Source: Flavonifractor sp. An100 | GTDB taxonomy: Bacteria; Bacillota; Clostridia; Oscillospirales; Oscillospiraceae | Length of the DNA stretch: 24,000 nt | NCBI RefSeq assembly: GCF_002161175.1 | Contig: NZ_NFMA01000003.1 | Coordinates: 47,770-71,769 of the forward strand | Direction of reading: 5' to 3' | Shown: positions 1 to 24,000 of the stretch, one piece after another | How the letters are laid out: every line of letters starts with the position of its first letter | Numbering within the stretch: position 1 is the first letter of the stretch | Translations under genes and position numbers: made by a program | Notes under the pieces: generated by a model | Database searches by the model: none | What the model was told of the DNA's origin: nothing | The model's input: only the letters and a program-made list of their open reading frames with translations

Positions 1-86
1 CGGGCATAATATGTAACCCGCAGGGAAAGGTCGTAGATAGACCTGCCCATCCGTAACTGTTCCCGCAGCTTTCTAATGGTCATCAT
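1..86 (-). CDS. Serine recombinase, N-terminal fragment (continues past the window start)
   Basis: The minus-strand ATGATG at 86..81 opens MMTIRKLREQLRMGRSIYDLSLRVTYYAR. The L-R-V-x-x-YAR ending is the typical start of the resolvase/large serine recombinase catalytic domain (YARVS). The start overlaps the stop of the upstream 64-aa gene (catGATGaccatTAG), indicating coupling. Only about 28 codons are visible. Confidence 0.5.
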   Translation of the reverse strand, partial: MMTIRKLREQLRMGRSIYDLSLRVTYYA

Positions 87-267
87 GCCGTTGATCCCCC
101 TTCTGCTCTTGTACTTGTAAAGGCTTATCTTCAGCATAATGGGTGAAATGCTTTCTGTCAAAAAACCGAGAATGACTGGCAGAATGATAAAGATCCTCTG
201 AGATAAAGTTCCGCTGCCACAGTCGCTTCAAAAGAACAAGCCCGATCTCACGGTCAATCTCATTCAT
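73..267 (-). CDS. Small ICE regulatory-module protein (64 aa), function unknown
   Basis: I trimmed the track ORF 73..345 to the internal ATG at 267, which is preceded by GAAGGAGG (275-282). The protein begins MNEIDREIGLVLLKRLWQRNFISEDLY. Its stop overlaps the recombinase start. Confidence 0.55.
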   Translation of the reverse strand: MNEIDREIGLVLLKRLWQRNFISEDLYHSASHSRFFDRKHFTHYAEDKPLQVQEQKGDQRHDDH

Positions 268-339
268 GCTCAAACCTCCTTCTCGGTAAGTTATGCCTTT
301 TGAACGGATACTATGATGTTCGGATTCAAAGCCACATGA

Positions 340-369
340 ACGCACTGGCAGCGTGTGCTGCCAGTGCGT
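340..369. repeat. Perfect 13-bp stem / 4-nt loop hairpin (ACGCACTGGCAGC gtgt GCTGCCAGTGCGT)
   Basis: The inverted repeat was read directly. It lies in the ORF-poor spacer between the sigma gene and the 64-aa gene and has no flanking U-tract on either strand. Confidence 0.6.
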
Positions 370-759
370 GGTATCTGACTTTGAATATGCCGGTCATATT
401 CATCGCCATATTTATCGAGCCCCTGGCGAAATGGGAACATGGCAGGTTGTCCGTGGCGAGGACGATTCATAACTCCACAGCGTCGGTCGTACCGTGCGCC
501 GTAGGGTTCCCCCGCTTACGTGGGAGGCCACCGTTCGGAAGTACCATTATGTCTGTGCTGCTCTCCTCCTGAATGAGCCATAAGCACCCAGGCGTATCGC
601 TTACAAATCGCTCACATCGGTGTGACCGATGGTCATGGCGGTAAACGAAAAATTGCATTGGCACAGTGACGTACCTGCTCATGCTGCCGATATTCCATTA
701 TCAAGGTTCACCGAGAAGTGAAAACCCCTCTATTAACAAGGACATCTGGAGGCGATTTT

Positions 760-1194
760 TTAAGTCTCTTTGAAAAGTTTTTCTAAAATTTTTTTTAGAT
801 TCTTTTTGCCAGCCTGGATGCTGTAATAAATCGCTTGTACGGAGGTGCCGTCCGCAGCGGCGATTTCTTCCAAGGTCATGTCCATAAAGTAATAGGCATA
901 GATCCGGTCTGCCTGTTTTCTGGGGATAGACCGCATAGCTTTGTAAAGTTCTTCGTTCTGGATATGCCGCATCGTTTCTTCTTCCGGCCCAGGTACTTGT
1001 TCTAAAATGTGAGCCTCCACTCCCGGTTCACTGTCCAGAGATACCACATCCCCGTTTCGGCTTCTCCGCTTCTCCAGGGCCTGGTCAGCAAGACGGCACT
1101 GCTCAAACATGGCGTCAATCTTGTAGGAAACAGGATATTCCGAGTATGTAGAATCCAGATGGGGGTATTCTTTTCTCAAATCAATAAATTTCAT
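760..1194 (-). CDS. Sigma-70 family (region 4 / ECF-like) transcription factor typical of conjugative elements
   Basis: 144 aa. The C-terminus RKQADRIYAYYFMDMTLEEIAAADGTSVQAIYYSIQAGKKNLKKIL is a sigma region-4 HTH. An AAGGAG SD lies upstream of the ATG at 1194. Confidence 0.75.
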   Translation of the reverse strand: MKFIDLRKEYPHLDSTYSEYPVSYKIDAMFEQCRLADQALEKRRSRNGDVVSLDSEPGVEAHILEQVPGPEEETMRHIQNEELYKAMRSIPRKQADRIYAYYFMDMTLEEIAAADGTSVQAIYYSIQAGKKNLKKILEKLFKET

Positions 1195-1305
1195 GTTGGC
1201 AACTCCTTTGAATTGTTTTTGAAGTATTCAAAGAAGTTGCTACGGGTACGCTGCTATGGAGGGATGCCAGTGCGCTGTAAACCAATCAAACTGCAAATAA
1301 AAAAA

Positions 1306-1349
1306 GGCATATCGAATCTCATCGTTTTTACGACAAAATTCGATATGCC
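1306..1349 (-). terminator. Hairpin (12-bp arms GGCATATCGAAT/ATTCGATATGCC, 20-nt loop) followed on the minus strand by TTTTTTTATTT
   Basis: The inverted repeat was read directly. The A-run at 1296-1305 on the plus strand gives the U-tract on the minus strand. Confidence 0.45.
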
Positions 1350-1393
1350 TAACACAAACGGATTCCCCGGGGCCGGGTATGTCAAATAACAAA

Positions 1394-1449
1394 AGAAAAG
1401 AGGATTTTCTTTTCCGTTTCAGCGGACGGTCTAGAAAATCCTCTTTTCT
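1394..1449 (-). terminator. Perfect 17-bp inverted repeat (AGAAAAGAGGATTTTCT ... AGAAAATCCTCTTTTCT, 22-nt spacer) followed on the minus strand by TTTGTTATTT
   Basis: The arms at 1394-1410 and 1433-1449 are exact reverse complements. An inner CCGT/ACGG pair extends the stem. It could alternatively be a protein-binding palindrome. Confidence 0.45.
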
Positions 1450-1632
1450 ATGCCACGGGTTATACAGTTGTTTTGATTCAAAAAGAATTGCGCACCGAGA
1501 TCACTCTTTCTATAAAACTTTTAATATATCATATAGTTGAAGTCGAAAGAATGATAACACAGTCGGAAGGTCGAAATTTGCTGACAAATGGAAAGAAAAC
1601 AGTGCTTTTACTGAAATTAGGTTTAATTCATA

Positions 1633-1661
1633 TTGCGTTTCCTACGTTCCCACGCTAAAAT
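1633..1661 (+). promoter_or_regulatory. Sigma-70 type promoter TTGCGT-17 nt-TAAAAT for the 1699 gene
   Basis: The -35 is at 1633-1638 and the -10 at 1656-1661, with exactly 17 nt between them. It sits about 40 nt upstream of the ATG at 1699. Confidence 0.45.
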
Positions 1662-1698
1662 GATGGCAGGCAGAACAACAGGAGGAGGTTTGAGCGAC

Positions 1699-2004
1699 AT
1701 GAAATATCTTCTGTACCGATCCCCTGGAAGCATAGAGAAGGATGTGACAAAACACGAACTGGTGGCTGTGGAATTTGGTACAGACATCTATGAAGTCACG
1801 GAGGCTCTGGTCGAAGCAGCGTCTCAAGATCTGGCTGGTATGCCGGAATACGAGGGGTGCCAGACTGCTGCCTATGCTCCAGAACTGTTAAAGCCGTTCC
1901 GCAAGGTCAAACGCTACGACTACGAGATGACGGGTATTGTCTATCCCGCACACGGGGATGAAAATATCTTGATTGACTATGGAATTGTAGAAAAAGCTGA
2001 ATAA
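1699..2004 (+). CDS. Small acidic hypothetical protein (101 aa)
   Basis: I trimmed the track ORF 1633..2004 to the ATG at 1699, which is preceded by AGGAGGAGG (1679-1688). By hand count it has 19 D/E versus 10 K/R. No recognisable motif. It is convergent with res. Confidence 0.55.
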   Translation: MKYLLYRSPGSIEKDVTKHELVAVEFGTDIYEVTEALVEAASQDLAGMPEYEGCQTAAYAPELLKPFRKVKRYDYEMTGIVYPAHGDENILIDYGIVEKAE

Positions 2005-2011
2005 AACACAA

Positions 2012-2046
2012 AAAGGGAAACCCGGATTCAGTCCAGGTTTCCCTTT
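2012..2046. terminator. Bidirectional rho-independent terminator between the convergent 1699..2004 gene and res
   Basis: AAAGGGAAACC (2012-2022) pairs with GGTTTCCCTTT (2036-2046). On the minus strand it is followed by TTTTGTGTTTTATT. Confidence 0.7.
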
Positions 2047-2069
2047 GCTCATTGTGTCATTAACTCTAT

Positions 2070-5000
2070 TTACAGCCGCTCACGCAGTTCTGTCCAGCTA
2101 GTGGCAGCCTCCAGCTCCACCCCAGCGTTCAAGGCTTTGAAATGCTCCTTGCCGCAGTGAATTTTCAGCTGCTCACTGGTTTTCAGGTGCATAAAGCTGG
2201 TGTCGCCCTTGGTTTCCAGGACAAAATACAGCTTTTCCTCACCATTCTTGTTGAGATACACAGCCCAGTCGGGGTTGTACGTGCCGATGGGGGTTTCAAT
2301 TTTGAATCGGCTGGGAATCTTGAAGAACATCTTCACATCCGGGTCGTTGTCCAAGGCCACGGCAACCGGCTTCTCCACCGTGGAGCTGTCGTAAACCACA
2401 TAGTCATAGACGCTGTGTTCCACCTTTACGGCGTTCCGATCCAGGTTAGCAAGCAACTCAGTGGTGTCGAAGATTTCCTGCACATAATATTCCTGGCCGT
2501 CCAGCTTCACATAGCGGATACCGTCGATAGCCAGGGCGTGGCGGTGGCTGCGGATCAGCTCTACGACTTGCTCCAGAAATGCCTCCGGGTTGTTGAGAAA
2601 GTCCTTGCACCGTCCACTCCCCACCAGAATCCGATTGATGGTGGCCGGGGTCAGCAGCGTTTCATCGCTGATGGCGGTAATAATGTCCGGCAGGGCCTGA
2701 TAGTCGTTGGCAATATCCATTGTCCGCATTTCCCGTTCTATGTGACTGATTCCAGCCTGTTCAATATGGATGTCGGCGGTCTGGGACACCAGTCGGGTTT
2801 TGGGGATATGGGGCATTTCCCGGATAACTTTGACGCAGTTCTCCACAAGCTGCTCGGTGTCAATGCTCACCCGATAAGCGGTTTTCTGCTTGATCTTGTT
2901 CCATAGCTCCAGGAACTCCGGGGAGAGCATGACTTGTTTGTTGAGCCGCACCACCACATCACGGGAAGCATCCCGCACCGGGGGCTTCCGGTCGGCATTG
3001 GCGATAATCTGCTCAAACCGCTCTCTGGCAGCTTCATATTTTTTCGGCAGGTCAAGGGTTCCGTTTTTCAGAGCGTTCTTCATGGTGTCCTTGACCTTGC
3101 CGGTGCTGGTGATATACCCCTTTTGCTCAAAATGTTGCAGCAGCTCGGTTGCTTCCTCGTGGGTGACAGTGTGTTCCTCCACCACGGTTTCCGTGTAGGT
3201 GGTTCCGGCCAGGGATTCCACCGCCACCGGCTGGGCCTTTTCTACGATTTCCTGTACCACTTCTTTGACAGGCTCCAGCGCCTTGGGCAGCTCGATTTCC
3301 CTGGGCTTGATTGCAGCGGCCACCTGACCAGCCTCATCAATCACACCAGCGGTTTTCAGGGCCGCTACTACCGCCTGGGCCTGTTCAGTCGTTACCTGCT
3401 TCTCTACGTCCCGACGGGCCTCATAGACCATGCCGGAAAACAAACTAAGCTGAAGCACACCAAACTTGACGCCGGTTTCGTCCTCGATCTCCTTTTGGAG
3501 GGTGGAGGCAAATTCGGCAAAGCTCTCGTTGGCCATAACGTGAAGGACGTTGATGTTCTTATCCTCGATACGCTCGCCGTCCTGGTTCACGCACAGGCGC
3601 AGGCCACGGCCCACCTTCTGACGGCAGGTAAAGGTGGACTTCTGCTCGATCAGAGTGCAAACCTGGAACACATTGGGGTTGTCCCAGCCTTCCCGCAGCG
3701 CCGAGTGGGAGAAAATAAACCGCAGCGGACACTCAAAGCTGAGAAGCCACTCCTTGTCCCGCATAATGGTGTTGTAGGTGTCATCGTCAGCTTGGGTGTC
3801 GCCTTTGGTATCCTTCAGACGGCCCTTCTTGTCCTGGGAGAAGTAGCCGTTATGCATCTTACTCACGTCTGTGGTAAACCGCTCCTGAAGGACGGCATAC
3901 TTGGGTTTCGCCATCAGCTCCTGGTAGCACTCCTCAAACATGGTGGCATAGATGCCGGGGGTGCCGTCCTCGTGGCGGTACTTGTCCACCTTGTCGATGA
4001 AGAACAGGGACAGTACCTTGATACCCTTGTCCAGATACCGCAGCTCTTTGTCCAGGTGGGTTTCGATGGTGCGCCGGATCTGCGCCTTCTTGACGATGTT
4101 CTCGTCTACATCGCCAATGGCCTTGCCCAGCTTGACCTCTTGGGTGTTGCCGAACTCGATATGCTCAAAGTCGGGGGTACAGTCGATTCCGGCGACGGTG
4201 TAGCCTTCATACAGTTCCCGTTGACCGGAGAGCAGGAACAAATCGTCTCCCGGCTTGACGGTCATGGCCTTTCGGGTCACGGCTCCGGTCTTGCCCTTCA
4301 CATCCAGTTCTACCCTGGCCTTAAAGCCCTTGTCGTTGCTGACAGAAAGCAGCCGCACATAGGCTTGGTTGAAGCCACCGGCAATCTGATTGGAGGACAC
4401 GGCGATCTGCTTCACCAGCCCCATCTGGTAGGCATCCACCGGAGTCAGGCGGTAAAGCAGATTGATTTTTTCTCGGTGGGTAGCGGAGTACCGCAACACA
4501 CACAGGGGGTTCAACGTGGCAATGGCTTCCTTGGCCTTGGGGGTGTTGTCTACACTCTGGGGTTCGTCGATGATGACGATAGGATGGGTATTCTGAATAA
4601 AGCCCATGGCCGTCTCGCCACCCAAACGATCTTGGGCCTGGTTGATAATGTTCTCCGCCTTCTTGAAAGCGTCGATGTTAATAATCATCACTTCGATGTT
4701 GGAGCTGGTGGCAAACTGCCGCACATCGGACAATTTGGCAGAGTTGTAGATGAAGTACCGGCACGGCACATTGTCATATTGCAGGCCGAAATGCTCCTGA
4801 GTGACTTGAAAGGACTTGTAGACGCCCTCCCGGATGGCCACCGACGGCACCACAATGACGAACTTGGTAAACCCGTACTTGCGGTTCAGCTCAAAGATGG
4901 TCTTGGTGTAAACATAGGTCTTGCCGGTGCCGGTTTCCATCTCGATACAGAACTGGCAGCGTGACGCTGCACCCAATGCGCCTTCGGCGGCGGGTTCCAA

Positions 5001-5228
5001 GTCAGTGAGTGGTAAACCATTCCGCTTCTGGACAGCGTGCATATTGGCGGTCAGTGTTTCCTGGTCGATGTAGAGGGCGTTGCCCTGGCCCAGTTCAGGG
5101 AGAAGGGAAGTCTGCCGATCATCCACCACGGAGAAGGTGCTTTTGGTTTTCTCCTGGCCAGTAAATAAGTCCACCACGGCGTTGACTGCGTCCGTTTGGA
5201 AGGCTTGATTTTTGAATTTAAGTTTCAT
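2070..5228 (-). CDS. res: Type III restriction endonuclease, Res subunit (SF2 helicase + C-terminal PD-(D/E)xK nuclease)
   Basis: 1052 aa. The N-terminus MKLKFKNQAFQTDAV is typical of Res. Motifs seen: Walker A METGTGKTYVY, motif II IVIIDEPQSV, motif VI QKVGRGLRL, and nuclease core YNPDWAVYL...LYFVLETKG. The SD AAGAGGTGA overlaps the upstream stop. Confidence 0.9.
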   Translation of the reverse strand: MKLKFKNQAFQTDAVNAVVDLFTGQEKTKSTFSVVDDRQTSLLPELGQGNALYIDQETLTANMHAVQKRNGLPLTDLEPAAEGALGAASRCQFCIEMETGTGKTYVYTKTIFELNRKYGFTKFVIVVPSVAIREGVYKSFQVTQEHFGLQYDNVPCRYFIYNSAKLSDVRQFATSSNIEVMIINIDAFKKAENIINQAQDRLGGETAMGFIQNTHPIVIIDEPQSVDNTPKAKEAIATLNPLCVLRYSATHREKINLLYRLTPVDAYQMGLVKQIAVSSNQIAGGFNQAYVRLLSVSNDKGFKARVELDVKGKTGAVTRKAMTVKPGDDLFLLSGQRELYEGYTVAGIDCTPDFEHIEFGNTQEVKLGKAIGDVDENIVKKAQIRRTIETHLDKELRYLDKGIKVLSLFFIDKVDKYRHEDGTPGIYATMFEECYQELMAKPKYAVLQERFTTDVSKMHNGYFSQDKKGRLKDTKGDTQADDDTYNTIMRDKEWLLSFECPLRFIFSHSALREGWDNPNVFQVCTLIEQKSTFTCRQKVGRGLRLCVNQDGERIEDKNINVLHVMANESFAEFASTLQKEIEDETGVKFGVLQLSLFSGMVYEARRDVEKQVTTEQAQAVVAALKTAGVIDEAGQVAAAIKPREIELPKALEPVKEVVQEIVEKAQPVAVESLAGTTYTETVVEEHTVTHEEATELLQHFEQKGYITSTGKVKDTMKNALKNGTLDLPKKYEAARERFEQIIANADRKPPVRDASRDVVVRLNKQVMLSPEFLELWNKIKQKTAYRVSIDTEQLVENCVKVIREMPHIPKTRLVSQTADIHIEQAGISHIEREMRTMDIANDYQALPDIITAISDETLLTPATINRILVGSGRCKDFLNNPEAFLEQVVELIRSHRHALAIDGIRYVKLDGQEYYVQEIFDTTELLANLDRNAVKVEHSVYDYVVYDSSTVEKPVAVALDNDPDVKMFFKIPSRFKIETPIGTYNPDWAVYLNKNGEEKLYFVLETKGDTSFMHLKTSEQLKIHCGKEHFKALNAGVELEAATSWTELRERL

Positions 5229-5234
5229 GCCTGT

Positions 5235-5753
5235 TCACCTCTTAAACAACCGCAGGAACAGGGTATAGTTCCATAAAAGATTATCTGCTTCAATGGAGTG
5301 CTGAATATTGATAATCTCATATTTGATTCCAACAATATTTTTACTGTCCATGTAGAGCTTGAGATTTTTATAGCTCTGCACAACATCAAGTTGATTTAGT
5401 ATTCCATTGTCAAGCACCTGATCTATTTTTGAAGTCAAGTTCCGATATATGTCTTGATTTCCTGTTTCACAATACAGGGCTGCTCGTTCGTAGGCGGTTT
5501 TTAGTGCTAATAGTGCATCTTTGCGTATGTCAATCTGCATTTTTCGCACACCAACAATAATTACTTCGTATATCGTAAAGCAAAAAGCAATCCGTTCAAT
5601 CCAAAGCCACAAAGTATTACCGCTGGAGATAGGGGAAAGGAATGTAGAAAGATAAGCAAGTAAGAATGGAATACCAATGTATTCGATTGTTCCAAGTAGG
5701 CAATGCACAGTGGTTTTTGTGATTACATGAAACCATTTTAGAGTGTTATTCAT
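5235..5753 (-). CDS. Uncharacterised membrane protein, 2 predicted N-terminal TM helices plus a helical C-terminal domain of about 100 aa
   Basis: 172 aa. Hydrophobic segments are VHCLLGTIEYIGIPFLLAYLSTFL and LWLWIERIAFCFTIYEVIIVGV. The ATG at 5753 is preceded by GAGGAAG, 7 nt after the mod stop. Its stop lies inside the res SD. It is AT-rich (line 5341-5400 is 21/60 GC by hand count). Confidence 0.6.
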   Translation of the reverse strand: MNNTLKWFHVITKTTVHCLLGTIEYIGIPFLLAYLSTFLSPISSGNTLWLWIERIAFCFTIYEVIIVGVRKMQIDIRKDALLALKTAYERAALYCETGNQDIYRNLTSKIDQVLDNGILNQLDVVQSYKNLKLYMDSKNIVGIKYEIINIQHSIEADNLLWNYTLFLRLFKR

Positions 5754-5760
5754 ATCTTCC

Positions 5761-7617
5761 TCACACCAGTTTCAGCTCAATTCCATGATCCCGCAGGATA
5801 TAGTAGGCATTTGCCATAGCGGTATCGTCGGCAAAGCTGTCACGGGAGATAATGATTTTAGCCGGAGCATATTCGGTCATTTGCTCCACGTCCTCCGGCT
5901 GCACATCTTCGGCCAGACAGACCAGCAGCAGGCAATCATCGCCCACGCCATAGACGGTCTTGTTGTGGATGGAGAACGGGGTCACGGAGTAGGTCAGCGG
6001 TACACCCAGCTTCAGCATGATTTCATAGATCATATCCAGGTCGGTACGCTCCGGCTTTACCCGGTGAATCATGGTATTCATTCGCTGGTACAGCAGGTCG
6101 AGCTGCTCGTCCTCAATGGGGGTAGCGTCCCAGGTTTTCAGATTGGAGGTGTCCAGCTTAAAGACACGGAAGCCCACGTCCAGGGGCTGCTTGTCCTCCT
6201 CCATAGTGACTTGGGCGTGTTCCTCCAGGATTTTCTTTCCGGCCCGCCGGATTCGCTCCTTGCCGATCTCGCAGATATTCTTGTACCCGGCCTTATGCGC
6301 CTCGCTCTTTTCGTCGCACAGCTCGGGAAGCTGCACCAGAATAAAGCGCCGGTTGCCGCCGTCCTCGGCATTGAGCTGCATCACCGCATGGGCGGTGGTA
6401 GCGGAGCCAGAGAAGAAGTCGAGAATAATGTCATCATTTGAAGTTGAAATCGCAAGACACCGCTGTATTAGTTCAACTGGTTTAGAAAAGTCAAATATCT
6501 TTCCGCCAAATAATTTTGTTAAGCCTTGCGCAGCAGATTGGGTATGACCAACCTCTGTGTTAGGCCACCATGTCCAAAGATTGCGTCCTGCTCTTTCCGA
6601 GAGATATGTTTTCTTTCTTGGAACACCCTTTCCATCTGCACCAAACCAGATTCGCCCAGCAGCTATTTCTTCGTTCATTTTATCCTGTGTATATCGCCAA
6701 CACAGGCTGTCAGGCAATTCGATAACCCGTCCAGCAGGTGTAACCATAGTATAAAATTGGTTTTTCGTTCCGTGACCAGCTTGTGCTGTGCAATCAGTCG
6801 AAATCCACGGCCCTCTGGGGTCGTTATCAGGATTTTTATAAGCTGCTTTGTCCTTTTCAGAAAATGGTAGCAGCTTTATAACTTGGTTACTATTCTGAAT
6901 GTTTTTTGTATAGACAAGGATGTATTCGTGCCCCGGGCTAATAACCCGTCGTGCATCTGGTGATGTACGTTTTTGCCATATAATCTGTGCTATAAAATTT
7001 TCCTCGCCAAACACTTCATCACAAACTTTTCGCAGGTTTGTGACCTCGTTATCATCAATCGAGATAAAAATCACACCATCATCCCGCAGCAGGTTTGCCG
7101 CCAGACGCAGACGGGGATACATCATGTTGAGCCAGTTGGTGTGAAAGCGGCCCATGGTTTCCGGGTTGCTCTTGGTGGTCTGCTGGGTCACTTCCTTGTA
7201 CCGGGCCATGGGATCGGCAAAATCATCGGCATAGACAAAATCGTTGCCGGTGTTGTACGGCGGGTCAATATAGAACATCTTCACCTTGCGGTAGTAGGCC
7301 GTTTGCAGCAGCTTCAAGACCTCCAGGTTGTCGCCCTCGATGTAGAGGTTCTGGGTGGTGTCCCAGTCCACGCTTTCCTCCTGGCAGGGGCGCAGGGTTC
7401 CGGTGGAACGCTTCTGGGCCAGCCGCAGGCAGTCCGCCTTGCCCTTCCACTCAAACTTGTACTTCTCAAAATCGTTGTCGATGTACTCGCCGCACAGAGA
7501 AAGCAGCTTGTCAATGTCCAGCTTGCCCTCGCTGACGCACTCCGGGAACACCGAGCGCAGCTTGTCCAGGTTGCTTTGTTCTATGTTCATGGAAAGTCCG
7601 TCAAGTATATCAGGCAT
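5761..7617 (-). CDS. mod: Type III DNA methyltransferase, Mod subunit (beta-class N6-adenine/N4-cytosine MTase)
   Basis: I trimmed the track ORF to the ATG at 7617, which has AGGAGG 9 nt upstream (7627-7632). Motif IV is FYIDPPYNTGNDF and motif I is ILDFFSGSATTAHAV, with a long variable region between them, as in Mod proteins. Confidence 0.9.
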   Translation of the reverse strand: MPDILDGLSMNIEQSNLDKLRSVFPECVSEGKLDIDKLLSLCGEYIDNDFEKYKFEWKGKADCLRLAQKRSTGTLRPCQEESVDWDTTQNLYIEGDNLEVLKLLQTAYYRKVKMFYIDPPYNTGNDFVYADDFADPMARYKEVTQQTTKSNPETMGRFHTNWLNMMYPRLRLAANLLRDDGVIFISIDDNEVTNLRKVCDEVFGEENFIAQIIWQKRTSPDARRVISPGHEYILVYTKNIQNSNQVIKLLPFSEKDKAAYKNPDNDPRGPWISTDCTAQAGHGTKNQFYTMVTPAGRVIELPDSLCWRYTQDKMNEEIAAGRIWFGADGKGVPRKKTYLSERAGRNLWTWWPNTEVGHTQSAAQGLTKLFGGKIFDFSKPVELIQRCLAISTSNDDIILDFFSGSATTAHAVMQLNAEDGGNRRFILVQLPELCDEKSEAHKAGYKNICEIGKERIRRAGKKILEEHAQVTMEEDKQPLDVGFRVFKLDTSNLKTWDATPIEDEQLDLLYQRMNTMIHRVKPERTDLDMIYEIMLKLGVPLTYSVTPFSIHNKTVYGVGDDCLLLVCLAEDVQPEDVEQMTEYAPAKIIISRDSFADDTAMANAYYILRDHGIELKLV

Positions 7618-8140
7618 CTTTTTGTACCTCCTGAGTTGTTGCTTTAGACACATTTAGATAGTCCGGGTGCTTATGGAGCAATTCAAATACCCACGGTTGA
7701 ATAAATCCTGGGGATAGCCCTCGTGGCGCAATGCTTGTTCCAGACGGCTGAGAAATAATTCCAAAAGTTTTGAGTTTTTGTGCCACCGGGTCCATCATTG
7801 AAAAGAGAATCGCTGTTTGTCCCTTGTCATAAAACTGTTTTAAATAGACTTTTTCTACATCTGAAAGATTCTTCAGAATGTATTTATATGTTCTCCATGT
7901 GTTGATTTTATTCCATTTCCGTTTGGTAAAACCAATAATGTATTTCATAATATAAGAAATGAGTAGCGAAGCAGATATTGCAAAAATAATAAAAAACCAT
8001 ATCCCATATTTTTCTCTAAATGCGATAATATCAAATGGCAGAAAGGTTGCAGGAAAGAAAAGCAAGAATATACTGGCAAAACAGATTGCAAAGGAGGCTC
8101 TAGCAGATGTATCTAAAACTTTTCCTATATCAAAATTCAT
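7610..8140 (-). CDS. SieB-like (superinfection exclusion protein B family) 2-TM membrane protein
   Basis: 176 aa. Two N-terminal TM helices are SFAICFASIFLLFFPATFL and GIWFFIIFAISASLLISYIMKYIIGF. These are followed by LKNLSDVEKVYLKQFYDKGQTAILFSMMDPVAQKLKTFGIISQ...FIQPWVFELLHKHPDYL. From memory, this pattern matches SieB-family proteins (LSxxEKxxLxxF...T..L...D..V..L...GII...qPW...L..nP). It is very AT-rich (line 7981-8040 is 15/60 GC). Confidence 0.5.
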   Translation of the reverse strand: MNFDIGKVLDTSARASFAICFASIFLLFFPATFLPFDIIAFREKYGIWFFIIFAISASLLISYIMKYIIGFTKRKWNKINTWRTYKYILKNLSDVEKVYLKQFYDKGQTAILFSMMDPVAQKLKTFGIISQPSGTSIAPRGLSPGFIQPWVFELLHKHPDYLNVSKATTQEVQKDA

Positions 8141-8143
8141 TTA

Positions 8144-10795
8144 TCACACCTCAACTTTAACCATAAATTCCCTCTGCACCTTTGCCGTCAGCTTTTCCTT
8201 GTCGGCAAAGGACTTTATTTTTTCTTCCAGCTCTACATCCAGGCGCATAGCGTCAAAGAACTGGCTCTCCTGCCGCTTCATGTATTCCTGCCGAAGCTGG
8301 GTTACTCTTTTCTGCGCAGACAGCCGTTTCAGCCGGTCGCCGGTGACGGCCTCCAGCTCCGCTTGGGCCTGCTGAACCTGGCTGTCTAGGGTGTTCAGCT
8401 CACGGCTCAATGCCGCCTTATCAGCGGACACCTGCTGCTTCATCCGTTCCATTGCCTCGGCCTGGGCGGGAGACAAACGCTCCAACTGCGCCTCCAGCAG
8501 CGCCTCCTTTGGCACCAAATTATCCAGCGGGTGGGGACGGCTGCTCCCTTTTAACCAGTGGGGAGATCTCCGCTCATCCTCGGTGTAATTCTCCACCGGC
8601 AGCTCCAGGATGCTGCGGCAAGCTGCATCGTCCAGGGCTTTGCCGCTCTCCGTTAGGCCACATAGTACGGCGTGTTCCGTGCGGCTGGAGCCTGATACCA
8701 GAGTCACGGTATAGAGGGCAATCTGGCACGGTTCCGGCGCTGTTGGAACAGTCAGCACTCCCTCATTGGCGCTCTCCAGCTCGTGGAGAATCCCACGGCC
8801 TATGATGCTGGACAGGGTAATCTGTCCGGCCTTGGGTTTGAAGTCCTTTGCCATGCCGTACATCTTCTGGCTGCGATAGGGCCGGTTTCTGCTCCCCGTC
8901 CAGTAGTAGAACAGCACCGGCAGCTCCCGGTACTTCGTGGCCGTAATGGTACGGCTGGCTTCGTCGATCACAAAATGGCAATCGTCGTTCTTTTCATTGT
9001 AACGGTTGAAGAACCATTTGGCAATCTCCCAAAGGTCGTTGTTCAGCTCCTGCCCACGGCGATTCACATACTTGGGGTTGATCTTCACTTTGTCGGCCAA
9101 CTCCTTGGTGAAGGTGGTAAACAGAATATCTTCCGCTGCGGAAACGGTCTGCCGGTTATCTTGCTCGTGGGTGTCCAGGGTCTGGCGGTATGCCTGCTCA
9201 ATCTGCGCCCTGGGCCGCAACCGCTGGGCAATGACCGGAAAGGCCGCTTTTACATCATCCGTAAAACCGCCCAGCACGTCATCGGTAATGCCAAAGACAC
9301 CGTCTGTCACCAGCATCCGCTTGTTGACCAGCTCCAGCTTGCGAACATCGGCAAAGTTGTTCTTGTCGATGAAGGCCACAGACAGCACATCGTTCTCCTG
9401 ACCCAGCCGGTGGCAGCGGTCGATACGCTGCTCCAGCTTTAAGGTGTTGTACGGCAAGTCGTAGTGGATGATGAAAGCAGCCTCCTCCAGATTGAAGCCC
9501 TTGGCACCGTTATCGGTGGAGATCAGCACCTCGCCGTCCTCTTTGAACCGGCGGATCACGGAGTAATCGGCGCTACCATTATAGGCCAAGGTGTAGTACT
9601 GCCCGGAAAGAAGATCCTGGAGCATCTTCTGGGTTTCCACGCTCTCGGTGAAGATAACGACTTTCCGTCCGGCTCCCGTTTTCTTCATCAGAGAAAAGCC
9701 CTGTTTGAGAACGGTCAGCAGCTCACCGGCCTTTGCATCCTGTGGGATGCTTTCTGCCACGGTCTGAATCTCTTGCCATTGGGTCAGCTCCTCCGCTGCG
9801 TTTTCCAACCCCTGGAGCCGCTTGACGATACCTTTGATGGTTTGCAAAATTGCCGCCGTAGAGGAACCCAGCAGGCCCAGCAGCCGTAGAGCCAGGTCAT
9901 ATTGGTTCATTTCGGGAAAGGCTCTCTTTTCCGGCTGGTTGATGTAGGCGTACAGCAGCTCATAGAGCTGCCGCTCTGCCTTGCCGGGGGTGTACTCCAC
10001 GGTCAACAGCACACGCTCCGTCACCTTGGCGTAGTGCTTGGCCTGGGAACGGAGGGTACGGAAACAATAGCGGCTGACCTGTTCGCTGAGTTCCGGGTAG
10101 TTCTCCGGTCGGCGCAGATACCGGGCCAGAAACTCTTTTTCTCCCGGCAGCAGCGTTTCGTCGATGAACCAGATCACGCCGTACAAGTCCATAATGTTCT
10201 TTTCGATGGGGGTGCCGGTCAGCAGCAGCTTGAAGGAGTCTCCGGCGATCCGCTTAAGGGCCTTGGCCTGTTTGTTGTCCTCTTGGTAGACCGGGGACAG
10301 GGCGTTGGCTTCTTCAAATACCGTCAAGTCCCAGTTGACCACCTTTGCGGCCTCCTCGTTGTCGGCGGCAAAGTCATAGGTCGTAATGACAATGGCATCC
10401 TGAATAAAGGCGTTGGGATGGTCGGGGGCACTGTAGGCCTGCCATTCTTTGCGGCTGGTCAGAACCACATAGGGAACGGTATAGAACCGATCCAGCATTT
10501 CCGTCCATTGGTACAGCAGGTCTGCATTGGGAATGACCAGCAGAATCCGGCTGCATCCCTCCAGCCACTTTTGATTGATGACCAGCATGGCCTCGTGGCT
10601 CTTGCCCATACCGGCTTCATCGCACAGGACAGCACCTTTCTGATAGGGGGAACGCAGGGCAAAGCTGGCCGCTGCGATCTGAAACGGATAGATTTCAATA
10701 TCCGATGAAGCAAAGACCGGGAGGAACTGTTCTTCCTCGGGTAGCTGCTCCAACAACCGAGCCTTGTAATAGGCATGAAATGGTGTTTGCAGCAT
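8144..10795 (-). CDS. SNF2-family (SF2) ATPase/helicase with a long C-terminal extension ending in a coiled coil
   Basis: 883 aa. Motif I is LCDEAGMGKSHEA. Motif II is the variant DLTVFEEANAL. Motif III is LLLTGTPIEKN and motif VI is QRIDRCHRLGQ. The last 110 aa or so are heptad-like and Q/E/K/R/L-rich. An AAGGAGGG SD lies upstream of the ATG at 10795. Confidence 0.85.
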   Translation of the reverse strand: MLQTPFHAYYKARLLEQLPEEEQFLPVFASSDIEIYPFQIAAASFALRSPYQKGAVLCDEAGMGKSHEAMLVINQKWLEGCSRILLVIPNADLLYQWTEMLDRFYTVPYVVLTSRKEWQAYSAPDHPNAFIQDAIVITTYDFAADNEEAAKVVNWDLTVFEEANALSPVYQEDNKQAKALKRIAGDSFKLLLTGTPIEKNIMDLYGVIWFIDETLLPGEKEFLARYLRRPENYPELSEQVSRYCFRTLRSQAKHYAKVTERVLLTVEYTPGKAERQLYELLYAYINQPEKRAFPEMNQYDLALRLLGLLGSSTAAILQTIKGIVKRLQGLENAAEELTQWQEIQTVAESIPQDAKAGELLTVLKQGFSLMKKTGAGRKVVIFTESVETQKMLQDLLSGQYYTLAYNGSADYSVIRRFKEDGEVLISTDNGAKGFNLEEAAFIIHYDLPYNTLKLEQRIDRCHRLGQENDVLSVAFIDKNNFADVRKLELVNKRMLVTDGVFGITDDVLGGFTDDVKAAFPVIAQRLRPRAQIEQAYRQTLDTHEQDNRQTVSAAEDILFTTFTKELADKVKINPKYVNRRGQELNNDLWEIAKWFFNRYNEKNDDCHFVIDEASRTITATKYRELPVLFYYWTGSRNRPYRSQKMYGMAKDFKPKAGQITLSSIIGRGILHELESANEGVLTVPTAPEPCQIALYTVTLVSGSSRTEHAVLCGLTESGKALDDAACRSILELPVENYTEDERRSPHWLKGSSRPHPLDNLVPKEALLEAQLERLSPAQAEAMERMKQQVSADKAALSRELNTLDSQVQQAQAELEAVTGDRLKRLSAQKRVTQLRQEYMKRQESQFFDAMRLDVELEEKIKSFADKEKLTAKVQREFMVKVEV

Positions 10796-10834
10796 GGTGG
10801 TTGCCCTCCTTTGCTCTCACACTCCTTTTTGTTT

Positions 10835-10863
10835 ATTATGTCAGATTTTAGGGGAAAAGGCAA
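10835..10863 (-). promoter_or_regulatory. Candidate promoter TTGCCT-17 nt-CATAAT for the SNF2-mod-res operon
   Basis: On the minus strand the -35 is at 10863..10858 and the -10 at 10840..10835, with a 17-nt spacer. It lies between the strong terminator at 10873-10915 and the SNF2 start. Confidence 0.4.
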
Positions 10864-10872
10864 TGTATGAAA

Positions 10873-10915
10873 CAGATAAACGGGAGCTGCTTATTGGGCA
10901 GCTCCCGTTTATCTG
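10873..10915 (-). terminator. Perfect 18-bp stem hairpin (CAGATAAACGGGAGCTGC ttattgg GCAGCTCCCGTTTATCTG) downstream of the TPR-nuclease gene
   Basis: The arms are exact reverse complements. On the minus strand the hairpin is followed by TTTCATACATTG (a moderate U-tract). Confidence 0.65.
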
Positions 10916-10964
10916 GGCGGAGATATTCAGTAAAGAACTATACGAAAATAGGGGCTTTTGAGTT

Positions 10965-12506
10965 TCAAATTTCAGTATAAGAAATGCTATACTCAAAAAG
11001 ACGCATTTGGGAATCCTGTTTGACTTTTCTTTTAAGTTCAGCAGTAGGGCTATTCAAACATATAAGGCCGTAAACGTGTTGTCCGGACTTCGCAATATCT
11101 GCTTCTACCCATTCAATATATGTTTTAGTTTGTGTGTACGCATCATCGTAACCGGAGTCTTTTTTTAGCTCAATCACATAAAGGTCGTTGTTATTATCTG
11201 TTGCCAAAATATCAAGTCTACCAGTACGAAGAATAAATTGTCTGCCGTACACGCCCCTTTTTTGATAGACCTTTAGTGAAAGACCAAAAACCGGAATGCC
11301 CTGTTCCATTCTCTGAATTAGTTCATCTTCAAGAAGTTTTTCACTGGTAAATTGATGCTTTTTTATTCCTATGTTAATCGTGGAAGTGTCTGCTGCACTA
11401 TCTTGTGAATCTGTATCCACATCACATTTTTTGGTTGCCAGGGGACGTCCAATTCTAGCAACGAGTTGTTTTGACACCTTATATCCACTTTTCTCAACAA
11501 ATTCTTTTGCCTTATCTTGCTGACCTAATGCCAAATAAGTACGAACGAGATTGTTTGCCGCAAAGCGTGTATCTCTTTTCTCCGATAAACATTTGCGAAA
11601 TACATCTTCAGCATCATGGTATTTCTTCTGCTTAAACAAACAATATCCCAGGTTATTCAAGGCGTTTTCTGCCTCTGGAAAAACTTCTAATGTTTTTCTG
11701 TAATATGCTTCTTCTAACTGATAGTTGCGCTTTTTTCCATAGCACCAAGCCATCCAAAAGTAAATATTGTCCGTATAGAATATGCCTACACGATCTTTTA
11801 CATCCTCATATTGTTCTAAATACGATAGAGCGTTGTTCCACATCTGCATATTATAATAGGTGTATCCCAATAGTTCTTTCGCCAAATATATATCTCTGTT
11901 GGTTTGCAACACTCGCAACAGTGCATCTGCAATATCTTCATTTTTTGTCCCGTAATAAACGCTTTCCAATGCCTCACACATTTCTGGAATACCTATACAT
12001 ACGCCGGGTCTATCGAGCAGTTCTCGCAAATAACTCCACATTCCAGGAATGCCTTCTTTTAGCGGTAAGACCAGACAATAAATAAAGTCTGAGCATGACA
12101 TTTCTTCATCTTCAGCCAAATAACGCTTTATCTTTGCAGGAACATACTGTGCGAGCCTTTCGTTAATTGCTCCAGATTTTCCGGTAAGTAAGTCAATTAC
12201 TGCAAAATATATTTGCTTGATGGGGTCACCGTCCGATAATCTTATAACAGAATTTCGGTATTCAATAAAGCAGGGATCTTTCATAACATCGCATTTCATT
12301 AGCTCTGAATATCTGAGATACCCCATTGTCAAGCTATCTAAAAGCAAGTCGCAGTATTTACTCTGCAATTCGTCATGAAATACAGGGGAGGCAGATATTA
12401 TAACATTTCGGCATTCTTGAAAATTAGGTTCCTTGGAAAAATCAAGTTGGTCATATGCTTGACAAAGCTTGTTTTGATAATGAATAAGTTCCTTTGATTC
12501 TGCCAT
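10965..12506 (-). CDS. TPR-repeat protein with a C-terminal PD-(D/E)xK nuclease domain (NucS/DUF91-like)
   Basis: 513 aa. TPR-like repeats span roughly aa 200-345 (e.g. AYYRKTLEVFPEAENALNNLGYCLFKQKKYHDAEDVFRKCL). The C-terminus GRLDILATDNNNDLYVIELKKD carries a D...ExK core (nt about 11163-11213), then YIEWV...VYGLICL. AGGAGG lies 8-9 nt upstream of the ATG at 12506. Confidence 0.7.
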   Translation of the reverse strand: MAESKELIHYQNKLCQAYDQLDFSKEPNFQECRNVIISASPVFHDELQSKYCDLLLDSLTMGYLRYSELMKCDVMKDPCFIEYRNSVIRLSDGDPIKQIYFAVIDLLTGKSGAINERLAQYVPAKIKRYLAEDEEMSCSDFIYCLVLPLKEGIPGMWSYLRELLDRPGVCIGIPEMCEALESVYYGTKNEDIADALLRVLQTNRDIYLAKELLGYTYYNMQMWNNALSYLEQYEDVKDRVGIFYTDNIYFWMAWCYGKKRNYQLEEAYYRKTLEVFPEAENALNNLGYCLFKQKKYHDAEDVFRKCLSEKRDTRFAANNLVRTYLALGQQDKAKEFVEKSGYKVSKQLVARIGRPLATKKCDVDTDSQDSAADTSTINIGIKKHQFTSEKLLEDELIQRMEQGIPVFGLSLKVYQKRGVYGRQFILRTGRLDILATDNNNDLYVIELKKDSGYDDAYTQTKTYIEWVEADIAKSGQHVYGLICLNSPTAELKRKVKQDSQMRLFEYSISYTEI

Positions 12507-12581
12507 GCTGAGTTCCTCCTGACGGTCTATTAGCCAGCTCTTATATATTTTCTAAGTTAAAATCTGTTTGTGTGATTTTTT

Positions 12582-12590
12582 ATTATATCA
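12582..12590 (-). promoter_or_regulatory. Extended -10 element TGATATAAT upstream of the TPR-nuclease gene
   Basis: The minus-strand sequence ttttaTGaTATAATaaaaa was read directly. No good -35 is present, as is common for extended -10 promoters. Confidence 0.35.
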
Positions 12591-12693
12591 TAAAAGCAAT
12601 AGAGCGGTTAGACGTGAATTCAAGACTGTATTGAGTATGATGACAGGCCTAACGGAAATCGCTCTCCGTTGGGCCTGCCTAGTGGTCACGCAT

Positions 12694-13410
12694 TTAATCT
12701 TTTAATGAAACATATCCAAAATGATATTGAGAATCTGAGATCGTCTGTTTTAAGCTGCGCCCTGTGCTTGTTATTTTGAGCATTTCAGCAGTGATTTGGG
12801 TTTCATGACAAATATGTGAGAGTTTTAGCCAAATTCTTGCAAGTTCACCATGAAATTCAGCAGGGTAATTGGTGTTATCTGGGCAAGACACAGGAGTTTT
12901 TGCGGAAAAAATTTCTTCAACATTTGCTGAAAATGCGATGTCGTTATCATAGTGTTCATTGTTGATAGCAAAGAGAATCTTGACGCTTTTCCCGGATTTA
13001 ATCCTATCGTTATACCACTTCACTCTAGTGTCACTCATTCCGAAGAACAGTGATTGCGTGGAGAACCAAGTATATCCACGCTTAGCTTCATCTGAAATAT
13101 ATAACGCCATCGTTTCTTCACCATCTAAAGTAACTCCACTAGACGTAGAAAGCCCTAATTTCATAAAAATATAATCTGAACCATCCATCTGGATACTGTC
13201 TCGATCAGCAATCATAGCTTTCACTTCCTCCACATGAAGATATTTTTTCTTTAATCTCAGGTATAGCTCCTCGTCTTTAGCGAGCATATACATTTCTAAA
13301 ACATCATTGAGTGCGGCGGTTTTTGTCATTCCTTTTTCCGACACAAAGTCATTAAACATCTCTTGAACGGTGTCGGCCACTGTGATAGTCATGTAATTTT
13401 GCCTGCCCAT
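12694..13410 (-). CDS. Ribbon-helix-helix-like N-terminal domain fused to an uncharacterised C-terminal domain of about 170 aa (possibly a PUA-like/EVE-type fold)
   Basis: I trimmed the track ORF to the ATG at 13410, which is preceded by GGAGGGG (13416-13422). The N-terminus MTITVADTVQEMFNDFVSEKGMTKTAALNDVLEMYML has a strand-helix-helix pattern. The C-terminal domain assignment rests only on the pattern RIKSGKSVKILFAI...IAFSANVEEIF...ARIWLKL...ITAEMLK, which is weak. Confidence 0.5.
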   Translation of the reverse strand: MGRQNYMTITVADTVQEMFNDFVSEKGMTKTAALNDVLEMYMLAKDEELYLRLKKKYLHVEEVKAMIADRDSIQMDGSDYIFMKLGLSTSSGVTLDGEETMALYISDEAKRGYTWFSTQSLFFGMSDTRVKWYNDRIKSGKSVKILFAINNEHYDNDIAFSANVEEIFSAKTPVSCPDNTNYPAEFHGELARIWLKLSHICHETQITAEMLKITSTGRSLKQTISDSQYHFGYVSLKD

Positions 13411-13425
13411 TAAATCCCCTCCATT

Positions 13426-13468
13426 GTGTACCATATAGCCGGTAGAGTTTCTTCTAAAGTGTACCATA
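13426..13468 (-). promoter_or_regulatory. Two direct 10-nt repeats GTGTACCATA (13426-13435, 13459-13468), 33 nt apart: a putative operator pair
   Basis: The repeats were read directly. One overlaps the -10 of the TTGACA-17-TACACT promoter. The other lies in the leader next to the SD of the RHH-fusion gene. Confidence 0.4.
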
Positions 13469-13486
13469 CTCCCGACAGAGTGTCAA
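13458..13486 (-). promoter_or_regulatory. Promoter TTGACA-17 nt-TACACT for the RHH-fusion gene
   Basis: A perfect -35 TTGACA sits at 13486..13481 on the minus strand, with a 17-nt spacer and the -10 TACACT at 13463..13458. Confidence 0.5.
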
Positions 13487-13514
13487 GCAGCATAAAGTAG
13501 TTAATAGATCATTA

Positions 13515-13543
13515 TTGAAAGTGACTGATACGTATGGTATTCT
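13515..13543 (+). promoter_or_regulatory. Candidate promoter TTGAAA-17 nt-TATTCT for the coiled-coil gene
   Basis: The hexamers and spacing were read directly. It is divergent from the RHH-fusion gene promoter. Confidence 0.35.
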
Positions 13544-13565
13544 TATATCGAGGTAGGTGATTATA

Positions 13566-13901
13566 ATGCCTGATACCGAAAACAAAAGAGTTCGGCGTAC
13601 CACAGAAGAACGAATTGCCGAGATTGATAACAAAATTGAGGAACTCGGCAATCAGATCCAGGCGCTTGAGGCTAAGAAGCAAGAATCTATTGCAGTATTT
13701 GATGACCGAATTGCAAAAGTCCAGGCCCGGATTGAAGGCTTGAACAAGCAAAAGGCAGATATTCTCTCCCCCAAGCCGCCTCGGAAGCCGAGAAAAACCA
13801 AAAAACAGAAGATCCAGGATTTGATGAAGCAGGCGCAAAAGGCTGGTTTGAAACCGGAAGAAATTGCTGAGCGTCTTGGCCTCAAGATTCAGGAAGAATA
13901 A
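13566..13901 (+). CDS. Small basic coiled-coil protein (111 aa), function unknown
   Basis: The ATG at 13566 is preceded by AGGTAGGTGA. There is a heptad-like stretch EERIAEIDNKIEELGNQIQALEAKKQESIAVFDDRIAKVQARIEGLNKQK, then a basic tract PKPPRKPRKTKKQK. It is followed by a terminator. Confidence 0.55.
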   Translation: MPDTENKRVRRTTEERIAEIDNKIEELGNQIQALEAKKQESIAVFDDRIAKVQARIEGLNKQKADILSPKPPRKPRKTKKQKIQDLMKQAQKAGLKPEEIAERLGLKIQEE

Positions 13902-13912
13902 CGATAGTTGGA

Positions 13913-13946
13913 GAGCCTGTTGCTATTTGAAATCGGCAACAGGCTC
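13913..13946 (+). terminator. Hairpin GAGCCTGTTGC...GCAACAGGCTC downstream of the coiled-coil gene
   Basis: An 11-bp perfect stem with a 12-nt loop, followed by CTTCATTTC. Confidence 0.55.
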
Positions 13947-13996
13947 CTTCATTTCAAATAGAATTGTTTAGAAGTTAAGATAGAATTATGATTAAG

Positions 13997-14033
13997 AAAA
14001 ACTGTGGCCAACCGAAATGTTGTCCACAGTTTT
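13997..14033 (-). terminator. Rho-independent terminator downstream of the DUF1273 gene (usable in both directions)
   Basis: AAAAACTGTGGCCAAC pairs with GTTGTCCACAGTTTT (one mismatch). It is followed by TTTTTCTTAAT on the minus strand and TTTTAATTT on the plus strand. Confidence 0.65.
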
Positions 14034-14041
14034 AATTTAGC

Positions 14042-14503
14042 TCATATCTTTATAAGATGAACTTCTTTGCCAAGCGTATGTGCACAGCGCATGGTAAATA
14101 GAGTCCCGCCGTGATCACGCCCATCATAGACAGCAATTACCCGCTGTGACTGGTGTACCATATAGCGATTTCGTTGCATGAAACAGGATGGAACATACTT
14201 TTCGCATTCTACCTTGACGCCATTGCAGGCCTGCAGCAGCTCGTGGAACTGCTGATTTTGGGTTTTCAACCTCCCGGCATGAGGAATAGCCGCTTCCAAA
14301 AACAACTCCGGATGCTGTGCTTTTTCTTCAGCCACGATAGAGGCAAACATTAGGTCAATTCCTTCAGCAAAGCCGGATATAAACCGAGTATAGCCATCCT
14401 CAATCGCTGATAAAATTTCACACCTAAGTTCTTTCTCCACATAAGTAATGCGATCTGCGGAAATTTCTCTGTGTCCAGTCACACAACAAGTTTTTTCATT
14501 CAC
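14042..14503 (-). CDS. SLOG-superfamily DUF1273 (YpsA/YoqJ-like) protein
   Basis: 153 aa with a GTG start at 14503 and GGGAGG 7 nt upstream. It carries the signature CVTGHRE near the N-terminus and FISGFAEGIDLMFASIV, as in DUF1273 proteins of Firmicutes phages and mobile elements. Confidence 0.65.
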   Translation of the reverse strand: MNEKTCCVTGHREISADRITYVEKELRCEILSAIEDGYTRFISGFAEGIDLMFASIVAEEKAQHPELFLEAAIPHAGRLKTQNQQFHELLQACNGVKVECEKYVPSCFMQRNRYMVHQSQRVIAVYDGRDHGGTLFTMRCAHTLGKEVHLIKI

Positions 14504-14538
14504 CAGAAAGCCTCCCTTTCATATGAATAACCGATTTT

Positions 14539-14577
14539 GGTTAATATGATTATATACCATGTTCGGTTAATATTCAA
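14539..14577 (-). promoter_or_regulatory. Promoter TTGAAT-17 nt-TATAAT for the DUF1273 gene, bracketed by two GGTTAATAT direct repeats (14539-14547, 14565-14573)
   Basis: On the minus strand the -35 is at 14577..14572 and the -10 at 14554..14549. One repeat overlaps the -35/spacer and the other lies just downstream of the -10. This is the classic geometry of a repressor operator, and the divergent XRE gene is adjacent. Confidence 0.45.
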
Positions 14578-14598
14578 ATAAAAGGGGGCTTGTGCATC

Positions 14599-14805
14599 GT
14601 GATTTCTTATGAAAAATTGTGGGTGACTATGAAGAAACGAGGAATCACGCAATATGCGCTGATAAAGAAATATGGCATAAGCCCTGCACAGATTACAAGG
14701 CTAAAAAGGAATGAAAGTGTAAGCACTCATACCATTGAAGTATTTTGCAAAATCCTTGATTGTGGAGTCGAGGATGTGATGGAATATATTCAAGATGAAA
14801 CGTAA
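14599..14805 (+). CDS. XRE/Cro-type helix-turn-helix transcriptional regulator (68 aa)
   Basis: I prefer the GTG at 14599, about 10 nt after AAGGGGG. The N-terminus (M)ISYEKLWVTMKKRGITQYALIKKYGISPAQITRLKRNESVSTHTIEVFCKILDCGVEDVMEY matches the common short HTH family that begins with ISYxKLW. Confidence 0.75.
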   Translation: MISYEKLWVTMKKRGITQYALIKKYGISPAQITRLKRNESVSTHTIEVFCKILDCGVEDVMEYIQDET

Positions 14806-14909
14806 AATTAGCAAAACGAGGGTGATATGTAGATAGCTGCATCGTTCTCTACTTTAACTGTAATTAGTTTTCCGGCAGTCCCAAAAACGTAATGTCCGAA
14901 ACGAAAAAT

Positions 14910-14944
14910 GCGGGGTGCTATGGTTCAATGCCATAGCACCCCGC
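14910..14944 (-). terminator. Rho-independent terminator at the end of the conjugation operon
   Basis: A 14-bp perfect stem, GCGGGGTGCTATGG ttcaatg CCATAGCACCCCGC, is followed on the minus strand by ATTTTTCGTTTCGG. Confidence 0.75.
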
Positions 14945-14948
14945 TTCA

Positions 14949-15158
14949 TTATCCAATCAGAAGTTTTCTCGCCTGTTCTCCATTCCTGCACCTTCGGTGA
15001 AGGATATACCAAGCCGCTTCTTTCCACTCCCAATCTGAGTAGGCGGTAATATCAACGTCGTTCAGCTGAGGAAAATGCCGATCAGATTTGGGAAGGAATC
15101 TCAAATCAGATATGTTGGCGCAGTTTTTCTGCTTTGCCAGTAGCGCCACAAGTTCCAT
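14949..15158 (-). CDS. Small hypothetical protein (69 aa) coupled to the peptidase gene
   Basis: Its ATG overlaps the peptidase stop (TAATG at 15156-15160), and GGAGGTG lies just upstream. No recognisable motif. Confidence 0.45.
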   Translation of the reverse strand: MELVALLAKQKNCANISDLRFLPKSDRHFPQLNDVDITAYSDWEWKEAAWYILHRRCRNGEQARKLLIG

Positions 15159-17323
15159 TACGCACCTCCATAAAAGACTGGTCTGCCGATGGTAGTAAAT
15201 CCCTCCTGTCCAGTGATGACCACATTGTTGGCGCTGAAGGCACAGTGGACGATCAGAATATTGCCGCTCTCGTCCCAGCCGCAGACGATTCCAACATGGG
15301 TATCCTCCGGGTAAAAAACCAGATCACCGATCTGCGCCTCCGCCCAAGAGATACTGGTACAGTAGCCGTGCTGCGCCATAGCGCCACCGCCATGACCGAT
15401 GATGTACTCACCGCCTGTGGCGTTGTAAAACACCCAGTCCACGAACCCGGAACAGTCCAGGCCATAGGGCCGGTAGGTGCCCGTGGTGCTGTTCCCTGCC
15501 GCCGTGACCTCTGTGAGCCGCCCCCAGCGGCTGTCCCAGCCCAAGACAAGGCTTTTACCGCCCCAGAAGTAGTTGACCTTCCCCACAAGGGAACAGGCCG
15601 CACGGATGACCGCCTCACGCTCTGGGGACAGATCCTCTGGCAAATTCAAAAGGACATCCTTGGCATCGGCGGTTATGTTCATCAGACTTCCAATCAAGTC
15701 CGCCAACATTTCACGTTCCTCCAGCAATTCCTGAAGCATCTCAAGTTGCTGAGTCGTAAAGTTATATTCCGCAGCCGCTTCTTCTGCCGTTTTGCCTGTA
15801 ATGGTGATGTGGAGGATTCGCTCTGTGTATCCGTCATCGGCTCCTTCACTGCTTTCCGGGTGGTCAATTTCGTCTACCTCATGGATAATGGTATTCATAT
15901 CCCAAAAGACTGCCTCCAGCCGGTCGATCCGGTTTTCATCCAGCGTAACTACGTCTGTGGCGTCTGTGTCATTGCTGCCGGCAACCTTTACCGCAAAGAC
16001 AGCGAGTACATCAACCCAGTCCGCTCCGGTTCCCTCAATCACAACATCGTCATAGCTCTCCGCTGTCTGCAATTCCTCCAGGGTTTCATTGTAGGCATAG
16101 TTGACCTGGGCCACGGCAACCGATACGGGTACACCGTCCTGACTGCCACCCCCCGCAAAGAAAATGCCGAAGGGGGACGCTGCAATAGCGGCCACAAGGA
16201 TCAGGCAGAGGAGCACGATCAGCAGGATCACACCTCCGCCAGCAGCCAGAACACCCTTAACCGCAGCCAGGGCCACCCGCCCGACTGCCTGGGCAAACCG
16301 CATGGTGAGTTTTCCAGCCTTGACCGCAGCCTGTTTTGTCCGCTGACCGGCCTTCTTGACCATTTCTTTCTGTGCCCTCCGGCGGGCCAGGGCCTTAGCC
16401 TGCTGCGCCGGGGACAGCTGCCGCTGGACGGTCTTGCTGCGCTGAAAGGGTGTCTTTCTTTTTTGCAGCGCCGTCCCCAGTTTTGGCCGGTTTCCATCCA
16501 CTTTAAGAGAGCGGGTCACTTTACTGCTGGGTTTCTGGCCCAAAGTTTTTGGGTTCCTGTCTTTTCCGGCTGGTATCCTAAAATCCGGTGTTTCTCTCTG
16601 GCTCACGGGGGACTGAACACCGTTCCGCCGAGGCTTGTCAAAAGAACCGGCGTTTTTATTGCCCGCATTAGGAAGGGGGCGTTCGCCGCCACCAGGGGGT
16701 TCGTGTCTGTTTGGTTCTGTTAAGTGGGATTGATCTCTCGTACTAAATTTAATCTGCTCCGCTTTCTTTGCCTTTGACCGCTGAGCATCCTTGATGGCTT
16801 TTTTGCGTCCGAGTTCCTTTTGCCTTCCTCCTATATTTTGTGTGTCGCCATTTAGTCGAGCACTATTAGTTGTGGAAAAATCGGTGGAAGTTGTGGACAA
16901 GTCATGCCGATAGTATTTTGTGGGCGATTCGGCCCTTCCATAGCTGTCGAAATGGTTTGAATCCAAAGGGGTGTCAGTGTTTGTTTCCAACACTTCGCCG
17001 GGGGTGTTTGGAGGTTGAGAACTGCTTGTCTGAGGCTGTTCTGACACAGTGTTCTTATCCTGTGTCACTTTCTTCCGGCGACGTCGAACAAACTCTTTTT
17101 TTACCTTTTGCTTGAGGGCGTCACCTGCGGTTCTTGCCACCCGCTTTCCGCCGCCCTCCACATGATCGGTAGCATAACGCACCGGGTCTTTCTGGCCCGG
17201 TGCGTTGCGTTCTTGCTGCTCCTGGTACTTCTCCTTGATGATGGACTTGGCTTCTTTGGGAACAAAGCCGGAAGTTTTCACTTTCGGCTTATCCATGGAG
17301 CCTTTTTTCTTAATATCAGCCAT
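15158..17323 (-). CDS. Conjugation-associated cell-wall hydrolase, NlpC/P60 (C40) peptidase domain (CD1108-family-like)
   Basis: 721 aa. About 350 aa of basic low-complexity N-terminus precede one TM helix (VILLIVLLCLILVAAIAASPF). The C-terminal catalytic motifs are GLDCSGFVDWVFYN and HVGIVCGWDESG. Confidence 0.85.
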   Translation of the reverse strand: MADIKKKGSMDKPKVKTSGFVPKEAKSIIKEKYQEQQERNAPGQKDPVRYATDHVEGGGKRVARTAGDALKQKVKKEFVRRRRKKVTQDKNTVSEQPQTSSSQPPNTPGEVLETNTDTPLDSNHFDSYGRAESPTKYYRHDLSTTSTDFSTTNSARLNGDTQNIGGRQKELGRKKAIKDAQRSKAKKAEQIKFSTRDQSHLTEPNRHEPPGGGERPLPNAGNKNAGSFDKPRRNGVQSPVSQRETPDFRIPAGKDRNPKTLGQKPSSKVTRSLKVDGNRPKLGTALQKRKTPFQRSKTVQRQLSPAQQAKALARRRAQKEMVKKAGQRTKQAAVKAGKLTMRFAQAVGRVALAAVKGVLAAGGGVILLIVLLCLILVAAIAASPFGIFFAGGGSQDGVPVSVAVAQVNYAYNETLEELQTAESYDDVVIEGTGADWVDVLAVFAVKVAGSNDTDATDVVTLDENRIDRLEAVFWDMNTIIHEVDEIDHPESSEGADDGYTERILHITITGKTAEEAAAEYNFTTQQLEMLQELLEEREMLADLIGSLMNITADAKDVLLNLPEDLSPEREAVIRAACSLVGKVNYFWGGKSLVLGWDSRWGRLTEVTAAGNSTTGTYRPYGLDCSGFVDWVFYNATGGEYIIGHGGGAMAQHGYCTSISWAEAQIGDLVFYPEDTHVGIVCGWDESGNILIVHCAFSANNVVITGQEGFTTIGRPVFYGGA

Positions 17324-17326
17324 GGC

Positions 17327-19681
17327 TTATCCCTCGCCCGGACGAGTGCTCATCAAGCGGTACAGTTCCGTATCCTTGGGAAAGTCGTTGACAAAGGGGA
17401 CGATGGCCCCGCCGACTTTGATCAGACCGTGACCGGCGGGAGCATTATTGACATGATCCATCTGTGTATCCGAGGTGCCCAGCAGTTTGGCCAACTCCAT
17501 CCGATCCGTAGCCGCCTGGTTGAACATGAGGAGGAATTCACTGTTTGCAAACATGAGTTTTGCCGTTTCGGATCGCAGACACTCCTCCACGTTCTGAGTG
17601 ATCCCGGTCAGCATCGCACCATACTTCCTGAACCGTTTCCAACACTTATAGAGGAATTCACCGCTGTACTGGTTGATACTGCTCTGGCCCCTCCCAGAGC
17701 CGCTGGAAAAGAACAGATAAATCTCGTCGATATAGACGTGAGTGTACCGGCCCTGCTGCCGGTTACGGATGACACGGTTGAAAATGGCGTCCAGCATGAC
17801 CAACAGGCCCACGGGCTTGAGGTTCTCGCCCAAATCCTGAATGTCAAAGCAAAGCAGCCGGTTATTGGAGTTGATATTGGTCTGATGAGAGAACACATTG
17901 AGGGTGCCGGTGGTAAACAGCTCCAAGGCCAGGGCAATGTCGTGGGCGGCAGGCTCTTTCTGCATCATCAGATCACGGTGCAAGTCCTTCAAAGTGGGAG
18001 GCTCCCCCTTAAAGTCCTTGATGTATTCCCGGTAGATATTGGCCGTACAGCGGTCGATAATGGATTTTTCTTTGGCCCCAATTTCCTGATTGCCCATCAG
18101 CTGCTCACATAGAGACATGATGAACTCGCTTTTCAGTACCAGGGGATTCTTGCCGTCACCATATTCCGCCGACAAGTCCAGGGCGTTGATGTAACTGCAC
18201 TGGTCGCTGGAGGCCGAGATGGTGATGACCTCACCTCCCAGCGCCCGAACAAGAGGGCCGTACTCTCGCTCCGGGTCAACCACAATGATGTCGTGGTCTG
18301 TGCCAAGCATCAGGGAGGTCAGCTCCTGCTTTGCTGCCATGGACTTACCGGAGCCAGAGACACCCAGGATAAAGCCGTTGCCGTTGAGTAGGTTGGCCCG
18401 GTTGCAGATAATGAGGTTGTGGGACACGGCATTGACACCATAGTAAACGCCGCCCTTATCCTGGATCTCCTGGGCCTTGAAAGGCATGAGGACGGCGGTA
18501 CTTTCGGTGGTCAGGCTACGCATAGCGTCCACCCGCTGGAGGCCGTAGGGCAGGACAGTGTTAAGTCCGTCCTCCTGCTGGTATTTGAGGGTGGAGATCT
18601 GACAACCACGGCCCTGGCCAATAGAAACCAGAGTTTCGGTGTCCTGATCCAGCTGCTCCAGCGTGTCGGCCAGATGGGTGATGGTCACCTGTCCCAGCAT
18701 CAGGCCCTGGTCACGGGTGGTTACATCGTCCATCAGTTCACGGGTCTGGAGGCGGCTTTGCTCCAGGTGGTACGGGATGGTGGCGTTGAAATTGTTGAGG
18801 GAATTCTGCCGCTGGGTAAAGCGGCCTACGTCCGATTCAATGGCCATAATCCGCCGCTGGATCTCCTTCACCACTTCATCGGTGGGAATGGGCAGAAGGT
18901 TGATGGAGATCATCATGTTCCGGGGCAGGTCACTCAGCTCCGTAATCATCTCATCCTTAATGAAACTGGCATAATCCCGGAGAAACAGGACACGGCCCAC
19001 CTGATCTCCAATCTCATAGTGGTCTTTATAGAAAGTCATGCAGTCCGGGGCAATGGCGTCCCGGAAGTCATTACCCCTGTGAGCGATGCGGTTGAGATCG
19101 AAGTAAAAGTCCGGGTCATTGGGACGGAAGAAGTCATGGAACAGCCGCATACGCTCCACCACGTTGGTATCTCGCACCATAACATCCATGCGAGACAGGT
19201 AGGTGCTCAATTCTGTGCCCACACGATTAAAGAAGGCACGGGCCTCCTCAATGTTTTTCCGCTCCACAGAGATGGTGATGTACTTCTCCTGGGTGAGATT
19301 GTTGCTGTTTGCCGCATTTTCTGTCAGAATGTCATTGTATTCCACCCGGTAACGATCCTTGCCGTCGCCAGCCATCTGCATCAGCAGGTTGCGGCTAAAC
19401 TCCTGCTGGTTCATGGTGCGGTTAAACAGGGTGATCTTCACCAGCGCCCGCACCGGCAGGGAGTTGAGGAAAGCGCAGTAGCTGAGGAACAGCGCCTCCT
19501 TCTTTTCCGGCCCAGCTACCGCATAATTGACATCAAAAAATCTCCAGGTCTTGGAGTAAAGACCGGCGACTTCAAAGACACCATCCTTATGCACTTTTTT
19601 GATGGGGATTGACTGCTGGACGCTGCGGGGGATAAAAAACTTTTCGAGATTGGGGTTCTTCCCCTTAAAGGGCTTAATCAT
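17327..19681 (-). CDS. VirB4-like conjugal transfer ATPase (CD1110-family-like)
   Basis: 784 aa. Walker A is GVSGSGKSMAAKQE and the Walker B region is YTHVYIDEIYLFF. The position between the PrgI-like gene and the peptidase is typical. Confidence 0.9.
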   Translation of the reverse strand: MIKPFKGKNPNLEKFFIPRSVQQSIPIKKVHKDGVFEVAGLYSKTWRFFDVNYAVAGPEKKEALFLSYCAFLNSLPVRALVKITLFNRTMNQQEFSRNLLMQMAGDGKDRYRVEYNDILTENAANSNNLTQEKYITISVERKNIEEARAFFNRVGTELSTYLSRMDVMVRDTNVVERMRLFHDFFRPNDPDFYFDLNRIAHRGNDFRDAIAPDCMTFYKDHYEIGDQVGRVLFLRDYASFIKDEMITELSDLPRNMMISINLLPIPTDEVVKEIQRRIMAIESDVGRFTQRQNSLNNFNATIPYHLEQSRLQTRELMDDVTTRDQGLMLGQVTITHLADTLEQLDQDTETLVSIGQGRGCQISTLKYQQEDGLNTVLPYGLQRVDAMRSLTTESTAVLMPFKAQEIQDKGGVYYGVNAVSHNLIICNRANLLNGNGFILGVSGSGKSMAAKQELTSLMLGTDHDIIVVDPEREYGPLVRALGGEVITISASSDQCSYINALDLSAEYGDGKNPLVLKSEFIMSLCEQLMGNQEIGAKEKSIIDRCTANIYREYIKDFKGEPPTLKDLHRDLMMQKEPAAHDIALALELFTTGTLNVFSHQTNINSNNRLLCFDIQDLGENLKPVGLLVMLDAIFNRVIRNRQQGRYTHVYIDEIYLFFSSGSGRGQSSINQYSGEFLYKCWKRFRKYGAMLTGITQNVEECLRSETAKLMFANSEFLLMFNQAATDRMELAKLLGTSDTQMDHVNNAPAGHGLIKVGGAIVPFVNDFPKDTELYRLMSTRPGEG

Positions 19682-20019
19682 TTCCTTTTTCCCTCCTGTC
19701 GCTTGGTTTCAGGGATAAAGCGGTTTTGTGATTTCCAAACACGGTGATTGGACAGCAGAAAGCAGGACTTGAACCACACCCAGGCGAATTTCTCCAGCTT
19801 CATGCCGTTATACTGGAAAAAGCCAGCCACCGCAAAAGGAGCGGCTCCCAGAATACAGATCCAGCTCACCGATTCCCGGCCCATGAATCTGCTAAGTAAA
19901 GCATACAGCCCCAGAGCGGTTCCAACCGACAGGACGGAGCAGAAAAACTGCCGCATGGTCAGGCCGAAGAAGATAGTTTCCTGATAGGTCAGGATTTCCT
20001 TGTTGATTTTGATTTCCAT
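19678..20019 (-). CDS. PrgI-family small membrane protein of Gram-positive T4SS
   Basis: 113 aa. It begins KINKEILTYQETIFFGLTMRQFFCSVLSV and has two hydrophobic helices. Its stop overlaps the VirB4 start. Confidence 0.65.
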   Translation of the reverse strand: MEIKINKEILTYQETIFFGLTMRQFFCSVLSVGTALGLYALLSRFMGRESVSWICILGAAPFAVAGFFQYNGMKLEKFAWVWFKSCFLLSNHRVWKSQNRFIPETKRQEGKRK

Positions 20020-20022
20020 AGA

Positions 20023-20862
20023 TCACACTCCAAACATTTCTTTGGCAATGCGGTCGGCGGCTTTTACAAGCCCAACCAGCACCAAAAGGTTGAAAATCGT
20101 TTCGCCCAGATAGCTCCAGACCTGAGTGATAACGGATGTTTCTGCGTCAATGACGGGTGTTCCGCTGGAAACATAGGCCGTAAAGATAATGCAGGCCAGC
20201 ACCACCACGGCCCCCTCCATGCAGACACCGATATAGCTTTTGAGAAAGGACTTGCCGATAAAGGAAGTGCTTTCTCCCGCAAAGGAAGATAGAGCAATGG
20301 GCGAAAGAGCCGCATACATATAGAGCTTGAAAAATCGGCCATAGACCGTGAGGATCATAATAAATGCCAATACAGTGATAAACAAGCTGCCCAGCAATGT
20401 GACCAGCCACAGAGGGATGCTCTCCAGGAAACCCAGGCTGTTGATGGCATCTATCATTTCCGTTGGCATGGTAATAGATGCTCCATCGGCACCGCCGATA
20501 CTGCCCGCTGCGGTTGCCACAATGCCATTGCATACCGCAAAGATTTTCGTCAGAAAATCCAGTCCGTAGGTAATGGCCACCTTCGCCAACACAAATTGGA
20601 TCAGGTGGCGCACCACATATTCCGGTCGTTGGAAGTCCCGGAAGCTGGCAGCACTCCGAAAAAGGCTGATAGCAAAGAACAGTACCAGAAGGCCATAACC
20701 GATGGCCTGCATACCGCCATTGATGGTGACGATAGTGCTCCAGATCGTGCCGCCCTTGAAGGTTTCCGGCGACTGGGTCAGCAGGCCCCACATTTCCTCC
20801 ATTTTGGTGTTCCATGTGGTAAATGCGTTTTGAAGGTTGTCTACAACCCAGTTGTTGTCCAA
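20023..20862 (-). CDS. Polytopic membrane protein, VirB6/TrbL-like (CD0415/CD1112-family-like)
   Basis: 279 aa with several TM segments. The TTG start at 20862 is preceded by GGAGGTGA with a 5-nt spacer. The other-frame ORF 20147..20872 was rejected. Confidence 0.7.
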   Translation of the reverse strand: MDNNWVVDNLQNAFTTWNTKMEEMWGLLTQSPETFKGGTIWSTIVTINGGMQAIGYGLLVLFFAISLFRSAASFRDFQRPEYVVRHLIQFVLAKVAITYGLDFLTKIFAVCNGIVATAAGSIGGADGASITMPTEMIDAINSLGFLESIPLWLVTLLGSLFITVLAFIMILTVYGRFFKLYMYAALSPIALSSFAGESTSFIGKSFLKSYIGVCMEGAVVVLACIIFTAYVSSGTPVIDAETSVITQVWSYLGETIFNLLVLVGLVKAADRIAKEMFGV

Positions 20863-20916
20863 ATTGATTCACCTCCAGGTGATAGAGTTTTGGATATGGT
20901 TAGATTATCTGCCGCC

Positions 20917-20945
20917 TTGATAATGTGGCGTAATTGTGATAAAAT
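20917..20945 (+). promoter_or_regulatory. Strong promoter TTGATA-17 nt-(TGa)TAAAAT for the TA cassette
   Basis: The -35 is at 20917-20922 and the -10 at 20940-20945, with an extended TG at 20937-20938. The AAAGGGGG SD and the ATG at 20974 follow. Confidence 0.55.
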
Positions 20946-20973
20946 ATAGCCATGTCAGAAAGGGGGCTTTTCT

Positions 20974-21243
20974 ATGCTGGATATTCGCCCGGTTTCCGAT
21001 CTGCGCAACAAATTCAGCGAGATTGAGGAAACGGTCAAGAGCGGTCAGCCGGTTTACCTGACCAAAAATGGCTACGGTTCCATGGTGGTGCTCAGCCTGG
21101 AGCAATATGCCGCATTGACGGATGAAGTGGAGCTGCGCCTGGACGAAGCTGACCGGGCTGCGGCGGCAGACAGTGTCCGCTATACGGAAGAAGAAGTGTT
21201 TGGCAGAGTGAGGAGTCGGCTCCATGAACGGAAAGCACTATAA
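20974..21243 (+). CDS. Phd/YefM-family type II antitoxin
   Basis: 89 aa. MLDIRPVSDLRNKFSEIEETVKSGQPVYLTKNGYGSMVVLSLEQYAAL is the canonical Phd/YefM N-terminal fold sequence. It overlaps the toxin gene by 20 nt. Confidence 0.85.
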   Translation: MLDIRPVSDLRNKFSEIEETVKSGQPVYLTKNGYGSMVVLSLEQYAALTDEVELRLDEADRAAAADSVRYTEEEVFGRVRSRLHERKAL

Positions 21244-21538
21244 GCTGCGGTTTTTGCCATTATTTGAAGATGACCTAGCAGGCATTGTGGACTATATTGC
21301 ATATCGTTTGAAGAACCCCATAGCGGCTGACCAGTTAGTGGATGCCGTTCAGGAGGCCATTCGAGAGCGCACCACCTGTGCGGAAGCGTTTGAGCCGTAT
21401 CACTCGGCAAAGGAGCGGCAATATCCGTACTACCGGATCTACGTGAAAAACTATGTCATTTTTTACGTTGTGATCGGAGATATAATGGAGGTGCGCCGCA
21501 TCCTCTACAATCGTCGGAATATCCCGGAGCATATTTAA
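21224..21538 (+). CDS. RelE/ParE-family type II toxin
   Basis: 104 aa. YKLRFLPLFEDDLAGIVDYIAYRLKNPIAADQLVDAVQEAI...VIFYVVIGDIMEVRRILYNRRN matches the ParE/RelE pattern. It sits immediately downstream of the antitoxin. Confidence 0.8.
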   Translation: MNGKHYKLRFLPLFEDDLAGIVDYIAYRLKNPIAADQLVDAVQEAIRERTTCAEAFEPYHSAKERQYPYYRIYVKNYVIFYVVIGDIMEVRRILYNRRNIPEHI

Positions 21539-21540
21539 GC

Positions 21541-21574
21541 GCAGCCGGTCTGTCAGCGATGGCAGACCGGCTGC
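21541..21574 (+). terminator. Rho-independent terminator of the TA cassette, shared with the convergent Maff2-like gene
   Basis: GCAGCCGGTCTG tcagcgatgg CAGACCGGCTGC is followed by TTCTTTTCTC. Confidence 0.75.
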
Positions 21575-21582
21575 TTCTTTTC

Positions 21583-21933
21583 TCAGATAGCGCCGATGGT
21601 GGTCAGGATCTCCTTGGCGAAGGCAATCATCAGCCCACCGAACAGGCAAAGGAAGCCCTGGGTGCGCTGGCTGGCATCATGGGACTGTATGCTCATGCCA
21701 ACCTGGACAACGCCCCAGCCCAGGATGATGACGCCGATGGCTTTGATGATATTGAAAATGAAGTCGGAAAGGCTGTTGACGATAGTCAACGGATCAGAAC
21801 CAGCAGCCATAGCGGGCACCGTGCAGAGCGTAAAGGCCAGAACCGTAAGGGCCCCTGCGAAGTAGCGCCGTCTGACACGGCGGCACAGCGTGTTGGGCTG
21901 CTCATTCTTCTTCATCTTCATCAGGATTTTCAT
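21583..21933 (-). CDS. Maff2-family small membrane protein of conjugative elements
   Basis: I trimmed the track ORF to the ATG at 21933 (GGAGGAA 9 nt upstream). There is a signal-like segment FAGALTVLAFTLCTVPAMAAG, and then IIKAIGVIILGWGVVQVGMSIQSHDASQRTQGFLCLFGGLMIAFA is typical of Maff2. It overlaps the VirD4 3' end by 32 nt. Confidence 0.65.
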   Translation of the reverse strand: MKILMKMKKNEQPNTLCRRVRRRYFAGALTVLAFTLCTVPAMAAGSDPLTIVNSLSDFIFNIIKAIGVIILGWGVVQVGMSIQSHDASQRTQGFLCLFGGLMIAFAKEILTTIGAI

Positions 21934-23698
21934 GGTCAAATTCCTCCATTGTATCAAATTGATAATCGTCCAGAGAACGAAAATCGTAGGGCAGATCGGA
22001 TACCTCAAATTTGGTGGGCAGGCTCTTATGGACATAGGGCGCTGCGCCGCCGTCCTCCGTCAGCTTAATATTGGGGTGCTTTATGAGGTCGTATTTTTTA
22101 TCCAGGACAGGCCGCTCGCCCCGGATCAGCAGAATAGAATCGTCGGTATCCATTAAGCGAATTTCCTCCTGCATCATCAGTTCACGGCCCGCCTGCTGGT
22201 AGTTGGTGGAGCTGGAGCCGCTGTGCCCGCGGGTCAGGCCACGGGTACGGGTGTCCAACGTTTCCTTGCCCAGCAGCTTGCTCATAAACTCCAGAGAGGT
22301 CGGCTCATTGCCGCCACCCAAAAACAGGAGGGTATCACAGTTGCCGATGATACTCTCCCATTCCTTTTCGTAGATATTTTTGATCTGAGCGATATTTTGG
22401 ACAATGATGTTTAGGCTCACGTTATAGCTGCGGCACGTTGCAAGAATTTTCGGGTAGCTGTCCGGCTGGGCTACATTTGCCCATTCATCCTGGATGACAC
22501 GCACGGGGATGGGCAGTTTGCCATTGTACTTCTCGTCCGCTACCCGGTACAGTTCCTGAAAGCATTGGGTGTAGAGCATACCCACAAGGTAGTTCATGCT
22601 GCCGTCCGCCACAGGAATGACACAAAAAATGGCCCTCTTGCGTTCTCCAAGAGAGCCGAAGTCCATATCGTCCCGGAAGGTCATGGCGGCAAACTGCGGC
22701 ATGGCCAATGCCGCCAGACGCACAGCCGCCGACACCAGGATGGTCTTTGCCGTTTTGCCAGCCGCCTGCTTAAAAATCTTGTACTGGTGGACTGCTATGT
22801 GGTCTGGTTTCTCATATTCCAGCTCCAGGAACAGTTGATCCAGTGGGCTTTGGTACTGTTCATCCTCCTCTCGCACCTGCGCACAGGTCAGCAGGTAGGT
22901 AATCATTTCAAGGTTTTGCTCATAAGGCGGAGCCTCATGGAGCAGATAGAGCATAAGAGCGGAATCCAGTGCAATTTCCGCTTTTTCCCAAAATGGGTCA
23001 GAGTTATTTGCGTTCTTGGGTGTGGTATTGCGGATCAGATTGTCCATCAGCTTTAGCACGTCGGCCTCGTTGCGGATATAGGCGAAGGGGTTATAGCCAT
23101 CCGATTGGCTGGGGTCGATCAGGTTGAACACCACGATCTCATATCCCATCTCTTTGAGCAGATTGCCGGAAGCCCGCAGCAGCTCCCCCTTGGGATCTGT
23201 GACGATGTAGGAGCAGTTTGCGCTGTAAAGCCACGGCTTGGCCACAAAGCGAGTCTTGCCGGAGCCGGAGCCGCCCACCACAACGATGTTGAGGTTGCGC
23301 CGGTGCTTGTAGCTGTTGAAGCTGATAGATACGTTCCTGGTCAGGATCACGTTGGACAGCGGATTTTTAGCATCCATGTACTTCTTGCAGAGGGCCTTGG
23401 GGTCGCCCCATTTGGCTGAGCCATACTCCTCTCCGGGCCTGCGATTCTCCCTGGAGGTGTAATACAAGCCGATTCCGCAGCAGTAACACACCAGACAGAT
23501 CAACACAACCTTCATGGAGTGGGGTTTCCACTGGATGGAGAACGGATGGGCAAACTGCCCGGATATGCGCTCCATCAGGGTAAATAGGTTCATACCGTCC
23601 TCGTAGGCGGTGGCAATCAGCAGAGCGGCCCAAATCACCAGAACAGACAGTGCCGCCCACAAAGGGGCGGCACTGCGAAAATTCTGATTGCGCTTCAC
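21902..23698 (-). CDS. VirD4/TraG-like type IV coupling protein (CD1115-family-like)
   Basis: 598 aa with two N-terminal TM helices. Walker A is VVVGGSGSGKTRF and the Walker B region is RVIQDEWANV. It has an acidic C-terminal tail. Confidence 0.9.
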   Translation of the reverse strand: MKRNQNFRSAAPLWAALSVLVIWAALLIATAYEDGMNLFTLMERISGQFAHPFSIQWKPHSMKVVLICLVCYCCGIGLYYTSRENRRPGEEYGSAKWGDPKALCKKYMDAKNPLSNVILTRNVSISFNSYKHRRNLNIVVVGGSGSGKTRFVAKPWLYSANCSYIVTDPKGELLRASGNLLKEMGYEIVVFNLIDPSQSDGYNPFAYIRNEADVLKLMDNLIRNTTPKNANNSDPFWEKAEIALDSALMLYLLHEAPPYEQNLEMITYLLTCAQVREEDEQYQSPLDQLFLELEYEKPDHIAVHQYKIFKQAAGKTAKTILVSAAVRLAALAMPQFAAMTFRDDMDFGSLGERKRAIFCVIPVADGSMNYLVGMLYTQCFQELYRVADEKYNGKLPIPVRVIQDEWANVAQPDSYPKILATCRSYNVSLNIIVQNIAQIKNIYEKEWESIIGNCDTLLFLGGGNEPTSLEFMSKLLGKETLDTRTRGLTRGHSGSSSTNYQQAGRELMMQEEIRLMDTDDSILLIRGERPVLDKKYDLIKHPNIKLTEDGGAAPYVHKSLPTKFEVSDLPYDFRSLDDYQFDTMEEFDHENPDEDEEE

Positions 23699-23701
23699 GG
23701 C

Positions 23702-24000
23702 TTAATACCCGGTTTTGGGCAGGGTCGTAATGGTCTTGGCGTAAACCTTGGTCACCCAGCGGCTCACGGTCTGAATCCACTGACCATTGTAGACGCCGCC
23801 CACATCGGCCACATTGACAATGCTGGAGCCATTGGCAAGGCCATTCACCACATTGCCGTGGATATAGGCGGTTTCCACCTGACCAAAGCCGCCCTTGACG
23901 GTGCCGAACACGAACATGATCTCAGTGACACGCTCGTTGGAGGCAAGGCCCAGGGCCGCAGGGCTGGCTTCCAGCACATAGTTCTTGGTGGTGGAAAGGC
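23702..24000 (-). CDS. Hypothetical protein, C-terminal part (ORF is open to the window end)
   Basis: The frame continues without a stop upstream of the GTG used by the track (…LSTTKNYVLEASPAALG…). The stop is 3 nt before the VirD4 start. No motif recognised. Confidence 0.45.
   Translation of the reverse strand, partial: LSTTKNYVLEASPAALGLASNERVTEIMFVFGTVKGGFGQVETAYIHGNVVNGLANGSSIVNVADVGGVYNGQWIQTVSRWVTKVYAKTITTLPKTGY

Follow-up and report, generated by a model that had tools for sequence, protein, structure and literature searches.

An SNF2-led type III restriction-modification operon of Flavonifractor with two apparently exchangeable cargo slots

A five-gene operon of Flavonifractor sp. 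An100 is best read, with a probability of roughly 0.65, as a type III restriction-modification (R-M) system that is carried on an integrative conjugative element and belongs to an SNF2-led lineage, and whose two small genes would be embedded, exchangeable cargo acting as separate effectors. The operon was analysed within a window of 24,000 nucleotides, by which we mean the whole stretch of DNA studied (contig NZ_NFMA01000003.1, positions 47,770 to 71,769).

Table 1. Features of the operon, in positions of the window
Feature	Position	Strand	Basis
SNF2-family ATPase (putative), 883 aa	8144..10795	-	Pfam SNF2-rel_dom and Helicase_C
Slot 1, proposed cargo: SieB-family membrane protein, 176 aa	7610..8140	-	Pfam PF14163, PHROG 6399
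Type III Mod methyltransferase, 618 aa	5761..7617	-	Pfam N6_N4_Mtase, PADLOC MTase_III, motifs
Mod variable target-recognition segment	6436..6991	-	blastn mosaic against L012, L014, L023, L029, L043
Slot 2, proposed cargo: orphan all-helical protein ('TM2'), 172 aa	5235..5753	-	Family and AF2 model
Type III Res subunit, 1052 aa	2070..5228	-	Pfam ResIII and RE_endonuc, PADLOC REase_III
Operon promoter candidate	10835..10863	-	-35 TTGCCT, 17-nt spacer, extended -10 TG-CATAAT; consensus scan and conservation
Intrinsic terminator	2012..2046	-	15-bp stem and T-tail, between res and convergent ORF

Gene order, junctions and transcription signals

The five ORFs lie on one strand in the order SNF2, SieB-like, Mod, helical protein and Res, and are separated by +3, -8, +7 and +6 nt. 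An earlier note, made from the letters alone, had described this near-zero spacing, and its reading was confirmed for the position of every gene and, by reading the sequence directly, for each junction. The SNF2 stop codon TGA (8146-8144), just preceded by GAGGTG (8152-8147), is followed by TAA and then by the ATG of the SieB-like gene (8140-8138). The stop of the latter (7612-7610) and the mod ATG (7617-7615) overlap by 8 nt in ATGCCTGA. The mod stop (5763-5761) is followed 7 nt on by the ATG of the helical protein (5753-5751), whose own stop (5237-5235) is contained in AAGAGGTGA, inside the Shine-Dalgarno sequence of res (ATG at 5228). The longest mod ORF begins at 7653; we favour the start at 7617 because a ribosome-binding site is present (AGGAGG, 10 nt upstream) and alignments of homologues begin there.

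A single promoter had been placed before the SNF2 gene. Promoter-like sites occur in the region at chance level (8 found, 7.4 expected), and the candidate is therefore backed by its conservation instead of by motif counts: where relatives sit in other element contexts, homology with them sets in exactly at 10863, and the two hexamers are preserved. The bidirectional terminator proposed after res was also found, its stem being common to res and to a convergent plus-strand ORF (1633-2004). As for the stated absence of internal terminator hairpins, the other minus-strand terminator-like matches in the region are weak, and their number is at chance level. The five genes thus share a single conserved candidate promoter and a single, strong terminator, and these signals, together with the coupled starts, support one tightly, translationally coupled operon.

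The SNF2-Mod-Res backbone

Type III R-M systems hemimethylate an asymmetric site, and their ATP-dependent cleavage needs two inversely oriented unmethylated sites. The Pfam and PADLOC profile matches agreed with the previous assignment of Mod and Res to this type. Mod matches PF01555 (133 bits) and, over its full length, PADLOC MTase_III (730 bits), and has the catalytic and AdoMet motifs of the methyltransferase subunit, with DPPY at residues 118-121 and FSGSATT at about 402-408. Its variable segment is without nucleotide homology to otherwise close relatives. Mod carries beta-class adenine/N4 methyltransferase motifs and a private recognition domain. Res, encoded beside mod, matches PADLOC REase_III (1022 bits), likewise over its full length, and combines intact SF2 ATPase motifs (GTGKT at 100, DEPQ at 221, SAT at 248, motif VI at 537) with a C-terminal PD-(D/E)xK endonuclease domain whose motifs are intact.

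The assignment of the first gene to the SNF2 ATPases likewise held in Pfam. Its product consists of a DrmD-like N-terminal motor and a C-terminal region of about 360 aa with a coiled-coil-like tail at the end. The best match is a DrmD model (PADLOC PDLC02619, 308 bits); the NCBIfam scores are 304.6 bits for DISARM_DrmD_b (equivalog cut-off 950) and 119 bits for DISARM_DrmD (cut-off 610). Motifs I, III and VI are intact, whereas motif II reads FEEAN in this clade instead of DEAH, so that ATPase activity is only putative. The family is large, with more than 1100 clusters at 90% identity and single clusters of 1548 and 722 members. Since Res also falls below its equivalog cut-off (370 bits for NF012027, cut-off 564), both proteins would represent a divergent branch, and the mechanism may differ from that of EcoP15I.

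Among the relatives sampled, which are a subset biased toward gut metagenomes, SNF2, Mod and Res follow one another in this order and on one strand in about 10 lineages of four bacterial classes. Gut Clostridia carry the backbone in great abundance, and it is also present in Alpha-, Beta- and Gammaproteobacteria, the same gene order being found in Monoglobus, Rhizobium, Cupriavidus, Salmonella, Klebsiella, Aeromonas and E. coli. All sampled contexts have the form SNF2-x-Mod-y-Res on mobilizable elements. With megablast, the operon had no match in 5,426 E. coli genomes, and a scan of viral contigs with the SNF2 protein gave no relatives. The neighbourhood comparison that had been proposed as a check for all five genes showed conservation of the SNF2-Mod-Res order, and the layout is, as first suspected, not that of a standard type III system: SNF2 leads, and extra genes lie between the subunits. 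These gene neighbourhoods support the SNF2 gene as a true, recurrent partner of mod and res rather than a chance neighbour. SNF2-Mod-Res appears to be a widespread and apparently unnamed type III lineage, of which a literature search found no description.

In Firmicutes, conserved SNF2-helicase genes are found close to the transfer genes of Tn5252-type elements (PMC5704250), and some SieB-Mod-Res loci are without SNF2. Both observations would fit an SNF2 gene that belongs to the DNA-processing or anti-restriction set of the conjugative element and merely abuts mod-res. We consider this highly improbable, and rejected the SNF2 gene as a conjugative-element backbone gene, because the same triad is found in unrelated element types, namely plasmids, mobilizable elements and an E. 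coli chromosomal hotspot (yicC/dinD), which have no transfer genes in common. In addition, the conserved block begins at the promoter before SNF2, and only 3 nt separate the SNF2 stop from the next start.

Two slots and their occupants

Comparison by blastn with the relatives named in Table 1 gave a mosaic. Nucleotide identity is about 89-93% over 10863-8160, 7610-6992, 6435-5761 and 5230-2077, and there is no homology over the SieB gene, the Mod recognition segment and the slot-2 gene. The breakpoints coincide with gene ends (start and stop codons), and no shared recombination sites were seen on inspection of the slot boundaries. In backbones of about 90% identity, SieB is replaced by unrelated proteins of 218 or 253 aa, and the 172-aa protein by proteins of 259 or 183 aa or by a RES-domain protein. 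The slot genes have about 44% G+C, compared with about 55% for SNF2 and Res. Across the relatives the SNF2-Mod gap ranges from 39 to 3503 bp and the Mod-Res gap from 48 to 5534 bp, both slots being empty in Cupriavidus. Occupants elsewhere include GmrSD, Abi_2, RhuM, a RES-domain protein, a DUF262 protein, an AAA ATPase with DUF4276 and a whole Hachiman system; in proteobacterial relatives they are soluble, known stand-alone defences. By this comparative evidence, the positions between SNF2 and Mod and between Mod and Res behave as two exchangeable slots. Searches with the 183-, 218-, 253- and 259-aa proteins against Pfam (E up to 1) and, at stricter limits, PADLOC and PHROGs returned nothing meaningful. 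By eye, the 259-aa protein, which is the most frequent occupant of slot 2, shows a Cys-rich N-terminus and a segment resembling an HTH.

SieB proteins act in exclusion: they abort the lytic growth of superinfecting phage, and an in-frame internal product, Esc, confers self-protection. In P22, SieB stops macromolecular synthesis partway through superinfection (PMC10883804). The assignment of the slot-1 protein to this family, already made in the earlier note, is upheld by a Pfam PF14163 score of 75.2 bits (cut-off 26) spanning model positions 3-147 of 147 and by a match to PHROG 6399 SieB (4.9e-5). The protein has an N-terminal two-helix membrane hairpin and a cytoplasmic alpha/beta domain in which the motif GFIQPWVF is invariant across the family alignment. 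Its AF2 model (pLDDT 82) gave only weak winged-helix-like matches in a Foldseek search of the PDB, none of them significant (E >= 0.1). With tblastn, the protein had no match in plasmids and a single weak partial match in phage records (E = 4e-4); a viral contig set scanned with the SieB alignment held no relatives. Outside restriction loci, the gene is solitary in one locus (L022) and adjoins a TIR-ParA gene in another (L015).

The slot-2 protein consists of two long, moderately hydrophobic N-terminal helices followed by a helical bundle (AF2 model, pLDDT 83). E53, R54 and E63 are invariant inside a hydrophobic helix. Both small proteins had been described as having two transmembrane (TM) segments; this stands for the SieB-like protein, with Kyte-Doolittle 19-residue maxima of about 2.2, and is borderline for the slot-2 protein (1.45-1.59). 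The 172-aa family comprises 30 clusters at 90% identity and 128 at 50%. It found nothing in Pfam (E up to 1) or, at stricter limits, in PADLOC, PHROGs and NCBIfam, no Foldseek match below E = 0.4 in the PDB and BFVD, and no relatives in viral contigs scanned with the family alignment. Profile-profile comparison of this family with the SieB-like family and the 218-aa protein showed them to be unrelated. Three independent loci have the protein between Mod and Res, and a fourth has it beside a type I R subunit (after HsdR, L004), which points to an affinity for restriction loci; elsewhere it stands alone (L002, L045).

Both small genes are thus nested on the same strand as their host, in positions whose occupancy varies among close relatives, and both families also occur outside it. 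Because they are swapped in close relatives and found outside restriction loci, we take both as cargo that is embedded and can be exchanged, and that most likely consists of anti-phage effectors, either independent or in a back-up role. The earlier proposal that they are integral to a composite machine is not supported: unrelated genes fill both slots of near-identical backbones, the slots of Cupriavidus are empty and both families are present outside type III loci. The suggested check of co-variation with SNF2-mod-res also went largely against it, yet the SieB-Mod pair persists, whether SNF2 is present or not, in more than 10 loci, at SieB identities from 76% down to 43%, and often with the same 8-nt overlap.

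That adjacency, together with the finding that slot 1 in Clostridia is always membrane-anchored (1-2 TM) through three unrelated families, hints at a link more specific than passive hitch-hiking, and the slot-1 protein may have a looser functional tie to its host, for example as a back-up effector or a membrane tether. If the membrane proteins were full functional partners of SNF2-Mod-Res, the SieB-like protein could anchor the enzyme to the membrane at the point of entry of foreign DNA, or the complex could hold it inactive until a block of restriction frees a membrane-damaging effector. The latter would resemble PrrC, a guarded effector that is kept inactive by a restriction complex and triggered by an anti-restriction factor. 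This precedent, the recurrence of the 172-aa protein between Mod and Res and the cytoplasmic domain of the SieB-like model with its winged-helix-like matches all fit such an integrated machine, as do the conserved overlap and the anchored slot-1 families. We nevertheless judge it unlikely, as the cassettes are swapped in backbones of about 90% identity, proteobacterial slots hold soluble stand-alone defences or, in Cupriavidus, nothing, both families live outside restriction loci and the fold matches are not significant. Its specific guarded form, in which a slot-1 membrane protein (SieB-family or one of its 1-2-TM analogues) is anchored to or silenced by SNF2-Mod-Res and is released as a membrane-acting abortive effector when a phage or plasmid blocks restriction, is somewhat less likely still.

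The slot genes might instead serve the mobile element, by timing the onset of restriction after transfer or by keeping the operon stable as addiction or maintenance modules. Almost all copies of the operon lie on a conjugative or mobilizable element, the proteobacterial versions have a small HTH gene upstream, as seen with controller proteins, and the features noted by eye in the 259-aa protein would suit such a role. We regard it as improbable, since slot contents that could be identified are in the great majority known anti-phage genes (GmrSD, Abi, Hachiman, RES, RhuM), the SieB family acts in exclusion, and profile searches found no DNA-binding or antitoxin signature in either small protein of this operon.

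Relation to known systems and proposed mode of action

As in EcoP15I, EcoP1I and StyLTI, a Mod with DPPY is followed on the same strand by a Res with SF2 ATPase and PD-(D/E)xK domains. Unlike in those systems, a conserved SNF2 gene comes first, extra genes part the subunits, the lineage resides mainly on mobile elements and Res scores below the equivalog cut-off. DISARM class 1 and ARMADA also pair an SNF2 helicase (DrmD/ArmA) with an adenine methyltransferase, similar to the DrmD-matching SNF2 beside an adenine/N4-type methyltransferase here; they differ in having a DrmA/YprA-type helicase, a DUF1998 protein and a PLD nuclease, in place of a type III Res, and a PglX/DrmMI-type methyltransferase rather than PF01555. 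The earlier analogy with DISARM class 1 accordingly failed, and we rejected this assignment: PADLOC, run on the five proteins together with 12 other ORFs from the window, found no DrmB or DrmC and matched DrmA only through a weak cross-match to the SNF2 helicase domain, and the DrmD_b score is 305 against 950 bits. Hma was rejected in the same way, with only a partial HmaA match (SNF2 helicase C-lobe, 1e-30) in place of HmaA, HmaB and HmaC, and with Mod and Res matching type III models only; BREX was rejected on the absence of its required partner genes.

With SieB of lambda and P22, the slot-1 protein shares PF14163 at near full-length coverage, the PHROG SieB match and a small membrane-anchored architecture. 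It differs in lying in a restriction operon on a Clostridia conjugative element rather than in a prophage, and in the scarcity of viral relatives described above. A literature search found no description of a SieB gene within a restriction operon. Embedded defence genes are known from PrrC in the EcoprrI type I locus and, as 'guilt-by-embedding', from Hma, BREX, DISARM and type I systems (bioRxiv 10.1101/2024.01.29.577857; PMC12707154). The likeness lies in unrelated same-strand genes nested in a multi-gene modification-based system, with varying occupancy and families that also occur elsewhere. The present host is an SNF2-associated type III system, outside the coverage of the survey as far as its text shows, and has two separate slots whose limits fall exactly at gene ends. 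Control by the host enzyme, the distinguishing feature of PrrC, is hypothetical for the present cargo. The embedded-gene pattern as such is known; its SNF2-Mod-Res host is what we did not find described in the literature searched.

By analogy with EcoP15I, Mod would methylate one strand of an asymmetric site, and Res-Mod complexes meeting on unmethylated DNA would cut it. The SNF2 ATPase would serve as an accessory motor of the type III enzyme that may load it, clear its path, remodel it on incoming DNA or widen sensing. The SieB-family protein and the orphan helical protein would be cargo that uses the transcription of the operon and travels along with it. Each would be an anti-phage effector in its own right, acting by abortive infection or exclusion, either independently of restriction or as a back-up that fires when restriction fails, like PrrC in EcoprrI.

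If the guarded arrangement were true, it would give both the first Abi coupled to a type III system and the first mechanistic context for a member of the SieB family; the orphan protein of slot 2 would then represent a second and new family of effectors that tends to occur at restriction loci. On the preferred reading of embedded cargo, the embedded-defence principle would extend to type III restriction systems. The analysis brings out an SNF2-Mod-Res backbone that is abundant and crosses phyla, is very common in Clostridia of the human gut and has two precisely bounded cargo slots. These slots are a source of candidate anti-phage genes (the SieB-like protein, the 172-aa family and the 218-, 253-, 259- and 183-aa proteins), and the conserved SNF2 partner raises the question of what a type III enzyme gains from a second motor. 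Backbones that are nearly identical but naturally carry different cassettes offer a ready test of embedded genes alone against the same genes with their host system.

Gene content and expression signals

The earlier note had described five minus-strand ORFs with near-zero spacing, and reading all the junctions in the sequence confirmed this arrangement. Three bases separate the SNF2 stop TGA (8146-8144) from the ATG at 8140, and GAGGTG lies shortly before this ATG. The mod ATG is overlapped by the stop of the SieB-like gene (ATGCCTGA), and AGGAGG precedes the overlap. Seven nucleotides lie between the mod stop and the ATG of the fourth gene, whose own stop is contained in AAGAGGTGA, with the res ATG six bases further on. 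A promoter upstream of the SNF2 gene and a terminator after res had also been proposed, and a candidate was located for each. As the counts of promoter-like and terminator-like sites did not exceed those in shuffled sequence, the scan alone proves little. For the promoter, homology to related operons found in quite different surroundings starts exactly at its upstream edge and both hexamers are conserved, which is good evidence that this putative promoter belongs to the operon unit.

Features of the SNF2-associated operon, in window coordinates
Feature	Position	Strand	Description	Basis
Promoter-like site	10863-10835		Before SNF2; TTGCCT, 17 nt, TG-CATAAT	Scan and conservation
SNF2 ORF	8144-10795	minus	883 aa	
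SieB-like ORF (second gene)	7610-8140	minus	176 aa	
mod ORF	5761-7653/7617	minus	618 aa counted from the preferred start	
Fourth ORF	5235-5753	minus	172 aa	
res ORF	2070-5228	minus	1052 aa	
Terminator	2046-2012		After res; 15-bp stem	Scan

Pfam and PADLOC concurred with the initial family calls for SNF2, SieB-like, Mod and Res. The SNF2 protein contains SNF2-rel_dom and Helicase_C (Pfam), and its best PADLOC model was DrmD (308 bits). Motifs I, III and VI of the motor are present; motif II (residues 158-164) reads FEEAN in the window, in the related loci L023 and L029 and in Monoglobus, and DEAH in the metagenomic locus L005 and all proteobacterial homologues. This conserved deviation suggests that the ATPase chemistry of the clade may differ. 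Mod and Res are both full-length type III subunits. Mod shows DPPY at 118 and FSGSATT at ~402; in Res, Walker A, DEPQ, SAT and motif VI are accompanied by a PD-(D/E)xK domain at the C-terminus. Res scores under the NCBI equivalog cut-off for type III endonuclease. By domain content and motifs, the operon is assigned to the type III systems. A parallel with DISARM class 1 had been drawn as well; we found no DrmA, DrmB or DrmC, and the DrmD_b model gave the SNF2 protein 305 bits against a cut-off of 950 bits, so that DISARM membership was rejected. Membership of Hma and BREX was also rejected.

The second gene product reached 75 bits with Pfam SieB (cut-off, 26 bits) over nearly the entire model and was also matched by a SieB-annotated PHROG; on sequence grounds it is a member of the Pfam SieB family, as is phage SieB. 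Both small proteins had been called two-TM proteins. This held for the SieB-like protein, with two clear membrane helices, and less clearly for the fourth protein, whose two hydrophobic helices are only borderline as membrane helices and include charged residues that are invariant. In the SieB-like protein, the cytoplasmic domain (residues ~94-160, with an invariant GFIQPWVF; model mbae50c81d17e) gave only weak Foldseek matches, all at E >= 0.1 and consistently to winged-helix proteins (MarR family, eS10, ORC WH). The fourth protein had no match in any library searched, Pfam and PADLOC included, and its AlphaFold model, confidently all-helical (pLDDT 83), matched no known fold.

Distribution and mosaic structure of the backbone

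For the SNF2 protein there are over 1100 clusters; two of them, with 1548 and 722 members, consist of sequences from gut Clostridia. Both small proteins are rare, with 20 (SieB-like) and 30 (fourth protein) clusters at 90% identity; at 50% identity, 128 of 1.8 billion representatives belong to the fourth-protein family. In every context sampled, close SNF2 relatives lay in an SNF2-x-Mod-y-Res frame of five genes, and the mobilizable element around it also encodes a relaxase and a serine recombinase. In these loci, slot 1 (x) holds a 218-aa single-pass or a 253-aa two-pass membrane protein and slot 2 (y) a 259-aa Cys-rich protein. This commonest slot-2 occupant (L023 15275-16054; equivalents in L024-L032 and L041-L044) matches no family and has Cys residues clustered at its N-terminus (CKTCEFNFDGVCAGHG). 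Its copies share 96-100% identity between operons with SNF2 genes that diverge by up to 19%. Among loci that share the SieB-like gene of the window, the fourth gene is replaced by one for a protein of 183 aa or for a RES-domain protein of 305 aa.

The order SNF2, Mod, Res recurs from gut Clostridia to Proteobacteria, which bears out the SNF2 gene as a real and, judging from gene order, conserved partner of mod-res. Slot 1 is occupied by RhuM in Monoglobus, by an Abi-family gene on Salmonella plasmids and by an AAA ATPase plus DUF4276 in Aeromonas; slot 2 holds a DUF262 protein in Rhizobium. Klebsiella plasmids carry the same gene order, and both slots are empty in Cupriavidus. At the chromosomal yicC/dinD hotspot of E. 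coli STEC309 (L040 11053-21206), an HTH gene and SNF2 are followed by a complete GmrSD (DUF262 + DUF1524) in slot 1, Mod and Res; among 5,426 complete E. coli genomes, only 2 carried this SNF2 gene at the DNA level. L005, with 40% SNF2 identity, has a related SNF2-SieB-Mod-Res operon in which a complete Hachiman system (HamA and the HamB helicase), DUF6978 and DUF1828/1829 genes and a 128-aa ORF lie between mod and res (6445-11929). Across loci, 39-3503 bp separate SNF2 from Mod, and 48-5534 bp separate Mod from Res.

We then compared the window operon at the nucleotide level with the commonest gut form (L023, L043). Identity was ~89-93% over SNF2 (10863-8160), the N-terminal (7610-6992) and C-terminal (6435-5761) cores of Mod, and Res (5230-2077), with zero homology over the SieB-like gene, the central recognition segment of Mod (~6991-6436) and the fourth gene. 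Start and stop codons mark the breakpoints, and the G+C of the slot genes lies ~10 points below that of SNF2 and Res. The operon therefore consists of a conserved frame and three exchangeable modules, namely slot 1, the recognition domain and slot 2.

Element setting and neighbouring cargo

Besides further cargo, the remainder of the window carries a Firmicutes-type conjugation apparatus (VirD4 coupling protein, PrgI, VirB4-like ATPase and NlpC/P60 hydrolase), which makes the operon cargo of an integrative conjugative element. A 513-aa protein (10965-12506, minus strand) that combines TPR repeats with a NucS_C/HSDR_N-like nuclease domain at its C-terminus is a match to PDC-S02, a PADLOC defence candidate; its own terminator, a hairpin at 10880-10935, lies just upstream of the SNF2 promoter, and a 98% identical copy occupies the same place in locus L016. 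A 153-aa SLOG/YpsA/DprA-like protein (14042-14503, minus strand) is weakly similar to Shosta ShosA (6e-8), and two ORFs from it lies a 257-aa protein without a family (12694-13467, minus strand). Within the cargo region of the element, these two may be a further small pair with a defence or toxin function.

Putative cargo genes and interpretation of the operon

The earlier note had proposed an integrated machine in which restriction is coupled to membrane effectors. Consistent with a guard or tether model of this kind, the SieB-Mod pairing is persistent, mod directly following the SieB-like gene in more than 10 loci and down to 43% identity, and the Clostridia slot-1 proteins, from three unrelated families, are all membrane-anchored; profile comparison found no relationship among these families and the fourth protein. 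However, cassettes are swapped on a conserved frame, the slots can be empty, as in Cupriavidus, and the small genes also occur away from the backbone. Some SieB-Mod loci lack SNF2 and have a Schlafen/AlbA-type ATPase or small HTH genes upstream instead, and on another contig the SieB-like gene is solitary amid housekeeping genes. Three independent loci (the window, L001 and L047) have the fourth protein between Mod and Res; in L002 and L045 its neighbourhood contains no restriction genes. Swapping, empty slots and autonomy weaken the integrated-machine proposal, and we consider a guard or tether model rather unlikely.

Two further contexts were observed. In Anaerocolumna jejuensis (L015 10728-12071), a TIR-domain protein fused to a ParA/MinD-type ATPase is encoded directly after the SieB-like gene, in the place of a methyltransferase. 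The orphan fourth-protein family appears in a different restriction context in L004 (2-5888), which encodes, in this order, a type I HsdR (EcoR124_C), the fourth-protein homologue, a DUF4268 protein and a 906-aa SF1 helicase.

The locus is best interpreted as a type III restriction-modification operon associated with SNF2, in which two cargo genes are embedded. The small genes of the operon follow the pattern of embedded defence genes known from Hma, BREX, DISARM and type I systems (bioRxiv 10.1101/2024.01.29.577857), the classic case being PrrC within EcoprrI (PMC12707154). The restriction part presumably operates like EcoP15I, and we favour the proposal that SNF2 would be an accessory motor helping the enzyme to engage or clear incoming DNA. 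Since P22 SieB brings macromolecular synthesis to a halt partway through superinfection (PMC10883804), an abortive, membrane-acting role would be the natural guess for the SieB-family protein.

Type III restriction, SNF2-plus-methylase modules (DISARM, ARMADA) and embedding are already known. In the searchable literature we found neither the SNF2-Mod-Res lineage as such, nor its two sharply bounded slots, nor a restriction operon that contains a SieB-family gene. The slots of this operon are a source of candidate defence genes, and the operon itself is a natural test bed for embedded-gene function.

Follow-up and report, generated by a model that had tools for sequence, protein, structure and literature searches.

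Gene X, as it is named here, lies between the modification gene mod and the restriction gene res of a type III restriction-modification operon of Flavonifractor sp. An100 (5235-5753, minus strand; all positions, unless a locus is named, refer to the window, that is, to the whole stretch of 24,000 nucleotides that was analysed). X truly encodes a protein, is subject to purifying selection and represents a family that has not been described. It is an AT-rich passenger in a recurrent slot of a five-gene operon residing on a conjugative element of gut Clostridia. Its passenger status follows from the low GC content, from a synonymous divergence below that of the flanking genes, and from the presence of cargo in 11 of the 25 resolvable mod-res junctions. 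As to the function, the reading that we favour, with a confidence slightly short of even, is that X may be an autonomous membrane-acting passenger of the abortive-infection or exclusion type, an add-on defence module. This reading is derived entirely from genomic context.

The host operon and its relatives

All genes of the region are transcribed from the minus strand, in the order TPR-nuclease, SNF2, SieB-like, mod, X, res. The first gene of the operon encodes a SNF2-family helicase, DrmD-like (8144-10795; Pfam SNF2-rel_dom and Helicase_C; PADLOC DrmD, E = 2.9e-92). The slot between SNF2 and mod is occupied by a gene encoding a SieB-like two-helix membrane protein of 176 aa (7610-8140; Pfam PF14163, E = 5.4e-21; PHROG 6399). 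The operon belongs to the type III restriction-modification systems by both of its subunits, the Mod methyltransferase (5761-7653; Pfam N6_N4_Mtase; PADLOC MTase_III, E = 7.5e-220) and the Res subunit with an SF2 helicase and a C-terminal endonuclease domain (2070-5228; Pfam ResIII and RE_endonuc; PADLOC REase_III, E = 0). The longest ORF of mod starts at 7653. However, the true start is likely the ATG at 7615-7617, as it has AGGAGG upstream, overlaps the stop codon of the SieB-like gene (ATGCCTGA) and gives a better profile alignment.

The SNF2 gene is preceded by a promoter-like site with an upstream TG (TTGCCT-17-CATAAT, 10835-10863, minus strand; a consensus match only), and res is followed by a strong terminator-like hairpin with a 15-bp stem and a T run (2012-2046, minus strand). 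No comparable promoter or terminator site was found in the operon interior between these two. Just upstream of the operon there is an AT-rich gene encoding a TPR protein with a NucS/PD-(D/E)xK-like C-terminal domain (10965-12506, minus strand; PADLOC candidate PDC-S02, E = 7.6e-16), a further cargo gene of the defence type. Conjugation genes encoding a coupling protein, PrgI, a VirB4-like ATPase and an NlpC/P60 hydrolase are situated farther upstream, and thus the defence region is cargo of an integrative conjugative element. A YpsA/SLOG (DprA-like) protein of 153 aa is encoded between the conjugation genes and the defence cargo (14042-14503).

The X ORF starts with ATG and its translation is 172 aa long. 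At the mod/X junction (5754-5766) the mod stop codon TGA (5761-5763) is embedded in the ribosome-binding stretch GTGAGGAAG, and a spacer of 7 nt (5754-5760) separates it from the ATG of X (5751-5753). The same layout is present in four other loci (L001, L002, L007, L053) and in the relic locus L005. At the X/res junction (5226-5243) the last codons of X together with its TGA (5235-5237) form the Shine-Dalgarno box of res, AAGAGGTGA, with the TGA at its 3' end; the res ATG (5226-5228) follows after 6 nt. The initial annotation had described X as tightly fitting the gap between mod and res, and the sequences of both junctions bear this out. The overlapping signals and the lack of internal promoters and terminators suggest that X may be co-transcribed and translationally coupled with its neighbours.

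One possibility is that the X ORF serves mainly as a translational spacer that tunes or delays the synthesis of Res, so that modification would precede restriction in a new host. The placement of the mod stop codon inside the ribosome-binding site of X, and of the X stop codon inside that of res, is in line with this role, which gains support from the documented delay of Res translation in EcoP15I (PMC12707154). However, the dN/dS ratio of X, calculated for the window and a sister operon, is 0.08, specific residues are nearly invariant across the family at 20-40% identity, and proteins of the family occur also in contexts with no res downstream. We consider a spacer role very improbable. A chance ORF is ruled out by the conservation and the dN/dS ratio.

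The GC content of X is 36.6% (GC3 37%), compared to 50.8% (GC3 61%) in mod and 54.6% (GC3 72%) in res; the range for the mod, res and SNF2 genes is 51-56%, with GC3 of 61-72%. The AT-richness had been noted from the segment 5341-5400, and a recount gave the same value of 21/60 GC. Two other genes of the window are AT-rich, the SieB-like gene (35.6% GC) and the TPR-nuclease gene (37.6% GC).

Copies of X with 98% identity were found in Gemmiger sp. An50, Angelakisella massiliensis, Roseburia inulinivorans DSM 16841, Anaerotignum lactatifermentans DSM 14214, several genomes of Clostridiales and about 20 contigs from human gut metagenomes. They are always situated inside the same SNF2-...-mod-X-res operon. 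A conjugative element has carried this operon into at least five named genera of Clostridia from the gut. Of the operon's proteins, X shows the highest conservation, with 98% identity as against 92-93% for SNF2, 88-89% for Res and 57-75% for Mod. In a comparison of the window with a sister operon, the synonymous divergence was 0.09 in X, 0.34 in the 3' end of mod and 0.54 in res. As the value for X is below those of both flanks, the X segment seems to have been shared more recently than they were, which suggests a separately exchanged cassette.

The centre of mod (6440-6970) cannot be aligned with the sister operons, and the sequences on both sides of it are ~90% identical. A swapped target-recognition region would fit this pattern and the drop in the identity of Mod. 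An insert of ~2 kb interrupts mod in many of the sister operons (L043, 3486-5901; also L012, L016, L038, L039, L044, L047), and X and res are intact there. The insert contains, on the opposite strand, aph(3')-IIIa, which matches PDB 1J7I over its full length (E = 1e-180), and two genes identified by eye, one for a sat4-like acetyltransferase and one, truncated, that is ant(6)-like. It is a resistance-gene cluster; a group II intron was considered and rejected, with no hit in Rfam.

In an 82%-identical relative (L050, 7040-8860) 1.8 kb with ORFs of 252, 198 and 82 aa are inserted between X and res. The slot is therefore able to hold more than one gene.

The X family and the predicted structure of its members

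A word-indexed search with X produced 30 clusters with 47-98% identity, from metagenomes or Clostridia genomes, none of them named. An HMM search of 1.84 billion representatives yielded about 125 clusters (at 50% identity) matching the X family. Almost all of these are single-domain proteins of 155-200 aa, with a typical length of roughly 165 aa, in the range of about 160-175 aa. The family is rare, being found in 2/400 Clostridia genomes and in 2/401 phylum-wide genomes, with the window's own genome counted in both. In public sources X is a hypothetical protein or nameless, and searches of the published literature provided a general precedent and nothing on the X family.

No family match was found in Pfam, PHROGs, NCBIfam or PADLOC for either X or 63 diverse relatives. 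The best match in a sequence profile search of PDB with X had E = 4.1. The tblastn search of X against phage and plasmid collections produced no match, and no X relative was found in a scan of viral contigs. A phylogeny of 15 family members, considered for context switches, had no starred branches and long outgroup branches. The exact sequence of X (P0001 in the 90% cluster table) sits in a cluster of 1505 members represented by a 1051-aa protein, which has the length of Res and no similarity to X. Fused gene calls may have led to this placement, which is probably an artefact of the clustering.

Nine positions are conserved in at least 90% of cases across the 63 diverse members: E24, R54, Y62, D75, D79, H152, L159, W161 and K171. 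Firstly, they include nearly invariant polar residues in or beside the membrane helices (E24, R54, Y62). Secondly, the bundle contains a conserved set of acidic residues and histidine (D75, D79, H152, E155). Finally, there is a conserved C-terminal segment W161...LRLFK; the LRLFK motif is family-wide, and the proteins almost always end in this way.

The membrane topology was derived from hydropathy and charge across the 63 diverse members. The 19-residue Kyte-Doolittle peaks of X itself are marginal, 1.56 and 1.59. In the family, the median peak is 2.21 for helix 1 and 1.75 for helix 2, and the value of 1.6 is reached by 60/63 and 47/63 members, respectively. The net charge is +2.7 ahead of helix 1 and -1.2 in the 10-residue loop, and this indicates the N-in, C-in topology with the tail in the cytoplasm. 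The AlphaFold2 model of X, built with 20 homologues, is all-helical (pLDDT 83), with helices at 7-39, 47-97, 100-115, 122-137 and 140-169, of which the helix 47-97 passes from the membrane into the soluble bundle. Residues 72-172 modelled separately by AlphaFold2 form a four-helix bundle (pLDDT 83, pTM 0.73). X is predicted to be a two-helix membrane hairpin (about 16-38 and 51-69) followed by a cytoplasmic four-helix bundle (about 72-169). The architecture proposed in the initial annotation, two N-terminal transmembrane helices and a helical tail, is supported by the model and by the hydropathy and charge of the family.

Comparison of the full-length model with PDB and viral structures by Foldseek yielded best E-values of 0.34 and 0.66. 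A fold search with the soluble tail, which had been suggested earlier, provided nothing specific: Foldseek reported generic four-helix bundles only (FliS, ESCRT-III), the best E being 1.2. The hairpin with the nearly invariant buried Glu and Tyr, together with the Asp/Asp/His/Glu bundle, would suit a membrane effector that is oligomeric and has its sensor or gate in the cytoplasm.

Cargo slots, neighbourhoods and candidate functions

The mod-res junction is a recurrent slot for passenger genes in type III systems of Clostridia. The survey covered type III loci from 29 Clostridia genomes (L061-L089), with 25 resolvable junctions. In 14 of these mod and res are directly adjacent, with gaps ranging from an overlap to 18 nt, and in 11 (about 44%) there is an intervening co-oriented ORF. 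Three occupants belong to the RhuM family, an assignment confirmed by the 45% identity (E = 9e-90) with a RhuM protein labelled by Pfam, and four are unrelated small membrane proteins of 197, 219, 132 and 114 aa. Also found were a 263-aa protein of no recognised type, a GNAT-like protein and a four-helix-bundle-like protein, the last two recognised by eye. In the two closest Res relatives from the sampled genomes (69-70% identity) the place of X is taken by RhuM or by the unrelated 263-aa gene. Alignment of X with other membrane proteins of the junction or the slot upstream of mod (L074, L089, L041) gave hhalign probabilities below 1%.

X had initially been considered an acquired gene, partly because mod and res are adjacent as a rule. 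In this group the rule does not hold, the junction being occupied in 11 of the 25 systems. However, acquisition itself is favoured by other evidence: X is an AT-rich gene in a GC-rich operon, the closest Res relatives have other genes at this site, and the synonymous divergence of X is low.

The position upstream of mod also behaves as a cargo slot. The SieB-like gene is present in the variant from the window only and is absent from all sister operons, where this slot contains unrelated genes or none, and X is constant. An unrelated membrane protein of 256 aa is encoded there in L011 (5290-6060), L030 and L036, a protein of 218 aa with a membrane helix at its N-terminus in L041 (4382-5038), L042 and L045, and a 537-aa protein in L053 (3497-5110). 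All occupants of this slot are AT-rich relative to their neighbours. The initial annotation regarded two membrane genes of matching architecture in one operon as an argument for function; given this variability, the argument is weak. A second type III system of the Flavonifractor genome (L090, contig C35, 291-6928) is organised in the same way. It contains an AT-rich gene for a 272-aa two-helix membrane protein upstream of mod and, between mod and res with 4-nt overlaps, an AT-rich gene for a 297-aa soluble cargo protein, for which no sequence match was found in PDB.

Diverged relatives of X were found in several types of loci. The order mod-X-res is seen again at 60-70% identity of X (L001, L002, L007, L053); in L007 res is fragmented and X is intact. 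The type I settings are hsdM-hsdS-AAA-hsdR-X in L020 and hsdR-X followed by PDC-S11 and PDC-S53 genes in L003. In L004 X is situated in an island with an Nhi-like helicase, an integrase and ToxN. L005 contains an intact orphan X, and the similarity to the window DNA extends 90 nt into the 3' end of a dead mod, the stub of which has an in-frame stop, and 13 nt into the start of a dead res. The members from these type III, type I, ToxN and orphan settings form one subfamily with 54-70% identity.

More distant members were found in the early region of a prophage, beside SocA/Panacea and RelB (toxin-antitoxin-type) genes; upstream of hsdR and behind genes for reverse transcriptase, HD and Schlafen-AlbA proteins (L023); following genes for a Schlafen-type helicase and a methylase fragment of 82 aa; and adjacent to a KAP NTPase gene. 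Three contexts have no clear link to defence: L059 (protease, SSB), L095 (SAP, SpoVT, RimP) and L056. An entry-exclusion protein of the conjugative element was also considered. This candidate is ruled out, as a prophage and type I loci of chromosomes also contain members of the family.

A distribution of homologues over non-defence contexts only had been named at the outset as the observation that would speak against a defence role. Such a distribution was not observed. By our count, loci of restriction, defence or mobile elements make up 8 of the 11 independent contexts, and in 5 of the 11 the gene touches a restriction component (type III mod/res, type I hsdR or a methylase fragment); these numbers are small, and many of the close loci are copies of one element. 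Such an association fits both a defence gene and a selfish passenger riding mobile defence loci.

The five contexts directly beside restriction components might be explained if X were a dedicated accessory of translocating restriction enzymes, whose bundle would bind the SF2 motor of type III Res or type I HsdR. It could tether the enzyme to the membrane at the place of DNA entry, or it could guard the enzyme in the manner of PrrC, being silent in the bound state and firing as a membrane toxin once a phage inhibitor strikes the enzyme. The tight translational coupling on both sides of X and the precedent of PrrC-EcoprrI (PMC12707154) are consistent with this. However, the X subfamily moves among type III, type I and non-restriction neighbours with little change in sequence. 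Further, X is intact in loci with an interrupted mod (L012, L043 and others), with a fragmented res (L007) or with both genes lost (L005). Finally, homologues of Res were found in 38/399 Clostridia genomes, whereas X was found in 2/400, one of these being the window's own genome, and most related type III systems have no X. All three observations argue for an autonomous protein and against an obligate subunit, and an accessory role is unlikely.

It is also quite doubtful that X is the founder of a class of membrane effectors plugging into type III and type I translocating restriction enzymes, such that the bundle would read the state of the Res or HsdR motor, stalled or inhibited by a phage anti-restriction factor, and the hairpins would form a depolarising pore. 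Were this so, the mod-res junction would be a general docking slot for interchangeable backup killers, a prospect that we view with the same doubt.

Another explanation is that X is a passenger whose role lies outside defence. Its product could, for instance, act in the membrane on behalf of the mobile element, or X could be selfish or addictive and take advantage of a permissive, well-expressed slot. Indeed, the slot accepts very different genes, including the GNAT-like and four-helix-bundle ones, and some members of the family are found beside housekeeping genes. The presence of a 98%-identical copy in at least five named genera on one conjugative element could reflect the success of the element. 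However, the gene is under strong purifying selection and has been retained in several unrelated defence islands and in the accessory region of a prophage. Moreover, RhuM and small membrane proteins, which also occupy the slot, are of kinds that have been put forward as conflict genes (PMC3710099). We regard a role outside defence as rather unlikely.

The preferred reading is that of an autonomous defence module acting at the membrane. In this case X would most likely oligomerise in the cytoplasmic membrane, and its cytoplasmic bundle would sense a signal during an attack by phage or foreign DNA. X would then either compromise the membrane, leading to abortive infection, or block the entry of DNA or phage development, leading to exclusion. 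It would form a second layer behind restriction, in the manner of SieB, RexB or Csx28-type proteins. The searches of Pfam, PHROGs, NCBIfam, PADLOC, PDB and Foldseek revealed no sequence or fold link from X to any known effector or exclusion protein.

Comparison with known systems

X defines an unannotated family of two-helix membrane proteins, and it is the best-conserved protein of a widely spread type III operon. The family is new to the libraries searched; the concept of additional genes embedded in restriction operons is already known. To our knowledge, neither embedded genes of the membrane-protein type nor the recurrent mod-res slot of type III systems have been described, and our literature searches found neither. 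The restriction-embedded second-line defences described so far are cytoplasmic nucleases or protein-modifying toxins. If the passengers are defence effectors, the slot would be a cheap place for finding new ones, and X would be a tractable candidate to begin with. Otherwise, the slot is still an example of how mobile genes exploit tightly coupled operons.

The two-helix effector domains of CBASS-like systems, such as SLATT, consist of a membrane hairpin with a helical extension and function in conflict systems. However, X has no associated nucleotide cyclase or sensor. The hmmscan search of the 63 members (alignment A2) against Pfam-A with E up to 0.1 listed 25 of the 41 matched families, and no SLATT family (SLATT/DUF4231) was among those listed. 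The hits were scattered and looked like chance ones, any one family being shared by at most 2/63 members (best E = 0.019). Csx28, the membrane pore associated with Cas13b, is a small helical membrane protein from a nucleic-acid-targeting defence locus, to which it adds membrane depolarisation. However, there is no CRISPR context at X, and Csx28 was absent among the Foldseek matches of the whole X model and of the tail to solved structures. A class II holin was considered and rejected: there were no holin hits in Pfam or PHROGs, the neighbours are restriction and not lysis genes, and a structured tail of 100 aa is atypical.

SieB, the superinfection exclusion protein B of lambda and P22 (PF14163), is similar to X in several respects. 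It has ~175 aa, two N-terminal membrane helices and a cytoplasmic helical tail, and it is encoded on mobile elements. A true SieB-like gene is situated two genes upstream of X in the same operon. However, the conserved residues of X are different, and X is found in restriction operons, whereas SieB is found in phage immunity regions. X has no Pfam hit to SieB, the hhalign probability for the 63-member X profile against the SieB-like protein is 0.4%, and the BLASTP E-value is 0.48. This agrees with the initial annotation, where no sequence similarity between these two proteins was seen.

RhuM (PF13310) occupies the same mod-res junction in the closest type III relatives lacking X (L061, L078, L079). 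However, it is a soluble protein of 330-350 aa with no similarity to X.

Second-line toxins within restriction operons include PrrC, Abi2, Ymh and RhuM, and have been interpreted as defences that are often suicidal (PMC3710099, PMC12707154). Like X, genes of the PrrC/RloC/Abi2/Ymh type are extra genes wedged into a restriction operon and spreading together with it. However, their products are cytoplasmic HEPN RNases or ATPase fusions, whereas X is a membrane protein with no nuclease or NTPase domain. The HEPN motif Rx4-6H is not conserved in the X family: H152 is 90% conserved, an Arg 5-6 residues upstream of it is present in a minority of members, and X itself has Glu there. A weak hit to HEPN_AbiV (E = 0.0098) was observed in 1/63 members, and no HEPN structure was reported by Foldseek. 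The presence of intact X genes with no intact partners argues against strict dependence on a restriction enzyme. In position, X follows the PrrC-type arrangement: it is found as mod-X-res in the window and in diverged lineages, as hsdR-X in L003 and L020, and as X-hsdR in L023.

Follow-up and report, generated by a model that had tools for sequence, protein, structure and literature searches.

SieB-family genes recur upstream of mod in helicase-linked type III restriction-modification operons of gut Clostridia

SieB is among the oldest known phage-exclusion genes and has been viewed as a prophage trait; to our knowledge, its mode of action has remained unknown since the 1970s. When other phages superinfect, the P22 protein brings macromolecular synthesis to a halt halfway through their lytic cycle (PMC10883804). 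In lambda and P22, sieB lies in the early-left (N-operon) region of the lambdoid prophage, adjoining the anti-terminator gene, and in P22 an internal start at codon 25 of sieB, named esc, gives an Esc-type self-immunity product.

A second point of comparison is PrrC of the EcoprrI type IC restriction-modification (R-M) locus, a soluble ATPase-nuclease that is physically coupled to the R-M proteins. Defence genes carried inside the operons of other defence systems have been described under the term ‘guilt by embedding’ (Payne, Hughes, Fineran and Jackson 2024, bioRxiv 10.1101/2024.01.29.577857), in a study that searched Hma, BREX, DISARM and type I R-M systems and labelled PrrC ‘almost exclusively’ embedded. 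The main text of that study does not mention SieB, and type III R-M is absent from its listed host systems; our own literature search found no paper linking SieB or PF14163, the SieB family in Pfam, with restriction operons.

The 24,000-nucleotide stretch of Flavonifractor sp. An100 DNA analysed here (the window) contains such a gene within a compact five-gene type III R-M operon, all on the minus strand. The operon opens with a gene for an SNF2-family helicase (883 aa, 8144..10795; PF00176 and PF00271), which also matches the PADLOC models DrmD (2.9e-92, partial) and HmaA (1e-30), followed by the SieB-like gene (7610..8140), the gene for the type III Mod methyltransferase (5761..7617; PF01555, PADLOC MTase_III 7.5e-220), a 172-aa gene in the mod/res slot (5235..5753) and the gene for the type III Res endonuclease-helicase (2070..5228; PF04851 and PF19778, PADLOC REase_III E = 0). 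This organization is that of the helicase-linked type III backbones, which consist of an SNF2/DrmD-like helicase, with or without DUF4391, Mod and Res, and whose conserved core does not include the SieB-like gene. The 172-aa gene is a second AT-rich cargo gene (GC3 0.370), whose product has a hydrophobic N-terminus and gave no match in Pfam, PADLOC, PHROGs or NCBIfam, and the content of the mod/res slot is different in the closest relatives. A sequence scan placed a terminator-like hairpin with a 15-bp stem and T run directly 3' of res (2012..2046), and, preceding the SNF2 gene, a promoter-like site (10835..10863; TTGCCT-17-CATAAT and an extended TG), the latter being a consensus match only and of a kind no more numerous in the region than in shuffled sequence. 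Within the SieB-like gene the minus strand held no promoter-like or terminator-like site. The window also carries Gram-positive type IV secretion system (T4SS) genes, encoding VirD4, a VirB4-like ATPase, PrgI and an NlpC/P60 hydrolase.

The 176-aa reading frame (P0001) proposed by an earlier sequence-only reading is real, runs from 7610 to 8140 on the minus strand and contains every peptide stretch quoted for it; a search of 5.8 billion proteins returned 20 homologues with identities of up to 99%. That reading had also described the gene as coupled to both neighbours, and the junctions agree. On the upstream side (8141..8152), the SNF2 stop codon TGA (8146-8144) is followed by TAA and then by the SieB-like ATG (8140-8138), leaving a gap of 3 nt, with GAGGTG at 8152-8147 5' of this ATG. 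On the downstream side (7610..7631), the SieB-like stop codon TGA (7612-7610) overlaps the mod ATG (7617-7615) within ATGCCTGA, with GGAGG at 7631-7627, 9 nt 5' of that ATG. The ORF call places the start of mod further upstream, at the in-frame ATG at 7653, but the ATG at 7617 is the likely start, being preceded by a Shine-Dalgarno (SD) sequence and giving the MPD... N-terminus that is kept in homologues. The same 8-nt overlap is found at two related loci (L011 and L013), and at a third (L018) the overlap is 11 nt.

The gene also stands out in composition. The counts given earlier were exact (15/60 G+C in 7981-8040 compared with 36/60 in 8401-8460), and over its whole length the SieB-like gene has a GC content of 35.6% versus 56-58% in its flanks. 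The gap sits at synonymous sites, GC3 being 0.316 in the SieB-like gene, 0.716 in the SNF2 gene, 0.720 in res and 0.74-0.80 at the ends of mod, which rules out the amino-acid bias of a membrane protein as the cause of the AT-richness.

Assignment of the protein to the SieB family, which the sequence-only reading had proposed, was borne out by the profile comparison. PF14163 matched the 176-aa protein with 75.2 bits (E = 5.4e-21) over profile positions 3-147 of 147, well above the gathering score of 26 bits; a six-frame genome search with the same profile gave the same match, and PHROG 6399, ‘SieB superinfection exclusion’, matched at E = 4.9e-5. For comparison, the characterised lambda and P22 proteins score 103.5 and 101.4 bits against PF14163. 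The family comprises 1042 representative clusters (E <= 1e-3), nearly all of 160-200 aa and with full-length matches. Direct similarity to the single lambda and P22 sequences, compared with alignment A1 by hhalign, was very weak and not significant (E = 0.006 and 0.025, probability 2-6%, 13-18% identity), although the alignments were in register. Foldseek against the viral structure library BFVD returned as its top match the P22 sieB-region protein Q38660 (195 aa, ‘initial portion of N operon’; E = 3.2e-3, prob 1.00, TM 0.42-0.46 over 119 columns), a modest fold match with predicted structures on both sides. No model in PADLOC v2 or NCBIfam matched the 176-aa protein, a sequence search of solved structures gave no match to it and a plasmid collection none to its gene, and a phage collection yielded only one weak, partial tblastn match, in an unannotated faecal phage contig. 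What is confirmed by these comparisons is family membership only, an exclusion or abortive function being presumed from it.

The architecture predicted for the protein resembles that of lambda and P22 SieB, which are of similar size (184-192 aa versus 176 aa) and likewise combine a pair of hydrophobic segments at the N-terminus with a soluble domain at the C-terminus. The two transmembrane (TM) helices that the sequence-only reading had placed at the N-terminus agree with Kyte-Doolittle and AlphaFold predictions: the hydrophobic stretches span roughly residues 11-42 and 43-71, compared with 12-47 and 55-77 in P22 SieB. Predicted TM helix 1 (about residues 15-37; 8030..8098, minus strand; Kyte-Doolittle maximum 2.17) contains the conserved LLFFP...LPF and corresponds to a helix at residues 5-28 in the AlphaFold model, and predicted TM helix 2 (about residues 47-69; 7934..8002, minus strand; maximum 2.31), which is followed by a K/R-rich stretch, corresponds to a modelled helix at residues 39-90. 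Residues 70-90 include seven K+R and no D+E, so that under the positive-inside rule the C-terminus is predicted to be cytoplasmic.

The predicted cytoplasmic domain (residues 72-176; 7613..7927, minus strand) bears the motifs NLSxxEK and GFIQPWVF (alignments A1 and A2). The first corresponds to an NL(S/T)xxE motif that lies in register after the second helix of lambda and P22 SieB (hhalign), whereas GFIQPWVF is specific to the 176-aa subfamily, in which 28 alignment columns, including this motif, are invariant among 16 sequences of 43-76% identity. The domain was modelled with a pLDDT of 83.5 and a pTM of 0.71, and Foldseek searches of the PDB with the full-length model and with the C-terminal domain alone gave no match at E < 0.1. 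The domain, of about 100 aa, may be winged-helix-like, as winged-helix proteins make up most of these non-significant lists (E >= 0.12). An Esc-like internal start was considered and rejected for the gene in the window, which has no SD-preceded in-frame ATG, GTG or TTG and no conserved internal Met.

Genomic setting is another difference from lambda and P22: the gene studied here is not prophage-encoded but belongs to an R-M operon that a conjugative element carries in a gut bacterium of the Clostridia. A survey of homologues gave the new result that this placement in type III operons is recurrent and not a one-off: in about 13 of 20 distinct contexts a SieB type lies just upstream of a type III mod gene, usually after an SNF2 helicase gene. 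This pre-mod position is shared by three SieB subfamilies that have diverged deeply, to about 20-30% identity. The 176-aa subfamily is found 5' of mod in the window group (L011, L013 and L063) and at L001, L007, L018, L064 and L067, and without linkage to mod at L016, L014/L021, L022 and L069. The 213-aa subfamily, about 20% identical, occupies the same slot at L032, L071, L073, L075 and L078, and lies outside it at L076, beside integrase and Trypsin_2 genes; it is this type that fills the slot in helicase-linked type III relatives with DUF4391. A third SieB type is located upstream of mod at L079, in another family of the phylum. Free-standing relatives include L016, between recombinase genes, and L014 and L021, which adjoin a TIR-AAA_31 gene.

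Where linked to mod, the SieB type was always the first gene in the pre-mod slot and never occupied the mod/res slot, and the remaining content of the slot and its upstream partner varied. The SieB-type gene is accompanied by a 91-aa gene at L001, by SIR2-HerA at L073 and by a 210-aa gene at L075, and in two related operons (G400 and G254) the slot is filled instead by a Fic/PDC-S72 gene (PADLOC PDC-S72). The partner upstream is SNF2, SNF2 with DUF4391, or a Schlafen/AlbA_2 ATPase. An apparent DUF4391-SieB fusion at L078 (P0202, 287 aa) was discarded as evidence of coupling, being a frameshift or assembly artefact at a locus where SNF2, mod and res are all broken.

PF14163 scored above its cut-off in only six of about 800 other genomes (species representatives), two of which carry the SieB type directly upstream of mod; in the class sample, a SieB-mod pair was present in only two of the 58 genomes with Mod homologues, and a SieB-like gene lay within 1.5 kb of none of the 29 best non-self mod loci. 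The last two counts indicate that the SieB-like gene is dispensable for type III function. The placement had earlier been called unusual, which is too strong a word: the pre-mod slot proves to be the commonest context for this SieB lineage, and defence genes embedded in defence operons had already been described (Payne et al. 2024). In helicase-linked type III operons of gut Clostridia, the SieB family repeatedly fills one particular slot whose occupants can be exchanged. The embedded-defence principle is thereby carried over to type III systems, and to a family of membrane effectors that current defence-finder databases lack.

The locus shares with described embedded defence genes a co-oriented position between the SNF2 helicase and mod, with res downstream and all on the minus strand, sister operons that hold other defence candidates in the slot (Fic/PDC-S72, SIR2-HerA), and homologues that also occur non-embedded (L016, L014, L021, L022, L069 and L076). 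It differs in that the embedded proportion is far above that of most cargo. The gene would resemble PrrC as an abortive-type effector found mostly inside R-M operons, but embedding of the SieB type is enriched rather than exclusive (about 13 of 20 contexts, and two of six in species-representative genomes), and the protein studied here, unlike PrrC, is a predicted two-TM protein without a nuclease or NTPase motif and has free-standing relatives.

On balance, we consider it somewhat probable that the gene encodes an autonomous SieB-type abortive-infection module carried as embedded cargo in a helicase-linked type III R-M operon, where it is probably, judging from these comparisons, a swappable second layer of phage defence. 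The product would be an inner-membrane protein with two N-terminal TM helices and a cytoplasmic C-terminal domain, encoded by mobile, self-contained cargo at the first position of the swappable slot between SNF2 and mod in an operon borne on a conjugative element. Transcribed together with the rest of the operon and coupled in translation to mod, the gene would yield its protein each time the restriction system is produced. By analogy with P22 SieB, the cytoplasmic domain might sense a cue from phage that had escaped restriction, and the membrane helices might then shut the cell down before progeny are formed, with loss of membrane function and macromolecular synthesis. We infer that the protein acts against phages, what triggers it, that it works at the membrane and that it does so independently of the R-M proteins, and the abortive step is pure analogy, drawn across 13-18% identity to the characterised proteins. 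Both a two-layer defence and a membrane effector controlled by the R-M machinery had been suggested from the sequence, and the two-layer reading is favoured because free-standing relatives exist. The fixed first-in-slot position, nevertheless, exceeds what purely autonomous cargo predicts; this preference could stem from functional coupling, or the SieB type may simply have been inherited along with a single Mod clade. Among the linked loci, Mod N-termini share 75-92% identity, and this identity correlates with that of the SieB proteins (Spearman 0.66).

Functional coupling is the premise of the strongest competing explanation, in which Mod, Res or SNF2 hold the SieB-like protein inactive until a phage anti-restriction factor releases shutdown, in the manner of PrrC. 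The shared pre-mod position of three subfamilies as divergent as these, never exchanged for the mod/res slot, the translational coupling to mod and the precedent of PrrC in type I R-M loci (Payne et al. 2024) would all fit such a guard, but we regard it as unlikely given that mod-linked and free-standing members are interspersed in the tree, where relatives whose neighbours are recombinases, a TIR-ATPase, a trypsin-like protease or unrelated genes branch within the linked group. In addition, other cargo intervenes between the SieB-like gene and mod at L073 and L075, sister operons work with another gene or none in the slot, and the upstream partner is not constant. Taken further, SieB-family proteins in general would be dedicated guards of helicase-linked type III systems, the type III counterpart of PrrC at EcoprrI, with the winged-helix-like domain monitoring the Mod/Res/SNF2 complex or the DNA it engages and the membrane helices shutting the cell down once a phage neutralises restriction. 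This broader proposal seems improbable to us, although, if true, it would be the first mechanistic handle on SieB. In so compact an operon, layered defence and guard-type coupling could be told apart by simple deletions.

A non-defence accessory role appears distinctly improbable. The protein might be a membrane-anchored winged-helix tether or regulator of R-M, similar to a controller, or might have a role in the conjugative element, such as entry exclusion. The location of the SieB-like gene ahead of mod recalls controller genes, which are often found in front of R-M genes, and winged-helix DNA-binding proteins dominate the C-terminal Foldseek lists; the T4SS genes in the window would suit an element-related function. 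Against these points, the winged-helix matches are non-significant, the gene is dispensable for type III function, some linked loci lie away from T4SS genes (L007), and the characterised relatives are abortive-infection proteins.

The SieB-like gene is under purifying selection, with dN/dS of 0.13-0.17 against three relatives and intact reading frames (dS being saturated in distant pairs). The suggestion that it is a functionless hitch-hiker, a recently acquired AT-rich fragment kept only through its operon location, would account for its foreign composition (GC3 0.32 versus 0.72) and the rarity of the family in the phylum, but is scarcely credible in view of this constraint, the invariant columns including GFIQPWVF and a position conserved across SieB subfamilies. 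Comparison with three relatives in 100-nt bins showed that nucleotide identity falls from 85-100% to 71-83% over the SieB gene only. Positive selection was rejected as the source of this local divergence, since the gene equals its flanks in its low dN/dS and the rise is in dS. At 0.86-1.02 in the SieB-like gene compared with 0.31-0.35 in SNF2, dS is about three times that of the flanks, which points to allele exchange of the SieB-like gene, beside the exchange of whole cassettes in the slot; such allele exchange of cargo between near-identical operons bears on how slots get filled.

The SieB-like gene lies within a run of five minus-strand genes in the same orientation: a SNF2 helicase gene (8144-10795; Pfam SNF2-rel_dom and Helicase_C, with partial PADLOC matches to DrmD and HmaA), the 176-aa ORF (7610-8140), a type III mod (5761-7617; PADLOC MTase_III, 7.5e-220), a hydrophobic 172-aa ORF with two transmembrane (TM) segments (5235-5753) and a type III res (2070-5228; PADLOC REase_III, E = 0), with all three large genes confirmed by both Pfam and PADLOC. 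The sequence-only reading had described the 176-aa ORF as coupled to both neighbors, and the junctions were as described: the SNF2 end reads GAGGTG-TGA-TAA-ATG, and at the mod end GGAGG and 9 nt precede ATGCCTGA, so that the end of the ORF and the beginning of mod overlap; the ORF's translation matched the previously quoted peptide exactly. A scan of the minus strand inside the SieB-like gene found no promoter-like or terminator-like sites. A promoter-like site was found upstream of the SNF2 gene and a terminator with a 15-bp stem downstream of res (2046-2012); because counts of such sites were not above those of shuffled sequence, only the res terminator carries weight.

Assignment to the SieB family, made in the sequence-only reading, held up in profile searches. 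The Pfam SieB model PF14163 matched the 176-aa protein at 75.2 bits (gathering score 26; E = 5.4e-21), the match running from position 3 to the last of its 147 profile positions, and PHROG 6399, ‘SieB superinfection exclusion’, matched at 4.9e-5; PADLOC and NCBIfam profile searches gave no match. The same Pfam model scored the experimentally studied exclusion proteins of lambda and P22 at 103.5 and 101.4 bits, indicating that it is really built around these proteins. Alignment of the subfamily to the single lambda and P22 sequences was weak (E = 0.006 and 0.025; 13-18% identity), with helix 2 and an NL(S/T)xxE motif lining up in register. An AlphaFold model built from 16 homologues (pLDDT 81.6) showed two long N-terminal helices followed by a helix-strand-helix-strand-helix domain, and its best match in a viral structure library was P22 Q38660 (195 aa; E = 3.2e-3, prob 1.00, TM 0.42-0.46), named ‘initial portion of N operon’, the location of sieB in P22. 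Hydropathy gave two segments (11-42 and 43-71), in line with the two N-terminal TM helices proposed earlier, and P22 SieB has this layout too. Helix 2 is followed by seven K/R and zero D/E residues, and the positive-inside rule predicts an N-in/C-in arrangement that places the C-terminal domain in the cytoplasm. Modeled separately (pLDDT 83.5, pTM 0.71), this domain had no significant neighbor in the PDB (best E = 0.12); the non-significant matches were mostly winged-helix proteins (eS10, MarR family, ORC and CodY), offering only a lead that the fold may be winged-helix-like.

Whether such genes recur beside type III mod had been raised as a survey question, and members of three SieB subfamilies were found in the position just upstream of mod (the pre-mod slot), in a non-random sample of metagenome contigs whose lineages were judged distinct by sequence identity. 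Within the 176-aa subfamily, L011, L013 (a Faecalibacterium MAG) and L063 form a close group with the order SNF2-SieB-Mod-X-Res; L001-L006 have SNF2-SieB-91 aa-Mod, then DUF6978, DUF1828/1829 and a HamA-plus-helicase pair (Hachiman-like), then Res; L007-L010 have a Schlafen/AlbA_2 ATPase followed by SieB-Mod; L018-L020 have SieB-Mod-Res; and L064/L065 and L067/L068 carry the gene immediately upstream of mod. Members away from mod include L022, L069, L016, where two recombinase genes flank the gene, and L014 (Anaerocolumna jejuensis) and L021. On these last two contigs, which are unrelated, the free-standing gene sits just 5′ of a TIR_2-AAA_31/ParA-like ATPase gene (L014:8983-11071; L021:4328-6207), a pair that may be a separate two-gene defense candidate.

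The second subfamily (~213 aa, ~20% identical to the 176-aa protein) was first found in a class-level genome survey at L032, where SieB overlaps Mod and is followed by a GNAT gene. Its other contexts were SNF2-DUF4391-SieB-Mod-157 aa-Res (L071/L072), SNF2-DUF4391-SieB-SIR2-HerA-Mod (L073), SNF2-DUF4391-SieB-210 aa-Mod-Shedu-like-Res (L075), a degraded locus with this gene order (L078) and a free-standing gene beside integrases and a trypsin-like protease (L076). At L073:6001-10302, the SieB gene and a SIR2-like/HerA(DUF87) pair are jointly embedded between DUF4391 and mod. A DUF4391-SieB ‘fusion’ in the protein collection proved spurious, as every large gene on the long-read metagenome contig L078 is split. 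The third type, from another family of the phylum (L079), is a 238-aa ORF directly before mod, 30% identical over its C-terminal 84 residues.

The pre-mod slot is a cargo slot: in the related operons of G400 (L034:387-1469) and G254 (L047:2250-3359), a 360-369-aa Fic-plus-winged-helix protein (PADLOC candidate PDC-S72, 1e-166 and 1e-180) replaces the SieB-like gene between the SNF2 3′ end and mod. A second such slot lies between mod and res, with contents that vary even among near-identical operons: the 172-aa protein in the window, a 183-aa protein (L011:5336-5887), a 305-aa RES-domain protein (L013:11406-12323), a RhuM/PDC-S05 gene (L034:3364-4359), the DUF6978-to-HamA/helicase genes (L001:6445-11929) or a Shedu-like SduA_C protein (L075:9264-10031). 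Among species representatives the SieB family is rare, with PF14163 above cut-off in 3/398 other class genomes and 3/400 phylum genomes; two of these six have the gene immediately 5′ of mod. Mod homologues occurred in 58/399 class genomes, and none of the best 29 non-self mod loci had a SieB-like ORF within 1.5 kb. Seen from SieB, the association is thus strong; seen from Mod, it is weak, making SieB an accessory rather than part of the backbone.

The reported AT-richness of the gene was exact (15 G+C of 60, against 36 of 60 inside the SNF2 gene) and lies at synonymous sites: its GC3 is 0.316, whereas SNF2, res and the two mod ends reach 0.716, 0.720 and 0.74-0.80, suggesting foreign origin rather than merely a hydrophobic residue make-up. 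GC3 was also below that of the adjacent mod in every SieB-linked locus, whatever the host GC (e.g. 0.24 vs 0.39 in L007; 0.34 vs 0.51 in L018), which may stem from an origin in low-GC DNA and frequent transfer, or from selection favoring AT-rich codons. In 100-nt bins, identity to L063, L013 and L011 was 85-100% across the SNF2 gene and 5′ end of mod and only 71-83% over SieB (8118-7619), where these three hold another allele, 93-99% identical to each other. Raised dS (0.86-1.02 vs 0.31-0.35 for SNF2) at equal dN/dS indicates a cassette history deeper than that of its flanks, pointing to recombination at conserved flanks rather than diversifying selection. Mod-linked and free-standing members were interspersed in a maximum-likelihood tree, which required five changes and so did not improve on shuffled labels, and whose long branches make deep placements unsafe. 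The Mod N-termini of linked loci were 75-92% identical and correlated with SieB identity (Spearman 0.66, non-independent pairs), indicating that much of the linkage was inherited together inside a single Mod clade and that exchange was superimposed on it.

We propose that the SieB-like gene is self-contained cargo of the pre-mod slot, whose product would be made together with the restriction system and act as a second, abortive-infection layer. SieB identity and embedding, taken alone, are highly probable; an abortive function is an even call, and the full proposal is one we slightly favor. That embedding of defense genes is a general phenomenon is known: such genes, several of them validated, are frequent in Hma, BREX, DISARM and type I R-M operons, and PrrC was singled out as almost exclusively embedded, in a study whose main text lacks SieB and does not name type III R-M among the mined host systems (Payne et al., bioRxiv 10.1101/2024.01.29.577857). 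Addition of a SNF2/DrmD-like helicase to IetAS has also been described, with type III and SieB unmentioned (PMC13069673). A role as a guard, modeled on PrrC (the anticodon nuclease of a type IC R-M locus), would fit the consistent use of one slot by three deeply diverged subfamilies, and we consider it unlikely; still less probable is that the protein serves regulation, tethering or conjugative exclusion. The coding status of the gene is secure, with twenty homologue clusters, dN/dS of 0.13-0.17 against three relatives and, in an alignment of 16 sequences, 28 invariant columns, GFIQPWVF among them; that it is a functionless remnant is very unlikely. The subfamily profile matched 1042 representative clusters among 1.84 billion (E <= 1e-3), nearly all of 160-200 aa and end to end, with E <= 1e-30 in only 15.

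Within mod itself, nucleotide alignments to the three closest operons break exactly over the central part (6438-6969, minus strand), where GC3 is 0.336 compared to 0.74-0.80 at the ends, which fits a swapped target-recognition domain. Gram-positive conjugation genes on the minus strand at 15158-23698 (NlpC/P60 hydrolase, VirB4-like ATPase, PrgI and VirD4 coupling protein) flank the defense region, which makes the operon cargo of a conjugative element. Finally, an AT-rich islet adjoining the operon contains a minus-strand gene (10965-12506) for a TPR protein that ends in a NucS/HSDR_N-like nuclease domain, matching PADLOC candidate PDC-S02 at 7.6e-16.

Follow-up and report, generated by a model that had tools for sequence, protein, structure and literature searches.

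NucS/EndoMS is an archaeal and actinobacterial mismatch and flap endonuclease, which acts as a repair gene where MutS and MutL are lacking. In Avs proteins, TPR arms recognise conserved phage proteins and the STAND NTPase represents the defining oligomerisation switch. Shedu is a single-gene PD-(D/E)xK nuclease with a variable N-terminal domain that is thought to gate its activity. NucS-like nucleases joined to a sensor are also found in defence: Madara (PDC-S11) combines a NucS-like nuclease with an EVE-like sensor, and its defence function has been validated with catalytic mutants (bioRxiv 10.64898/2026.09.05.749240). END-Mag, a NucS-like nuclease with an iEndoIII reader, is a defence effector validated in the same way (PMC12191111). 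For the unvalidated PADLOC candidate PDC-S02, the one published test of a representative showed no protection of E. coli B from T4, T5 or T7 (bioRxiv 10.1101/2024.09.26.614923).

Here, we analyse a gene from Flavonifractor sp. An100 that encodes a NucS-like nuclease behind a TPR solenoid. It lies in a window of 24,000 nucleotides, by which we mean the whole stretch of DNA that was analysed (contig NZ_NFMA01000003.1). In the literature searched, we found no description of a TPR–NucS fusion.

The gene and its setting in the window

The open reading frame of the protein, P0001, occupies positions 10965..12506 of the minus strand including the stop codon, with its ATG at 12506, and translates into 513 aa. 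This reading frame and its length had been reported in the preliminary description without a strand. A Shine-Dalgarno sequence AGGAGG (12515..12520, minus strand) is found 8 nt ahead of the ATG. The gene had also been assigned its own extended -10 element, and such a sequence, TGATATAAT, is indeed present 76 nt upstream (12590-12582 in the direction of the gene, i.e. 12582..12590, minus strand). A good -35 element is absent, and in a generic promoter scan around P0001 the promoter-like sites score no higher than shuffled sequences. We therefore treat the promoter as a consensus match only.

Downstream of the stop codon, the inverted repeat I1 forms a hairpin with a perfect 18-bp stem and a 7-nt loop (10873..10915, minus strand). 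Its predicted stability (dG -33.5 kcal/mol, z -10) is in line with the very strong terminator proposed for this site, but the U tract after the stem is only weak and the hairpin was not picked up by the terminator scan. It is likely that this hairpin acts as terminator and marks the islet boundary. A second hairpin (12642..12679, minus strand; dG -27.2 kcal/mol, z -4.9) is located 3' of the upstream 257-aa gene, between that gene and P0001. In its own genome, P0001 is encoded only once.

The gene resides in a region of low GC content, with 0.375-0.39 over 11-13.5 kb compared to ~0.55 in both flanks, which agrees with its description as part of an AT-rich cargo islet. The R-M-like operon noted nearby turns out to be a complete Type III R-M system with Res (2070-5228) and Mod (5761-7653), accompanied by a DrmD-like SNF2 helicase (8144-10795) and an ORF for a SieB-like protein. 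All of these are encoded on the minus strand, as is P0001, and were assigned by domain and PADLOC searches. On the opposite side and on the same strand, two small ORFs of unknown function, a SLOG/YpsA-like protein, an NlpC/P60 hydrolase, VirB4 and VirD4 are encoded, so that P0001 has the SNF2/Type III module on one side and T4SS genes on the other. Since VirB4 belongs to the CD1110 family and VirD4 to the CD1115 family, the setting is that of a Firmicutes ICE. The P0001 gene is thus an AT-rich cargo islet gene of a Firmicutes/Clostridial ICE.

Architecture of P0001

The AlphaFold2 model of P0001, calculated with a 30-sequence alignment, has a pLDDT of 87 and a pTM of 0.83. Residues 1-355 form a continuous all-helical solenoid with recognisable TPRs at ~205-340 and five TPR-like helix pairs at aa 173-339. 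Residues 358-385 are disordered with pLDDT <50, and residues 388-510 fold into an alpha/beta nuclease domain. Together with the family alignment, this allows four regions to be delineated, all on the minus strand. The N-terminal part of the solenoid (aa 1-200, 11907..12506) is acidic, all-helical and fast-evolving, is modelled with pLDDT mostly >90, and is proposed here to be the recognition surface. It is followed by a well conserved part (aa 201-345, 11472..11906) of about five TPR helix pairs with asparagine- and tyrosine-rich motifs, detected by Pfam, Foldseek and PDB profiles; its invariant residues include N225, N284/N285, N318/N319, R322 and Y217/Y269/Y288. The linker (aa 346-386, 11349..11471) is predicted to be disordered and differs in length and sequence among homologues. 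The C-terminal region (aa 387-513, 10968..11348) is a NucS_C-type PD-(D/E)xK (RecB-like) nuclease domain according to Pfam, profile and Foldseek.

In Pfam, TPR_12, TPR_8, TPR_1 and other TPR families match aa ~250-340 with E-values down to 2e-11, and several of these exceed their gathering thresholds, as expected for tandem TPRs. Whole-protein matches from PDB profiles and Foldseek comprise consensus TPR proteins (CTPR) and the superhelices of APC/C and OGT; these results are swamped by TPR scaffolds and offer no functional clue. A BFVD fold search with P0001 likewise returned only generic TPR proteins.

The N-terminus had been called Cys-rich, and 9 Cys are present among the first 190 aa of P0001. 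Across the family, C177 is the only invariant one. A conserved metal-binding motif is therefore absent from this region, and a Cys-rich metal-binding N-terminus was ruled out. No NTPase or P-loop domain was matched in P0001 by Pfam, NCBIfam or PADLOC, and in the AlphaFold2 model aa 1-355 consist of helices alone, with no alpha/beta domain ahead of aa 388. Both the three-part layout without NTPase and the separation from Avs/STAND made in the preliminary description are borne out.

The nuclease motif TGRLDILATDNNNDLYVIELKKDSGYDD is present as quoted earlier, with correct numbering of D432, E446 and K448. The catalytic core codons, D432 … E446-L-K448 … Q459-x3-Y463, span 11118..11213 (minus strand) and were delimited by invariance and by alignment to the NucS motifs. 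Pfam NucS_C matches P0001 at aa 422-489 with E 5e-6, exceeding the gathering score, and matches 33/33 nuclease-domain sequences of the family with a best E of 3.6e-11. A profile built from these 33 domains matches NucS 2vld (E 5e-4) and EndoMS 5gke (E 0.011); in the comparison with 2vld, the stretches with D432, E446-x-K448 and Q459-x3-Y463 align to GIVD…LELK…QMKRY of NucS. When modelled separately (pLDDT 84), the domain finds Pyrococcus NucS 2vld and EndoMS 5gke as best Foldseek matches (TMq 0.65, E 9e-6 to 4e-5), followed by Card1/Can2 and VRR-NUC, with SduA 8ps5 at rank 20 (E 0.11, TMq 0.39). Pfam, PDB profile and Foldseek thus confirm the NucS-type PD-(D/E)xK core. In the 30 full-length homologues and the 33 domain sequences, D432, E446, K448, Q459 and Y463 are invariant together with many other residues of the domain, and the family alignment ends in a conserved C-terminal tail, …FEYxISYTEI. 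Catalytic residues that vary among homologues had been named as a finding that would refute the preliminary interpretation; as they are invariant, this check does not refute it. With the catalytic set intact, the nuclease is predicted to be active.

Comparison with known systems

P0001 shares with NucS/EndoMS the C-terminal RecB-like PD-(D/E)xK domain and its motif set D, ExK and QxxxY. In contrast, the N-terminal DNA-binding and dimerisation domain of NucS is missing and is replaced by the 355-aa TPR solenoid and the linker; in the Foldseek and PDB matches, the aligned part of NucS does not extend beyond its C-terminal half. While NucS/EndoMS is a core repair gene, P0001 is a rare and mobile accessory gene of Clostridia, and its scattered occurrence and carriage on mobile elements differ from vertical inheritance of the NucS type.

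Among PADLOC models, the closest nuclease module is PDC-S02 (E 8e-16), of which only profile positions 176-303 of 308 align, to P0001 aa 383-510. Like P0001, PDC-S02 proteins are stand-alone and plasmid- or island-borne, and one example adjoins an Abi-family gene. They differ by their size of ~270-310 aa, e.g. on Pseudomonas plasmids, and by an N-terminal part unrelated to that of P0001. On plasmids, the nuclease domain alone finds matches, namely in 'NucS domain-containing' proteins of ~266 aa from Proteobacteria, including one with an adjoining Abi-family gene.

Madara and END-Mag resemble P0001 in that a single polypeptide carries a NucS-like PD-(D/E)xK effector and a separate, linker-joined sensor. 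Their sensors read modified DNA bases, whereas the sensor of P0001 is an acidic TPR solenoid and presumably protein-binding. The Madara match is restricted to a ~50-aa core (E 1.9e-6) with no EVE/PUA match in P0001, and the domain order is opposite, with the nuclease N-terminal in Madara and C-terminal in P0001. With Avs/STAND, P0001 has in common a TPR-type repeat sensor and a nuclease effector; it differs in lacking the STAND NTPase switch, in the reversed order with sensor N-terminal and effector C-terminal, and in its size of only 513 aa. Shedu is alike as a single-gene nuclease with a variable N-terminal domain. Membership in Shedu was ruled out, as SduA_C (DUF4263) matches 2/33 domains at a sub-threshold E of ~0.016 and the structural match to SduA is weak.

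The PADLOC search had been suggested as a check, and its outcome is divided: the nuclease matches the modules of PDC-S02 and of PDC-S11, i.e. Madara, but no defence model spans the whole of P0001. We conclude that P0001 is not a full member of NucS, Avs, Shedu, PDC-S02 or Madara.

Distribution, conservation and selection

A word-indexed search yielded 472 family clusters at 90% identity, which are 38-98% identical to P0001. Nearly all are ~500 aa long with the same architecture, and named members are almost absent. With the exhaustive search and a cutoff of E ≤ 1e-30, the family comprises at least 120 clusters at 50% identity. TPR domains also accompany the nuclease domain in nearly all of the best 120 close relatives listed for it. 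The nearest relatives of P0001 stem from a Clostridiales MAG (98%) and from Pseudoflavonifractor capillosus (94%). In species-representative genomes, we located 78 loci, which belong to gut and rumen Clostridia (Oscillospiraceae, Lachnospiraceae, Ruminococcus, Anaerovoracaceae), to a few Selenomonadaceae and to one Dialister.

Within these groups the gene is sparse. It occurs in 2/150 other sampled genomes of the same bacterial family and in 2/398 sampled genomes of the class; the single genome sampled from its own genus had no homologue, and E. coli genomes gave no match. Given these counts, the low GC content and the carriage on mobile elements, we classify the gene as accessory and mobile. 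The TPR–NucS-like nucleases represent a cohesive, rare and horizontally moving family.

Mean pairwise identity increases along the protein from 24% (aa 1-100) and 31% (aa 101-200) to 51% in the TPR core and, after a drop to 32% in the linker, to 68% in the nuclease. Against close relatives, dN/dS of P0001 is ~0.1 overall and is lower in the nuclease (0.03-0.08) than in the N-terminus (0.12-0.25); gene-wide positive selection was not seen in this comparison. These values indicate a functional gene under purifying selection, with the N-terminus as the least constrained part.

Neighbouring genes and mobile elements

A pairing of the nuclease with the upstream RHH-fusion gene had been put forward. 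The protein encoded there, P0306, has no family match, and the CopG/RHH-like signal of its N-terminus is non-significant. Pairing is found only in the two nearest relatives and is broken there by an IS and a resistance gene: in P. capillosus (L002), an IS1595 transposase gene and an ANT(2'') aminoglycoside nucleotidyltransferase gene are inserted between the P0306-like gene and the nuclease. P0306 family members, typically 238 aa long, are otherwise chromosomal without the nuclease, adjoining ProRS and aromatic-amino-acid genes. P0306 was therefore rejected as a partner. The same holds for the SNF2/Type III module as a functional unit with P0001, since SNF2-Mod-Res occurs without the nuclease beside serine recombinases in another genome (G193) and the nuclease family is widespread without this module. 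From the lack of conserved P0306 pairing and the occurrence of SNF2-Mod-Res without the nuclease, it follows that the islet is a cargo hot spot and the nuclease an independent unit. No neighbour family recurs, the most frequent one being found in only 7/75 loci. The nuclease gene is a stand-alone unit with no partner gene.

Annotated metagenomic contigs place homologues on elements of several kinds. P0056 resides in an ICE with genes for CD1107-like protein, sortase/adhesin, ThyX, dUTPase, TopB and ArdC, which is of another type than the ICE of the window. The element of P0119 encodes ParE/Phd, GmrSD_N, DUF3846/DUF4314 and large serine recombinases. P0003, which is 82% identical, is located in small TnpV/TnpW/VapE serine-recombinase elements, and P0278 adjoins a tyrosine integrase in a three-gene block that recurs at a second chromosomal site. 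P0015 is encoded near GmrSD+HNH and an EcoRI-type methylase, and P0095 is flanked by glutamate dehydrogenase and transporter genes. BLAST detected hallmarks of mobile elements or defence in 12/78 loci with flanks of up to 8 kb on each side, which is a lower bound.

The 241 neighbour proteins within three genes are heterogeneous in Pfam and PADLOC and include MatE, HTH, GNAT, MarR, nitroreductase and UvrD/PcrA; R-M genes among them are few (McrBC, MmeI, Eco57I). At the 47 genome loci with tallied neighbours, these are ordinary genes of accessory or metabolic type and defence genes are few; strong defence enrichment was not seen in the PADLOC and Pfam tallies of these loci. The defence-island context claimed for the gene thus applies to the window and a few clades, but not to most of the 47 loci. 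A consistent housekeeping or repair context, which had been named as a finding that would speak against a defence role, was not found either; the gene is a sparse accessory gene, often on ICEs and other integrative elements.

Discussion

We propose P0001 to be a self-contained, horizontally mobile sensor-nuclease that functions in one-gene defence or interference, with the solenoid sensing a protein trigger and gating the nuclease, a reading in which our confidence is evenly balanced. The ligand of the acidic N-terminal alpha-solenoid and TPR region would be a protein, most likely one that an invading phage or another mobile element encodes. Binding would relieve autoinhibition of the C-terminal NucS-type PD-(D/E)xK domain or drive its dimerisation or oligomerisation, and the activated nuclease would cut DNA, either that of the invader or any cellular DNA in an abortive response. 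Protein sensing by the TPRs, activation in the ligand-bound state, a DNA substrate and the role in defence are all inferred.

Several features are consistent with this proposal. The gradient along the protein is sensor-like, with lowest identity and higher dN/dS in the N-terminus and highest identity in the nuclease. The net charge of the N-terminal 200 residues is ~-13 across 30 homologues while the TPR part is near neutral, and this acidity points to a protein as the ligand and speaks against the binding of nucleic acids. Defence genes adjoin family members in the window (Type III R-M, DrmD-like SNF2, SieB-like) and at the loci of P0015 and P0119. By analogy, the NucS-like nuclease modules that serve defence elsewhere when fused to sensors may be regarded as a precedent for P0001. 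The antiphage logic of a sensor plus a nuclease, as suggested in the preliminary description, is matched by the architecture and is plausible but unproven. We infer a defence role rather than assert it, because no whole-protein model matches, neighbour enrichment is weak and the PDC-S02 representative was non-protective. Counting against defence, the well conserved TPR core (aa 201-345) is more easily reconciled with a conserved ligand than with a target in an arms race; it would also fit a constant partner from the host or the element. The lack of gene-wide positive selection is a further point against it.

A more specific version of our proposal can be advanced tentatively. P0001 may be a minimal, NTPase-free pattern-recognition nuclease, in which the TPR solenoid senses a conserved protein of a phage or conjugative element and ligand-driven oligomerisation activates the NucS-type nuclease.

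An alternative, which we regard as rather unlikely, is that P0001 serves as a weapon or maintenance device of mobile elements and not in host immunity. Here, the TPRs would recruit the nuclease to a protein of a competing ICE or plasmid, resulting in exclusion or incompatibility, or the protein would be an addiction toxin, autoinhibited in cis, that makes it costly to lose or disturb the element. The clade of the window and three other examined clades lie inside ICEs or small integrative elements and not in classical defence islands, and the location of P0001 in the window, with T4SS genes to one side and the SNF2/Type III module to the other, would suit such a device. The family also gave no tblastn match among 50,697 phage records, where a phage-encoded origin had been looked for. 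Many homologues, though, are chromosomal with no detectable element, and no antitoxin-like partner is conserved over the 75 loci. The mechanism moreover overlaps with that of the sensor-nuclease proposed above and only the target differs.

It is quite improbable, in our view, that P0001 is an accessory nuclease of DNA repair or recombination, i.e. a NucS-like endonuclease for flaps, mismatches or branched DNA that is tethered by its TPRs to a replisome or repair protein of the host. Among solved structures, the repair enzymes NucS and EndoMS are the closest relatives, a conserved TPR core is what a conserved host partner would lead one to expect, some copies are found among ordinary chromosomal genes, and 2/92 immediate neighbours are UvrD/PcrA-type helicases. 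Against this stands the lack of the NucS N-terminal DNA-binding/dimerisation domain. The gene is moreover carried by no more than about 1% of the Clostridia sampled and is missing from the other genomes sampled within its genus. Conserved synteny with repair genes is likewise lacking, and low GC content and mobile-element carriage are further points against a repair gene.

A restriction-like enzyme (Type IV/modification-dependent or structure-specific) with the solenoid as reader of DNA or modified bases is very improbable: Madara and END-Mag are real Type IV-like systems in which a NucS-like nuclease is fused to a reader of modified bases, helical repeat proteins can bind nucleic acids and GmrSD neighbours occur in two clades, but 30/30 homologues have a strongly acidic N-terminus over the first 200 aa, which disfavours DNA binding by the predicted solenoid, no EVE/PUA/SRA/HTH-type or other DNA-binding domain was detected in P0001 by domain searches, and the fold matches are protein-binding TPR scaffolds.

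Most of the defence systems known to date were discovered in Proteobacteria and Bacilli; for gut Clostridia, the immune repertoire has been poorly charted. As a candidate, P0001 is compact and encoded by a single gene, its catalytic site is unambiguous, its structural model is confident, conservation shows a clear gradient from sensor to effector, and ICEs are its natural carriers. If the minimal pattern-recognition nuclease holds true, 513 residues would do what Avs and NLR-like proteins need a STAND ATPase for, and a defence family specific to gut Clostridia would be spreading on ICEs and IMEs. If element competition or repair is the function instead, the NucS module would have found a new use beyond Archaea and Actinobacteria. 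Should P0001 be defensive, it would demonstrate that a STAND NTPase is dispensable when a TPR sensor gates a nuclease. ICEs with such cargo move between commensals of the human gut, and a defensive P0001 would add a cargo function that affects the flow of phages and plasmids in the gut microbiome.

Neighbourhood of the TPR–nuclease gene

The extreme C-terminus of P0001, the 513-aa TPR–NucS-like nuclease (aa 501-513, window 10968-11006), carries the sequence …LFEYxISYTEI, which is nearly invariant throughout the family. Because the grooves of TPR domains frequently take C-terminal peptides as ligands, this tail may be a ligand of the TPR, either in cis or in trans.

Upstream of the nuclease gene lies P0306, a 257-aa ORF on the minus strand (window 12694-13467) that has no match in Pfam, NCBIfam, PHROG or PADLOC. 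Its N-terminus bears a weak CopG/RHH-like resemblance that is not significant (E 0.7). Since its homologues are mostly 238-240 aa long, the true start is probably an internal Met about 19 codons into the ORF. The family is a populous one of hypothetical proteins in Clostridia, and it occurs independently of the nuclease.

The P0001 homologue P0278 is found as an identical TPR-nuclease at two loci that differ in genomic context (L096:10001-13459 and L097:8996-12454), one of which adjoins genes for a tyrosine integrase and for a DUF927 primase. In both, the genes that come after P0278 encode a 297-aa DUF6508 protein and an uncharacterised protein of 331 aa, and the three genes may constitute a clade-specific block.

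Other modules and cargo of the islet

The AT-rich islet that holds the P0001 gene also encodes a 153-aa YpsA/SLOG (DprA-like) protein (window 14042-14503, minus strand), part of which matches ShosA (Shosta) in PADLOC at E 6e-8. This protein is conserved in the Pseudoflavonifractor capillosus locus L002, where it adjoins T4SS genes. Two further strong hairpins, of 15 bp with 93% complementarity (window 13998-14033) and of 14 bp with 100% complementarity (window 14910-14944), are placed between the small islet genes and at the boundary with the NlpC/P60 gene.

A five-gene module on the minus strand (window 2070-10795) comprises a DrmD-like SNF2 helicase (883 aa), a SieB-like ORF that overlaps the start of the Type III Mod gene, Mod itself, a 172-aa ORF and a Type III Res with a RE_endonuc domain. 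In another genome (L106), an SNF2 homologue at 93% identity, with an adjoining partial Mod-like match, directly adjoins two large serine recombinases. This recurrence beside recombinases makes the module look like a transferable unit in its own right.

In L002, the P0306 homologue is separated from the nuclease gene by an insertion (L002:6223-7781) that comprises a transposase of the IS1595 family and a gene resembling those for aminoglycoside-2''-nucleotidyltransferases. The islet is gathering cargo, a resistance gene included.
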